Shown: positions 1-64,000 of the stretch, piece after piece
Layout of the letters: each line of letters begins with the position of its first letter
How positions within the stretch are numbered: position 1 is the first letter of the stretch
Origin: Eledone cirrhosa
Taxonomy: Eukaryota
DNA length: 64,000 bases
Direction: 5' to 3'
Assembly: GCA_964016885.1 (NCBI GenBank)
Contig: OZ024752.1
Coordinates: forward strand, 17,174,001-17,238,000
Made by a program: the position numbers and the translations under genes
Notes under the pieces: generated by a model
Databases searched by the model: none
What the model was told of the DNA's origin: nothing
The model's input: only the letters and a program-made list of their open reading frames with translations

Positions 1-2042
1 CAACAAAACTGCGATGTCGGAGGTGCGACAACTTAGGAGGAATATGACTACAGTCTGGCTGGACTACAGGAAAGCTTTCGATTCTGTTCCCCACTCTTGG
101 ATGATAGAGGCCCTCCAACTTGCTAATGTCCCAGACATTATTGTCAGAGCCATAGAGAGGCTGTCTTCTTCTTGGGCTACTATCCTAAGGTTAAAGACAG
201 AGAGGGAGGACTCTATTTTCACTGATAAAATAAAATATTGCAGGTGTATATTTCAGGGGGACAGTCTCTCTGTGATATTATTCATCTTGTCATTAAACCC
301 CTTGTCCTTTCTGCTCAAGAACTGTGAGGGATACATCATTGGCTCACAGGAGGACAGAAATACGAACCTAACCCATAATTTCTTTGTGGACGATCTGAAA
401 CTCTATGCCAAGAACATGGATGGGCTGAAGAAAAATCTTGACCTGGTTACAACGTTCTCAAAGGATATAGGAATGGAGTTTGGCCAAGATAAATGCTCAT
501 ACATGACTGTAAAGCGGGCAAAAACAACAACCCAATCTAGCAACATTGTCATCAATGGCCTGACTGTTTCACCGATATCTTATGAGGACTGCTACAGATA
601 CCTGGGGATAGATGAGAACTTATCCTATAATGGTATCTGTAATAAAGAACGCGTAACCAAGGAATACTACACCCGATTAAGAAAGATCTGGTCATCGGAA
701 CTCTCTGCACAAAACAAAATAGTGGCTCACAATGTGTTTGCTGTGCCTGTTCTAACACCAACGTTTGGAATACTCAATTGGACGATAGACGAAATCCGAG
801 CAGTTGATGTTGGAACTCGAAAAATACTGAACAACACCGGAAACTTCCACATCAACAGTGACATAAACCGCCTTTACTTGAAGCGTAAGCAGGGGGGCAG
901 AGGCCTAACATCAGTCCAGACAACATTTGAATGTCGCATCTTATCTCTCCGACAACATCTACGAACCTCGAAGCGTAGGAGCCCGTTTCTCGAGCAAGTC
1001 TATCTGCATGAAACAGATAAGATCATGAGAGTTGGGAAGGAATTCCTCGAGAGATATTCCCTGTGTGATAATCAAAAACTCACACCCAGGGAAGTCGCTC
1101 AGCAGTATCGCAGTGAATCCATGGATGAAAAGCTGCATGCCTATCAGCAAAAAATCATGCATGGATATGTTGCCAGGAAGCTCCAGAGTGAGAGTAATAT
1201 AGATAAGGAAAGTAGTCTATTTTGGACCAACAACCGCTATATTGGCTCCCACTTTGAAGGATACGCTTTTGCAATCCAGGAACAGGAGATTAGCACGAAA
1301 TACCTGATTCACAAAAGAGATAGGGATGCAGGCAAAACACGTAGATGTGATAACAAGTGCAGACTCTGCAAAAAAGATAGCCCGATAATAAACACATTAA
1401 AAGCTACAGCAATGTGGAAGACATCCATGTACATAATATGAAAGAGTAAAAACCCCAATAAAATGCAGGCATAACAGACCAGATATTATGATATGGGATA
1501 GGGAGAAGAAAGCATGCACAGGAGTAGAAATTAGATGCCCAGCAGATGCCAATATAATATCAAAGATTAGTGAAAAGGAGAACATTTATGCAGAACTGAT
1601 GAGAAATCTGCAGATACTCCACCCTGATTACACCTTCAGATTTATGCCTGCAATTATTGGGGTACTGGGATATGTTAGTAACTGCCTCAATACAAATCTT
1701 GAGAAGCTAGGCTTCACAGGAACAGAAAGAACACAACTAGTTAGGAAATTACAAGTACAATCCATTAATGGAACAGTAAAAATATGTAAAAAATTCCAAA
1801 ATATTTGCATCTAATAACTGCATATACACATGTACAGATACAAAGCATATACACATGCACACATACAACTCAAAACGTACACATCCACACATACAATAAC
1901 ATCCATATCTACACACGCATGCATACATACATATCTACCTAGTTGATGTTGTGTAAATTTCAATGAGGGAGTCTTGTGTCTATGTTAGAAACCGACTCTC
2001 TCTCTATTGGTAAAACTTTGTGAAATTATAAAACCAGAAGAA
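1..2042 (+). mobile_element. R4/Dong-like non-LTR retrotransposon (RT + restriction-like endonuclease), 3' part, with deletions in the C-terminal region
   Basis: ORF 14-1441 has RT motifs WLDYRKAFDSVPH, IFQGDSLS, FFVDDLKLY and RKQGGRGL, plus a truncated CRLC knuckle. ORF 1488-1814 is an RLE-type tail (VEIRCPAD..KENIY). The 3' end ...AAACCAGAAGAA runs into (CATA)n. Confidence 0.88.
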
Positions 2043-2057
2043 CATACATACATACAC

Positions 2058-2628
2058 ACATGATGGCTGTCCCCTTGTTATCGAGTATGGCCATTGCACG
2101 ATATACTATTATTAATAACTATCAATTAATTCTATCGTGCAATGCCTGTGCGTGAGGAAACACTGTGCACTGAGCCAATCCCGCTCTCTGAGCGACAGTA
2201 GCTATAACCCAAAAAGAAGAAAAGATCAACATCATCGGTAACTACTGAGCCGCAGGTTTTATATGTGAGTTATCCCAGCTTCCTGAATTGCCTTCTCCTA
2301 GAAGAATTCCCCGACAAAGGCTAGGGGTCCTTCACTCCCAGTGGTTTAACCAAGCGGTACATGTGTATATACATATTTACACAATTTCGGATGGCCGTTG
2401 ACTCTTATGAGTTCTTCCGCCCTTTGTCAGGTTTTGTTTTTTGTCCTGCAGGGTGTCAAAAATCCTCCTCCTCACCAAGTAAACTTGGTGGGGTTGCCGG
2501 TTTAGTCGCCGACGACCCGACCATGCGACAGGTTGTACTGGGTTACATGTTACCAGTAGCACTCAAGAGTAACCCGACATACACACATACATGATGGCTG
2601 CCCCTCGTTATCGAGTATGGCCATTGCA
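2058..2628 (-). mobile_element. RTE-related non-autonomous element (5'-UTR-like segment plus RTE-type 3' tail)
   Basis: Related segments occur at ~6950-7190, 45030-45480, 45985-46250 and 62640-63200. The 3' tail CAATGGCCATACTCGATAAC..CAGCCATCATGT(ATGT)n is present twice and resembles the RTE ends at 44700 and 45935. Confidence 0.55.
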
Positions 2629-3069
2629 CAAGGAAAAAAAAAATGAAATAAAATAAAATAATAATAATAATAATAATAAATAAAAAAAAAAAAAGAAATA
2701 TATATATATATATATATATATACATACATATATACACACATACATACACATACACACACACATATACACACACACATACATTAATAACAATAATAATAAT
2801 AATAATAATAGCAATAATAATAATAACGACAACAACAATAATGTTTTCTTTATTAACCACAAGGGTTCACATAATGTAGACATTAAGGACAGTACAGGAC
2901 AATACAGGACGGTACAAATGGGCATTTCTGCGTGTAAAAAAACAGAGGTTGAAATAAAATAACAAAGAAAAATTCCCCAATACGGGGGAGACTTCCAAGG
3001 TTCGACAACAACAATAATAATATACATATTCATATATATATACACACACACGCACGCACATAAGCATAT

Positions 3070-6000
3070 CTACACACACACACACGATAGCAACTAACAG
3101 TACTGCGATCGAATGTGGCTTTTTAGCCCAGCCAATGATCTAAAATGTCTTGCACAGAGTCGGCAACCAAAACATTCACTGGGAATAGTCGGCTGTGGTT
3201 GGAGTTCGTGTACTTTTGCATGTCGCTTGAGCCCTCCTGCTGATTTACATTCTCTACCACATGTTTGGCAAGCATGATGAGTAGCATCTCCAACAGCAGC
3301 CTGGTAGTCAACCACTGGTCTTACTTTATGACTGCGAAGATGACTTTCGAGTCCAGCTTTGCTTAGGCAGAGTCTCGCACAGACGCTGCATGTCAGCACC
3401 ATAGGAGGACCCTCGCCGCCTGGAAGTGCAACAGCAATGCCCTTCCTCACATCCCGCTTTACCTTCTCGTGTGCGATTCGAGATGCCTCAAAGGCAACTT
3501 TTCCCTCATATACAGTCTTTCTCCATTTATTACGATCAGCAGCAATATTCTCCCATGTATCAGCAGAGATGTTAGCGTCTTTCAGAGAGGCTTTCAAGGA
3601 ATCCGTATACCTCTTTTTTGGTTTATGTGGCGGTCGTTTTCCTTTAACCAACTCTCCATAGAAGAGTTGTTTTGGTATTCTAGAATCCTTCATCCTGGCA
3701 AGGTGACCACTCCAACGGAGTTGTTGCTTAAGCACAAGAGCTTCTATACTGTCACACATAGAGCTTTCCAAAATCTCGACATCACTGATGTGGTCCCTCC
3801 AGTGAACGCCATGGATCCGTCTGAGACACATCTGATGGAAACGCTCCAATTTCTTAAGGTGGCGTCGATATGTGACCCAGGTCTCGCAGGCATAAAGAAG
3901 ACAAGAGAGTACACATGCCCTGTACACCTTTACCTTTGTCCTCCTGCATATGTCTCGCCGACCCCCAGAGTCGCCTTTCTAGCTTTCCGAAAGCATCACT
4001 TGCTTTCCTAATCCTAAGTGAGATTTCACCGTCAAGGTTGCCGTATCGATTGACAGTGCTTCCCAGGTAGACAAACTGATCAACCACTCCAAGTCGTTTG
4101 CCATACACATAGATGTTTGGTTCAGTGTATTGCTTACTAGGGGCAGGTTGGTACATGACGACGGTTTTCTTGAGACTGACAGTCAAACCCAGGGCAGTGC
4201 AAGCGTTAGAAAATGCATTCAAAATGTGCTGCATATCACTCTCTGTGTGCGCTACAAGATCTCAATCATCTGCATACAAGAGGTCTCTTATGATTGATGT
4301 AAATACTTTTGTCTTCGCAGCAAAGCGCCTGATGTTAAATATGCTGCCTGAGGTTCGATATCGGATGTAAACACCATGCTCGCAATTCCTGAATGCAATA
4401 CAGAAAACCATTGCAAAGTATATGGCAAACAGGGACGGTGCTGGAATATCCCCCTGTTTCACTCCATTTTTTACTGAGATAGGCTCCGACATGTTACCTC
4501 CGACATTAACCCAAGCCTTCATGTCGTCATGGAAAGACCTAACTAAAGCAAGGAACTTATCAGGACAACCAAGTTTCTGGAGAACCTTCCATAATGCATC
4601 TCTGTTGACAGTATCGAAAGCCTTTGTCAGATCGAGAAAAACCTGATACAGATCCAAGCCTTGTTGAATGCACTTCTGGAGCTGTCTAGCTGAGAAGATC
4701 ATATCAGTAGTGCCGCGTCCAGCACGAAAACCAAATTGACTTTCAGGAAGAACACAATCTGCAATGTGTGTCAGCAGACGGTCCAGAAGCACCCTACATA
4801 AAACTTTCCCTACGACAGAAAGCAATGATATACCTCTGTAGTTCCCACAATCATTCCTGTTACCCTTTCCCTTGTACAAGACCACCATTACTGCATCTCT
4901 CCAGTCCTCAGGTACGGATTCATTAGCCCATATCCTTCCAAACAAAGAGTGAAGATGTTGCAGGAGTCTCTCACCACCATATTGTAGGAGCTCAGCATGT
5001 ATGCCATCCATACCTGGAGACCTTCCACTGTTCAGCTTCGAGATAGCCGCCGCAACCTCCACAAGCGTCGGAGGTTCTGCGAAAGCTACTTTCACAGGAC
5101 TTTCCGGAATGAGATTGAGGAAATCTTCATTGACGACAGACGGCTGATTCAAAAGATCATCAAAGTGCTCTCGCCACCTTCGTAGAATTCCTTGTGAGTC
5201 ACGAAGAAGTTCTTTGCCATCCTTGCTGCGAGGCGGTGTCACCAGAGAAGAAGACGGTCCATAAACTTCACGCAAGAGACTGTACAACAGTTTTGTGTTA
5301 TTGGAATCTGACGCAGTTTGTATCTCATCAGCCTTCTCACTCCACCACTTATCCTTCATCTGAGAAAGACTCCGCCTAACACGTGATTTTACATCCTTGA
5401 GTTCCTTATGCAACATATTCTTCTCCTGTGGTTTTGCCGTCAAGTAGCGTGACAGAGCACACCTCTTATCAGCCAACAAGTCTTCTATATGTATATCATT
5501 CTCATTAAACCAGTCCTGATGTTTTCTCTGCACCAATCCCAGAACACGCCCGCCTACATCATAAACCGAATTTTTAAGGGTCGGCCAATCCTCACCAAGA
5601 TCTGCAACCTGCATCTCTTCTTCCAATGTCCTCTTCACATTTTTATCGTTAAGACGAGCAGCATTCAATCTTTTGGGCAGGGCAACACTAGGAGCCCGGA
5701 TTTTACGTTTAGTGATTAGTTTCACCTTTGCGCGTACCAGGCGGTGGTCCGCCCAGCACTCAGCTCCATGAAGAGCACGAACACACTGCACATCCTGTCT
5801 GTCACGCATCCTGACTAGGACGTAGTCCAAAAGATGCCATTCCTTAGATGCAGGATGCATCCATATGGTCTTGAATTTGTTCTTTTGTTGGAACATGGTG
5901 TTGGTAATACACAGATCCAGCTCCTCACACATCTGCAGCAGGAGCATACCATTGTTGTTACACTTTCCCACCCCATGCATTCCGATTACATTCCATGTGT

Positions 6001-6550
6001 TAAAATCCCTACCCACTCTAGCATTAAAGTCACCAAGCACTATGACTTTGTCTGCCTGAGGGATATTTCTTAGAACACCTTTCAAGGCATGGTAAAAGGA
6101 CATTTTTTCTTAATCGACAGAATTCATAGTTGGAGCATACACACTCACCAGGGTAGCATATCTTCCCTTGTCCAGCGGAAATCTCATGGACATAAGACGC
6201 TCACTAATCCCTACTGGGAACTCTTCTAATTTATTCACAAGTACAGTCTTAACAGCAAATCCTACCCCAGCCTCTCTTCTGGTTCCTTCATCTCTTCCTT
6301 TCCAGAAGAATGTATATTCTCCACAAAATCCCGTAAGATGACCATCTCCAGCTAACCTCGTCACAGATAAAGCCACGATGTCAAGATCGTAACGTCGAAG
6401 CTCCTTTGCAACAAGAGCGGTCCTTCGTTCAGGACGCTCCGAAGAATCCCTGTCAAGCAGCGTCCGTACGTTCCAGCAGCCAAGACTAAATGCCCTGTTT
6501 GGCTCTATTACAATGGCACGATGACGAGCGGGCCCAGGCTGTGATAACTT
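3070..6550 (-). mobile_element. RTE-clade LINE, near full length, frameshifted; APE endonuclease + RT + three C-terminal C2H2 zinc fingers
   Basis: ORF pieces 6110-6637 (CWNVRTL), 4262-6103 (LGDFNARVG, DHRLV, DLTKAFD, KQGD, LYADD), 3854-4234 and 3094-3927 (LYACETW, QLRWSGH, three CxxC-x12-H fingers). Confidence 0.92.
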
Positions 6551-6706
6551 GGGGCCCCTGCCCTTATTGCCAATGATCTTTTTTGTTCCAGAACCTAAAT
6601 TGCCAATTATCTCTTTTACATTGTTCTGGAACATCATTGAATTGGGGAAAAAAAAAAAAAGAAAAAAAAGTAATAATAATAGTAATAATAATAATAATAA
6701 TAATAA

Positions 6707-6892
6707 TTGTTTCTACTTTTTGGCACAAGGCCAGCAATTACCCAGTACATTACTGGTACTTTATTTTATCGACCCCGTAAGGATGAAAGGCAAAGTGAAC
6801 CTCGGCGGGATTTGAACTCAGACCGTAAAGGGACGTAACTATGCTGGAAAGCATGACGTCCGACTCTCTACCGATACTGCCAATCCATCGCC
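6707..6892 (-). mobile_element. tRNA-derived SINE
   Basis: The reverse complement has an A-box-like TGGCAGTATCGG and a B-box GAGTTCAAATCCC, followed by GCCTTTCATCCTTACGGGGTCGATAAAATAAAGTACCAG. Other copies lie at ~7560, 23070, 25670, 40256, 44125 and 49830. Confidence 0.8.
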
Positions 6893-6923
<31 letters not shown>

Positions 6924-7358
6924 GTACACTATTAATAATTATTAATGCACTCGTGCAATGCCTATGCGTGACGAATATTTTTAAAGTGAGGAAAGACTGT
7001 GCACTGAGCCAATCCCACTCTTTGAGCTATAACCCGAAAAGAAGAAAAGATCAACATCATCGGTAACTACTGAGTCGAAGGTTTTATATCGGAGTTAACC
7101 CAGTTTCCTGAGATGCCTTCTCCTAGAAGAATGCCCTGAAAAGGGCTAGGGGTTCTTCACTCCCAGTGGTTTAACTGCGCGATCGGGCATCCAGCCCGAT
7201 TATTTCTATGTCCCCGCGCGAAAAAAAAAAAAAAAAAAAAGAACACTTATTGACACTTATACGTACGACATACACACACACGCATACATATGCGCGCGCA
7301 CAGCAACACTCATACATACAAATAAACACACACACACGCTACTCTACTCACTTACACG

Positions 7359-7429
<71 letters not shown>

Positions 7430-8009
7430 ATATATATACTACCGTCATTACTGATACAAGATTACAAGATTATGTCAACTGTTGACTTTCAAGAGTTTGT
7501 ATAGTTGAAGCCGATCGTATTACAGTCCAGTATTATTATAATTGCTTTACAGCATAGAGTTATGGCTCCCCACGCTCTGAGCTCAAATCCCGTCGAGGTC
7601 AACCTTGCCCTTCATCCCCGCGGAGTCAACAAAAGAGAGTACCAGTGATGCGCTGGACAGTCGCTGGATCCGTGCCAAAAGCAGAAAAATTATTATTAAA
7701 GTTGTTTTCTTAAGGCCCGGTCGCTGGTGATGGTGATGGCGGCGGCGGTGGCGGTGGTGGTGGCAGTTGATGTTGTTGTGTGTGTGTTTTGTTATTTTGA
7801 GTTTTTTTGTTTTTTTTTCCCCTTTTCTTTTCTTTTCTTTTCCCTTCCTTTTTTTATGTTTTGATGCCGCTGTTGTTGTTGTTGTAAATGTTCATTTCAG
7901 TTCATTCTGAAGCTGTTGTTGCTGTAAACATTAGTGCCGGTGTTGTTGTTGTTGTAGATGTTGGGGTTGAAATCTGGTCGTTTGACTGAGTGATGTATAT
8001 ATTTTTCTT

Positions 8010-9545
8010 TTATTTGCCACTAGGGCATCAAAAGTGGGACAAGTACAAAGGGGGGAGTTTACACAAAAAGGCGTCCTCAATAAGGAGGAGGCAATAACAA
8101 AATATAAAAATAAAATAAGATATAACAAAAATAAAATTTTTAACAAAATCCTCAATAGAGAGGAGGCGCCTTGGGGGGTCGCACACACCCCCGAAAAAAG
8201 TGTGCAACCCTTTTCCTCAGGAGCACAGAGAGGGGGTGCTCCCTCGTTCCTTCCTCTTTTCCACCTACAGGCTTATGTAAAGAGAAGGCCCATTCACACG
8301 GGCCATTCTCGCCACTTTCACCCACCTTTCATAAAAACGACTGGGGTGCAGCACCTCTCTCTCCATCCTGATCCTTCTTCCGAAATGATATCGGAAGAAA
8401 CGGACCAGTTGTTGGCCAGAGAGAAAGGTGCCTGACCTCAGTCCTTTCAGACGCGTCCACCATACAACCTCTTTCGCCATGGCTATTACGCACAGAAACA
8501 CCGCCTCTGCTTCATCTTTGAAGGGGGGAGGCGGCTTGATCATTACAATAGACTCGGTGGTCAACCGGATCGGTCCCACCCTTGACAGCAGTTGTTCGAC
8601 ATAGCCCCACAGATCGGCTACGCCCGAGCAGTGTACCAATGCGTGTGCAACGGTTTCCTCGTCGCACACGCATCTGGGACAGATCTTTTTGGCGGGGTCC
8701 CTACCCGGGCGCCCGTGTCTGTAGAGCCTTTCTCGAACGGGTAAAGCCCCTCGGTAGCACTGCCAGGCCAGGGACTTCTGGAAGTTGTCCATAGGTCCCG
8801 GGCTGAATGTCCTACCGAACAGGCTGGCCAGTTCGTCCTCCTCCATGTCTAGGGCTTCTCCGAGGGCGTCGTCGCACCTGCTGCGTACCAGCCCTCTATA
8901 GAATGTTGCGGTGGAGTCTCCACTGATAACCGGATCCGCCTGCCAGAGGGCGGTGAGCGCCTGGGCACACTCAGTGTGCCAGGCGCCCAGTTTTCTCGGT
9001 CTTTGCTTGACCCAGGATTGCAGCTCGGTGAGTGAGACGAGTCTGGGAAAGGTTCGTCTCACAAACGAGGCCCACACCGGTTGTCCGGTGAGGAATACGT
9101 AGAGGTGCCGTAGCCTTAATGCGTGTTTACGCATCATTAGCCACGGCATCCCCAGCCCTCCTTTCGAAGGGTGTTGACAGCAGATGGATCTCCTCACCAT
9201 AGGAGCCCGCCCCTTCCAAAGGAATTGGAAGAGCGCGCGCTCCATCTTGGTGAGGGTTTCCCTTGGGCAGGGCACTACGGTCAGGCGGTAGTAGATGACG
9301 GACGCTATATAAGTGTTCGCCACCTCCGCCCGACCTTTCAGGGATAGTTTGCAACTGGCCCACTTCTGGGTCAGTGCAAACACCCTGTTCGTAACCTCCG
9401 CCCAGTTTTTCTCCACCTGGAGGTCCGGTCCGAACCAGACCCCGAGCAACTTCACCGGGCCCTCCGTCCAGCGTCCGACGACGCCATCGGAGGGCATCGG
9501 TCTGCCCCTCCACGTGCCGAGTTGCAAACCGATCGACTTGTCCCG
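8010..9545 (-). mobile_element. Tx1/L1-clade LINE, 5'-truncated ORF2 C-terminus with zf-RVT and 3' UTR
   Basis: ORF 8265-9617: VKLLGVWF, LSLKGRAEV, GGLGM, CPRC...ETVAHALVHC. The N-terminal part of the ORF call is microsatellite read-through. Confidence 0.85.
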
Positions 9546-10361
9546 ATATACACACATATACATACACACACACATATATATATATACACATTCAACATAC
9601 AGTAGAGAGTTTGACAACAGGTCGATGACTTTAGTCTAGATAGGGTATGGTATGGTAATGACATGTGACGATGGGGAGAGAGTGTAGACGTTATTGTGGT
9701 GGTGGGGACAGTGAGATGTATCTAGTTCATTTGACCGTTTTCTTCTCTTAGCAAAATTTGAATTTTAGCCATGTTATATTTAGATGTAAGTAAATGTAAA
9801 ATGTAAAATATAAATAAGGATTGCTCTGCTAAAATATACTAAAATATTTGTGTAACTTCCACAAACTTCTGTCGTGTCATTCCCGAGTCAAGTGACCAAA
9901 AAATTGTTGTATTTTGATATTTCAGAATACAAAAATTAATTAAAAACTTACCCCACGAAAAGACAGCGTGTGTTGTCCTATCTATAAGCTCCCTCACATA
10001 TCTACATACATACATACATACATACATACATACATACATACATACATACATACATACATACATACATACATACATACATACTGGAATGCATTAATTTCAT
10101 GTATTTTTGTGTGCATGTCTATTTGTGCGCGCATATATAAAGTGAGTTTAGAGTTGACTTTACCTGTAATTTGTGTTTTACAATTCATGCTTAGATGCAC
10201 CTTGGTAAGTAGAGATCAGATACGTTATTAATAATGGACAACCTCAATCATTAGGTAACATCTGTTCACTGATCTTTTCGATGAATGCCATTTCTTTAAA
10301 TACAACACGTATTACATAGTGACACAGTTGACATGTACATTATTGTTATCATATTTGCACA

Positions 10362-10400
<39 letters not shown>

Positions 10401-10432
10401 ACGCACACACACACGCACTCCCCCCAGCACGC

Positions 10433-10465
<33 letters not shown>

Positions 10466-10532
10466 CACATACACAAACACATATGTATAGTGACAGCACT
10501 CCTCCTCTCTCCTCTCTCTGCCCCTCTCTCTC

Positions 10533-10611
<79 letters not shown>

Positions 10612-10612
<1 letters not shown>

Positions 10613-11830
10613 GGAACCAGTAAGACCCCGACAGCTGAGCTCAAGCCGTTTCGACGGCTAATTCTGGACTAAATGAAAATTTATCCTGGTATTTAAATAG
10701 CCGATCTTCTCAAGGGGTAATTCCATATATGGTCAAAGTGATTGTCAAAAATCAGTAGTAATTCTGTGGTTGCAAATTAGTAGGGGAGATGGTGGCTAAA
10801 CCTGCCAGTAGGAGAAAGAGGGGAGGTGGTGGAGTAGACCCAATCAAGCGTTGGTAGTGCCAGCTACAGCTGGGCATGAGGTCAAAGAAGATACAGGGGA
10901 GGGGGAGGGGGAGGAAGTCGGAACGGTAGGTAGAACAATGGGGGGTAGAAATATATAGGAAAGAAAAAATACTGAGAGTGAAGAAAAGCAAATAAGTGTA
11001 AAGAAAAACGTAAAGTAAATTAAATTCTACGACCTAGGTGTCAGGCTATTGTTAGGCTAGAATAAATAAATAAAGAAAGAAAGAAAGAAGTAAAGAAAGA
11101 AATAAAGAAATAACGAAATAGGTAAAAGAACTAGGTGGGACGGATAGGCAAGGACCCTTTTAAGAGGTATAAGTACGTAAATGATACGGTGACGGGTCAA
11201 CAAAAGGGGCCAAAATACTAAAGAGACTACCACGAAATAAACAATAAAGGTTTCCATCCCGGGCACAATGCCAGCAACCACCCAGTGCAGCAAAGTGAAC
11301 TAGTACGAGATAATAATTCTGAGTCCCGAGAAAAATATATACTAATGCTAACTCTAAAAGATCTAAAACAAGCTACATGAAAGTTCGTACGAAGTAAAGG
11401 TAGAATACGGAAAAATAAATTCAGAATCGCGAAGAAAGAAATACTGAAACGAAAAAATAAGGCATAAGTGCCACTAAGAAATATAGAGGGCACAGAGAAT
11501 AGTGGGAGCGGTCGGAAAAAGGGGACAAGTATCCGGGGTCTAAACCAACTGCTATAAAGGGCGGAGTCCGCCAAATCTATCATAGACTAGGGGAGGGGGT
11601 GGGGGTACTAAGGCTACAAGGGGCCAAAGGGCAGCCTCGGGTGGGCGAGAAAAGACGCCGACAAAGGAGAAGAGCTGGGGTAGAAGGACTAAGGAGAGAG
11701 GGGGGAAGGAAATAAAGGAAGCGATAAAAGAATACAAAGAAGATCTTACGTCTCCCTTGGCAAGCAGGGGTTACCCATTGCAAAATCGGCAAGTGGGGTG
11801 TTATAGCCCTAGTCTACCCCCCGGGTCATT
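10612..11830 (-). mobile_element. Non-coding Penelope-like terminal repeat element with a degenerate hammerhead
   Basis: Bounded by (TA)n. Its end (AAGACCCCGACAGCTGAGCTCAAGCCGTTTCGACGGCTAATTCTGGACT) recurs at ~55190 and, inverted, at ~50550. Hammerhead-like fold at 10625-10718. Confidence 0.5.
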
Positions 11831-11857
11831 ATACAAATATATATATATATATATATT

Positions 11858-11931
<74 letters not shown>

Positions 11932-12579
11932 TATAATATATAATATATGTAGTAATAAACACAGTAAATTGTGTGTCTAAAATTACGAGGGCTGAGATAC
12001 CACATTGGTTTGACAAATTTAACCTGAAGCAAACGGAAAATCTATGTATGTAAAACAGGTGTCTGTCTGTCTGTTTGTGTAACCGCATGAATTTCTACAT
12101 TTTACATAGGTTTCTGAAGTCCTATTACGCGTCGTAGGCTATTTTATTTTTCCGTACCTCGATTGTGGGGTCCCCCAGTGGCAGGTAACCCCCTTAAGCC
12201 TCTCGATTGGAGTCAGCAGCACTACTGCATAAAGGCCCCATAATTCCTGCAGTTTGTCTCCCATCTTCACCAAAATTAATCTTTTGTTTACTTATGGCTT
12301 ACAAATAAATTTGCAGGCATGCACTTGCGCAGAAATTCAGGTAGGGGACCCCTTGGGGGCAGTAAACCGACTTGATGAATGTTGAAGTGGATATCATCAA
12401 TGGAACAAAACGTCATAACTGCTTCAGTTGGTGTTTGGTTTTCACGAAGCGAGACGTATTGGTTACCAATGGCTTATAAAGGAAGGTGATCACATGAACT
12501 TTTACTTGAACTTATCAAGACGTAAAATAAGAAAATTTCAAAAAATTTTTTAAAAATTAACTTACTTACTAAAATTTTC

Positions 12580-12661
12580 ACTCCAACTAATTAGTTTCTG
12601 CAATGGGATAAAGACAGCTACGTAATATAACTGTCGAGAATTCATTGCGTCATCAGGGAGT
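12580..12661 (-). ncRNA. Type I hammerhead ribozyme motif (family A)
   Basis: Reverse complement of the motif at 13562-13643, with one substitution in the inner hairpin. Confidence 0.72.
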
Positions 12662-13561
12662 CTATTCTCAGCTAAGTCTCCAGGCAATGCGCGGACACTG
12701 GGGGCTCATATAAAAATAATAATAATTCGGTAGATGGAACAGCTAGCGGGGACTGGATTCCATGTACTGAAAAGCTCGCTGTCTCTGGTCAAATGGCAGA
12801 TTCTAAAGAATCAATCACGTGACACTGAGGCTAGTCGGTAGGAGTGGGAAGGTAAGATGACAGAAGCCTACTATCACACCAATAAATTAGTAGTGGTTTT
12901 GGCAGGTTTGCTAAAAAAATAAGTAATTTGGAGATAAATATAGAGAATTTAGTATATCTACTAACATATGCGTACAGATGTACGCTAATGCCAGCAAATA
13001 CACAGGTTAACGCAATGACGCAGATGACGCAATGAATTCTCGACAGTTATATTACGTAACTGTCTTTATCCCATTGCAGAAACTAATTAGTTGGAGTGAA
13101 AATTATAGTAAGTAAGTTAATTTAAAAAAAAAATTTTTAAATTTTCTTATTTTACGTCTTTTATATTATTGTTCTGCATCCTCCTGCATTGAACCACCTA
13201 GGTACTATGACTTAACCTGTGTATTTGCTGGCATTAGCGTACATCTGTACGCATATGTTAGTAGATATACTAAATTCTCTATATTTATCTCCAAATTACT
13301 TATTTGTTGAGCAAACCTGCCAAAACCACTACTAATTTATTGGTGTGATAGTAGGCCTCTGTCATCTTACCATCCCACTCCCTACCGACTAGCCTCAGTG
13401 TCACGTGATTGATTCTTTAGAATCTGCCATTTGACCAGAGACAGCGAGCTTTTCAGTACATGGAATCCAGTCGCCGCTAGCTGTTCCATCTACCTAATTA
13501 TTATTATTTTTATATGAGTCCCCAGTGTCCGCGCATTGCCTGGAGACTTAGCTGAGAATAG

Positions 13562-13643
13562 ACTCCCTGATGACGCAATGAATTCTCGACAGTTATATTA
13601 CGTAACTGTCTTTATCCCATTGCAGAAACTAATTAGTTGGAGT
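13562..13643 (+). ncRNA. Type I hammerhead ribozyme motif (family A)
   Basis: ACTCC-CTGATGA-C-GCAATG...CATTGC-A-GAAAC-TAATTA-GTT-GGAGT. Inner hairpin GACAGTTA/TAACTGTC. Confidence 0.75.
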
Positions 13644-13832
13644 GAAAATTTTAGTAAGTAAGTTAATTTAAAAAAATTTTTTTTAATTTTCTTATTTTAC
13701 GTCTTTTATATTATTGTTCTGCATCCTCCTGCATTGAACCACCTAGGTACTATGACATAACCTGTGTATTTGCTGGCATTAGCGTACATATGTGCGCATA
13801 TGTTAGTAGATATACTAAATTCTCTCTCTTTC

Positions 13833-13951
<119 letters not shown>

Positions 13952-13999
13952 CTACATATATATTACTACATATATATATTACTACATATATATATATAT

Positions 14000-16900
14000 G
14001 TCCTGGGTATGACATTAAACTACATCTAGTGGCAAGGCTCCAGTTCGGGAGTTCAGGAGATGTGGGGAATGTGGAGTTACCCCTTAGTTGTCATGACTCC
14101 CAGGTCTGCCCTGGCCCGGGGTGGTAGTACCTGTTAGGGCTCCATTTATGGGTTAAATAACTACCTTATTCGAGTGGCGCCGGTAAGGTATTGTCAGCCA
14201 TTGAAAAGAAATATGGAGAGTCGATCTAACAGCACTAGGGTTAGAGCCCCTAATTACACTGTCAAGGAGCAGCCTGGTCGTTATGACTCTGCTGGCTTAG
14301 AGCCACAGAGAGGGCCAGTGGATGATGGATCAGCTGTCCCTGAGACAAATATAAAGAATGCAGTTTTGTCCTGCAGAAGAGCCATCAAAATGGGCACTTT
14401 GAATGTGAGGACTATTCGAACGCTGGAGAAGAGAGAGGAGTTGGGACATCTGTTCGAGGAGAGTGGTATACAGATACTTGCGATCCAAGAACACAGGATT
14501 CTACACGATGAGCCCGTGAGGAGTGTGATGATCGGGAGGAAGAACCAGCTCATCACTACATCGGCAGTGAAGAACACAACAAATGCTGCAGTAGGAGGAG
14601 TGGGTTTTGTGTTCAGTGCAAAAACCAATCTGTTGGTGAGGGAAATAATGCCTATCTCCCCGCGAGTGTTGAGGGTGACCTTCAATGGAAACCCAAGACT
14701 GACAGTCATCTCAGCCTATAGTCCAACCGAGGGGGACAGTGATGTGAATGCCGAGGAGTTTCATGAGGAGGTGTGTAGAGCTGTCAACACCACTCAGGCA
14801 CACAATATCCTGCTTGTTTTGGGGGACTTCAATGCACATCTGAGTAAGGAGGGCAGTGAAGATCCTTGCTGGTACGTCCATAACAACACCAACCGAAATG
14901 GAAGACTACTGAGAGACACCCTGCTGGAGGCGAACTTGATGGCGACCAACCTAGGGTTTAGGAAGAATCTGGGGGAAGATGTGGACCTACATCTCAGATA
15001 TGCACCTGTCCAAGTCCCAGATTGATTTCATTCTGGTGAGGAAAAAGTGGCGGAATAGTGTTCTGAACACGGAACCATATAGCTATTTCAGTACACTGGG
15101 TAGTGACCACCGGCTTGTTATGAGTGAGGTCCGCGTGAGCTTAAGAAAGAGCAAGGCTCAGCCCCGGAGAACAATCTATGACTGGGGAGCTTTCAAGGAA
15201 GATGATAAGCTACAGGAGAGGTTCACAGTGGAAGTGAGAAACAGGTTTAGTGCTCTGTGTGGAGAGTCAGAGGAGAGAGAGATTGGATGGACTGAGGAGA
15301 GTGTGACGAGGAGGTACGGGCACTTCACCAATGCAGTGGCGAAAGCAAGTGAAACCCTGGTGCCGAGGAAAAAGAACAAAGGGAAGCACGTCAGCTCTGC
15401 AAACCCAAAAGTGTGTGCAGCCAGAGAACACCTGAAAGCTGCCAGGGACCAATTCTATGCTGATCCTACGGAGGAGAGGATGGAGACTGTGGAGGTGATG
15501 AGGGAGGAGCTCTGTGCCGCTTGCACTGAGGTCAGAGAGGAGGCACTGATAGAGAAGATCAGAAGTGTGGAGAGAGCGGTTGACAGATCTGGATGTAAGG
15601 AGAGCTGGATGATCATCAACGAGATCACAGGGAGGAAGAAAAGGTGTTCGAGTCAGATCCAGGGAACGGGGCCCGAGGATAGGAAGAGGAAATGGCTAGA
15701 CCATTTTAGGACCCTACTAGGAGAGCCACCGTCCACAGCTCAGAGCACTGGGGATATCAGGCGGCTGTTTGAGGAACTGGATGTTGAGACAGAGCCCTTC
15801 ACCAGAGAGGAGCTTCAGAGAGCCAGGAGGAAGATCAAGGAGGGCAAGGCTCATGGAGAAGATGGAGTGGCATCAGAGGTGATGAAGAGGTGTGATTTTG
15901 ATGATATCATCCTGGGGTTCTGTAACGGGGCACTGGAGAAAGGAGTTGCCCCGAATCAGTGGAGGATCAGTGGCATCGTCCCAGTGCCAAAGAAGGGAGA
16001 TCTCTCTGGCACCAACAACTACCGGGGGATCTCACTGACGTCACTTGTGGCAAAGACCCTCAACAGGATGATTCTTAACAGGATCCAGCCTGAGATGGAG
16101 AAGAAGCTCAGGGACAACCAGAACGGCTTCAGAGAGGGTAGATCAACCACCAGTCACATCCTGATGCTGAGGAGGATATTAGAGGGAGCTAGAGCAAAGT
16201 GCCTTCCTGCGGTCATGGTTTTCATTGACTTTAGGAAGGCCTTTGATTCTGTGGACCGTTACTGCCTGATGAAGATCTTACAGGCTTATGGAATCCCCAA
16301 GAGGATAGTGGACCTGATATCATTGCTCTACACCAACACCAAAGCCCAAGTCATTACACCTGATGGGATGACAGAGTTCTTTGAGATACTGGCTGGAGTG
16401 CTCCAGGGAGATACATTGGCTCCCTACCTTTTTATCATCGTAGTGGACTATTGTATGCGCCTTGCACTGGAGAAACACCAGGACTCTGGCTTTATTGTAG
16501 CACCGGCTCAGAGCAGGAGAGTTGGGGCGAAAAAGGTATCGGATGCTGAATTTGCCTACGACATAATTTTGGTGACAAATACAGTGAAGGAGGCAGAGGA
16601 TTTGATGCGGGAGGTTGAGACTGTGTCGATGAGTGTGGGGCTGAGAATGAATGAGACTAAAACAAAATATCTGGTAGAGAATGTTGAGAAGCCAGAGGGG
16701 ATCACTAATGTAGGCGGGAAGCCGCTGGAATTGGTTGAGGACTTCCTGTATTTGGGAGCAAAGATTGGGAATGCGGAGGATGATGTGGTTGAGAGGAAGA
16801 GCAAGGCCTGGGCGGCGTGTCACAGCTTGAGATCGGTGTGGAAGTCGGACCTTCGTAGAGACCTGAAAATCCGCCTCTTCATTGCTGTAGTGGAGTCTGT

Positions 16901-17307
16901 GCTGCTGTATGGGTCTGAGACTTGGACACTGACCAAAAGACTCACTCAGATGGTGGATGGGTGCTACACGAGAATGCTGAGGATGGCTCTGAACATTAAT
17001 CAGTATACACTGAGGATGAAAAACTCAGAGCTGTATGGGAGCATCCCAAAAGTCAGCTCAAAAGTGACACAGAGAAGACTGAGGTTGGCTGGACATGCTC
17101 ACCGACATCCAGAGTTGACATTGCACTCAGTGCTCCTTTGGGAGCCCCTACATGGACACACTAGAAGAGGAAGACCAAGGTTAACATATGTTGATGCCCT
17201 AAGGACAGACACTGGTTTGTTGGAGATGCAGGATATGGCAGCGATAATGAGGGACAGAGACCGCTGGAGAGAACTCGTCCATGGATCTCGGGAATTTTAC
17301 CCGCCTT

Positions 17308-17309
<2 letters not shown>
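14000..17309 (+). mobile_element. Near full-length RTE-like LINE (APE + RT), with one frameshift and a mutated catalytic motif
   Basis: ORF 14174-15025 (GTLNVRT, IQEHR, LGDFNAH) and ORF 14979-17309 (SDHR, DFRKAFD, LQGDTLAP, FAYD in place of FADD, LYGSETW). Frameshift near the G-run at ~14970. The stop codon abuts (TA)n. Confidence 0.9.
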
Positions 17310-17354
<45 letters not shown>

Positions 17355-17356
<2 letters not shown>

Positions 17357-19211
17357 CGATGAATTAGTTTTGCGAGGTTTTTATATGAAATCGTGTGTCG
17401 AAACAAATATTGTTATACTTGGGGAGGGTCATATTTGTGTAATATTGCCAGAATTAATAACAGAACACATTCACTGTTTGGTTGGTTTTCGCTTTTCGCT
17501 TCTCTGTCTTTTATATCGGTAATCTAATTTATTCGGTCCTCAATGTTGCCATTGACTGACCAACGGTCAAAAATAATACAGATACAATATAGACACAAAC
17601 ACATATATATAGTTTATCAAAGTTCTTTCGTTGCACATCTGCAACATCGTCAGTGGTGCTATTGTTTCCTCCCGTTACATTGTATGTCTACGCCATCTTT
17701 ATTTAGTCTGTTTATATATTTATTTATTTATTTGTTTGTTTGTTTATTTTATTTTGTCTTCTTTGCGCATGCGTTTGCGTGTGTGTATAGTGTTTTGTTT
17801 GATGTGTGTTCGTGATTGGGTGACTGTGTATCGGTTAATGTATTCTATCTTTACTAGTGTGTGTTTATATGTGTTTGTTATTATTGTGCTTGTGTATGTA
17901 TTTATTTATTTATTTATCTATTTATTTATTTATTTATGCTTCTCTTAGGTCAGTGTTGTTTGTTTGGGTGTTGTTGTTATTCCATTCATTCTTTCTGTTT
18001 AGTTTTGGCCTTCTAAGTTCTATTTCACTGGCCTCTCTGATTTGCCTATCTGCTGGGTCATTTCTATGTTTAGATATTATTCTAATTTCTATGTTGTCTA
18101 TGTTACCGTCGTGTTGTTGTCTGGCATGTTCGTATAGTACTGACCCGTTTTTTCGTCCTTTTAGTTCCCCCCAGTGTTGGTCTATCCTTTCACCTATGCT
18201 ACGAGCTGTCTCGCCTATGTATGTTGTTATCATGTTTCTGCAAGTACCCTCTGTACATCTTATGCTATAGACTACGTTTCTAGTTTTACAGTTTATCCGG
18301 GGGTTTACCTTACATATGATACATTTCCTATTAGTACAGTGGGTTTTCTTAAAAGGGTAGGTTTTGCTGATCAGGGATTTTATGGTAGTTTCTGGCTTTT
18401 CTACCACCTTAATCTTTAAGTGGGTCTTTCTCAGGGCCTTTCTACACTGGTTAGCTAATTTCCCTCCAGGGGTAGCGTCAACAAACATGACACTCTGGTA
18501 TCTCTGGTTGTCGTACCATGAGGTGGCTTTCCCTATCTTATGTCTAGCCCTATCTAAGCAATTCCATGATTTGCTCCTGTATAATGGGCAAATTCCTTTC
18601 ATGTCCAGTTCTATGAGGGTCTTATACTTCTCCATGGCTCCTTCGTATACTCTGACTCTGTCTCTTTGGTTGTAGCCAGAGAACTGCATGCGGTTGATGA
18701 AGTGTTGGATGTGTCTTTCCATTTCTGTTGGGTCGCACATGCGGGACACATTCTTCATCACTCGTACCAAATCTGCGATCAGAATATTAAACTTAGCACT
18801 ACTGGACATTGCTGAGTTTTTGAGTATCAGGTATTTGGAGGCCATGGGTTTAGCATAGTGTGAGTGGAGAATTTGGGCTCTCTCGTCTATAGTGTTAATC
18901 CAGAGTTCCGTGTCTAATACAGGTAGTCTATTGTTAGGGTGTTTGGAAGGGTAGTCGATAGTTACAGTTATACTCTGGTGTATGGAATTAGCTATCTGCT
19001 GGATGCTTTCCATTGTGCTACGTTCTAAATCAAACTTGTTAGTGCTCTCTAGTGAGGATGTTCTTATAACTATATTGATATCGTCTACGTAACGAGAGTA
19101 CATGATGAGGTCTATGGAGCTCTCATTAAGGAGATCTTTAAGTCTCCTTTCCCACCATACCATAAAAAGGTTGGCAACATCACCAGCTATGCTGGTGATG
19201 TTACCAACGTT
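17355..19211 (-). mobile_element. Penelope-like element, 5'-truncated (RT C-terminal half + GIY-YIG endonuclease + 3' UTR)
   Basis: ORF 17934-19247: SRYVDDI, LPVLDTEL, a Cys-rich linker, and VVYSIRC...YIGETAR...R...H...E...LN (GIY-YIG). Confidence 0.9.
17616..17657 (-). ncRNA. Minimal hammerhead motif in the Penelope 3' UTR
   Basis: Reverse complement of 20009-20050. Confidence 0.55.
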
Positions 19212-20251
19212 GCTAACCAGTGTAGAAAGGCCCTGAGAAAGACCCACTTAAAGATTAAGGTGGTAGAAAAGCCAGAAACTACCATAAAATCCCTGATCAG
19301 CAAAACCTACCCTTTTAAGAAAACCCACTGTACTAATAGGAAATGTATCATATGTAAGGTAAACCCCCGGATAAACTGTAAAACTAGAAACGTAGTCTAT
19401 AGCATAAGATGTACAGAGGGTACTCGCAGAACATGACTACAACATACATAGGCGAGACAGCTCGTAGCATAGGTGAAAGGATAGACCAACACTGGGGGGA
19501 ACTAAAAGGACAAAAAAACGGGTCAGTACTATGCGAACATGCCAGACAACAACACGACGGTAACATAGACAACATAGAAATTAGAATAATATCTAAACAT
19601 AGAAATGACCCAGCAGATAGGCAAATCAGAGAGGCCAGTGAAATAGAACTTAGAAGGTCAAGACTAAACAGAAAGAATGAATGGAATAACTACAACACCC
19701 AAACAAACAACACTGACCTAAGAGAAGCATAAATAAATAAATAAATAGATAAATAAATAAATAAATACATACCCAAGCACAATAACAACAAACACATATA
19801 AACACACACTAGTAAAGATAGAATACATTAACCGATACACAGTCACCCAATCACGAACACACATCAAACAAAACACTATACACACACGCAAACGCATGCG
19901 CAAAGAAGACAAAATAAAATAAACAAACAAACAAATAAATAAATAAATATATAAACAGACTAAATAAAGATGGCGTAGACATACAATGTAACGGGAGGAA
20001 ACAATAGCACCACTGACGATGTTGCAGATGTGCAACGAAAGAACTTTGATAAACTATATATATGTGTTTGTGTCTATATTGTATCTGTATTATTTTTGAC
20101 CGTTGGTCAGTCAATGGCAACATTGAGGACCGAATCAATTAGATTACCGATATAAAAGACAGAGACGCGAAAAGCGAAAACCAACCAAACAGTGAGTGTG
20201 TTCTGTTATTAATTCTGGCAATATTACACAAATATGACCCTCCCCAAGTAT

Positions 20252-20259
<8 letters not shown>
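19212..20259 (+). mobile_element. Inverted duplicate of the Penelope 3' ~1.05 kb (GIY-YIG + 3' UTR)
   Basis: Near-identical reverse complement of 17407-18455. ORF 19409-19732 repeats the YIGETARS..LNRKNEW segment, with a 1-nt deletion upstream. Confidence 0.9.
20009..20050 (+). ncRNA. Minimal hammerhead motif in the Penelope 3' UTR
   Basis: ACCA-CTGACGA-T-GTTGCA-GATG-TGCAAC-GAAAG-AA-CTT-TGAT. Stem I is weak. Confidence 0.55.
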
Positions 20260-20300
<41 letters not shown>

Positions 20301-20639
20301 CCTTGTCTACATTCTAACTAAAATATACCATAATTTCCTTTGGTGGCGTGGGGTTTCACAGCCTTCCGGTATATAGCAGTGGCGTGGTTCGATTGCTACA
20401 GGTAATTCCCTGCACTATTTCCCCCCCTCAAAATATTTATATCCCCGTTTCTTTCCAACTATATTATTGTAAATATGTGTTGTAATGACTATTGCAAGAG
20501 GCAAAACATTCTGGCTGATTCGACACCCACGTGCTTTTTCTAAAAGACATTCCCCCCGCTCCTTTCTCTTCTCATACTATATGTTTCTACTTCTTTTATT
20601 CCTCATTCTATTTGTTGATGGAAATATTTTTCTCTATTC

Positions 20640-21210
20640 CTCTGTGAATATATCACACAGTAGCCAGTTCGTTATAAGATCAAGCAGGGATGTTCTAACA
20701 CAGTCCTCTCTCCGTTCAGGTATGGATTTACCTACCCAAGAAAGAGAGAAGCCTGATCATACTTCTGTTAATTGTTCTTCTACCAAACGTATTTTAGATA
20801 AAGCAGCTATGTCTATGTTCAACCTTCTAAGTTCTTTTGTAACAAGTGTAGTTGTACGCTCCGGACGTCCGGACGAGTTTCTATCCAGTTCTGTCCTAAC
20901 GTTCCAACAACAAATGTTGAGTTTGACTCGATCTTTCGAGTATTTTTTACATTTTGTTCTATTCTTATTTCTGCTCGAGTGAGGCAAAGTAAGTTCTGGG
21001 CGCCTGTGTGTAGACTTGTGACTATAAGCTTGCAACTGGTCAGGCGAAGAAAGATGTAAGAGACATCTGTATATCAGTATATTATAGTGGTAAACACTTG
21101 TACAACACAAGTAGCATTTGCTGAGTGTCCACAACTAGAGTCCAGTGACATGCCGAAACAAGATGACCGGGAGTTGCTTCTACGGCAGGTTTTAAGGAGT
21201 TTCCTTCTTA
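20640..21210 (-). mobile_element. RTE LINE 5' fragment (APE N-terminus), degraded
   Basis: LNICCWNVRTELDRNSSGRPERTTTLVTKELRRLNIDIAALS, homologous to ORF 6110-6637. Confidence 0.8.
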
Positions 21211-21215
21211 CTTAA

Positions 21216-21292
<77 letters not shown>

Positions 21293-21424
21293 TACTCATT
21301 CATACGTACACACATACACACACACGCTACTCACACACACACACTCATATTTAAATATTACAGTCATTATTAATACTATAATTGTGGCCGCTGTTGTCAC
21401 TGTTATTCTCTCTCTTTCATTCAC

Positions 21425-21670
21425 TGCCTCCGTCTCTCTCACTTTCCCCATATCTCACTATTATAAGCAAATAGGGACTCACGCTCTGGCCACCCCGCGA
21501 CCCCGGCGGACACAATAGAGAAGTCCTTTCCTCCGAATATGGTGAAGAAGACGCGTTGGAAGAGCCATTTCAGCTCGCGAAGTTTACACCTGTGGGCAGC
21601 GAACTCCATGCCGATAGTGGTGAGTAGGGTGGTGGTCATAGGGCCAAGGACACCAGAAGTCTCCACTCCT
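21425..21670 (-). mobile_element. CRE-like non-LTR retrotransposon 3' fragment
   Basis: VETSGVLGP...LKWLFQR, a diverged relative of 28530-29000. Confidence 0.65.
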
Positions 21671-23069
21671 AAATTGTATCTTGAGCACATTACGAAATGG
21701 AAGATTTAGAGCAGCTGTTCTCAAGTTGTTCTATTGCCCGTATCCCTTTTCTAAAATTTCAGTTTCTTTAAATCTATGATAACTAGATGGGAAAAATAAA
21801 CACATTCCCTATTCTGTCCACCGGAGCTGCGGATCAGCCTGCGCATGGGCCCCCATTTGCTTATAGTGAAAGATGAGGAGAGCGAGAAAGACGGAGGCAG
21901 TGAGTGAAAGAGAGAGGACATCAATACTTATTTATTTGTATTCATCAAATGACTACTACTAGAGAGAAAGTAAAAAATGTTCAAGACATGGAAATTTGTT
22001 GTTAAAAGCAACACGAATACTATTCTAAAGATCAATTAGATCAAGTGATGCCTGTGCGTGAAGCTTTTTAAAGTGAAGAAAAGCCTTGTAGTGGACCAAT
22101 CCCACTCTCTGAACAACGGTGACAGGTATCCAAGATGAACATGTCAACATCATACATACAATTATTAAATGTATGATAACTAGATCCGAAAAAGAAACAC
22201 AAGAGAAAATAAAATAGTTTATTTAAAAATACAAAATGTATAAAAGTATTTTTATTTGTCGTTATTTTTCTTGTCTTATTTTTGCTAAACAATGTTTAAG
22301 ACATGGGAATTTGTTGTTAAAGGCAACACGAATATTATTGTAAAGGTTTAAGTGGTTTCTAAACTTCGTTGTCTTATATAGAAAAGTTGAAAATCACAAC
22401 TCGCATAAACCCGTTGTAGCAAATGGAAGCGGAATCATTGCTGACCAAAACTGCTCAAATTAATTTTTATCCCAACTCAACTTTCATGACCTGTTTGACT
22501 CCTAGATCAATTAGATCTTCTTTAAATTCATTATCGTTCGATATTTTTTGTAAATCGAAGAGAAACGGACCAATAAGCCACTGTTCTGCTAGTTGTAGAG
22601 ATACTCCTGAAAAATACTCATGAAATGATTTGCACAGTATTTGAAGCTGTACAATAAATGTTCAGTGTTTAACTAGAATTGGTGAATTAAAAAGAATATT
22701 CCATCATCTTCATTTATTCAAGTGAAACCAAATTCATGATAGTCTTCATTGCATTTTCTCACTTTGGATATTGATATATTTAATTGTGACCTGGAATGCT
22801 AAAAAATATTAATTATTAAAGCGTAAAAAGATTTAATATTCAAAGTTTTTAACAATATAATTTTTATTAATTTAAATTCCATTTGCTTAAAGTTCATTTG
22901 GGTTCACAATTAAAACTTTAATCCCCAAGCTGAAATATACGCGGATAAAATTACATTTACTTTAGAGTTCAGTATATTATCTCTAATATTTCGGTGAAAA
23001 GATACAAACCACAATTGAAAAGTATTCAACACCTATCAATTGGTTGCTTAGGGTTGACCTATTTTACAA

Positions 23070-23235
23070 TAATTGTTTCTACTTTTGGCACAAGGCCAGC
23101 AATTATCCAGTGTATTACTGGTACTTTATTTTATCGACTCCGTAAGGATGAAAGGCAAAGTTAACCTCGGCGGGATTTGAACTCAGAATGGCAAGGGCCG
23201 TAACTCTATGCGTCAAAACATGGCGTCCGACCCTA
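23070..23235 (-). mobile_element. tRNA-derived SINE
   Basis: Homologous to 6707-6892. Confidence 0.78.
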
Positions 23236-23726
23236 CAATAATATTAACCTTCCAGACAGGCTTCTTTCTAAACATTGCTCTGAATATTAATAGATTTAAT
23301 TAAAACTACACCCTATAATAAGGAAAACATTACGCATCAGGAAAGTTCGACTGGATTCACTCTTTCTCTGTGTATTCGTATCAGCTTCCAAAATTTATAG
23401 CTAAAAGGCTTATTCGTAAACATACCATATATCGCTAGATATACAAAATACACATACTTATATGTATACAACTATATTGCAGCGAACACCTTAATTAATA
23501 ATATAACTTTAATCGGATAAACATGAGCTTGTTTATTAGACTATATCTAATAAACATGTAGCTAAATTTTAATGTATTTGATTCTACTTTAAACACACTT
23601 TATCATAACATAGATCACATATATATATATATGATGACATATATTTCTATATATATTCGGATACCTAACGGGACCGAAGACCCCATATAGAGGGAATCAG
23701 TTCTCAACCAAGATATATTCACCAAC

Positions 23727-24205
23727 GAGATATGCCAATACGAACCCTTTTGAAATAATATAAGGATATGGCAGTTCTCCTAAAAATAAAAATCCTCACA
23801 ATATGAGAAAGTGTCAAATATTTTCGGAATTAAGAATTTCCGAAAATATCGAATTGAAAATAGCGAGTTTGGCTTATAACATCTACCTCCCTTCTTCTGA
23901 TTAGTGAATGCTAAAGCTGGCGCATTAGTGCACCAGCTCCTGCAATTCTTGCACTTAATTAAGCCTTAAAAAGTAAATTATAATGAGGTTAGGCCTAATA
24001 TTTAAATATTTTGAATTACATTCTAACTTCATTTAACACTCTACATACTAATTACAGACACTTTCTGGATTTATATTTTAACTTTCGGCTAACATGTTAA
24101 AATCCGAAAATATTTGACACTTTCTCATATTATGAATATTTTTATTTTTAAAAGAACTGCCTTATCCTTATATTATTTCAAAGGAGTTCGTTCTGGCATA
24201 TCTCG
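23727..24205. repeat. Imperfect ~100-bp inverted repeats around a ~275-bp spacer (MITE-like or fold-back)
   Basis: 23727-23828 (…GAGAAAGTGTCAAATATTTTCGGA) is the reverse complement of 24103-24205 (TCCGAAAATATTTGACACTTTCTC…). Confidence 0.65.
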
Positions 24206-24639
24206 TGAGAGAATATTTCTTAAAATGTTTAGAAGATTCAGACGTCGACTTAGTTGATAAGTTTTAAGAAGATCTAGTTAGAAAATTCACTTAACCGAGT
24301 CATAGAGAAGCCTGATAAAAACTAGATACGTCAGGTCAAAAACAGAAGAACTAAGTCCAAATATTTTGCCAGACTAAATCCTAGCCAGAAAACCCTCTAA
24401 TTATAAGATTTTCAATCGGAAAATTAGGGAATTGGGGTATTTAAGATGTATGTGTCTAACTTACATGCTGGTGTATGTCTGCATCTTATTGAAAGCCCAT
24501 GATAGGGAGGTATTACATCTTTAAAGTTATGGAGGAAGGGACCCAAAAGGGTGTCATACTCCATAGTATATACATAGGTATCTGTTGGACCACTATCGTT
24601 TTCGACGGTGAGTGATCAAGTTATTCGATCAATGGAGCA

Positions 24640-24640
<1 letters not shown>

Positions 24641-24670
<30 letters not shown>

Positions 24671-24841
24671 CTTCTTCTTCTTCTTCTTCTTCTTCTTCTT
24701 CTTCTTCTTCTTCTTCTTCTTCTTCTTCTTCTTCTTCTTCTTCTTCTTCTTCTTCTTCTTCTTCTTCTTCTTCTTCTTCTTCTTCTTCTTCTTCTTCTTC
24801 TTCTTCTTCTTCTTCTTCTTCTTCTTCTTCTTCTTCTTCTT
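24641..24841. repeat. Uninterrupted (CTT)n / (GAA)n tract, ~67 units
   Basis: Direct reading. Confidence 0.97.
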
Positions 24842-25290
24842 GAGAGGGTCGTCGAGGCAGAGTAATCAAACACTCCTTCCAGTGGTTCTGTCAGAAGCAA
24901 CCATTTCCCGTTGCTCCGGCTGGATCCCCAAGCGAGACTAACCAAGCTCATGGTTGTTATCCAACCATCTTACTCGGGGTCTACCTCTGTGTCTTCTGCC
25001 GATTGGTTTTTGCCCTAAAATCTGTCCAGCGATTATTTGCTGATACATTCTAACCACATGCCCACAGTATCGGATCGGTTATATCTCAATTCAGAGAAGT
25101 AGTGGCTCTACCTGGAGTGACTCTCTATCGAGTAAATGTTACTCCAAATACCTTTCGGGGGAACCTCGTTTCGGCTGCTTGTAACCGCAATCGTATTCTT
25201 TCGGTTATTACCAAGATTCATGACCATAGGTAAGGGTTAGCACGAATATCAAATTGAAGATAGTTGAGCTTTTACACCTACCTCTCTTCT
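24842..25290 (-). mobile_element. Degraded RTE-like LINE 3' end whose tail is the (GAA)n tract
   Basis: Minus-strand translation gives LTLTYGHESW..RLQAAETRF, typical of the post-RT region of RTE elements. Confidence 0.6.
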
Positions 25291-25765
25291 GATTACCGAA
25301 TGCTGAAGAGTAAATTATAATGAGGTTAGGCTTAATATTTAAATATTTAAAATTATATTCTAATTTCATTTAACACTCTACATACTAATTACAGACAACC
25401 TCTGGATTTATATTTTAACTGTTCGTTTTAGTGTTGATTCCTATTCCTTTGAAGACCATAAATATATATGGAGGAGAATGACTGATATAATCAATTATCG
25501 ATCGTCAAGATCCTAGACCTCAATCGCTTACTGAGTGGGATGGAGCTCGTCAAATCGAACTCGCAACCTCACGTTTGCGAATCCAATTCTCTAACCACTA
25601 AGCCACGCGCGTTCACTAATCAACTATACACAGTTATATTGGAGGATTTATTCTGTAAGGGTTTCTGATTTAGGCACAAGGCCAGAAATTTTGGAGTGGG
25701 AAAGTCGATTAAATTGACCCCAGTGCATTACTGATGCTTTATTTTATCGACCCCGTAAGGATGAA

Positions 25766-26140
25766 AGGAAGCCGTAGCTATGCAACGGCTTCCTAAAATC
25801 GTATTTCTTTAGAAATACGAAACTTCTATACATATTGTATAAAGCTATGCTTGAAGCGAAATCTTATTTCTTTTCTATTATATGTTGAGCCAACTTATGC
25901 AGCTTCATATGCAAATGAGATTAATCACCTCATTTACACAGACGAGAAAACTATATATTCTCGGTTGTTTTCAAGTCCAGCAGTCGCAAAGCGGTGGAGG
26001 GATCGTCCTGACGATGGCCAGTCAAGCCTGAAATGCATAGACAGTTGTCCCCCTTGCTTCTGCTGGACATCACCAGAGGGCGTTAGCATAGCTACGGCTT
26101 CCTAAAATCGTATTTCTTTAGAAATACGAAATTTCTATAC
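25766..26140 (+). mobile_element. Miniature hammerhead-containing element: ~309-bp unit with terminal direct repeat and short inverted 5' arm
   Basis: ACGGCTTCCTAAAATCGTATTTCTTTAGAAATACGAAA at 25785 and 26094. AGGAAGCCGTAGCTATGC (25766) is the reverse complement of GCATAGCTACGGCTTCCT (26086). Confidence 0.65.
26005..26042 (+). ncRNA. Minimal type I hammerhead motif
   Basis: GTC-CTGACGA-T-GGC-CAGTCAA-GCC-T-GAAAT-GC-ATA-GAC. Palindromic stem III ATGCAT. Confidence 0.65.
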
Positions 26141-26458
26141 ACACATATATATATGTGTGTGTGTGTATCTGTATGTGTGTATGTATGGTGATGGAGGTGT
26201 TGGTAGCTGTGGTAGTGGTGTGTGAGTGTATATATATATATATATATATATGTTTGTGTGTGTGTGTGGTGGGGGAGTATTTGTCGTATATGAGGTAACA
26301 GGTGTGATATGATAATTGGAAATCATTTGAAAATGTCAGGTCAAATTTTGATGACAAGATAGTGTGACATGCATATTTCATTGAACAGGTTAAGCAACAA
26401 GTCTTTGAAACCACAAAACACACTGAGTTTTTTGTTTCATAGACGTCATTTTGTTACT

Positions 26459-28428
26459 GAAAATTGCAACTACTTCCTGTAGAAGAGAAAATTAGCACTA
26501 CTTCCTGTAGAAGAGAAAATTACCACTACTTCCTGTAGAAGAGAAAATTACAACTACTTTCTGTAGAAGAGAAATTTGCTACTTCCCGTAGAAGAGCACA
26601 TTACAACTATTTCCTGTAGAAGAGAAAAATACAACTACTTCCTGTAGACGAGAAAATTACAACTACTTCCTGTAGAAGAGAAAATTACAACTACTTCCTG
26701 TAGAAGAGAAAATTACAACTACTTCCTGTAGACGAGAAAATTACAATTACTTCCTGTACAAGAAAAAATTACAACTACTTCGTCTAGATAAGAACATTAC
26801 AACTACTTCCTGTAGAAGAGCACATTACAACTACTTTCTGTAGAAGAGAAAAATACAACTACTTCCTGTAGAAGAGAAAAATACAACTACTTCCTGTAGA
26901 AGAGAAAATTACAACTACTTACTGTAGAAGAGAAATTTGCTACTTCATGTAGAAGAGAAAATTACAACTTGCTGTAGAAGAGAAAATTACAACTATTTCC
27001 TCTAGAAGAGAAAAATACAACTACTTCCTGTAGACGAGAAAATTACAACTACTTCCTGTAGAAGAGAAAATTACAACTACTTCCTGTAGAAGAGAAAAAT
27101 ACAACTACTTCCTCTAGAAGAGAAAAATACAACTACTTCCTGTAGACGAGAAAATTACAACTACTTCCTGTAGACGAGAAAATTACAACTACATCCTGTA
27201 GAAGAGAAAATTACAACTACTTCCTGTAGAAGAGAAAATTACAACTACTTCCTGTAGAAGAGAAAAATACAACTACTTCCTGTAGAAGAGAAAAATACAA
27301 CTATTTCCTGTAGAAGAGAAAATTACAATTACTTCCTGTAGACGAGAAAATTACAATTACTTCCTGTAGAAGAGAAAAATACAACTACTTCCTGTAGAAG
27401 AGAAAAATACAACTACTTCCTGTAGAAGAGAAAATTACAACTACTTACTGTAGAACAGAAATTTGCTACTTCCTGTAGAAGAGAAAATTACAACTTGCTG
27501 TAGAAGAGACAATTACAACTATTTCCTCTAGAAGAGAAAAATACAACTACTTCCTGTAGACGAGAAAATTACAACTACTTCCTGTAGAAGAGAAAAATAC
27601 AACTACTTCCTGTAGAAGAGAAAATTACCACTACTTCCTGAAGAAAAGAAAATTACAACTACTTTCTGTAGAAGAGAAATTTGCTACTTCCCGTAGAAGA
27701 GCACATTACAACTATTTCCTGTAGAAGAGAAAAATACAACTACTTCCTGTAGACGAGAAAATTACAACTACTTCCTGTAGAAGAGAAAATTACAACTACT
27801 TCCTGTAGAAGAGAAAATTACAACTACTTCCTGTAGACGAGAAAATTACAATTACTTCCTGTACAAGAGAAAATTACAACTACTTCGTCTAGATAAGAAC
27901 ATTACAACTACTTCCTGTAGAAGAACACATTACAACTACTTTCTGTAGAAGAGAAAAATACAACTACTTCCTGTAGAAGAGAAAAATACAACTACTTCCT
28001 GTAGAAGAGAAAATTACAACTACTTACTGTAGAAGAGAAATTTGCTACTTCCTGTAGAAGAGAAAATTACAACTTGCTGTAGAAGAGAAAATTACAACTA
28101 TTTCCTCTAGAAGAGAAGAATACAACTTCTTCCTGTAGACGAGAAAATTACAACTGCTTCCTGTAGAAGAGAAAATTACAACTACTTCCTGTAGAAGAGA
28201 AAATTACAACTACTTCCTGTAGAAGAGAAAAATACAACTACTTCCTGTAGACGAGAAAAATACAACTACTTCCTGTAGAAGAGAAAAATACAACTATTTC
28301 CTGTAGAAGAGAAAATTACAATTACTTCCTGTAGACGAGAAAATTACAATTACTTCCTGTAGAAGAGAAAAATACAACTACTTCCTGTAGAAGAGAAAAA
28401 TACAACTACTTCCTGTAGAAGAGAACAT
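26459..28428. repeat. 28-bp minisatellite (TTACAACTACTTCCTGTAGAAGAGAAAA)n, ~70 units, with a 1105-bp higher-order repeat
   Basis: Diagnostic variants recur at 26571/27676, 26781/27886 and 26932/28037. Confidence 0.95.
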
Positions 28429-28529
28429 ACATGTAAAATATGTCCAGAAAAACCTTTAAAATTGAAATTTATAAATTAAAACAATAAAAAAGTAAAAATC
28501 TCAAATAGCATCTCAGATATGATATTTTA

Positions 28530-29005
28530 TCCACCCAGCTGGACGGAGGGGACGGCAAAAGGCCAGACGGTATGACCATCTTCCCGTTCCGCGGTGGAAA
28601 ACCCCACGTCTGGGATGCCACTTGCAGTGACACTTTCTCCAGCCTTAACCTGGTGCAGTCTGCGACTAACCCAGGTTCTGCTGCACGTCGGGCTGAGGAG
28701 GGCAAACTATCCAAGTACCGGTCACTCTCCGACAGGTTCGCGGTCGTGCCCTTGGCAGTGGAAACTTCTGGTGTCCTTGGCCCTTGGGCTTCCTCCATAC
28801 TCACCACCATAGGCGCTGATCTGGCCAGCCGCAGATGTGACCCTCGCGAGATGGAATGGCTGTTCCAGCGCATCTCCCTTACCATCCTCCGGGGAAACGC
28901 CTTCTCCATTCTGTCCGCCGGGGCTGTGGGAAGGCCAGCACGTGGGATCCCATTTGCTCATAATACAGAGAGATGGGGAGGGCGAGAAAGAGGGAGGCGA
29001 TGACA
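28530..29005 (+). mobile_element. CRE-like non-LTR retrotransposon 3' end (restriction-like endonuclease)
   Basis: GKRPDGMT..WDATC..AEEGKLSKY..PLAVETSG..FQRISLTILRGNA. Confidence 0.8.
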
Positions 29006-29282
29006 GTGGGAGTTCGGCTCCTCCATGTTCGGACCATACCCTTGAAATATATAAAGATGGAAATTTCAACAATTCCTAGACATTACCTTTTACTATTTTA
29101 TATCTATTAATCAACTTGACCGGATGGGAGATAGACGTTATTTTGTAAATAAACCGATTTTAGGATGAATAACGTACGAATGAGCAGAGACCACAGAATA
29201 CCATGTTGTTAGAATGTGGTAAATATAACAAGGTACTGGAGGTATTCGCACAAAATCAGAGATGAGCTTACATATTGAGGGT

Positions 29283-29368
29283 TATCTGAGGATCTTTCGA
29301 TTACAGAGTCAGGTTCGATCAATAATAGATCATTCCTCGAGCTGATCGACAGTGAAACATATGTAATA
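29283..29368 (+). ncRNA. Type I hammerhead motif
   Basis: TAT-CTGAGGA-TCTTTCGATT...GATCGACAGT-GAAAC-ATAT-GTA-ATA. Palindromic stem III ACATATGT. Confidence 0.6.
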
Positions 29369-29505
29369 TGTTATTAAATATGTTATGATGCAATACTGAC
29401 TCTTTGTTTCTTTATTCTTATACTATTATACTGTGCTCTGCGCGAGCATCGAGTGCTCATCCGGCATACCAACTACAGACGCAATTATCTTGCACCTAAT
29501 CACTC

Positions 29506-29573
<68 letters not shown>

Positions 29574-29844
29574 TAAAACATGTCTTTAGAATCACTAGAT
29601 ATAATATATACCATTTCCTCTCCTAATCACCATAATTAACCATATAAGAAATCAATTAGACCAAGCTATAAGAATAAAGGCTCCTATGAAGAAATCTCCG
29701 ACAAATAACCGAAAGCAGCCCCTTCGCGGTGGCTGCGATGGAGTATTTATCGAACATTTCGACAACATGTAGAAATCGACCAGATGTACAGTCAACTAAA
29801 CATAATTAGGTGTAAAATCAAACTTAGAAGAAATGCGTACATAC

Positions 29845-29918
29845 CTCTACCATGGTTTCATCCGTATTTTAAGACATCCGATAACAGGGAATGTCTAGAG
29901 CTTCGGATTCATCAGGAG
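29845..29918 (-). ncRNA. Type I hammerhead ribozyme motif (family B, inverted arm)
   Basis: Reverse complement of the family B motif. Confidence 0.8.
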
Positions 29919-30101
29919 TGAACTCAAAATTAGACATTTAATTTTCCAAAGTGATCGCGCCAAAAATACATTCAAAAATGGCTAAGAATCGTGACGTGGC
30001 AGCGGTCAAGCTAGAAAGGATGTGATTAGTTGCTTACAACGTTTTTGAATGTATTTTTGGCGCGATCACTTTGGAAAATTAAATGTCTAATTTTGAGTTC
30101 A

Positions 30102-30175
30102 CTCCTGATGAATCCGAAGCTCTAGACAGTCCCTGTTATCGTATGTCTTAAAATACGGATGAAACCATGGTAGAG
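30102..30175 (+). ncRNA. Type I hammerhead ribozyme motif (family B)
   Basis: CTC-CTGATGA-ATCCG...CGGAT-GAAAC-CATG-GTA-GAG. Predicted cleavage after 30172. Confidence 0.82.
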
Positions 30176-30757
30176 GTAATTAGGTATGTACGCATTTCTT
30201 CTAAGTTTGATTTTACACCTAATTATGTTTAGTTGACTGTATATCTGGACGATTTCTACATGCTGTCGAAATGTTCGATAAATACTCCATCGTAGCCACC
30301 GCGAAGGGGCTGCTTTCGGTTATTTGTCGGAGATTTCTTCATAGGAGCCTTTATTCTTATAGCTTGGTCTAATTGATTTTTTATATGGTTAATTATGTTG
30401 ATTGGGAGAGGAAATGGTATATATTATATCTAGTGATTCTAAAGACATGTTTTATGATATATAGCTCTGATTATTTAATTTATTAATTCTTCATTGAGCC
30501 ACAACGTGACCTGTTGCAAAACACATATATATCTATGACTTTATATATATGTAAACCTTTATATGTAATAATCTCCCGTTTGGTTGAGATACAATTTGGC
30601 TATATTGGGCTGCGCTTTCAGCAATAAGCCTACCCGCCGTAAGCAACTAATCACATCCTTTCTAGCTTGACCGCTGCCACGTCACGATTCTTAGGCATTT
30701 TTGAATGTATTTTTGGCACGATCACTTTGGAAAATTAAATGTCTAATTTTGAGTTCA

Positions 30758-30831
30758 CTCCTGATGAATCCGAAGCTCTAGACAGTCCCTGTTATCGGAT
30801 GTCTTAAAATACGGATGAAACCATGGTAGAG
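30758..30831 (+). ncRNA. Type I hammerhead ribozyme motif (family B)
   Basis: Same motif. Predicted cleavage after 30828. Confidence 0.82.
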
Positions 30832-31413
30832 GTAATTAGGTATGTACGCATTTCTTCTAAGTTTGATTTTACACCTAATTATGTTTAGTTGACTGTATAT
30901 CTGGACGATTTCTACATGCTGTCGAAATGTTCGATAAATACTCCATCGTAGCGACCGCGTAGGGGCTGCTTTCGGTTATTTGCCGGCGATTTCTTCATAG
31001 GAGCCTTTATTCTCATAGCTTGGTCTAATTGATTTTTTATATGGTTAATTATGCTGATTGGGAGAGGAAATGGTATATATTATATCTAGTGATTCTAAAG
31101 ACATGTTTTATGATATATAGCTCTGATTATTTAATTTATTAATTCTTCATTGAGCCACAACGTGACCTGTTGCAAAACACATATATATCTATGACTTTAT
31201 ATATATGTAAACCTTTATATGTAATAATCTCCCGTTAGGTTGAGATACAATTTGGCTATATTGGGCTGCGCTTTCAGCAATAAGCCTACCCGCCATAAGC
31301 AACTAATCACATCCTTTTTAGCTTGACCGCTGCCACGTCACGATTCTTAGCCATTTTTGACTGTATTTTTGGCGCGATCACTTTGGAAAATTAAATGTCT
31401 AATTTTGAGTTCA

Positions 31414-31487
31414 CTCCTGATGAATCCGAAGCTCTAGACATTCCCTGTTATCGGATGTCTTAAAATACGGATGAAACCATGGTAGAG
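31414..31487 (+). ncRNA. Type I hammerhead ribozyme motif (family B)
   Basis: Same motif. Predicted cleavage after 31484. Confidence 0.82.
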
Positions 31488-31701
31488 GTAATTAGGTATG
31501 TACGCATTTCTTCTAAGTTTGATTTTACACCTAATTATGTTTAGTTGACTGTATATCTGGACGATTTCTGCATGCTGTCGAAATGTTCGATAAATACTCC
31601 ATCGTAGCCACCGCGAAGGGGCTGCTTTCGGTTATTTGTCGGAGATTTCTTCATAGGAGCCTTTATTCTTATAGCTTGGTGTAATTGATTTTTTTATATG
31701 A

Positions 31702-32341
31702 CAAAGAGCTCAGGATTTCTTCTCCTTTGAGCACATTATTTACAGGGAATAGCGAGGGCCTATGCCTCCGTTAATTTATCGTGATATTTCGCTCCTAATA
31801 ACAGTCTTTCCTACCTCAGTTTGGTTGAGCACACTTCTCTGAGTGGCTTTGGGCTGCCCTTTCTAGCAGTTCGTCCCCCAGAGGCCACTGGTTCACTGCC
31901 CTTAAACACGCTGTGACTTCTCCCTCCCATGTGTAGCTGGACAGTCAATTTTAAAATTCTCTTAGTGTTGTCTGAAATGTATAGCCTTACACACGGTGAT
32001 GAACCGAGGCTAACCCATTGCTTTCAACAAATTATTGGTGAAACATATCTTTGGATTAGTGTCTTTGGATTTGTACGTGTGTTATATAGTTATAGAGGTA
32101 TTTATTTACGCTTTAATTTATATTTTTAATTATCATGTCTATAGTCTGCCTTTCATAAATTATAGATTCCATACACTGGTGGTTTTTTCCCCCTGTTTTA
32201 TTGATAACGCACTATATATCTCTCTCTGGTGTGTTACCTTTTCAACATATTGTATTTTAAAGAGCTCAAGATTTCTTCTCCTTTGAGCACATTATTTACA
32301 GGGAATAGCGAGGGCCTATGCCTCCGTTAATTTATCGTGTT
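31702..32341 (+). mobile_element. Non-coding element with ~80-bp terminal direct repeats and a degenerate hammerhead (31991-32080)
   Basis: AAAGAGCTCA(G/A)GATTTCTTCTCCTTTGAGCAC...TTTATCGTG at ~31703 and ~32259. Motif ACACG-GTGATGA-ACCGA...TTGGT-GAAAC...GTA-CGTGT, with the first core C changed to G. Confidence 0.6.
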
Positions 32342-32343
32342 AT

Positions 32344-32427
<84 letters not shown>

Positions 32428-32899
32428 GGGGTGGGGGTGCGCGCGTGTGTGTGAGTATGTATTTGTGAATGTGTCTGTTGACATCTGGAATATGGCTTAA
32501 GAGAAACTTGAAGATAATGGTATGATAGGCACTCAATATTTTGAACTGGTCTATAGAATTCTCTAGGCCTTTATCACTCTAAGAAGAATTAGCTTTTAAA
32601 GAATTTCCCTTTTCTTTAAATCCATCAACCATGACTGACCACCAACGATCTTATAGACACCTGAAATATAGGCATTGTTAGCTTAAGAGAAACTTAAAAA
32701 TAAGGAGTGGCACCCCATTCTGAACTTGTTTATAGAATTCTTTCTGCCTTTGTTACTCTAAATATAAATTATAGCTTTAAAGAATTAGCTTTTAATGAAT
32801 TCTCTTTTCTATCAACCAATGACCTCTACCCATCGCACTCCCCACCTTCCCCTACCACCTGAAGAGATCTATAAATACCATATTTATTTTTTGATACCC

Positions 32900-32950
32900 A
32901 GATTCCTGATGATTTCTAAAGAATGAAACAGTTCTAGTCCTGTAGAATCT
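32900..32950 (+). ncRNA. Type I hammerhead motif
   Basis: AGATTC-CTGATGA-T-TTCT-AA-AGAA-T-GAAACAG-TTCTAGTC-CTGTA-GAATCT. Confidence 0.7.
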
Positions 32951-33047
32951 CATCTATATTAAAACTTTTATGCTCTGCTATGTATTGAGTACCTTAATTA
33001 CTGTGGTTACCTCCGATTCAACCCGGAATAACGTATATATATATAAC

Positions 33048-33104
<57 letters not shown>

Positions 33105-33244
33105 GGTTTGAGGTTCACCACTGTATAGAGCTGGTCTATTCCGTATGGTCAATCGTAATGCAATAATATAGAGAGTACTCAACGTAAAGCAGTTCAACCG
33201 TCTTTGTTTTTGTAGTTGGTGGTGCTATTACGGAGTTAAATATT

Positions 33245-34310
<1,066 letters not shown>

Positions 34311-34770
34311 TAAAACATGAGAAGAAAGAATACTGCGTGGTTGCACATGGGTTACATATGATAAAAATAGTCCTTCGTCAGTGATTTTCCAACCTTAATT
34401 GGTATTTCATCGCTTTAAAAATCATATACCTTCGGTTGGTGCGAACAATAGCTAAATAAAGCTATTGGGACAAGTAAATCGCGTAAAGCGAGCGAGACAG
34501 TAAACAACAGGGAAGGATAGCAACGCAAAGATAGGAAAAAACAAGCAGCATGGGAATCCGGTCAGCTTAAGCTGGGTGGATTTCATGAGCGAGAGGGATA
34601 TACAGACCATCCGACGTGAGTGAGATGTGAGCAAGAAGAGAACCCACTACAGGCCAAACGGGAGGAAGTGAAAAGGGGAGAAACAGAGAGTGAGTGAGTG
34701 GAAGTGCGAGGAAGAGGCCAGTCGAGAGAAAGTGTAACTGACAGAGGGAGCGAAAGAAGGTGAGAGAAAC

Positions 34771-34801
<31 letters not shown>

Positions 34802-34808
34802 TACATGT

Positions 34809-34894
<86 letters not shown>

Positions 34895-35534
34895 CAATAT
34901 ATAGAGGAGATAACACGAGAGAGTTTGTTTTCAATTACAGGGGTATAAGGCAACGAGAGTGAAAAATAAAAAAAAACATAATTAAAGAGATAAATTAAAA
35001 TGTATAAACCCACCTTTATAACTATAAAACACCTGGACAGACTCAGAGAGAATGCATTACCATAAACTGTGTAAGAATCATAACGACTCAGGGTTCGTCA
35101 GCAGGTTTAAATAAGGTACGTCTCCCATTTCTAAATAGACATTAGATAATTAACGTGTTGTACGTGTAGGGAGAAGGAAAATACGCGCGCCAGACAGTAC
35201 ATAGTGGCTCCTATGGATAAATAAACTGCCTGAAATGGCAGCTTATAACCATTCAACTGAAAAGGCGCAACAGAGAAATTAGTAAGGAGCTGAAATATCA
35301 AATGAAGCAACGGAGTTAGAGACTCGCGTGTATCCCTGTAATTAAATGAGCTGAAGGAATAAGTACCGGGCTCTTCATAATACAGTATAGACAGGAGAAA
35401 ACAGAAAAGAGTATGTTTTCAATTACAGCGCGAGTCTTTAACTCTGTTGTTTCATTTGATATATATATATATATATATATATCAAATGAGTGCTCACCCG
35501 GGTGAACCTGCAGTAACTCCTAGTTACACCCACT

Positions 35535-35575
<41 letters not shown>

Positions 35576-35581
<6 letters not shown>

Positions 35582-36211
35582 CCCAGAAAAACATGGGACG
35601 AGCTGATAAATTCCGACCTCACACGCTTACACCTCTCCAAGACAATGTCACTGGACCGAGACCTTTGGCGGTACTCAGTAATAGAGAAGACCCGCCTTAC
35701 CTAAATACAAAGTAAAAACCTACTACAGTCAGTAGGCATCTCTATCAAAACACACCCCCGTCCCACCACCTCCACCCCACCCACACCGCCCCTTTCAATG
35801 TAAAGTTATGTTGGTCCCACAACATCCAGGCCGAAACAAATGAGATCGTGTAGGTGTCACGACAAAAACACACAGTCCACGCTGTAAATGTGGCCGTGTA
35901 GGCAACACGGTAAAAACCTCCCAGCCCCACACTGTAAATGTGGTTGGTGTTAGGAAGGGCATCCAGCTGTAGAAAACCCGCCAGACAGTCCACGCTGTAA
36001 TGTGGCCGTGTAGGCAACACGGTAAAAACCTCCCAGCCCCACACTGTAAATGTGGTTGGTGTTAGGAAGGGCATCCAACTGTAGAAAACCCGCCAGACAG
36101 TCCTATGCGAACAAGACAACCACTCTTGCCTCAAGTGGGAAAACCCCCGTCCAAACCCATGCAAGCGTGGAACACGGACGCTAAACCTGATGATGATGAT
36201 GATGATGATGA
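35576..36211 (+). mobile_element. RTE-like LINE 3' end with a ~113-bp internal duplication and (GAT)n tail
   Basis: RPRKTWDELINSDL...DRDLWR. AGGAAGGGCATCCA(G/A)CTGTAGAAAACC occurs twice. Confidence 0.7.
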
Positions 36212-36339
36212 TATACAATGCAAACACCAAAACCAACCACTAGCACAACCCGAAACAACACCGCACAGACAACACATCACAACAACCAACTACATGCTAA
36301 CTCCAAACAGAATCTGACCAACCGGCAATAAAACAACAA

Positions 36340-36802
36340 CCCCATAACTCCCAGCTGTAACCGCAAAAAGCGGGGGGAATGCCCACTGAGCGGGAAGTGC
36401 CTCGTTTAATACATTATATACCAGTACGATGTCACAGCCGGTCGGAAGGAATACACCTATATAGGCGCGACCTCGACTACATTTAAAGAGCGTTTGTACA
36501 ACCACAAAAGCTCTTTCAACCACAGACCTAAGCGTTCCCAAACCAGTCGGGCCGATTTAATCTGGAACCTCAAAGATAGGAATCTGAAATACCAGATCAA
36601 ATGGTCCGTTTGGAGACGCATGGCCCAACTTTCCAGCAGAGGAAGCCACTGCAGGTTGTGCCTGGCAGAATCGGTAGAAATCATTAAATTAAAATCGGTC
36701 ATTAATTTGAGATCGGAAATCCTCATAAACTGCAGACACACCGAAAAGCATAATTCTCTGCCATGGTATATGGGCAGTAACCACAGACCGACCAAAACTT
36801 AA
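36340..36802 (+). mobile_element. Penelope-like GIY-YIG endonuclease fragment
   Basis: ECPLSGKCLV*YIIYQ...TYIGATSTTFKERLYNHKSSF...IKWS...CRLCLAE...INLRSE...CRH. Confidence 0.8.
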
Positions 36803-37265
36803 CCACCTGAAATTAGACAACGATAGACACAACATCCTAGTAACTGCTAACTTTATCATCGTCTCCATTACTACTGTTACGTTCATTACAATTGATGTTC
36901 TTGTTAATATTACATTGCATCCTTTATCATGTCCCTCATCACTAAACATATCACCGTATATCCACAACTCTCAACCACACTAACACATACCACATACCCT
37001 TAAGGCACACACAAACCAGCAGCGCCATGCACATCACCCCAATTGATTTCATCACTTCCATTTGTATTACCAATTTCATCACCGTTATTTAACATTACAG
37101 GGGCGGTGGATTGGCAGGTTCTTTCTATTTCAAGGTTAACGCTTGAAATAGAAGGAACATGGTCTTATCGTTTCGGTCGCTTGTCCTTCATCAAAAGAAA
37201 GTATGTTAAATAAGATAAACTGAAGGGTGAATGCAGCGATTCTTTGCATAAACTTTAATCTGTTA

Positions 37266-37307
<42 letters not shown>

Positions 37308-37335
37308 ATCAAAAGATGGTTAAAAGAGTTCCAAG

Positions 37336-37406
37336 TATTTTATTATGCGCATTTCAAAAACATATATCATCATGGGATGATATCTGCGTTCTCATCAGAT
37401 AAAATA
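37336..37406 (-). ncRNA. Type I hammerhead motif
   Basis: TATTTTAT-CTGATGA-...ATATCATC/GATGATAT...-GAAAT-GCGC-ATA-ATAAAATA. 8-bp stem I and palindromic stem III. Confidence 0.68.
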
Positions 37407-37552
37407 GGGAGACATGAGCTGAAGCTTAAAAAACACTTGTGAGCAGCGAGGTTTTAAATCAACATATCTTATATTAGTTATACCCCAGTCCTAGAGTGCT
37501 ACTTATCCGATATTTGCATTGCTTTATTGTGCTACAATAAAATTCACCTCCT

Positions 37553-37584
<32 letters not shown>

Positions 37585-37845
37585 TTCGTTTTCTGAATTT
37601 GTTTAGCAAGATTCTTTATCTGAAAACGTGTGTTGAAACCGATATTGTTATACTTTGGGAGGGTCATGTTGCCAATAAGAAACACACGTACCAGTTGCTT
37701 TCACTCCAATTTATTATAAATCAAGAAATTTTTTCAAAAAAAAAAAAAAGAATTTATGTAAAAGAATTTATTTTTTATTTTTTTTTTTTTAAATTTATAA
37801 ATTTCCGGTTGGTTGGTTCCACAACCGGATGGTTGTTCATATATT

Positions 37846-37888
37846 GTCAAAGTTATTTCGTCACACATTGTGTGACCTCTTCAGTGAC
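37846..37888 (-). ncRNA. Minimal hammerhead motif, relative of the Penelope 3'-UTR motif
   Basis: GTCA-CTGAAGA-G-GTCACAC-AAT-GTGTGAC-GAAAT-AA-CTT-TGAC. Confidence 0.6.
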
Positions 37889-38032
37889 TGGCGATTTCTT
37901 TCTTTGTTTTGTGCCAGTCCTTTGTTCCGTCCTACGCCATCTTGTTTTTGTATATATAGTAATAATAATAAATTTGAATAATTCTTTGCTTAAACTTTAA
38001 TCTGTTATTTTAATAAATAAATAAATAAATAA

Positions 38033-38177
<145 letters not shown>

Positions 38178-38325
38178 TAACAGATTAAAGTTTAAGCAAA
38201 GCCGCAATTCTTTGCTTAAACTTAATGTGTTATTTTAAATATTTGCTCTAGGGTTCTTATATATTTGATATATATTTATGCTTATCGAGCCCTCTTTGGA
38301 GTTTAGTCTTCTCATTTATTATTAT

Positions 38326-38389
<64 letters not shown>

Positions 38390-38391
<2 letters not shown>

Positions 38392-38975
38392 TATAAAGCA
38401 TGTCCATAGAATCATTCGATAATATATATACACCATTTCCTCTCCCAATTAGCATAATCAACCACACAAAAAAACAATTAAACCAGGCTATAAGATTAAA
38501 AGCACCTATGAAGAAATTGTAGATAGATAAACGACAGCCATCTATTAGCGATCAACCGCTATAGAATATTTACCCAACATTTCAATAGCACGTGGAAATC
38601 GATTAAATATACCTTCAACCATACACAATTAGGTATAAAATTAAAGTTAGAAGAAAAAATGCATATACACATACCAGGATTACGTTTCTACCCTTAGGGT
38701 TTCGTTCGCTTTTGGAAATATCCTATCAAGGATAAATTCTCGAGCTTCGAACTCATCAGGAAACAAACTCACTTGGACAAAGATTTTTCTTAAATGATCC
38801 CCGCCAGAAACGAATTCAAAATGGCTAAGAACTGTGACGTGGCAGTGGTCAAGTCAGAAAGAATGTGATTGGTGCCTTACGACGAGTGGGCTAGTTGCTA
38901 GAAAGCGCAGCCCAATATTGCCCAAATTGCATCTCAACCTTATGGGAGATTATCAAATATAAAGATTTACATATA
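38390..38975 (-). mobile_element. Diverged single unit of hammerhead repeat family B (hammerhead at 38684-38764)
   Basis: Shares ACCATTTCCTCTCC, AATGGCTAAGA, GTGACGTGGCAG and GCGCAGCCCAATAT with family B. Motif GTTTC-CTGATGA-GTTCG...CGAAC-GAAAC-CCTAAGG-GTA-GAAAC. Confidence 0.82.
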
Positions 38976-40255
38976 CACAAACTATATATATATATATGTG
39001 TGTGTGTGTATATATGTGTAGATATGTGTATGTGCGTGTGTATATGTAAGTGTATGTATGTGTGAGTGTGTGTATGTGTGTGTATGAATATGTATGTGGG
39101 CTGTAATTATCTATACATGTAGGGAAGTGAATATGTGACCAAGCATGTCGCTCCACCCACACATCCCCTCCCAAACCAATATCACCATCGTACATTTCTG
39201 ACAAATATTCCCAAACTATCCTGAATTTTCTCTTTGCTGTCATCCCATTCTTATCAAAAGACAAGTATCTTACACCTCATTAAAACCCCCCCACCACCAG
39301 ACAAACACCTAAATTCATCTTTAATATAGAAAATTGTAGAAGTTATTCTTCATAAATTTAAGGTAGTTGATTCAGCTATAAGAAAAGAATTTGAAAAACA
39401 TCCTGCCATTATATTCATCACAGGTCATTTATTGAAATGTAACCCGCAGGAGGAGACTTTTACAGTCCCTTTCCTAAACAGTCTTTAAACAACCCAACAC
39501 CACTCCCAATTATCTTGCTGTTACCATTCACTATTTTCTGTATATGTATCTGTTAGACACGCAGTGACTAACAACAGAATGTTTTAAGTCTGCATGTTGT
39601 ATGAAAATATATGCGTAGTTTGTGAATAAAAGATTCAAGGGGTATTGCTGGCCGTGGCGATTCCTTCCAAACATGTTTTGTAATGTATCGTCTTATTGGC
39701 TAATTTCATCGTCTTATTGGCTAATCAACCAATGAGAGTAATTGTTGCTCAAAAGCGTTTTGTTTGCACGTTTATTTATCGTTTCGCTTTCGAATCTTCC
39801 TCATGTATTTTGTCGTTTTATCATCAAAATATTTTTCTCGTTTTGGTAAGTTATATTGTTAATTTATATATGAATTTTTAAATTTATATTAACTATTTTT
39901 TTTCAGTTCGTTATAACATGCTTAGAATATTGGTTGTATCATATTTACTTGTATATATGTCCATATTATTGTTCGTTTTATGTTAGATTATTTTATTATT
40001 ATTATGTTAGATTATTTTTTTATTATTATGTTAGACTATTTGTATGTAATATTTAATTTTTATTAATTCAACTATAACAATTATTATGTAAAATATATTT
40101 ATTTAATATTGATTGTTTTTTGTAGTTGTTTATATTAAAAGTCTCAAAATATTTTTATACATCTTACAATAATATTTATAAGATCATTTATAAAATAACA
40201 ATTATATAAACTAATTACATTACAACAATAATTTATTATTAATATATATCATTAA

Positions 40256-40443
40256 GGGCGGTGAATTGGCAGTATCGGTAGAGGGTTGGACGCCATGCTT
40301 TCTAGCATAGTTACGTCCCTTTACGGTTTGAGTTCAAATCCCGCTGAGGTTAACTTTGCCTTTCATCCTTACGGGGTCGATAAAATAAAGTACCAGTAAT
40401 GTACTGGTAATTTGCTGGCCTTGTGCCTAAAGTAGAAACAATT
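40256..40443 (+). mobile_element. tRNA-derived SINE, full length
   Basis: GGGCGGTGAATTGGCAGTATCGG...GAGTTCAAATCCC...GCCTTTCATCCTTACGGGGTCGATAAAATAAAGTACCAG...AGTAGAAACA. Confidence 0.82.
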
Positions 40444-40779
40444 ATTAATATATATCATGTTTAACTAGAATTATTACAAGCGTTGCCTTAAAAAGATATT
40501 AAACTAGACCTGAAAAATGCGCAAGCTCAAAAGAGCCACAACATGTTATAATAAAATTTCAAAAGTGTGGGACTAGAGTTGTTGCTCAAAAATATTGTAA
40601 TCATTATCTATCGTACACTCTGTGGCATCCTTTTATAAAAAAAGAGACTCATAACGAACTCAAGATGACACGATAATTATTTAAGTGAATTTATAATATA
40701 GAATTCGGTTTAAGTGCATTTCGTATTAATCATTACTAAACATCTAATATGAGATATTGAACATTAGCTTAAATAATTA

Positions 40780-43085
40780 TCGTGTCGTTGTGAGGCGGCG
40801 AGATGTACAGGATCTGTGCAGTGTTCGTGTGATGCGTGGGGCAGAGTGTTGGACCGACCATCGTCTGGTGAGAGCAAGAGCAAGATGTGTAGTTCGTAAA
40901 AGGGAGAAACGGCGAGGGGTATCACTTCCGAAACGGCTGAACGTTGCCCGTCTGAAGGATCCTGAAGTCAGAGAAAATCTGGTTAAAAAGATGAATGCGT
41001 TAGAGTGCGGAAATGACTGGACTTCCTTTAAGGAGGCAGTTTATGGGGCATGTGCTGATGTTGTTGGATTCACGGATAAGAAGCATCAGGATTGGTTTGA
41101 CCAAAATGACAAGCTTATAGACAAGCTTTTGGAGGAGAAATATATGCTCCACTCCGCATTGCTTGGTAGTGATTTAAGTACCGATCGGCAGAAGGCAATC
41201 GCTGATAAGCTGAAGCTCGTAAAAGCTGATGTGCAACGAAAATTGCGTGAAATGAAGAATAAATGGTGGAATGACAAAGCCGATGAAATACAACTTGCGT
41301 CGGATGTGAAGGACGTTAAGGCAATGTATAATCTTCTTCGTGAAGTGTATGGACCACCTACATCACCAGTTGCGCCTCTTAGGACAAAGGATGGCAATCA
41401 GCTCCTTAGAGATCCCAATGATATCCTGTTGAGATGGCGGGAACACTTTGACGAGCTTCTCAATAGGGATTCAGAGGTTGACGAAGAGTTTATCAGGTCC
41501 ATACCTGATAAGCCAGTAAAGGAAATCCTTGCTGAGCCTCCAACGATCGAGGAGGTTAAAAGTTCTGTCAGGAAACTCAACGGTGGGAAGTCGTCCGGAT
41601 TGGATGGGCTGTATGCTGAGATCTTGAAGCACGGTGGAGAGAATCTCTTGCACCGACTTCATTCTTTGGTTCTGGATGCCTGGAACAACAATCATGTTCC
41701 CAATGACTGGAAGGATGCTGTGATGGTTGTTTTGTACAAGGGAAAGGGAGACAGGGATAACTGCGGAAACTATCGTGGAATATCACTGTTGTATGTTGTC
41801 GGCAAAGTAGTTCTCTGTAGAATTCTGTTGGGCTGTTTGTTGCTCCACATTGCTGATGAAACTCTACCAGAGTCGCAGTCGGGCTTTTGGGCTGGGCGTG
41901 GCACTGTGGACATGATCTTTACAGCCAGACAACTGCAGGAAAAGTGTGTTGAGCAAAATATGGATCTCTACCAGGTGTTTGTTGGTCTGACAAAGGCGTT
42001 TGACACGGTCAACAGAAAGGCTTTATGGGATATCTTGAGGAAGCTGGGGTGCCCTGAGAATTTTTTTTTCCATTTTGCGTTTGTTTCATGATGACATGAA
42101 GGCATAGGTAAATGTTGGTGGAAAGTTCTCTGAGCCGGTGACGGTCGAGAATGGAGTCAAACAGGGTGACATTCCAGCTCCAACGCTCTTTGCTTTTTAC
42201 TTCTCCATTGTCTTCGAACAGGCCTTCGGGAACTGCAATCATGGTATATATGTTCGCTATCGATCAACTGTAAAGCTGTTTAATACCAGGAGGTTCAATG
42301 CTAAGTCAAAGGTTCACTTGTCTCTAATCAGGGATTTGCTTTATGCAGATGACTGTGACCTGGTAGCGCACACTGAGATTGATATGCAGCATCTCATGGA
42401 TGCATTTTCTAATGCGTGTACTGCATTGGGACTTACCATAAGCCTGAAAAAGACAGTAGCCATGTACCAACCAGCCCCTGGGAAGCCATGTTGTGAGCGC
42501 AACATCTTGGTTTATGGTGAAAGGCTAAGGGTCGTTGGCAGTTTTGTATATCTTGGAAGCACTCTGAGTATGTCCTGCGATCTTGATGGGGAAATATCAA
42601 ACAGGATACAGAAAGCCAGTGATGCTTTTGGAAAACTGAACAAGCGTCTCTGGTCTCAACATGGAATTTCGGTAAAGACAAAGCTCAAAGTATCATGCGT
42701 GTGTGCTCGCGGCACTTCTTTATGCTTGTGAGACGTGGGTGGTCTACCGTAGACAGATGAAGCGACTTGAGAGGTTCCACCAGTACTGCTTACGTCGGAT
42801 CCTCGGCATAACTTGGCAAATGTTTGTCAGTGACGTCGAGGTTCTGGACAGAAGTGGCTGTGATAGTGTCAAGTCCTTGATTTTGAAACATCAGCTGCGT
42901 TGGACAGGCCATCTTATAAGGATGAATGACAAGCGAATGCCGAAGCAGCTGCTTTATGGCGAGCTCCAAATGGGGAAAAGGAACGCGAGCAAACCCAAGA
43001 TGCGTTTTAAGGACTGCATCAAGGGGGCGCTCAAGAAAAGTAACATCCCTTGTGAGCACTGGGAAGCATGCGCTAGCGACCGATC
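40780..43085 (+). mobile_element. RTE LINE (second subfamily), 5'-truncated and frameshifted; its zinc-finger 3' end lies at ~44490-44710
   Basis: ORFs 40757-42091, 42138-42731 (KQGD, LYADD) and 42703-43085, homologous to 3094-6103. Confidence 0.9.
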
Positions 43086-43087
43086 GC

Positions 43088-44062
43088 TTCCCACCTACAT
43101 TAGTGATCCCCTCTGGCTTCTCAACATTCTTTACTACATATTTTGTTTTAGTCTCATTCATTATCAGCCCCACACTCATCGACACAGTCTCAACCTCCTG
43201 CATCAAATCCTCTGCCTCCTTCACTGTATTTGTCACCAAAACTATGTCGTCGGCAAATTCAGCATCCGATATCTTTTTCGCCTTAACTCTCCTGCTCTGA
43301 GCCGGTGTTACAGTAAAGCCAGAGTCCTGGTGTTTCTCCAGTGCAAGGCGCATACAATAGTCCACTATGATGATAAAAATATCAGGTAGATCAGGCGGCT
43401 GTTTGAAGAACTGGATATTGAGACAGAGCCCTTCACCAGAGAGGAGCTTCAGAGAGCCAAGAAGATCAAGGAGGGCAAGGCTCATGGAGAAGATGGAGTG
43501 GCATCAGAGGTAATGAAGAGGTGTGATTTTGATGATATCATCCTGGGGTTCTGTAACCAGGCACTGGATAAAGGAGTTGCCCCGAATCAGTGGAGGATCA
43601 GTGGCATCGTCCCAGTGCCAAAGAAGGGAGATCTCTCTGGCACCAACAACTACCGGGGGATCTCACTGACGTCACTTGTGGCAAAGACCCTCAACAGGAT
43701 GATTCTTAACAGGATCCAGCCTGAGATGAAGAAGAAGCTCAGGGACAACCAGAACGACTTCAGAGCAGGAAGATCAACCACCAGTCACATCCTGATGCTG
43801 AGGAGGATATTAGAGGGAGCTAGAGCAAAGTGCCTTCCTGCGGTCATGGTTTTCATTGACTTTAGGAAGGCCTTTGATTTTGTGGACCGTCACTGCCTGA
43901 TGAAGATCTTACAGGCTTCAGGAATCCCAAAGAAGATAGTGGACCTGATATCACTGCTCTACACCAACACCAAAGCCCAAGTCATTACACCTGATGGGAG
44001 TTCTTTGAGATACTGGCTGGAGTGCTCCAGGGAGATACATTGGCTCCTTATCATCGTAGTGA
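43088..44062. mobile_element. Rearranged second copy of the 14-17 kb LINE family, with an internal inversion
   Basis: 43088-43385 (minus) matches ~16430-16720 and has an intact FADD. 43390-44062 (plus) matches ~15757-16445. Confidence 0.85.
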
Positions 44063-44489
44063 ACTTTTTATGTATGTCTATTTATCTATCTATTGATGTA
44101 CGCATATATATATATATATAATTATTTCTATTTTTGGCACAAGGCAAGCAATTATCTCAGTGCATTACTGATACTTTATTTTGTCGACCCCGTAAGGATA
44201 ATAAGAACAAAGTAGAGGTTTTACATACGAGATTTATTGCTTAACCCAGTTATCTTTCCCAGGCAGCTCGCTCGTGATCTGGGTTCATCATCCCAGACCA
44301 GACTCCAAGTCTGCCTGATCCTCAGACCAGTGTTAACACATCGAAAAGGAAGGTAAGGAAAAGAGACTGCTCTAAACTGCCTGCTGTTGAACATCATCTG
44401 GTTTTCCAGCACTGTGGTCGAGTCTGCCTGAATAAAACTGGTTTGACTAGACACGAACAAAGTCATATCAGTAGACCTTATGTAGATTA

Positions 44490-44712
44490 TGTCCTGAAAA
44501 GGTGTAAAGAATGTGGCAAGAAGTGTGCTAGCATGGGAGGTCTTAAAATACACATGAGAACACACAGCCAGAACAAAGCAATGGAAAGTCCCGGAGGAGC
44601 CTATAGCTGCCAAGTATGTGCCAGAGGGTGCACATTTTTGGCTGGTTTGAAAAGCCACATTCGTGCCTCACATTTGGCTATGCTTGATCATGAGTTTGCG
44701 GCCATCATGTAT
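44490..44712 (+). mobile_element. RTE 3' end with two C2H2 fingers and a (TATG)n-like tail
   Basis: CKECGKKCASMGGLKIHMRTH...CQVCARGCTFLAGLKSHIRASH. Confidence 0.78.
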
Positions 44713-44921
44713 GTGTGTATGTGTATATGTGTGTGTGTATGTAGGTATGCATGTAAGTCTGCTTGTGTGTGTGCGCGCGCGTGCATGTATGCATGCATAT
44801 TCGTAACAAGACTAACTATTTAACTTTAAAAAATATGAATCTCTTTCTCTCTCTCTTTGTCTCTATATCTCTTTATGCATGCATATATGTGTGTATGTAT
44901 GCATCTCTCTCTTTCTCCCCC

Positions 44922-44994
<73 letters not shown>

Positions 44995-45654
44995 CGTGTG
45001 TGTGTGCGTGCATGTGTCTGTATGTATGTTAGGTCGCTCTTCAGCGCTACTGGTAATAGGTAACCCAGTACAACCTGTTCATGGTTGGATCGTCGGCGAC
45101 TAAAACTGCAAGTTCGCCCAGCTTGATTGGTGAGGAGGAGGATTTTGGACACCCTGCGAGATGCAAAACAAAACCCGTCAAAGGGTGGGAATCAGGAGTA
45201 TAAACGGCCATCCAAGAAAGTATTTTTTAAGGGGGGGGGGGGTGGAAGGAGAGAGCCCTCGTCTTAATTAAGACATCTCTCTGGAAGGTCACTCTGATAT
45301 AAAACCTGCGACATCGTTTGCATCCAATGGTGTAGACCAGTTCTATTTTTTGAGTAAATGTATTCGATGTTCAGAGGGTGGGATTGGCTCCGTGCACAGT
45401 CTTTCCTCACTTAAGAAAGTTTCAAGCCCCGGCATCGCTTGATATGTGACATTTTTTGTGATGCATGGTATTGCTGGCCATAGGCAGGTCCCTAGCAGGA
45501 CTAAAAAGCTACGTCCGTGATATTCATGCTTAAGTTTCAAGCGATGGCATTACGCGAAATCGAGTTTCATGTATGTATGTATGTATGTATGTATGTATGT
45601 ATGTATGTATGTATGTATGTATGTATGTATGTATGTATGTATGTATGTATGTAT

Positions 45655-46618
45655 TGGGTAAGAGAGTGCGACTGGCTTTGTGCAGTGCCTTTGCTCACTA
45701 TAAAAGCTTCACGGCACAGGCATTGCTTTATATCTGGAGATCTCTCTGCACTTGTCGTCACATGGTACAATGGGCCCAGCACTATGTGTCAATAATTGTC
45801 ACAAGTGTAGTGTTTGTACCAGAGTTTTCAAGTCGCTGGCTGGACTAAAAAGTCACACTCGTTCAGCGCATCGGTAGGGGTTCTCCTACATGGATATAAA
45901 GTAGTGGCCGTACTCGAAAACGAGTTGGCAGCCACCATGTATGTATGTATGTATGTATGTATGTATGTATGTATGTATGTATGTTATCTACTGGTAACAT
46001 GTATCCCAGTACAACCTGCCTCATGGTCGGGTCGTTGGCGACTAAACTGGCAACCCCACCAAGGTTTCTTGGTGAGGAGGGTGACTTTGGACATCCTGCA
46101 GGACTAAAAACAAAACCTGTCAAAGGGCAAAGGAGCTCTTAAGAGTCAATGGCCATCCAAAATCACCGGGAGAGATGACCCCTTAGCCTTGTCTGATATA
46201 ACACCTGCAACCCTGATGGTATCCAATGATGTTGACTTGTTCTTCTTTTTGGTAAATATCATCTTGGTTAAGAGAGTGGGACTGGCTTTGTGCAGTGCCT
46301 TTGCTCACTATAAAAGCTTCACGGCACAGGCATTGCTTTATATCTGGAGATCTCTCTACACTTGTAGTCACATGGTACCATGGGCCCAGCACTATGTCTC
46401 AATAATTGTCACAAGTGTAGTGTTTGTACCAGAGTTTTCAAGTCACTGGCTGGACTAAAAAGTCACACTTGTTCAGCGCATCGGTAGGGTATCTCCTACA
46501 TGGATATAAAGTAGTGGCCGTACTCGAAAACGAGTTGGCAGCCACTATGTATGTATGTATGTATGTATGTATGTATGTATGTATGTATGTATGTATGTAT
46601 GTATGTATGTATGTATGT
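45655..46618 (+). mobile_element. Two tandem RTE 3'-end units (C2H2 remnant + (TATG)n) around a 5'-UTR-like segment
   Basis: 45655-45940 is nearly identical to 46265-46548 and translates as CSVCTRVFKSLAGLKSHTRSAH*. Confidence 0.72.
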
Positions 46619-47305
46619 TCTTCTGGTTTTATAATTTCATAAGGTTTTACCAATAGAGAGAGAGTCGGTTTCTAACATAGACACAAGGCTCTCTCATTGG
46701 AATTTACACAACATCAACTAGGTAGATATGTATGCATGCATGCGTAGATATGGATGTTATTGTATGTGTGGATGTGTATGTTTTGAGTTGTATGTGTGCA
46801 TGTGTATATGCTTTTTATCTGTACATGTGTATAAGCAGTTATTAGATGCAAAATATTTGGAATGTTTTACATATTCTTTACTGTTCTATTAATGGATTGT
46901 ACTTGTAGTTTCCTAACTAGTTGTTCTTTCTGTTCCTGTGAAGCCTAGCTTCTCAAGATTTGTATTGAGGCAGTTACTAACATATGCCAGTGCTCCAATA
47001 ATCACAGGCATAAATCTGAAGGTGTAATCAGGGTGGAGTATCTGCAGATTTCTCATCAGTTCTGCATAAATATTCTCCTTTTCACTCATCTTTGATATTA
47101 TATTGGCATCTGCTAGGCAGCTAATTTCCACTACTGTGTATGTTTTCTTTTCCCTTTCCCATATCATAATATCTAGTCTGTTATGCCTGCATTTTATTGG
47201 GGTTTTTACTGGAACATTTCACCAGTACTCTTTCATATTATGTACATATGTCTTCCACATTGCTGTAGCTTTTAATGTGTTTATTATCGGGGCTATCTTT
47301 TTTAC
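46619..47305 (-). mobile_element. R4/Dong-like 3' fragment
   Basis: Homologous to 1370-2042. It retains 19 nt that are deleted in the copies at ~1447 and ~62026, and ends in (CATA)n. Confidence 0.88.
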
Positions 47306-47431
47306 GAACTGCATTGTATGTATGTATGTGTGTGTGTAAGCATGTATTCATGTGTGGTGCAAGCTGAACTATCGAAGATATACCCAAATTATAGATATTG
47401 TTCAGGTGTTTTGCAACCTTTATTCATATAA

Positions 47432-48675
47432 CTAAAGACGAATCCATTGTGGCAGAAAATAATCATTATAGTCAGCACTGTACGCATTTCGAAGTCCGGA
47501 TTTTTCTTTAGCTGGTGGGAAAAAGTAAGTAACTTTTCCTTTACATAAGAATCCAGCCCACCAGCTGAAACTACCTATAGAAGAAATCAAATGATCACTG
47601 CTAGATAGAATAGCCATATCTTCTGTTGCTGAGTTACCCTTTACAAAATAAGTACTATTGTCAAATATATTTTTTTCACACCATGGTATACCATTAGAAC
47701 AAACAATAAATATCACATTTTTATAATGAGATCGAAACCATTCTTTTGCCTTTATGAAATATTCCTTTGTAGCCACGTTATGTCCATGAGAGTTGTTAAC
47801 CATATCACCACGTCGTACATGTATTCCCACCAACGTCCAGTTCTTTATTGATGTATTTATAGAAATGTTTTCATGAGTTTTAACAAAGTTCCTTAGAATT
47901 CTAACAGCTTTCTGTTTAATGTTCTTTTTAAAAGTGAACTGGGAATGGATTTCGTCGAATATGTGTTCAAAATACTTGTAAGACTGTAAATATGTTCCAA
48001 TAATAATATTGTTATTATTACTAATATTAAAGAAACTAGGATCAAAAGAACTGGCATGGTGTTCATATTTTCTTTTAGCCTTATTGCAAGAAGATTTATT
48101 TTTCTCAAAACCGTATATATTAAATATTTTTTGTAAATTTATGTCATCATTACGAATAGTCACATTCATATTTTTTAGTCTTGCTAAACCTAAACCCGTT
48201 GCAAAAATAAACATTTGATTACCCAACCTTCCAATTAAATTGATGCACACGTATTTTTGTGTAGTTCTTTGTCTTTCCAAACTTGTAGTATTATTGTAGG
48301 TAGGTGGTTGAGTGCTTGTTGTTCGTGTTTCCAAACTTGTTGTGTTATGGTAGGTAGGTGGTTGAGTACTTGTTGTTCGTGTTTCCAAACTTGTAGTGTT
48401 ATGGTAGGTAGGTGGTTGAGTGCTTGTTCGTGTTTCCAAACTTGTAGTGTTATGGTAGGTAGGTGGTTGAGTAGATGTTATACGTTTCTTCAACATGGTC
48501 GTCTTAAGAAGAGTAGACGGTGTGGTGAACTTTTCCAATTTGCTATTTCTTATAAAATTGACTGGTGATTTGAAATTAACTATTCTTTGTTGAATTCCGG
48601 TGAAGGGAATTCCCATAAAGACAAAATACAGGGAAACAACAGCCAACATACAAAGCCATAGAAACTTGCGTTGAT
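47432..48675 (-). CDS. Alpha-1,2-fucosyltransferase (glycosyltransferase family 11, FUT1/FUT2-like), main coding exon
   Basis: Motifs GRLGNQMF, GTYLQSYKYF, GIHVRRGD, DMAILS..DHLISSIGSFSWWAGFL and FLPQW. N-terminal transmembrane segment FLWLCMLAVVSLYFVFMG. A likely splice acceptor TTTTATTTTACAG lies just before 48675, so the start codon is probably in an upstream exon. Confidence 0.9.
48265..48480 (-). repeat. Coding tandem repeat, 4 x 51-54 nt, (T)TSTQPPTY(H/N)NTTSLETR
   Basis: Visible in the translation and the DNA. Confidence 0.92.
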
Positions 48676-49062
48676 CTGTAAAATAAAAGTAGAAACTATG
48701 TAATGTAACTAGCTGGCCCCGTGCCGTCAAAAATGATGGCTCATTGTAATATCTATACATAATATAAACAAGAGATGTTTGTTGTTTGTTTCTTGGCACA
48801 AGAGTGATACGAATACACAAAGGCACAGCCAATGTGTAGTCAATTCGCTATACATATACACAGACAAGTGTGACGAACCATAGAACGCTGGACTGCTATA
48901 GTTTCTCACCACTCTCCCTTCCTCAGTCATCACATACATGTGTGTGTATGTAATAATCATTTCTCTAAGTGTGTCTGTTTATATATATGTATGTGTAGAT
49001 GCATGCGTGTATTTGTAATTGTATAGTCTACGTATCTTTCTAAATAAAACACACACACACAC

Positions 49063-49101
<39 letters not shown>

Positions 49102-49249
49102 TATTATATATAAATATAATTTACACAAACACACACACGCACAAACACTCACATAATCATAACAGCCAATGTGTGTAGCCAATTTACTATACATATACAC
49201 ACACATACAGGAGTAGCGAATGTTAGACGCTGCTTCCTGTAGTTTGTCA

Positions 49250-49715
49250 TCATCCCTTCCTTCCTCAGTCATCCCTTGTGCGTGACGTCTCACCCCTTCC
49301 TTCCACAGTCATCTCTAGTGCGTGACGTCATCACCTCTTCCTTCCTCAGTCGACGTAATCCCTCTTCCTTCCTCAGTCGACGTTATCACCCCTTCCTTCA
49401 TCAGTCGACGTATTCCCTCTTCCTTCCTCACTCGACGTTATCACCCCTTCCTTCCTCATTCGACGTTATCACCCCTTCCTTCCTCAGTCGACGTAATCAC
49501 CCCTTCATTTCTCTGTCGATGTAATCACCCCTTCCTTCCTCAGTCGACGTAATAAACCCTTCCTTTCTCAGTCGACGTAATACCCCTTTCCTTCCTCAGT
49601 CGACGTAATACCCCTTTCCTTCCTCAGTCGACGTAATACCCCCTTCCTTTCTCAGTCGACGTAATACCCCCTTCCTTTCTCAGTCGACGTAATACCCCCT
49701 TCCTTCCTCAGTCAT
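49250..49715. repeat. CpG-containing ~28-bp minisatellite (CGACGTAATACCCCCTTCCTTCCTCAGT)n upstream of the fucosyltransferase
   Basis: About 16 imperfect units. Includes TGACGTCA at ~49323. Confidence 0.88.
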
Positions 49716-49932
49716 GACTAGTATGTGACGGAGAGTAATTTTAAATGTAATAAATAACGAAAAATTTAGCGGAGGTACATAAGGAATTATGTCGACCCAG
49801 TTCTGCTTGAAGCGTTGAGTTATGGCCTTTAAGTTCTGAGTTCAAATCCCGCCGAGGTTAACTTCGCCTTTCATCCTTACGGGGTCGAAATGGTTTAAGC
49901 ATACATATATGTGTATATGTATATGTGTGTGC

Positions 49933-49997
<65 letters not shown>

Positions 49998-50342
49998 GTA
50001 ATAATAAACATTTGAAGACTAAAATCCAAAGAGGGCTCGATAAGGATAAAAATATATCAAATATATAAGAACCGTAGAGCAAATATTTATTAAAATAACA
50101 GATTAAAGTTTAAGCAAAGAATCGCTGCTTTCACCCTTAACGGGATCTTCTGAAACTAACAAAGTCAATCTGTAAACGCAGAAGTGAATATTTCAAAAAA
50201 CGTTACAACCGGAGGAAGACAGGAAGACGATACTTTGGTTCGTGGAAACGTTCCCTGGCAAAGAACGGGAAAACACGAATATAATACGTCATTATTTGGA
50301 GCGGTGAAAAACAATTACACGCAAATATATATATATATATAT

Positions 50343-50466
<124 letters not shown>

Positions 50467-50830
50467 GAATTAGAATTTCGTATTTCTTTAGAAATACGTA
50501 ATCCAAATATATATAAATATATATATATGAGTTCGGATCTAGCTGGTGAAACAACCGGAACTCAGCTGTCGGGGTCCTGACTTTTCCTATTACCCATTCT
50601 ACTAATCTAATTATCGAGTACACTAGTACCTTATGGTTCACCTGGTTTCTCTAGCTTCACGCATAGCACCAGTAATGTACTGGGGTAATTGTTGGCCTTC
50701 TGCCAAAACTAGAAACAATTATTGGAGGAAATTACACCCGGCAGCATCGAAATGGTTTAAGCATGCACATATATGCGTATATATGTGTGTGTGTGAATAT
50801 ATATATATATTTTTTCTTTTTGAATATATA

Positions 50831-51543
50831 TCTATATATATATAAAGATGAAGTTTTCTGTATGTGTATGTGGACAATTTTTAATGAGGGCTCATATATT
50901 CTAAACCATTCATGCGATTTCTTTTAAATTTTTTACAGAGCTTCTCCTTGCACAAAACCTGTACATGATCTACAAAGGCTTTCAAAAATCGATATTGGGA
51001 CCTTTGGAGACATTAAAAAAGTTTCGGTTATTTGTGTGAATTTTCGAGATTACGTAAGACAAGAGTTATCTTTAAGTGAAGACAAGAGTTACCTTTCATA
51101 ATTCGGCTCATTCGGATTTTAATTTACTCTTTGTACTTGAAACAAAAGCTACGCTTCCTTGAGACTAACAATATCATTTTGTATATTTTACAACCAGCAA
51201 TTTCTAACAGATTACTAAGTTAAGTTATAGATTTGACATTGTATAATTTATCGTTTCAAGCTTGATGTTCATACATTAAGTGATGTCATAACTTTTATAA
51301 TATTATGCTTTGTACATAATAGTGTCTATTATTCACTTCACTTCTCTATTTCATGATGCGCTTTTACTGTTGTCAAAAAAGACACCGAGATCACATATTA
51401 ATTATTTCGCTGGAATAGTGCCTAAGGTTTTCATGTTTACATAAAGTACGTTTTTCTTCTATGTATGCAAATTTACTTTGTTTAGTTTAATGAGCTACAC
51501 CGAAAGCTACTTGAACCGTCCAAAGGACGGGTAGTTTAACTAG
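50831..51543 (+). mobile_element. Non-autonomous Helitron
   Basis: 5' A|TCTATATATATA..., subterminal hairpin CCGTCC-AAA-GGACGG (51516-51530), and 3' CTAG|T. Confidence 0.72.
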
Positions 51544-52250
51544 TATAGAATAGAATTAGAATTTAGCTTCGAGCATAGCTGTATACAAATATGTATTTGA
51601 ATTTCGTATTTCTAAAGAAATACGGTATGTTTATAACTAAACATTTACAAAAGCCGTAGCTTAAGTTTTTTGTTATACACGTACCGTATTTCTGGTTTCA
51701 TTAGCTTTACCCATAGTTGTATACATACATGTATTGAAATGTATGTTTATCCATAAACGTACATACATATGTATGGATAATAAACATACATATATATGTT
51801 TATCCCAAGTGTCTGCTTGGTAATCTGCTCAAAATAAATGTTTGGCTTATTTTATTATATGAGAAAATTCTTTCTTTTTCCAACACCACCACCTCCACCC
51901 TTCCATTACCATCATCATCATCACCACCACCAACACCACTATCATTATCATCTTCGTCACCACTACTGTCACTAGCACTACCGTAGCCACCAACCACAAC
52001 CATTTCACTACATCTCACCCCTTTCTCCTGTTCCGATCTTAAACACAGACTGAAATCCATACCTTTCGCAAATCTTTCCCTCTCTCTATCTCTTTCCTTT
52101 TCTCTCCCATTCTCTTTCTCTCACTATATCTTCCCTACACTCTCTCTTCCATTCTCTCTCTGATATTTTCTCTCTCCAACACTCCCTTTCTCTCGCAGAC
52201 TATCTTTCCCTCTCGCTCTCTCATTCTCACCCTCTCATTCCATTTACCTC

Positions 52251-52700
52251 TAATGAGGAATCTGCAGATACTCCATCCTGACTATCCCTTCAGATTTATA
52301 CCTGTGATTATTGGAACACTGGGATATGTTAGTAACTGCCTCAGTACAAATCTTGATAAGCTGGACTTCACAGAACCAGAAAGAACACAATTAATTAGGA
52401 AATTACAAGTACAATCCATTAATAGAACAGTAAAAATATGTAAAACATTCCAAAAATTCTTCATGTAAATATTGCATGTACACATGTACAGATACAAAAC
52501 ATATGACCATGCACACATATAACTCAAAATATCTACATCCACACATACAATAACATCCATACTTACACACACACACGCATGCAGATATACATACGTAACT
52601 ACCTAGTTGATGTTGTGTAAATTCCAATGAAAGAATCTTGTATCTATGTCAGAAACCGACTCTCTATTGGTAAAATATATAAGAAATTATAAAACCAGAA
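52251..52700 (+). mobile_element. R4/Dong-like short 3' fragment
   Basis: MRNLQILHPDY...KFFM plus the 3' UTR, ending AAACCAGAA before a CATA/TA repeat. Confidence 0.85.
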
Positions 52701-52701
52701 C

Positions 52702-52736
<35 letters not shown>

Positions 52737-52738
<2 letters not shown>

Positions 52739-53093
52739 ATTAACAACAAAGAGCGCTTAGAACATAGGTATATCTTTAATTGCTAACAGTGTTTCGTCCA
52801 CACTAGAAGTGGGACTCTTCAGAGCATAAAGAGTAAATACATAGTATACAAGCATTGACAAAGCCAAAACAGTAAAAATATGTAAAACTGTTGAACTGCG
52901 GCTAACTGCAACACCTAAGGCGTTCGCGTGCTCCTGATATATTCCATATATCACCATGAGTCAACACTAGTGTCACCTTAGGATTTCTATAATAATATTA
53001 TTATTACATGCCCTAATAATTACCATCTTGATTACCCTTATTACATCTTTTTACCCCCAGTTACATTTTTATAAATATGCATTACTTGGACTG

Positions 53094-53133
<40 letters not shown>

Positions 53134-54022
53134 TTGTATATACGTCTCTTGTATATATATTTTTTATATATATTTTTGTATATATTTTTGTATATTTTAT
53201 ATATTGTACGTATATCACTTGTTGAACATAGCTTGATAGCTTATGCATTTGCCAGTCTTATCTTTACCCACACCTTCCTTTATGGTGTATATTTTACTCC
53301 ATTTTTTTTGGTGTATTGTTTTATTTATCTTCTGGTGTATATTTGACTTTACTTTATTTTATTTTATTCTATTTTATTTTATTTTTTATTTTTTATCTTT
53401 TATCTATTTTTTATCTATTTCTTATCTATTTTTTATCTATTTTTTATCTATTTTTTAATCTATTTTTTATCTATTTTTTATCTACCTCTTATCTATTTTT
53501 TATCTATCTCTATCTCTTAACTTGTGCCCATCCGTCTATGATATGTTATTTGTATTAGTGTATACTGTATGTGTTGCATATGGGTGCTTGTGTGTAGGTG
53601 CATGCGGGTGCTCATGCTTATGCGTATACTTGTATGTAGCTGTATGTTAACGGAACCCTGCCCAACTGTGAGTGATAACATTTCTTTTTTATTTTTCATT
53701 TTTATTTTTATTCTTATTTTTATTTTTATTTTTATTTTTATTTTTATTTTTATTTTTATTTTTATTTTTATTTTTATTTTTATTTTTATTTTTATTTTTA
53801 TTTTTATTTTACTCTTTTCTTATTTTACTCCTTTTACTTTACTCTTTAAACTCCTCCCAACTTATGGTATCCCCACACATATTCTTCTGTTTTGGCTTTG
53901 TCAATGCTTGTATACTATGTATTTACTCTTTATGCTCTGAAGAGTCCCACTTCTAGTGTGGACGAAACACTGTCAGCAATTAAAGATATACCTATGTTCT
54001 GAGCGCTCTTTGTTGTTAATTG
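52737..54022. mobile_element. Non-coding element with ~135-bp inverted arms, each carrying a hammerhead (52781-52826 minus; 53933-53978 plus)
   Basis: TGCT-CTGAAGA-GTCC-CAC-TTCTA-GTG-T-GGAC-GAAAC-ACT-GTC-AGCA (GTT in the minus copy). Confidence 0.8.
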
Positions 54023-54105
54023 TATTACGGCTCTGTCCTCTGACATTGAGCTAACCATATACTGCCTATTTGATAAGTGGAGTGTTACACACTCCCAATT
54101 CTCTC

Positions 54106-54176
<71 letters not shown>

Positions 54177-54212
54177 GTTGAAAATTGCAAACTTGACTGT
54201 CACCACATATTA

Positions 54213-54251
54213 TGAACCTGAAGATTGCGAAAGCATGAAAGTACTTGATCA
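54213..54251 (+). ncRNA. Minimal type I hammerhead motif
   Basis: TGAAC-CTGAAGA-T-TGC-GAAA-GCA-T-GAAAG-TA-CTT-GATCA. GNRA-capped stem II and palindromic stem III AGTACT. Confidence 0.62.
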
Positions 54252-54401
54252 ATTAACACTTAGAATTTAATATTCTATCATACTATTTCATTATAATACC
54301 ATTATAAATTTTAAAGGATTGTAAATAAAACGAGTAAATCAGACAAAGTTGGAATTCCTCTTATTAATATAATCTTCTATACACAATCATATACACCCGT
54401 G

Positions 54402-54550
<149 letters not shown>

Positions 54551-54848
54551 GTATGAGACGTAGCTCCGTTTAATTGATTATTTGTCTAGTTAAGTGCTAC
54601 GGGCTAAGAGGAAAAACTGGATACATTTTATCTTACTGATCCTCGGGGAGAATAGTCGGTATCATTTGTCTATTATTTCTTCGAAGTTACATTTAAAACT
54701 TATAGATCAGTTTAAATGATTATTTATCTAATTGATTTCTACGGACTAGGGTGAAGAAAGATTGGGTGTATTTTATCTAATAATTCTTCAAACTTACAAT
54801 TTTATATATATATATATATGTATATATATATACAAACATACATACATA

Positions 54849-55038
<190 letters not shown>

Positions 55039-55325
55039 ATGTATATATACTAGACCACCCGTGACCAGTTGGGTCACGTTCGTTTCAAAATATTTTTTAA
55101 ATAATTAAAATATACACAGACATGTATATAATGTGAAATGGAACTGGAAGGCCCATACATATATGCGTGTGTATATATATATAGGAACAAGTAAGACCCC
55201 GACGGCTGAGCTCAAGCCGTTTCGACGGCTAATTCTGGACTGTTCCTATTACCCACTCTACTACCCTAAGTATTGAGTACTTTGGTGCGTTATGGTCCAC
55301 CTGGTTCCTTACCACTTTTCCTTCG

Positions 55326-55359
<34 letters not shown>

Positions 55360-55361
<2 letters not shown>

Positions 55362-55735
55362 AATTAGTATATCTACCAACATATGTATACCTATGCTAGC
55401 AAATATATATGTTATGTCTTAGTAACTTTGTGGTTCTATGCAAGGGGATGCAGAACAATTATATGAAAGACGTAAAATAAGAAAATTATTAAAATTAACT
55501 TACTTACTAAAATTTTCACTCCAACTAATTAGTTTCTGTAAGGGAATAAATATAGTTACGCAACGCAACCATAGAAAAATCCTTACGTCATCAGGGAGTC
55601 TATTCTCAGCTAAGGATTTCTCTATGGTTGCGTTGCGTAACTATATTTATTCCCTTACAGAAACTAATTAGTTGGAGTGAAAATTTTAGTAAGTAAGTTA
55701 ATTTTAATAATTTTCTTATTTTACGTCTTTCATAT
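55360..55735. mobile_element. Diverged family A element forming a fold-back (hammerhead at 55518-55599, minus)
   Basis: ACTCC-CTGATGA-C-GTAAGG...CCTTAC-A-GAAAC-TAATTA-GTT-GGAGT. ~55460-55585 is inverted at 55611-55735. Confidence 0.78.
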
Positions 55736-56827
55736 ATATATATGAATAAAGTTAGTCCTTCATCAGTGATCTTCCAACCTTCATTGGTATTTCATCGCTT
55801 TATAGACCATATACCTCCGGTTGGTGCGAGCAACGGCTAAAGAAAGTCGTTGGGACACGTAAATAAGGGGAACGAGCGAGACTGCAAACAAACAAAGATG
55901 GTAATGCAACGCAAAGTGAGGAAGAAAGAGTCAAGGCCCAGATTTCCATGAATATAAGTTCGGTGAAATCGTGAACGAGAGAGAATAAAGACCATCAAAC
56001 CTAGTCGAAATGTGACCCAGGAAGGAATTTCGCACAGGTCAAACGGGAGGAAGAAGGAGTCTAGTCCCTTAATTCGGTGAACATAAGTTCTGTGAAATTA
56101 TAGACAAGAGAGAAAAAAGGAACAACCAGCCTGGTCAAGCGTGCGCGAGAAAAGAATTACGCACAGGTGAAACGGGAGGAAGTAGGAGAGGTAGTAGCAG
56201 AGAGTGAGTGAGTGAAGGGCGATGAAGAGGCTAACAGAGAGAGTGACTGTTAGAGAGGGTAAAGGGAGGTGAAAGATACAGAGAAAGAGGAAGCAGTAAG
56301 AACGAATATATATATATATATATATATATTGGTAAACGGAATAGAAAATGCTGACAAATTGTTCACAGTGGAAAATAGTTTAATGAGGAATAAATGAGAA
56401 TTAGTAATTGTATTGGTTAGTATTCAGTTTTGGTTTTAAGTTTTACCGGTTGCGCATTTCTAAATGCTTTTCAAAAATAATTTTGAGATAGAGCGTCCGT
56501 GATGTTTGCTCCGATCTGATTAGTTTTGGGAATTCTACCTGTTTTTATGTTAAAAAAGTGGCTCCAGCGCTATTAAAATTGGTTTTTGCGCCAATTCGTG
56601 TTGCAAAAATTCTTGTGGTCAAAACAATTTTGATTGGTCGGTAGAGGTCATGTGAATGTAAAAAATTGATTTTGCGCCAAGACTGAGAAATGACTCTTTC
56701 ACAACAAATATGTGTGTATGTGTGTGTGTGTGTAGTAGTAGTAAAGTGTTCGTTGTTGTGATAATGGTTAGCAGGGACGTGTGTGCGAACCGCAGCCTGT
56801 TGACAGTTCAAATGCTTATTAAGACAC

Positions 56828-56930
<103 letters not shown>

Positions 56931-57038
56931 GCAGAGTAATTCGTGGTAGAGGGATGGTCAGTAGGAATGTGTCTGTAAGTGAGTGGAGGATATTTTAACA
57001 TGTTAAAAGATATTTTTCAGCTCTTGTCTTATACGGAG

Positions 57039-57075
<37 letters not shown>

Positions 57076-57287
57076 AGTCTCTTTGTATGTTAATGTACGA
57101 GTGTGTATGTGTGTGTGTATATATATGTGTGTGTGCGTGTGTGAGAATGTGTGTGTGTGTGTGTGTGGGTGGACCAGTATTTTTTTCCTGGTAAAATGGT
57201 GTACATTATTCGATATTTTCAGTAAAATTGATTCTCTCAATAGAACATCAAAAACCTTAACAATAAAAGGTGTGAAATGATATTGAC

Positions 57288-57319
<32 letters not shown>

Positions 57320-57457
57320 TTCACTATATATATATATTTTTTTTTTGTGTTGCACCATAGAACATGTGTGTTTACGTATGTCATTGTGTTTATATGTGGG
57401 TAGAGATGTGTGCTGATGTAGGTATGTATGTTGATGTGTGTATGTTGTGGGTTCGTC

Positions 57458-58735
57458 TTAGGGAGAAGTGTTTAGACGGGGTCCGTATTTGTTAATAAAG
57501 TAAGATTCCTTGCTGATGCGCTGGGTGTGGGTGGCATTATCTTTAAATTTGCAGAGGGGAAAGATTCTGAAGTTGGGATGATTTTGGGCGGCACAGGTAT
57601 CAATGTGTTCACTCAGTGGTATTTTCCTGTATTCCCGTATTTTAATTTGGGATCTATGGGCAGTCATGCGTTGGTGGAGGCTGTTTTTGGTCTGGCCTAT
57701 GTATTGTTCTCGACAACCTGAGCAAGTTAATACATATATTAGATTTTCCAATGCACATGTGAAATTGTGTTTTACTATAAAACGTTGTCCTTCTTTGAAA
57801 TAGAATTCCGAACCCTCTATTAGGTTGATGCAAATGCCACAGTTGGGTCTATCGCATTTTTTTACTGTGGGTTTCGTTGTTGTGGTTGGCAGTACTTTGG
57901 CATGTGTTAGGATGTTTTTCATTGACTTAGATTGTCTTTTGCTCTTTATGATATCGTGTGTTCGTAGGATTTGGTTCATTCTATGGTCCTTTTTCAACAC
58001 AGGGATGTTCTGGAGGATGGTGTCGAAGGCCTCATTGTTGAGGGGGTTGTGTGTGGAACTTTTAGTTTCGGTTGATTTACTTTAGGGTGTCTAAGGTCCT
58101 GGGTACTGAGTTTTAGGGCACGTTGGAATCAATTGTCAATTAGTGATGCAGGGTAGTCCCTGCCTATGAGTGTGTCCTTTAATTCTTGTAGCCGTAAGTA
58201 GCAGGTGTTTTTATTGGAGACTATAGTACAGATTCTCTTGGCTAAGTTGTAGGGAATATTAATTTTAACGTGTCTAGGGTGGCAAGAGTTGAAAGGAAGA
58301 TATTGCTTGGAGTCTGTGGGTTTGTAGTATATGTCTGTTTCTATTTTTTTGTTATGGATCTTAATGAGGATGTCGAGGAAGGGGAGTTGTTGATGGCTGT
58401 ATTCCATCGTGAAGTTAATATTCGTGTTGAGCCCATTTATAAGGGTGTAAAATTCTTTAAGTTTTTCGATGTTTTCGTGCCAAAGGATGAAGCAGTCATC
58501 TAGATATCGCTTCCAGTTCCTTTCTATGTGTAAGTGGAGAGTGTTTCCAAATTTGTTTAGGACTTTAGTGTAGAGGGTGATTTCCAGGTATCCCATGACT
58601 AGGTTGGCATAATTGGGGCTGTTTTCGTTCCCATAGCGGTCCCAGATTTCTGCCTGTAGGGTTTGTTATTGAAAACGAAGTAATTGTTCTCCAAGATAAA
58701 TTTGAGTCCCTCTATCACGAATTCAATATTCCAAT
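57458..58735 (-). mobile_element. Penelope-like element, 5'-truncated and frameshifted (RT + GIY-YIG)
   Basis: GTAMGTKTAP, RYLDDCF, LPFLDI, YYKPTDSKQYL and LIYVLTCSGCREQYIGQT...R...H...E...LN. Confidence 0.9.
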
Positions 58736-58739
58736 TGGA

Positions 58740-61700
58740 TGACACTCGCACTTTCAAACATTCGATCGTTGAAGAGAACAACCCTCGGAGGTACACTAAT
58801 AATGCCACAACTACAGTCAGGTTGAATAACTGGTTATTCTTCTAACTATATCTTCTGAAGACACCTTTTATTCGAATTCGTAGAGATATCCGACTAAATA
58901 CATAATTCATCTTACAAGGATTTGCTACAAACAGCATGGCTGAACACAACATCAACAAAAAAATTAAGGAAATACCGAAGACAAATAACAAGGAAGGTAA
59001 TCAAACTTTATTCAGTTGTAACTACAGAAGAAAACGAAATTATAAATCGCATTTCTCTTTGAGTTGCGAACTTAATAATGATTTATTTAATTGTTATAAA
59101 ATGGCAAAAAACAATCCCTCCATTGGCTATATGAATAGAATGAAGCTACACTGGGACGAAATGCACCCAGAGCTAAATTATTTCATAGCGAAACAATTAC
59201 GCCAACAAGCGACGTTTGTTGAAAGTAAAAATAAGATAAATATTATTAATTGTAAGTCCCCCACAACAAACATGTTATCAACAACTCGTGTTACAGTTAA
59301 GCTACTAAACTTCCTAGCAGTCAGGTCGATCAATGCCTTGAAACAACTATGCCAGTAAGAAACTTGACACCACCTGTACCATCTAAGTCTACCTCGAATG
59401 CTTGGAAAAACACTATCGATAATAATAATAATCGAAGAAATTTGACACCACGTGTACCATCCGAGTCTACCTCGACTATTGTGGAAAATACTATCGATAA
59501 TGATAATCAAAAGTATAAACAATTGAAAATTTCCCTCAATGAAATCTTCCCGAGAGAAATTAACTCATGTATAAATATCTCTCTTGCTGAACGTGTTAAA
59601 ACGACAATGTTGAATAAAAAACCAAATAATGAAATATTACGTGTTATTGACGAAATAGGGATGAATATTTACGACGGATAAAACCCCAACATTTTGGCAA
59701 ATCAACGCCAAAAATACCATCATATATAACTAAAATAGAAAAAAGATTGCTGACCTACGAAAAAACATAGGATATGTGACAATGCTCCTTACATGCAAAC
59801 AAACACAAAAAAACCTCACTCCTCACCAACAAAGAGTGAAAAATAAAATAGAAACGATGTTTGGTAACAGTAGAACCAGAACTCTCCAATATAAGCTGAT
59901 CACCCTCAAACAAGAATTTAGAACTGTTAGCGAAAAACGCCGATACCTGAAGAAGGTAGATGAGATAAAAGTGCTTAATAAAAGATTCAGACGAAACCAA
60001 ACATCAGTCTATAGAAATATGAAGGGCAAAATAATAAGTGTCACCGAGACCCCATCCCAGAAAGACATAGATTCCTTTTGGAGAAAAATATGGGGTGAAA
60101 AGAAGAATTTCAACCAAGATGCAATGTGGCTAAGAGAAATCCGAAAGAACTATTGCTCCTACACTACAACAAAAACATACGAAATAAGTGAGGGTACCCT
60201 TGAGACTGTGATAGGAAACCTCCAAGATAAGAAAACACCAGGAAGAGACATGATTGTCGGCTACTGGTACAAAAAACTGATATTCTATCGGAGGTATCTT
60301 ACTGACCTCTACCAACAAGTTCTTAAGGGAGATACACTTATACCAGAATGGTTGACATTAGCACAAACATTACTGGTCCCCAAGAACAAAGACACCCACT
60401 TGGAAAAAACTACCGACCCATTGCATGTATAAGATGTATAAGATGTATAAGATGTATAAGATGTATACAGCCTGCCTGAACCTATTCCTCCCAGATCACT
60501 GTGAAAATAATAACATCATCACAGATGAACAAGCAGCTAGAAAGAAAGGGGTTTGGGGATGTGCTGAACAACTCCTAATCAACAAAACTGCGATGTCGGA
60601 GGTGCGACAACTTAGGAGGAATATGACTACAGTCTGGCTGGACTACAGGAAAGCTTTCGATTCTGTTCCCCACTCTTGGATGATAGAGGCCCTCCAACTT
60701 GCTAATGTCCCAGACATTATTGTCAGAGCCATAGAGAGGCTGTCTTCTTCTTGGGCTACTATCCTAAGGTTAAAGACAGAGAGGGAGGACTCTATTTTCA
60801 CTGATAAAATAAAATATTGCAGGTGTATATTTCAGGGGGACAGTCTCTCTGTGATATTATTCATCTTGTCATTAAACCCCTTGTCCTTTCTGCTCAAGAA
60901 CTGTGAGGGATACATCATTGGCTCACAGGAGGACAGAAATACGAACCTAACCCATAATTTCTTTGTGGACGATCTGAAACTCTATGCCAAGAACATGGAT
61001 GGGCTGAAGAAAAATCTTGACCTGGTTACAACGTTCTCAAAGGATATAGGAATGGAGTTTGGCCAAGATAAATGCTCATACATGACTGTAAAGCGGGCAA
61101 AAACAACAACCCAATCTAGCAACATTGTCATCAATGGCCTGACTGTTTCACCGATATCTTATGAGGACTGCTACAGATACCTGGGGATAGATGAGAACTT
61201 ATCCTATAATGGTATCTGTAATAAAGAACGCGTAACCAAGGAATACTACACCCGATTAAGAAAGATCTGGTCATCGGAACTCTCTGCACAAAACAAAATA
61301 GTGGCTCACAATGTGTTTGCTGTGCCTGTTCTAACACCAACGTTTGGAATACTCAATTGGACGATAGACGAAATCCGAGCAGTTGATGTTGGAACTCGAA
61401 AAATACTGAACAACACCGGAAACTTCCACATCAACAGTGACATAAACCGCCTTTACTTGAAGCGTAAGCAGGGGGGCAGAGGCCTAACATCAGTCCAGAC
61501 AACATTTGAATGTCGCATCTTATCTCTCCGACAACATCTACGAACCTCGAAGCGTAGGAGCCCGTTTCTCGAGCAAGTCTATCTGCATGAAACAGATAAG
61601 ATCATGAGAGTTGGGAAGGAATTCCTCGAGAGATATTCCCTGTGTGATAATCAAAAACTCACACCCAGGGAAGTCGCTCAGCAGTATCGCAGTGAATCCA

Positions 61701-62621
61701 TGGATGAAAAGCTGCATGCCTATCAGCAAAAAATCATGCATGGATATGTTGCCAGGAAGCTCCAGAGTGAGAGTAATATAGATAAGGAAAGTAGTCTATC
61801 TTGGACCAACAACCGCTATATTGGCTCCCACTTTGAAGGATACGCTTTTGCAATCCAGGAACAGGAGATTAGCACGAAATACCTGATTCACAAAAGAGAT
61901 AGGGATGCAGGCAAAACACGTAGATGTGATAACAAGTGCAGACTCTGCAAAAAAGATAGCCCGATAATAAACACATTAAAACCTACAGCAATGTGGAAGA
62001 CATCCATGTACATAATATGAAAGAGTAAAAACCCCAATAAAATGCAGGCATAACAGACCAGATATTATGATATGGGATAGGGAGAAGAAAGCATGCACAG
62101 GAGTAGAAATTAGATGCCCAGCAGATGCCAATATAATATCAAAGATTAGTGAAAAGGAGAACATTTATGCAGAACTGATGAGAAATCTGCAGATACTCCA
62201 CCCTGATTACACCTTCAGATTTATGCCTGCAATTATTGGGGTACTGGGATATGTTAGTAACTGCCTCAATACAAATCTTGAGAAGCTAGGCTTCACAGGA
62301 ACAGAAAGAACACAACTAGTTAGGAAATTACAAGTACAATCCATTAATGGAACAGTAAAAATATGTAAAAAATTCCAAAATATTTGCATCTAATAACTGC
62401 ATATACACATGTACAGATACAAAGCATATACACATGCACACATACAACTCAAAACGTACACATCCACACATACAATAACATCCATATCTACACACGCATG
62501 CATACATACATATCTACCTAGTTGATGTTGTGTAAATTTCAATGAGGGAGTCTTGTGTCTATGTTAGAAACCGACTCTCTCTCTATTGGTAAAACTTTGT
62601 GAAATTATAAAACCAGAAGAA
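58740..62621 (+). mobile_element. R4/Dong-like non-LTR retrotransposon, near full length, frameshifted
   Basis: ORF pieces 58936-59358, 59349-59681, 59776-60432 (KTPGRD, LVPK), 60425-62020 (RT) and 62067-62393 (RLE). Ends in (CATA)n. Confidence 0.9.
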
Positions 62622-64000
62622 CATACATACATACACACATGATGGCTGTCCCCTTGTTATCGAGTATGGCCATTGCACGATATACTATTATTAATAACTA
62701 TCAATTAATTCTATCGTGCAATGCCTGTGCGTGAGGAAACACTGTGCACTGAGCCAATCCCGCTCTCTGAGCGACAGTAGCTATAACCCAAAAAGAAGAA
62801 AAGATCAACATCATCGGTAACTACTGAGCCGCAGGTTTTATATGTGAGTTATCCCAGCTTCCTGAATTGCCTTCTCCTAGAAGAATTCCCCGACAAAGGC
62901 TAGGGGTCCTTCACTCCCAGTGGTTTAACCAAGCGGTACATGTGTATATACATATTTACACAATTTCGGATGGCCGTTGACTCTTATGAGTTCTTCCGCC
63001 CTTTGTCAGGTTTTGTTTTTTGTCCTGCAGGGTGTCAAAAATCCTCCTCCTCACCAAGTAAACTTGGTGGGGTTGCCGGTTTAGTCGCCGACGACCCGAC
63101 CATGCGACAGGTTGTACTGGGTTACATGTTACCAGTAGCACTCAAGAGTAACCCGACATACACACATACATGATGGCTGCCCCTCGTTATCGAGTATGGC
63201 CATTGCACAAGGAAAAAAAAAATGAAATAAAATAAAATAATAATAATAATAATAATAAATAAAAAAAAAAAAAGAAATATATATATATATATATATATAT
63301 ACATACATATATACACACATACATACACATACACACACACATATACACACACACATACATTAATAACAATAATAATAATAATAATAATAGCAATAATAAT
63401 AATAACGACAACAACAATAATGTTTTCTTTATTAACCACAAGGGTTCACATAATGTAGACATTAAGGACAGTACAGGACAATACAGGACGGTACAAATGG
63501 GCATTTCTGCGTGTAAAAAAACAGAGGTTGAAATAAAATAACAAAGAAAAATTCCCCAATACGGGGGAGACTTCCAAGGTTCGACAACAACAATAATAAT
63601 ATACATATTCATATATATATACACACACACGCACGCACATAAGCATATCTACACACACACACACGATAGCAACTAACAGTACTGCGATCGAATGTGGCTT
63701 TTTAGCCCAGCCAATGATCTAAAATGTCTTGCACAGAGTCGGCAACCAAAACATTCACTGGGAATAGTCGGCTGTGGTTGGAGTTCGTGTACTTTTGCAT
63801 GTCGCTTGAGCCCTCCTGCTGATTTACATTCTCTACCACATGTTTGGCAAGCATGATGAGTAGCATCTCCAACAGCAGCCTGGTAGTCAACCACTGGTCT
63901 TACTTTGACTGCGAAGATGACTTTCGAGTCCAGCTTTGCTTAGGCAGAGTCTCGCACAGACGCTGCATGTCAGCACCATAGGAGGACCCTCGCCGCCTGG
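60580..64000 (+). repeat. Near-identical direct copy of positions 1-~3423 (segmental duplication, offset 60,579)
   Basis: All ORF coordinates shift by exactly 60,579. The only differences I noticed are two substitutions (SLF/SLS, KAT/KPT) and one 2-nt deletion near 63906. Confidence 0.95.

Follow-up and report, generated by a model that had tools for sequence, protein, structure and literature searches.

The closest described relatives of the element reported here are the metazoan non-LTR retrozymes, which are non-coding tandem units of low GC content with one type I hammerhead each, occur in thousands of copies, are predicted to form self-paired circles and coexist with Penelope elements (PMC7229834; bioRxiv 10.64898/2026.07.22.740005). 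The preprint argues from phylogeny that retrozymes are non-autonomous Penelope derivatives. Penelope elements carry hammerheads of their own in their pseudo-LTRs, which are of type I with a short helix I, a long helix II, an extra nucleotide that separates A9 from a conserved G-C pair, and a palindromic loop III (PMC4209133); reviews describe these motifs as lacking tertiary contacts. The EN+ Penelope-like elements and their non-autonomous derivatives insert as partial tandems together with an inverted 5'-truncated copy, with a tail of 30-40 nt at one end and a preference for microsatellites (PMC8557442), and their reverse transcription starts internally on both target strands, downstream of the hammerhead (PMC11167929). 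In pseudoknotted hammerheads, the peripheries of stems I and II are joined by a Watson-Crick pseudoknot (PMC3088659; PMC7936874, on type III motifs in HDV-like circles of toad and termite); such contacts speed up hammerheads and usually mark fast ones.

Here we describe a hammerhead-bearing family in the 3.0-Gb genome of Eledone cirrhosa, starting from two insertions in a stretch of 64,000 nucleotides (G000:C12:17174001-17238000), which we call the window. The family is probably a non-autonomous Penelope-like retroelement, i.e. a non-LTR retrozyme, whose type I hammerhead likely cleaves itself and is predicted to be stabilised by a pseudoknot, in which the sequence just 5' of stem I pairs with an internal loop in stem II. 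It resembles the metazoan retrozymes in its GC content of 0.37 (below the 50% limit used for retrozymes), in its 546-nt unit, which is predicted to be highly self-paired when folded as a circle (z -5.9, 30 shuffles), and in its tandem organization, with a type I hammerhead in each unit of the arrays L170-L174 and L177; the forward array of the window has one complete hammerhead. No ORF of at least 150 aa is present over 12517-13836, the unit has no similarity to Penelope proteins at E<0.2, and it lacks the RT and GIY-YIG ORF of an autonomous Penelope-like element. The unit is longer than the 150-450 bp given in PMC7229834 and falls within the 51-972 bp of the preprint. In contrast to the described retrozymes, stem II carries an internal loop and an inner hairpin, and a Watson-Crick pseudoknot is predicted instead of loop-loop contacts. 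The link to Penelope is drawn from insertion anatomy, whereas the preprint draws it from phylogeny.

The first-pass annotation of the window had presented 12517-13822 as a 546-nt unit of a Family A. The period of 546 nt, measured from cut site to cut site, stands, but the layout is that of a single insertion composed of an inverted arm (12517-13010) and about 1.5 forward units in partial tandem, which ends near 13836 within a (TC)n(TA)n run and holds one complete forward hammerhead. The features of this insertion and of the second one are as follows.

12517..13010, minus strand: inverted 5'-truncated arm, 97.4% identical to 13212-13705 (unit map)
12580..12669, minus strand: complete type I hammerhead (12580-12661) with C·A and the pseudoknot flank (model R1, 151 bits)
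13011..13022, no strand: head-to-head junction with a 12-nt filler that repeats stem II letters (sequence)
13023..13092, plus strand: 5'-truncated forward copy that starts inside the core, hammerhead remnant to 13097 (unit map, R1 model)
13093..13638, plus strand: full non-coding 546-nt unit, cut site to cut site (unit map)
13554..13559, plus strand: predicted 5' strand of the pseudoknot, GAGAAU, upstream of stem I (pairing and covariation counts)
13562..13643, plus strand: complete type I hammerhead (fold, alignment, R1 153 bits)
13582..13587, plus strand: predicted 3' strand of the pseudoknot, AUUCUC, on the 5' side of the internal loop within stem II (pairing counts)
13639..13836, plus strand: terminal partial unit, which passes the short-end site (~+70) and stops at the long-end site (~+190)
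13821..13999, no strand: (TC)n(TA)n tract at the long end (repeat scan)
55360..55735, no strand: second insertion, of subfamily 2, with (TA)n on both sides

The inverted arm has its short 3' end about 68 nt past the cut site, where a (TA)n run is absent, and its hammerhead carries a single A-to-G change, by which the inner hairpin acquires a U·G wobble. The forward copy beginning at 13023 lacks C3-U4 and the 5' strand of stem I. Within the terminal partial unit, the stretch between the short-end and long-end sites is a Penelope-type tail, and the (TC)n(TA)n run that follows is likely the target microsatellite. In the second insertion, the minus arm contains a complete hammerhead (55518-55599) and a long end, and the plus arm starts in stem II (truncated copy from 55612) and has a short end. 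The left flank of the first insertion (12300-12516) is itself a repeat, and a LINE-type endonuclease/RT element (14138-17309, plus strand) lies directly after the insertion.

Across the genome, copies of the family occur on many chromosomes and have lost their 5' parts at varying points; often an inverted arm meets a short tandem head to head. There are two sites at which the 3' ends lie, ~55-85 and 165-205 nt past the cut site: 67 of 144 terminal copies have the short end, 63 the long end and 14 an unclassified one, and 130 of the 144 run into (TA)n or (TC)n. Any target-site duplication would be masked by the (TA)n in which the ends lie. Among 46 inverted insertions, 7 were unclassified, and all 39 that could be classified have one long and one short end. 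The combination of a partial tandem with an inverted 5'-truncated copy, a tail at one end and a bias toward microsatellites is the one described for non-autonomous Penelope-like elements, with which the family would also share internal starts of reverse transcription downstream of the hammerhead; it differs from the EN+ elements in its tail of ~115-125 nt rather than 30-40 nt and in having no RT or endonuclease ORF. ORF-bearing Penelope elements of the same genome, with RT and GIY-YIG domains, have the same anatomy, including a short and a long end in L096, L102 and L106. The two fixed 3' ends running into (TA)n, as a Penelope insertion signature, are new here, and on this anatomy mobilization of the family by Penelope enzymes is very probable.

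An autonomous element with the terminal repeat of the family was not found in 50 GIY-YIG loci among the 150 listed of 10,596 candidates. A pattern designed to catch relatives that share loop III but have a short stem II gave 38 matches, nearly all of them deletion derivatives. Penelope ORFs adjoining family copies proved to be separate insertions or, in one instance, a chimera, in which the long end of a subfamily-3 copy adjoins a 5'-truncated RT and GIY-YIG element of a different Penelope family with no (TA)n between them. This fusion, a single case, fits a template jump by one enzyme. It lies in L220 (4400-6900, minus strand), where an inverted arm from a third Penelope-type family joins the two partners, of which the RT and GIY-YIG element ends in (TA)36, in a chain that is a candidate for template jumping. 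Units within arrays differ by 1-13 substitutions and give no clean pattern of circular versus multimeric templates.

The forward hammerhead at 13562-13643 has a 5-bp stem I (ACTCC/GGAGT), the box CTGATGA at 13567-73 followed by C13574, and A13624 followed by GAAA. Its stem II consists of a 6-bp stem IIa (GCAATG/CATTGC), a 7x7 internal loop and an inner hairpin of 8-9 bp (GACAGTTA/TAACTGTC); after GAAA come CTAATTAG and the GUU triplet, with the cut predicted at 13638/13639. Stem-loop III is palindromic (CUAAUUAG). The subfamily 2 hammerhead at 55518-55599 (minus strand) has GTAAGG/CCTTAC as stem IIa and a different inner hairpin that likewise pairs. The stem II alternatives named in the first-pass annotation both fold as claimed, as a 6-bp helix with a 7x7 internal loop and inner hairpin (z about -5, none of 200 shuffles as good). 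The core letters C3 U4 G5 A6 N7 G8 A9, G12 A13 A14, A15.1-U16.1 and H17 are all in place, with three helices around the core and stem I open; in 64 copies, pairing reaches 98.8% in stem I, 99.0% in stem IIa and 100% in stem III. Subfamily 3 (L111-L140) has its inner hairpin capped by a cUUCGg tetraloop, which is a very stable RNA loop.

Compared with the Penelope pseudo-LTR hammerheads, the motif shares the type I topology, the short helix I and long helix II, the extra nucleotide after A9, the conserved G-C pair and the palindromic loop III, and the GUU triplet of the family is frequent in the published alignment (PMC4209133). It differs by an extra A between the G-C pair and G12, i.e. C11.1 does not directly precede G12; AGAAA occurs in one of the 56 rows of Fig. 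S3 of that paper, assigned to a Cotesia element by row order. The published motifs are without tertiary contacts by their description, whereas the E. cirrhosa family has a predicted pseudoknot, and it has no ORF.

An Rfam scan of the window gave no hammerhead match either at the gathering score or at E<=10. Matches to snoR144 at E<=10 were dismissed as chance, with 21 bits against a cut-off of 100. By comparison, a covariance model built from 64 genomic copies scored the five copies in the window at 76-153 bits and everything else at 14 bits or less. The proposal of a conserved hammerhead variant that strict descriptors would miss is thereby borne out, the criteria of Perreault et al. (2011, PMC3088659) having rejected any N10.1-N11.1 mispair. 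One unpaired position together with a long stem II is what lets thousands of motifs in one genome escape Rfam, and censuses of ribozymes therefore undercount.

The unpaired position itself is conserved. In the alignment of 64 copies (A1), the letters directly after A9 and before G12 pair in none of the copies, and the next pair is G-C in 62. Among 108 loci found without fixing these letters, there are 103 with C·A, 3 with U·A and 2 with C·C, with G-C as the next pair in 105; subfamily 4 has an A·A variant at this junction. A mismatch at the junction is common in this genome, since U·U or A·A takes this place in other hammerhead families, one of them located after an RT and GIY-YIG ORF. Beyond E. 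cirrhosa, U·U at this position is known from natural hammerheads that cleave (PMC3088659; PMC7229834), including HHR_Amex2 of the axolotl, with ~60,000 copies, in contrast to the C·A flanking a G-C pair in the family described here. As the Penelope consensus has an extra nucleotide after A9 and then a conserved G-C pair (PMC4209133), the C fits this extra nucleotide with the G-C pair intact, and the unusual letter is the A before G12. The non-canonical C-A closing position of the first-pass annotation is thus unpaired and kept, but was overstated, being better read as the Penelope bulge (A9/G10.1) plus an extra A. The C·A by itself is a minor variant and less novel than claimed, although C·A as such was not found in the parts of the literature searched, whose coverage did not extend to Lunse et al. 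2017 and the 2020 retrozyme supplement, which could already show the motif. With C·A at this position, cleavage should be slower than with U·U (PMC3088659). The C and A probably form a tolerated 1x1 spacer that sets the register of the pseudoknot.

The core is not a chance occurrence, as a core pattern with C and A left free gave 3,638 exact matches in the genome and the reversed-pattern control gave none. With C, A and GUU all fixed, the combination seen in the window copies, 3,492 matches were obtained, in agreement with the claim that these three letters groups are kept. A further subfamily gave 1,636 matches (C and A fixed by the pattern), and a fourth was also detected. Units of subfamilies 1-3 are 511-571 nt long and 67-77% identical between subfamilies. 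The 96% conservation at the copy level was rejected as evidence of selection, because young copies give about as much anyway; the case for selection is made by subfamilies whose units are only 67-77% identical, and across these every catalytic nucleotide is kept, although conservation of the core across copies is partly by construction, most core letters having been fixed by the search patterns.

Alignment A1 holds 64 of 75 distinct matches from three subfamilies; 11 were left out by eye, ten because a junction had replaced their 5' flank and one because of a local duplication. Its cells pair in 90.8% of cases compared with 36-46% in slid controls, where the cells count sequences and not events. 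The pair following the conserved G-C of stem II is G-C in 27 copies, C-G in 26 and U-A in 11, and over four subfamilies the second stem II pair is C-G, U-A, G-C or A-U. The neighbouring pairs thus covary while the C·A stays, in accordance with the long, covarying stem II proposed earlier.

Traces of cleavage were looked for at the 5' ends of copies. Most copies read through the cut site, and most templates would therefore have been uncleaved or circular. In 29 copies the cut site is preceded by a letter other than T; 12 of these start exactly at the site and have no upstream hammerhead, 16 are point variants and 1 is ambiguous. A pattern for 5' ends from -2 to +7 gave 162 matches, and a tally by eye of the 100 listed placed 20 at -1/+1 (6 at +1 and 14 with one T before), then 3, 3, 4, 1 and 3 at -2, +2, +3, +4 and +5, and 6 at +6, the rest being 46 fold-backs, 7 ends beyond +6, 4 indel copies and 3 ambiguous cases. 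For these 100 matches, 20 of the 34 starts within -2 to +5 are at -1/+1 (binomial p 2e-4; 1e-3 without duplicates). Scaled to 1,575 intact copies (~32 starts), ends amount to ~1.0% per position at -1/+1 and 0.3% at the adjacent positions; as a control, a stretch covering the base of stem II has 81 ends over seven positions in at least 3,638 copies, i.e. at most ~0.3% per position. Insertions with both arms starting at the cut site were kept out of the independent evidence, since a fold-back can produce them. The resulting excess of 5' ends where the cut is predicted, ~3.5-fold per position, is new here and suggestive of cleavage without being proof of it, as a pause of reverse transcriptase at the palindromic duplex starting at -1 could mimic it. 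From +7 to +16 past the cut site (13645-13654), a native 10-nt palindrome is a hotspot of junctions; the 46 fold-backs among the 100 listed truncations are perfect fold-backs at this palindrome, mostly counted on both strands.

How active the hammerhead is bears directly on the first alternative, according to which the family is mobilized by Penelope but its hammerhead is nearly inactive alone and has been retained as a structure that binds protein or depends on its help, with C·A and GUU limiting cleavage and so sparing long templates. It draws on the ~32 detected starts at -1/+1 against 1,575 intact copies and on the published record, in which Penelope hammerheads cleave poorly (PMC4209133), an Anolis Penelope element needed protein for cleavage in vitro, with cleavage dispensable for insertion, and had no ends at the hammerhead site in RNA-seq (PMC11167929), and 8 of 9 Xenopus dimers were uncleaved (bioRxiv 10.64898/2026.07.22.740005). 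We consider it unlikely, as all catalytic nucleotides are kept across subfamilies, 5' ends are in excess at the cut site, and pseudoknots of this kind usually accompany fast hammerheads. In structural predictions, stem III in isolation folds at 0 kcal/mol, a duplex through the palindromic loop III is placed at -11.4 kcal/mol, and in the nested fold of 13023-13830 an alternative fold competes and the probabilities of stem I and of stem III are ~0. With stems I and III outcompeted in the nested fold of a long transcript, cleavage may need the pseudoknot, a dimer or a protein. Cleavage in vivo is likely on the indirect evidence of the 5' ends.

The predicted pseudoknot would account for the long stem II, in that its internal loop would pair with the 5' flank of stem I, a feature missed in the first-pass annotation. 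GAGAAU (13554-13559) is complementary to AUUCUC (13582-13587) over 5-6 bp. In A1, pairs 1-5 hold in 96.6% of cells, and 25 of the 64 copies have a broken sixth pair. For subfamily 3, with 881 matches, a tally by eye of the first 100 gave G-C as the middle pair in 73, A-U in 21, G·U in 3 and A·C in 3, and genome-wide A·C is seen in 7 of 881 compared with ~160 expected under independence. In a tree of 27 subfamily-3 copies with intact flank, built with the pseudoknot columns removed, the change from G-C to A-U maps to one clade and one nested copy, which may be recombinant, and thus represents only 1-2 compensatory events within the family.

Stronger support than this within-family change comes from other families. 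All four other families examined that have a large stem II internal loop show a helix of 5-7 bp at the same position, formed by AAAGA/UCUUU, UGGAAA/UUUCCA and, in two related families, GAGUU/AGCUC; no such helix was found in families whose stem II is short or uninterrupted. In five family tests, 0-2.6% of local 11-mers reach as good a score; in a sixth, which is weak, 7.4% do. A 5-6 bp predicted pseudoknot with compensatory change, and with the same geometry in other families, is new here. Its architecture is the mirror image of that of the published pseudoknotted hammerheads, in which, as in E. cirrhosa, a stem is followed by an internal loop (6-10 nt) whose 5' side pairs and by an extra hairpin (PMC7936874); in E. 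cirrhosa the loop lies on stem II, its partner is the single-stranded 5' flank of the open stem I, and the motif sits in a genomic retroelement.

The second alternative holds that GAGAAU and AUUCUC make no tertiary contact in the active ribozyme, and that their match reflects a helix formed transiently during transcription, an off-switch, or chance complementarity of purine-rich and pyrimidine-rich tracts. The 1-2 independent compensatory events speak for it, as do off-diagonal scores of 6-10, which indicate that the tracts pair partly by composition, and pseudoknots are beyond the scoring of RNAfold. It is nevertheless quite improbable, since the helix recurs with identical offset and position in five families, which between them use four different sequence pairs, the own-family score is the highest in each row apart from related families, and the mirror-image architecture has been published for type III hammerheads (PMC7936874). 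That the pseudoknot serves as a tertiary contact is accordingly rated as quite likely. The last alternative, satellite DNA spread by unequal crossover with the hammerhead as a passenger, can point to the short tandem arrays of up to six cut sites (L170), but was rejected as very improbable because the copies are dispersed, share fixed 3' ends while their 5' ends vary, include inversions and have (TA)n as target, and is largely refuted by the one-long-one-short pattern in 39 of 39 inverted insertions.

For the non-autonomous Penelope-like retroelement that we favour, the following course of events would account for the insertions. Tandem copies would be transcribed, and the hammerhead would cut after GUU, either as a monomer or as a double hammerhead formed through the palindromic loop III. 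A Penelope RT/GIY-YIG protein, presumably acting in trans, would nick both strands of a (TA)n target, and reverse transcription would then begin from two fixed internal sites, ~70 and 190 nt past the cut site, where the 3' ends of the copies are observed. Most templates would be uncleaved multimers or circles, and a minority would be cleaved RNAs yielding copies that start at the cut site. The joining of two cDNAs head to head would leave one long and one short end, the pattern seen in the inverted insertions.

In a broader form, the motif would represent a subclass of type I hammerheads with a flank-loop pseudoknot on a long stem II, at whose junction a pair would be accepted as well as C·A, A·A or U·U. 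It would be common to several unrelated families of Penelope-dependent retrozymes and cleave efficiently in vivo, as recorded in thousands of Penelope-type insertions, some of which begin precisely at the cut site; we give this generalization slightly less than an even chance. If true, it would be direct evidence that Penelope enzymes copy animal retrozymes and that hammerheads associated with Penelope cleave their RNA in vivo. Cutting in vivo by hammerheads tied to Penelope becomes testable in a genome that holds copies starting at the predicted site, and the identity of the enzyme that moves animal retrozymes becomes testable with a family that shows the two-end Penelope signature and two predicted sites of RT start.

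Several other features of the window concern hammerheads and Penelope elements. Two related hammerhead families with a long stem II, a predicted pseudoknot and a paired junction (A-U, G-C) are located at 29565-31700 and 38660-38790 (minus strand), the first with a 656-nt unit in inverted plus tandem form. Hammerheads with U·U are found at 32906 (plus), 33349 (minus)/33986 (plus) and 54218 (plus), and the family of the last follows an RT and GIY-YIG ORF elsewhere (L094, L095, L098, L106). Further hammerhead-like motifs of Penelope type occur at 10713 (minus), 17653 (minus)/20013 (plus), 37398 (minus), 37884 (minus) and 52822 (minus)/53937 (plus), one of them with a U3-A8 core. The same core is present in the hammerhead of an ORF-bearing Penelope family (L091, L092, L096, L100, L102; 938-aa frame in L091), and its covariation has been reported for schistosome elements. 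A decayed Penelope element with a GIY-YIG domain lies at 57458-58081 (minus strand). The segments 17407-18455 and 19212-20259 form a 1,049-nt inverted repeat of 98.7% identity, overlapped by a stop-free frame of 437 codons that has no Pfam match.

The window is one unit of a ~60.6-kb tandem segmental repeat (1-3423 = 60580-64000) present in at least 8 copies at 17.00-17.46 Mb, which are 98-100% identical at the 12517-13836 insertion. Its ORFs encode a glycosyltransferase of family 11 (47432-48847, minus strand) and a C2H2 zinc-finger protein (3094-3978, minus strand), and a 28-nt minisatellite of 71 copies occupies 26459-28425.

Follow-up and report, generated by a model that had tools for sequence, protein, structure and literature searches.

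A type I hammerhead ribozyme motif with an intact core occurs in two variants, A and B, of a non-coding 600-656-nt repeat in the 64,000-nt stretch of DNA analysed here (the window), and the helices of the two variants differ by paired substitutions that keep the fold. We consider it likely that the repeat is a non-autonomous Penelope-like element of the retrozyme type, whose ribozymes are predicted to cut a tandem transcript into unit-length RNAs.

Identity and parts of the ribozyme motif

Variant B lies on the minus strand at 38683..38765, where the MFE structure of 38660-38790 is the hammerhead fold. Its parts, all on that strand, are stem I (38760-38765/38683-38688), the CUGAUGA core (38753-38759), stem II (GUUCG/CGAAC; 38748-38752/38704-38708), a 39-nt loop II with a nested hairpin inside (38709-38747), the GAA (38701-38703) and helix III, ACCCUAAGGGU (38690-38700), with the predicted cut after the A at 38689. 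Variant A is present three times on the plus strand, at 30102..30175 (copy 1, with one change that makes the nested hairpin of loop II weaker), 30758..30831 (copy 2, predicted cut after 30828) and 31414..31487 (copy 3), and once inverted on the minus strand at 29845-29918. The sequences and coordinates of both elements compared in the preliminary description of this DNA agree with ours. CUGANGA, GAAA and NUH follow each other in order in all five copies (four of A, one of B), and in both variants three helices surround the core, with stem I open-ended; stem I of variant A has 3 bp and a low predicted probability (0.03-0.08). Hammerhead position numbers (10.1, 11.1, A9) follow the established convention, and in these terms pair 10.1-11.1 is A-U in variant A, not the usual G-C, and G-C in variant B. 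The unpaired base between A9 and 10.1 that belongs to the minimal-form consensus is absent at the sites found by descriptor, and the motif is therefore not classed as minimal form.

Eight hammerhead descriptor sites are found in the window, against a mean of 0.01 and a maximum of 1 per shuffle in 300 block-wise dinucleotide shuffles of it, and helix III is self-complementary in seven of the eight, compared with none in the shuffles. The Rfam hammerhead models give no match in the whole window at gathering score, nor in 29500-39200 at E<=10, where the output held just microsatellite and inverted-repeat noise; this miss is probably due to loop II with its 39 nt.

Paired changes between variants A and B

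The earlier reading of 30102-30175 and the diverged copy as homologous is upheld, as the flanking repeat units align well past the motif: blastn of 30521-31119 against 39001-38385 gives 75% identity over 620 columns (E 6e-105), and outside the ribozyme 408 of 515 aligned columns are identical between A and B. Compensatory changes had been proposed for all three stems. In stem II they are clear, since ATCCG/CGGAT against GTTCG/CGAAC amounts to two double transitions, at pair 10.1-11.1 (A-U/G-C) and at the third pair (C-G/U-A), both of which were recovered by a blind RNAalifold run (4/5 copies; columns 25:73 and 27:71). For stem I the proposal stands in part: the third pair shows a double change (C-G/U-A), while the extra length comes from insertions, the alignment placing insertions in both arms of the variant B stem, which has five pairs and a further wobble. 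For stem III it does not stand, as there is no compensatory substitution and the core-adjacent pairs A-U and C-G are unchanged; helix III of A (ACCAUGGU) differs from that of B by a 3-nt insertion, which turns a perfect palindrome into ACCCU-A-AGGGU and leaves the arms self-complementary. Self-complementary helix III is a mark of dimer-type hammerheads. The core (CUGAUGA, GAAA and GUA) is the same in both variants, as had been noted, and with a P of 0.077 at the background rate the lack of change in all 11 core letters is weak evidence alone.

In total, A and B differ by three double substitutions, two in stem II and one in stem I, with none of eight pairs broken. At background rates the probability of at least three double changes with 0/8 pairs broken is 1.1e-4, and conditional on 6 changes among 16 stem sites the same outcome has a P of 6.5e-4; stem II taken alone gives 1.8e-3 or 9.8e-3, depending on the test. 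These P values compare two variant types (five copies, four of them of one type), with stem I taken as the pairs kept by both. The ribozyme region is 57-70% identical per 30 columns (30727-30862), versus 79% in the rest of the unit, and because its sequence is less conserved than the flanks yet its pairing is kept, the fold appears to have been under selection. The earlier claim that this happened while the family diverged is thus supported as regards pairing, with stem III adding no compensatory substitution to it. The simplest target of such selection would be the master RNA by which a selfish repeat transposes, rather than any function for the host.

We hold it very improbable that chance, or template switching of DNA between the short inverted arms, produced these paired changes with no selection on RNA. 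Template switching is described as able to produce apparent compensatory changes (PMC8794818), and the case here is built on just three double changes between two variants, with a P of about 0.01 for stem II by itself; against this, separate events would be needed in two helices together with an insertion that preserves the palindrome, the core exactly bounding all of them, and four sequence-unrelated families in the window have the core and a palindromic helix III in common.

Layout and gene content of the host repeat

Subfamily B is represented by a single copy of about 600 nt on the minus strand (38385..39001), flanked 5' by (CA)n/(TA)n and 3' by (TA)n. Subfamily A forms a 5'-truncated partial tandem on the plus strand (30042..31702), made up of roughly two and a half 656-nt units, in which three hammerheads are spaced exactly 656 nt apart with no ORF between them and units 1 and 2 show 12 differences in 656. 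Head-to-head with this tandem lies an inverted, 5'-truncated copy on the minus strand (29572..30041), which has a (TA)n end, holds the hammerhead at 29845-29918 and carries an 8-nt deletion behind stem I. The inverted copy and variant B terminate at the same point in (TA)n, so that (TA)n borders two of the three free 3' ends; the remaining one is cut short at 31702. Two known patterns are thus present, namely the Penelope-type insertion pattern (a partial tandem, an adjacent inverted 5'-truncated copy and a microsatellite target) and the non-LTR retrozyme pattern (at least two non-coding units in tandem, with a complete type I hammerhead in each). A 57-nt segment between the subfamily A tandem units (30464-30520) is missing from B and from the inverted copy and could represent either captured flank or a tail of the Penelope type. 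The stretch 31703-32343, which starts exactly at the cut end of the tandem and ends at (AT)n, is an element with direct repeats of 85 nt (31703-31787 and 32259-32343).

A coding reading of the unit was rejected, as the longest Met-started ORF in the doubled unit has 35 aa. An RT plus GIY-YIG ORF of the kind that lies between pLTRs is not present in the unit, and within the window no autonomous partner sharing its ends was found. When the window was searched with nhmmer, the family gave the five known copies and six weak matches (E 8e-5 to 0.4), which sit in AT-rich or self-overlapping places. Pattern scans for further copies returned 15 loci in metagenome_contigs and 19 in genome_contigs, which align to the unit over at most 39 columns and were set aside as chance, and 0 loci in viral_contigs.

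About 80-157 nt before the core, a conserved block on the minus strand (38834..38916) contains CCAAT-like and CRE-like motifs at equal offsets in A and B, and may have a promoter role. Donor-like, acceptor-like and ATG motifs follow the ribozyme, again at offsets matching in A and B. This arrangement bears on an alternative that we regard as unlikely, in which the unit would be a pseudo-LTR (pLTR) belonging to an autonomous Penelope-like element with its ORF at another place, and the copies in the window would be truncated or multimerised pLTRs. The motifs on either side of the ribozyme are what such a reading has in its favour, as pLTRs are reported to contain a promoter, an intron and an ORF start (PMC8557442, PMC11167929), but it is opposed by the three regularly spaced ribozymes of the tandem with nothing coding between them, by a tblastn comparison of the window's four GIY-YIG/RT ORF pieces with the unit, which gave no match, and by six short motifs of the unit, which had no match by eye in the cephalopod Naiad end given in the supplement of PMC8557442.

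Predicted folding and proposed mechanism

The predicted energies of helix III differ between the variants, and in A this helix is predicted to be stable just as a duplex of two molecules. In variant A the intramolecular hairpin has +2.9 and the self-duplex -11.2 kcal/mol, in variant B a 4-bp hairpin has -2.9 and the self-duplex -14.8 kcal/mol, and the A x B duplex has -3.7 kcal/mol. The cofold minimum of two copies contains an intermolecular helix III in both A and B, and the whole double hammerhead for B. The active monomer fold of variant A lies 4-6 kcal/mol above its MFE, and in the MFE of the 656-nt monomer the hammerhead is not formed; self-pairing of this monomer is not beyond that of shuffles (z -1.2, with 4/20 shuffles as good), and for the variant B unit z is -1.8, with 2/100 shuffles as good. 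Variant A is predicted to need a dimer, and variant B to fold as a monomer too.

In the mechanism that we propose, an upstream internal promoter would drive read-through transcripts, in which neighbouring ribozymes would pair via their palindromic helix III to form a double hammerhead and cleave after GUA. A Penelope-type RT/GIY-YIG protein supplied in trans could then copy the cleaved pieces, perhaps circularised, and insert them at (TA)n. Amplification would continue only from masters whose fold still works, and compensatory changes would become fixed between subfamilies with no host function needed; the covariation would then exist because of selection among amplifying masters.

More speculatively, and in our judgement probably going too far, A and B would be a natural switch pair, in which 3-nt growth of helix III made the obligate-dimer A into a B that also cuts as a monomer, and in which the inability of A and B to pair would make helix III a self-recognition code separating the subfamilies. 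The same proposal would hold that the 49-nt core spacer and a pseudoknot from the 5' flank to loop II form an undescribed architecture missed by Rfam, implying many uncounted cephalopod hammerheads. The candidate pseudoknot pairs GAGUU (38766-38770) with AGCUC (38742-38746) in variant B (minus strand, 38742..38770) and 30751-30755 with 30774-30778 in variant A (plus strand). With -4.9/-5.0 kcal/mol, and 9-13% of random flanks matching as well, it may be taken as a weakly supported lead; a variant at 38745 (99/430 reads) converts G-U to A-U and keeps the candidate pair.

A long imperfect hairpin is also predicted 3' of the ribozyme on the minus strand (38423..38673), closed by the family's most deeply covered motif, and is at most suggestive. 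Pairs of A scored in B give P=0.0007 and those of B in A P=0.029, compared with 0.10 and 0.94 on the opposite strand and 0.0007 and 0.11 for a 5' control; folded separately in A and B, the hairpins have 2 pairs in the same register, and 7/12 listed variants at paired sites break a pair in B's own fold. Given the score of the 5' control, the register mismatch and the pair-breaking variants, a conserved 3' hairpin is not claimed.

Variation among copies of the variant B subfamily

Four runs (X1, X14, X4 and X6) of 16, none of which is recorded as RNA, were aligned to 38330-39060 at 80% likeness. The unit was matched by 3475 contigs in X1 (569 of them at 99% or more) and by 3863 reads in X14, as well as by 54 contigs in X4 and 14 in X6, which carry two other organism labels. 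With thousands of matching records, variant B is therefore a high-copy subfamily and not a single decayed copy. The ends of X14 molecules coincide with AATT sites and are attributed to digestion of the library, not to RNA ends.

Four of the listed differences (40 of 283) fall inside the motif, none of them in the core, stem I or the helix III arms; records with many differences are clipped, which biases these counts toward the letters of variant B. Position 38752 (G10.1) is U in 234/448 X14 reads, with a depth of 20538/36152 in X1. Its partner, 38704, shows no change among the same 40 of 283, where a neighbour of 38704 with 77/196 reads does appear, and the two sites cannot be phased; pair 10.1-11.1 may be loosely constrained. 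In loop III, one base is missing at 38694 in 19/192 X14 reads and 9 X1 contigs, and one base is added behind 38693 in 26/200 reads and 2 contigs (from the 12 of 30 indels listed). Both of these length variants keep self-complementary arms, and one is a perfect palindrome.

The frequent U at 10.1, together with A10.1-U11.1 and the 3-bp stem I of variant A, could also be expected if the conserved fold were chiefly a signal for dimerisation or protein binding and cleaved itself little in vivo, and Penelope-type hammerheads are reported to cleave poorly in vitro even as dimers (PMC4209133). We hold this to be quite unlikely, as no catalytic core letter is lost in any of the five copies, of either variant; moreover, natural ribozymes with a 10.1-11.1 mismatch are on record (PMC3088659), and a mussel retrozyme that lacks the usual loop contacts still cleaved (PMC7229834).

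Comparison with known hammerheads and retrozymes

The motif was not placed in a Penelope-type element by the preliminary description, and Cervera and De la Pena (2014) had already described covarying families with a palindromic helix III from the Penelope-like elements of various animals, including molluscs (PMC4209133). Compared with the minimal, Penelope-type hammerhead, the motif described here has no unpaired base between A9 and 10.1, its variant A is without G10.1-C11.1, no ORF is attached, helix II has 5 bp and a 39-nt structured loop that puts 49 nt between the core halves, and the helix III palindrome is longer, at 8-11 nt. Like the Penelope-like elements treated in PMC8557442, the repeat shows an inverted 5'-truncated copy, a partial tandem and microsatellite targets.

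Retrozymes are known in mussel (Cervera and De la Pena, 2020; PMC7229834), and in the account of Li et al. (2026; 10.64898/2026.07.22.740005) retrozymes with units of 51-972 bp are tied to Penelope-like elements. As here, animal non-LTR retrozymes are described in these two papers as low-GC, non-coding units in tandem, each with a single type I hammerhead, and have been proposed to be non-autonomous Penelope-like derivatives; the 656-nt unit falls within the size range of Li et al. It is longer than the 170-400 nt invertebrate circles (PMC7229834), the canonical 6-bp/4-bp helices given for retrozymes are absent here, and monomer self-pairing is modest.

For pseudoknot-stabilised hammerheads, pairing of the stem I region with the stem II region has been reported to take the place of loop-loop contacts in about 40% of representatives (Perreault et al., 2011; PMC3088659), whereas the contact considered here is a weakly supported prediction without two-sided covariation. 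The cephalopod Naiad 'HHR_half_core' elements (Craig et al., 2021; PMC8557442) resemble the present repeat in their (TA)n preference and cephalopod hosts, and in core halves that lie 35-50 nt apart; a Naiad link is nevertheless unsupported, as the unit has no sequence likeness to the Octopus Naiad ends examined from that source. In the giant squid genome, 235 hammerhead loci have been counted (PMC6962438).

In the literature and supplements compared, which lie apart from Repbase/Dfam and Lunse et al. 2017, there is no description of this 600-656-nt family. If confirmed, it would be a further hammerhead family, from what is probably a cephalopod genome, that is unusual in structure, present in high copy number and overlooked by Rfam models; A and B would provide a natural pair for probing monomer versus dimer cleavage and the role of the ribozyme in Penelope-type transposition, which is called still unclear in PMC8557442. 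Neither a new ribozyme class nor a host function is revealed.

Other features of the window

Further hammerheads occur in the window. A third, unrelated type I hammerhead (37336-37406, minus strand) has an 8-bp stem I, a palindromic helix III (AUGCGCAU) and a long interrupted stem II, with 36 nt between the core halves; a piece of GIY-YIG ORF lies some 530 nt away on the opposite strand (36410-36802). A fourth family consists of CUGAAGA hammerheads with the odd palindrome ACACUGU (52781-52826, minus; 53933-53978, plus), which lie inside 148-nt inverted repeats (52736-52883/53877-54023) adjoining (TA)n. A fifth hammerhead, at about 37835-37892 (minus strand), has CUGAAGA, one unpaired base, a 7-bp stem II and GAAA, and is probably decayed. 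A Penelope-type RT/GIY-YIG remnant with 1-kb inverted repeats occupies 17407-20259 (ORF 17934-19247, minus strand), and neither descriptor finds a hammerhead within it.

The segment 26459-28428 is a satellite in which a 28-nt unit occurs 71 times. The ends of the window (1-3423 and 60580-64000) are 99.9% identical, either because 60.6 kb is duplicated in tandem or because the assembly contains a duplicate, and they enclose a fucosyltransferase gene. The three best relatives of its ORF, at 63-65%, are found in Octopus and Argonauta, which makes a cephalopod host likely. The ORF encodes a GT11 alpha-1,2-fucosyltransferase (47432-48847, minus strand) whose stalk carries a Thr-rich repeat of 18 aa.
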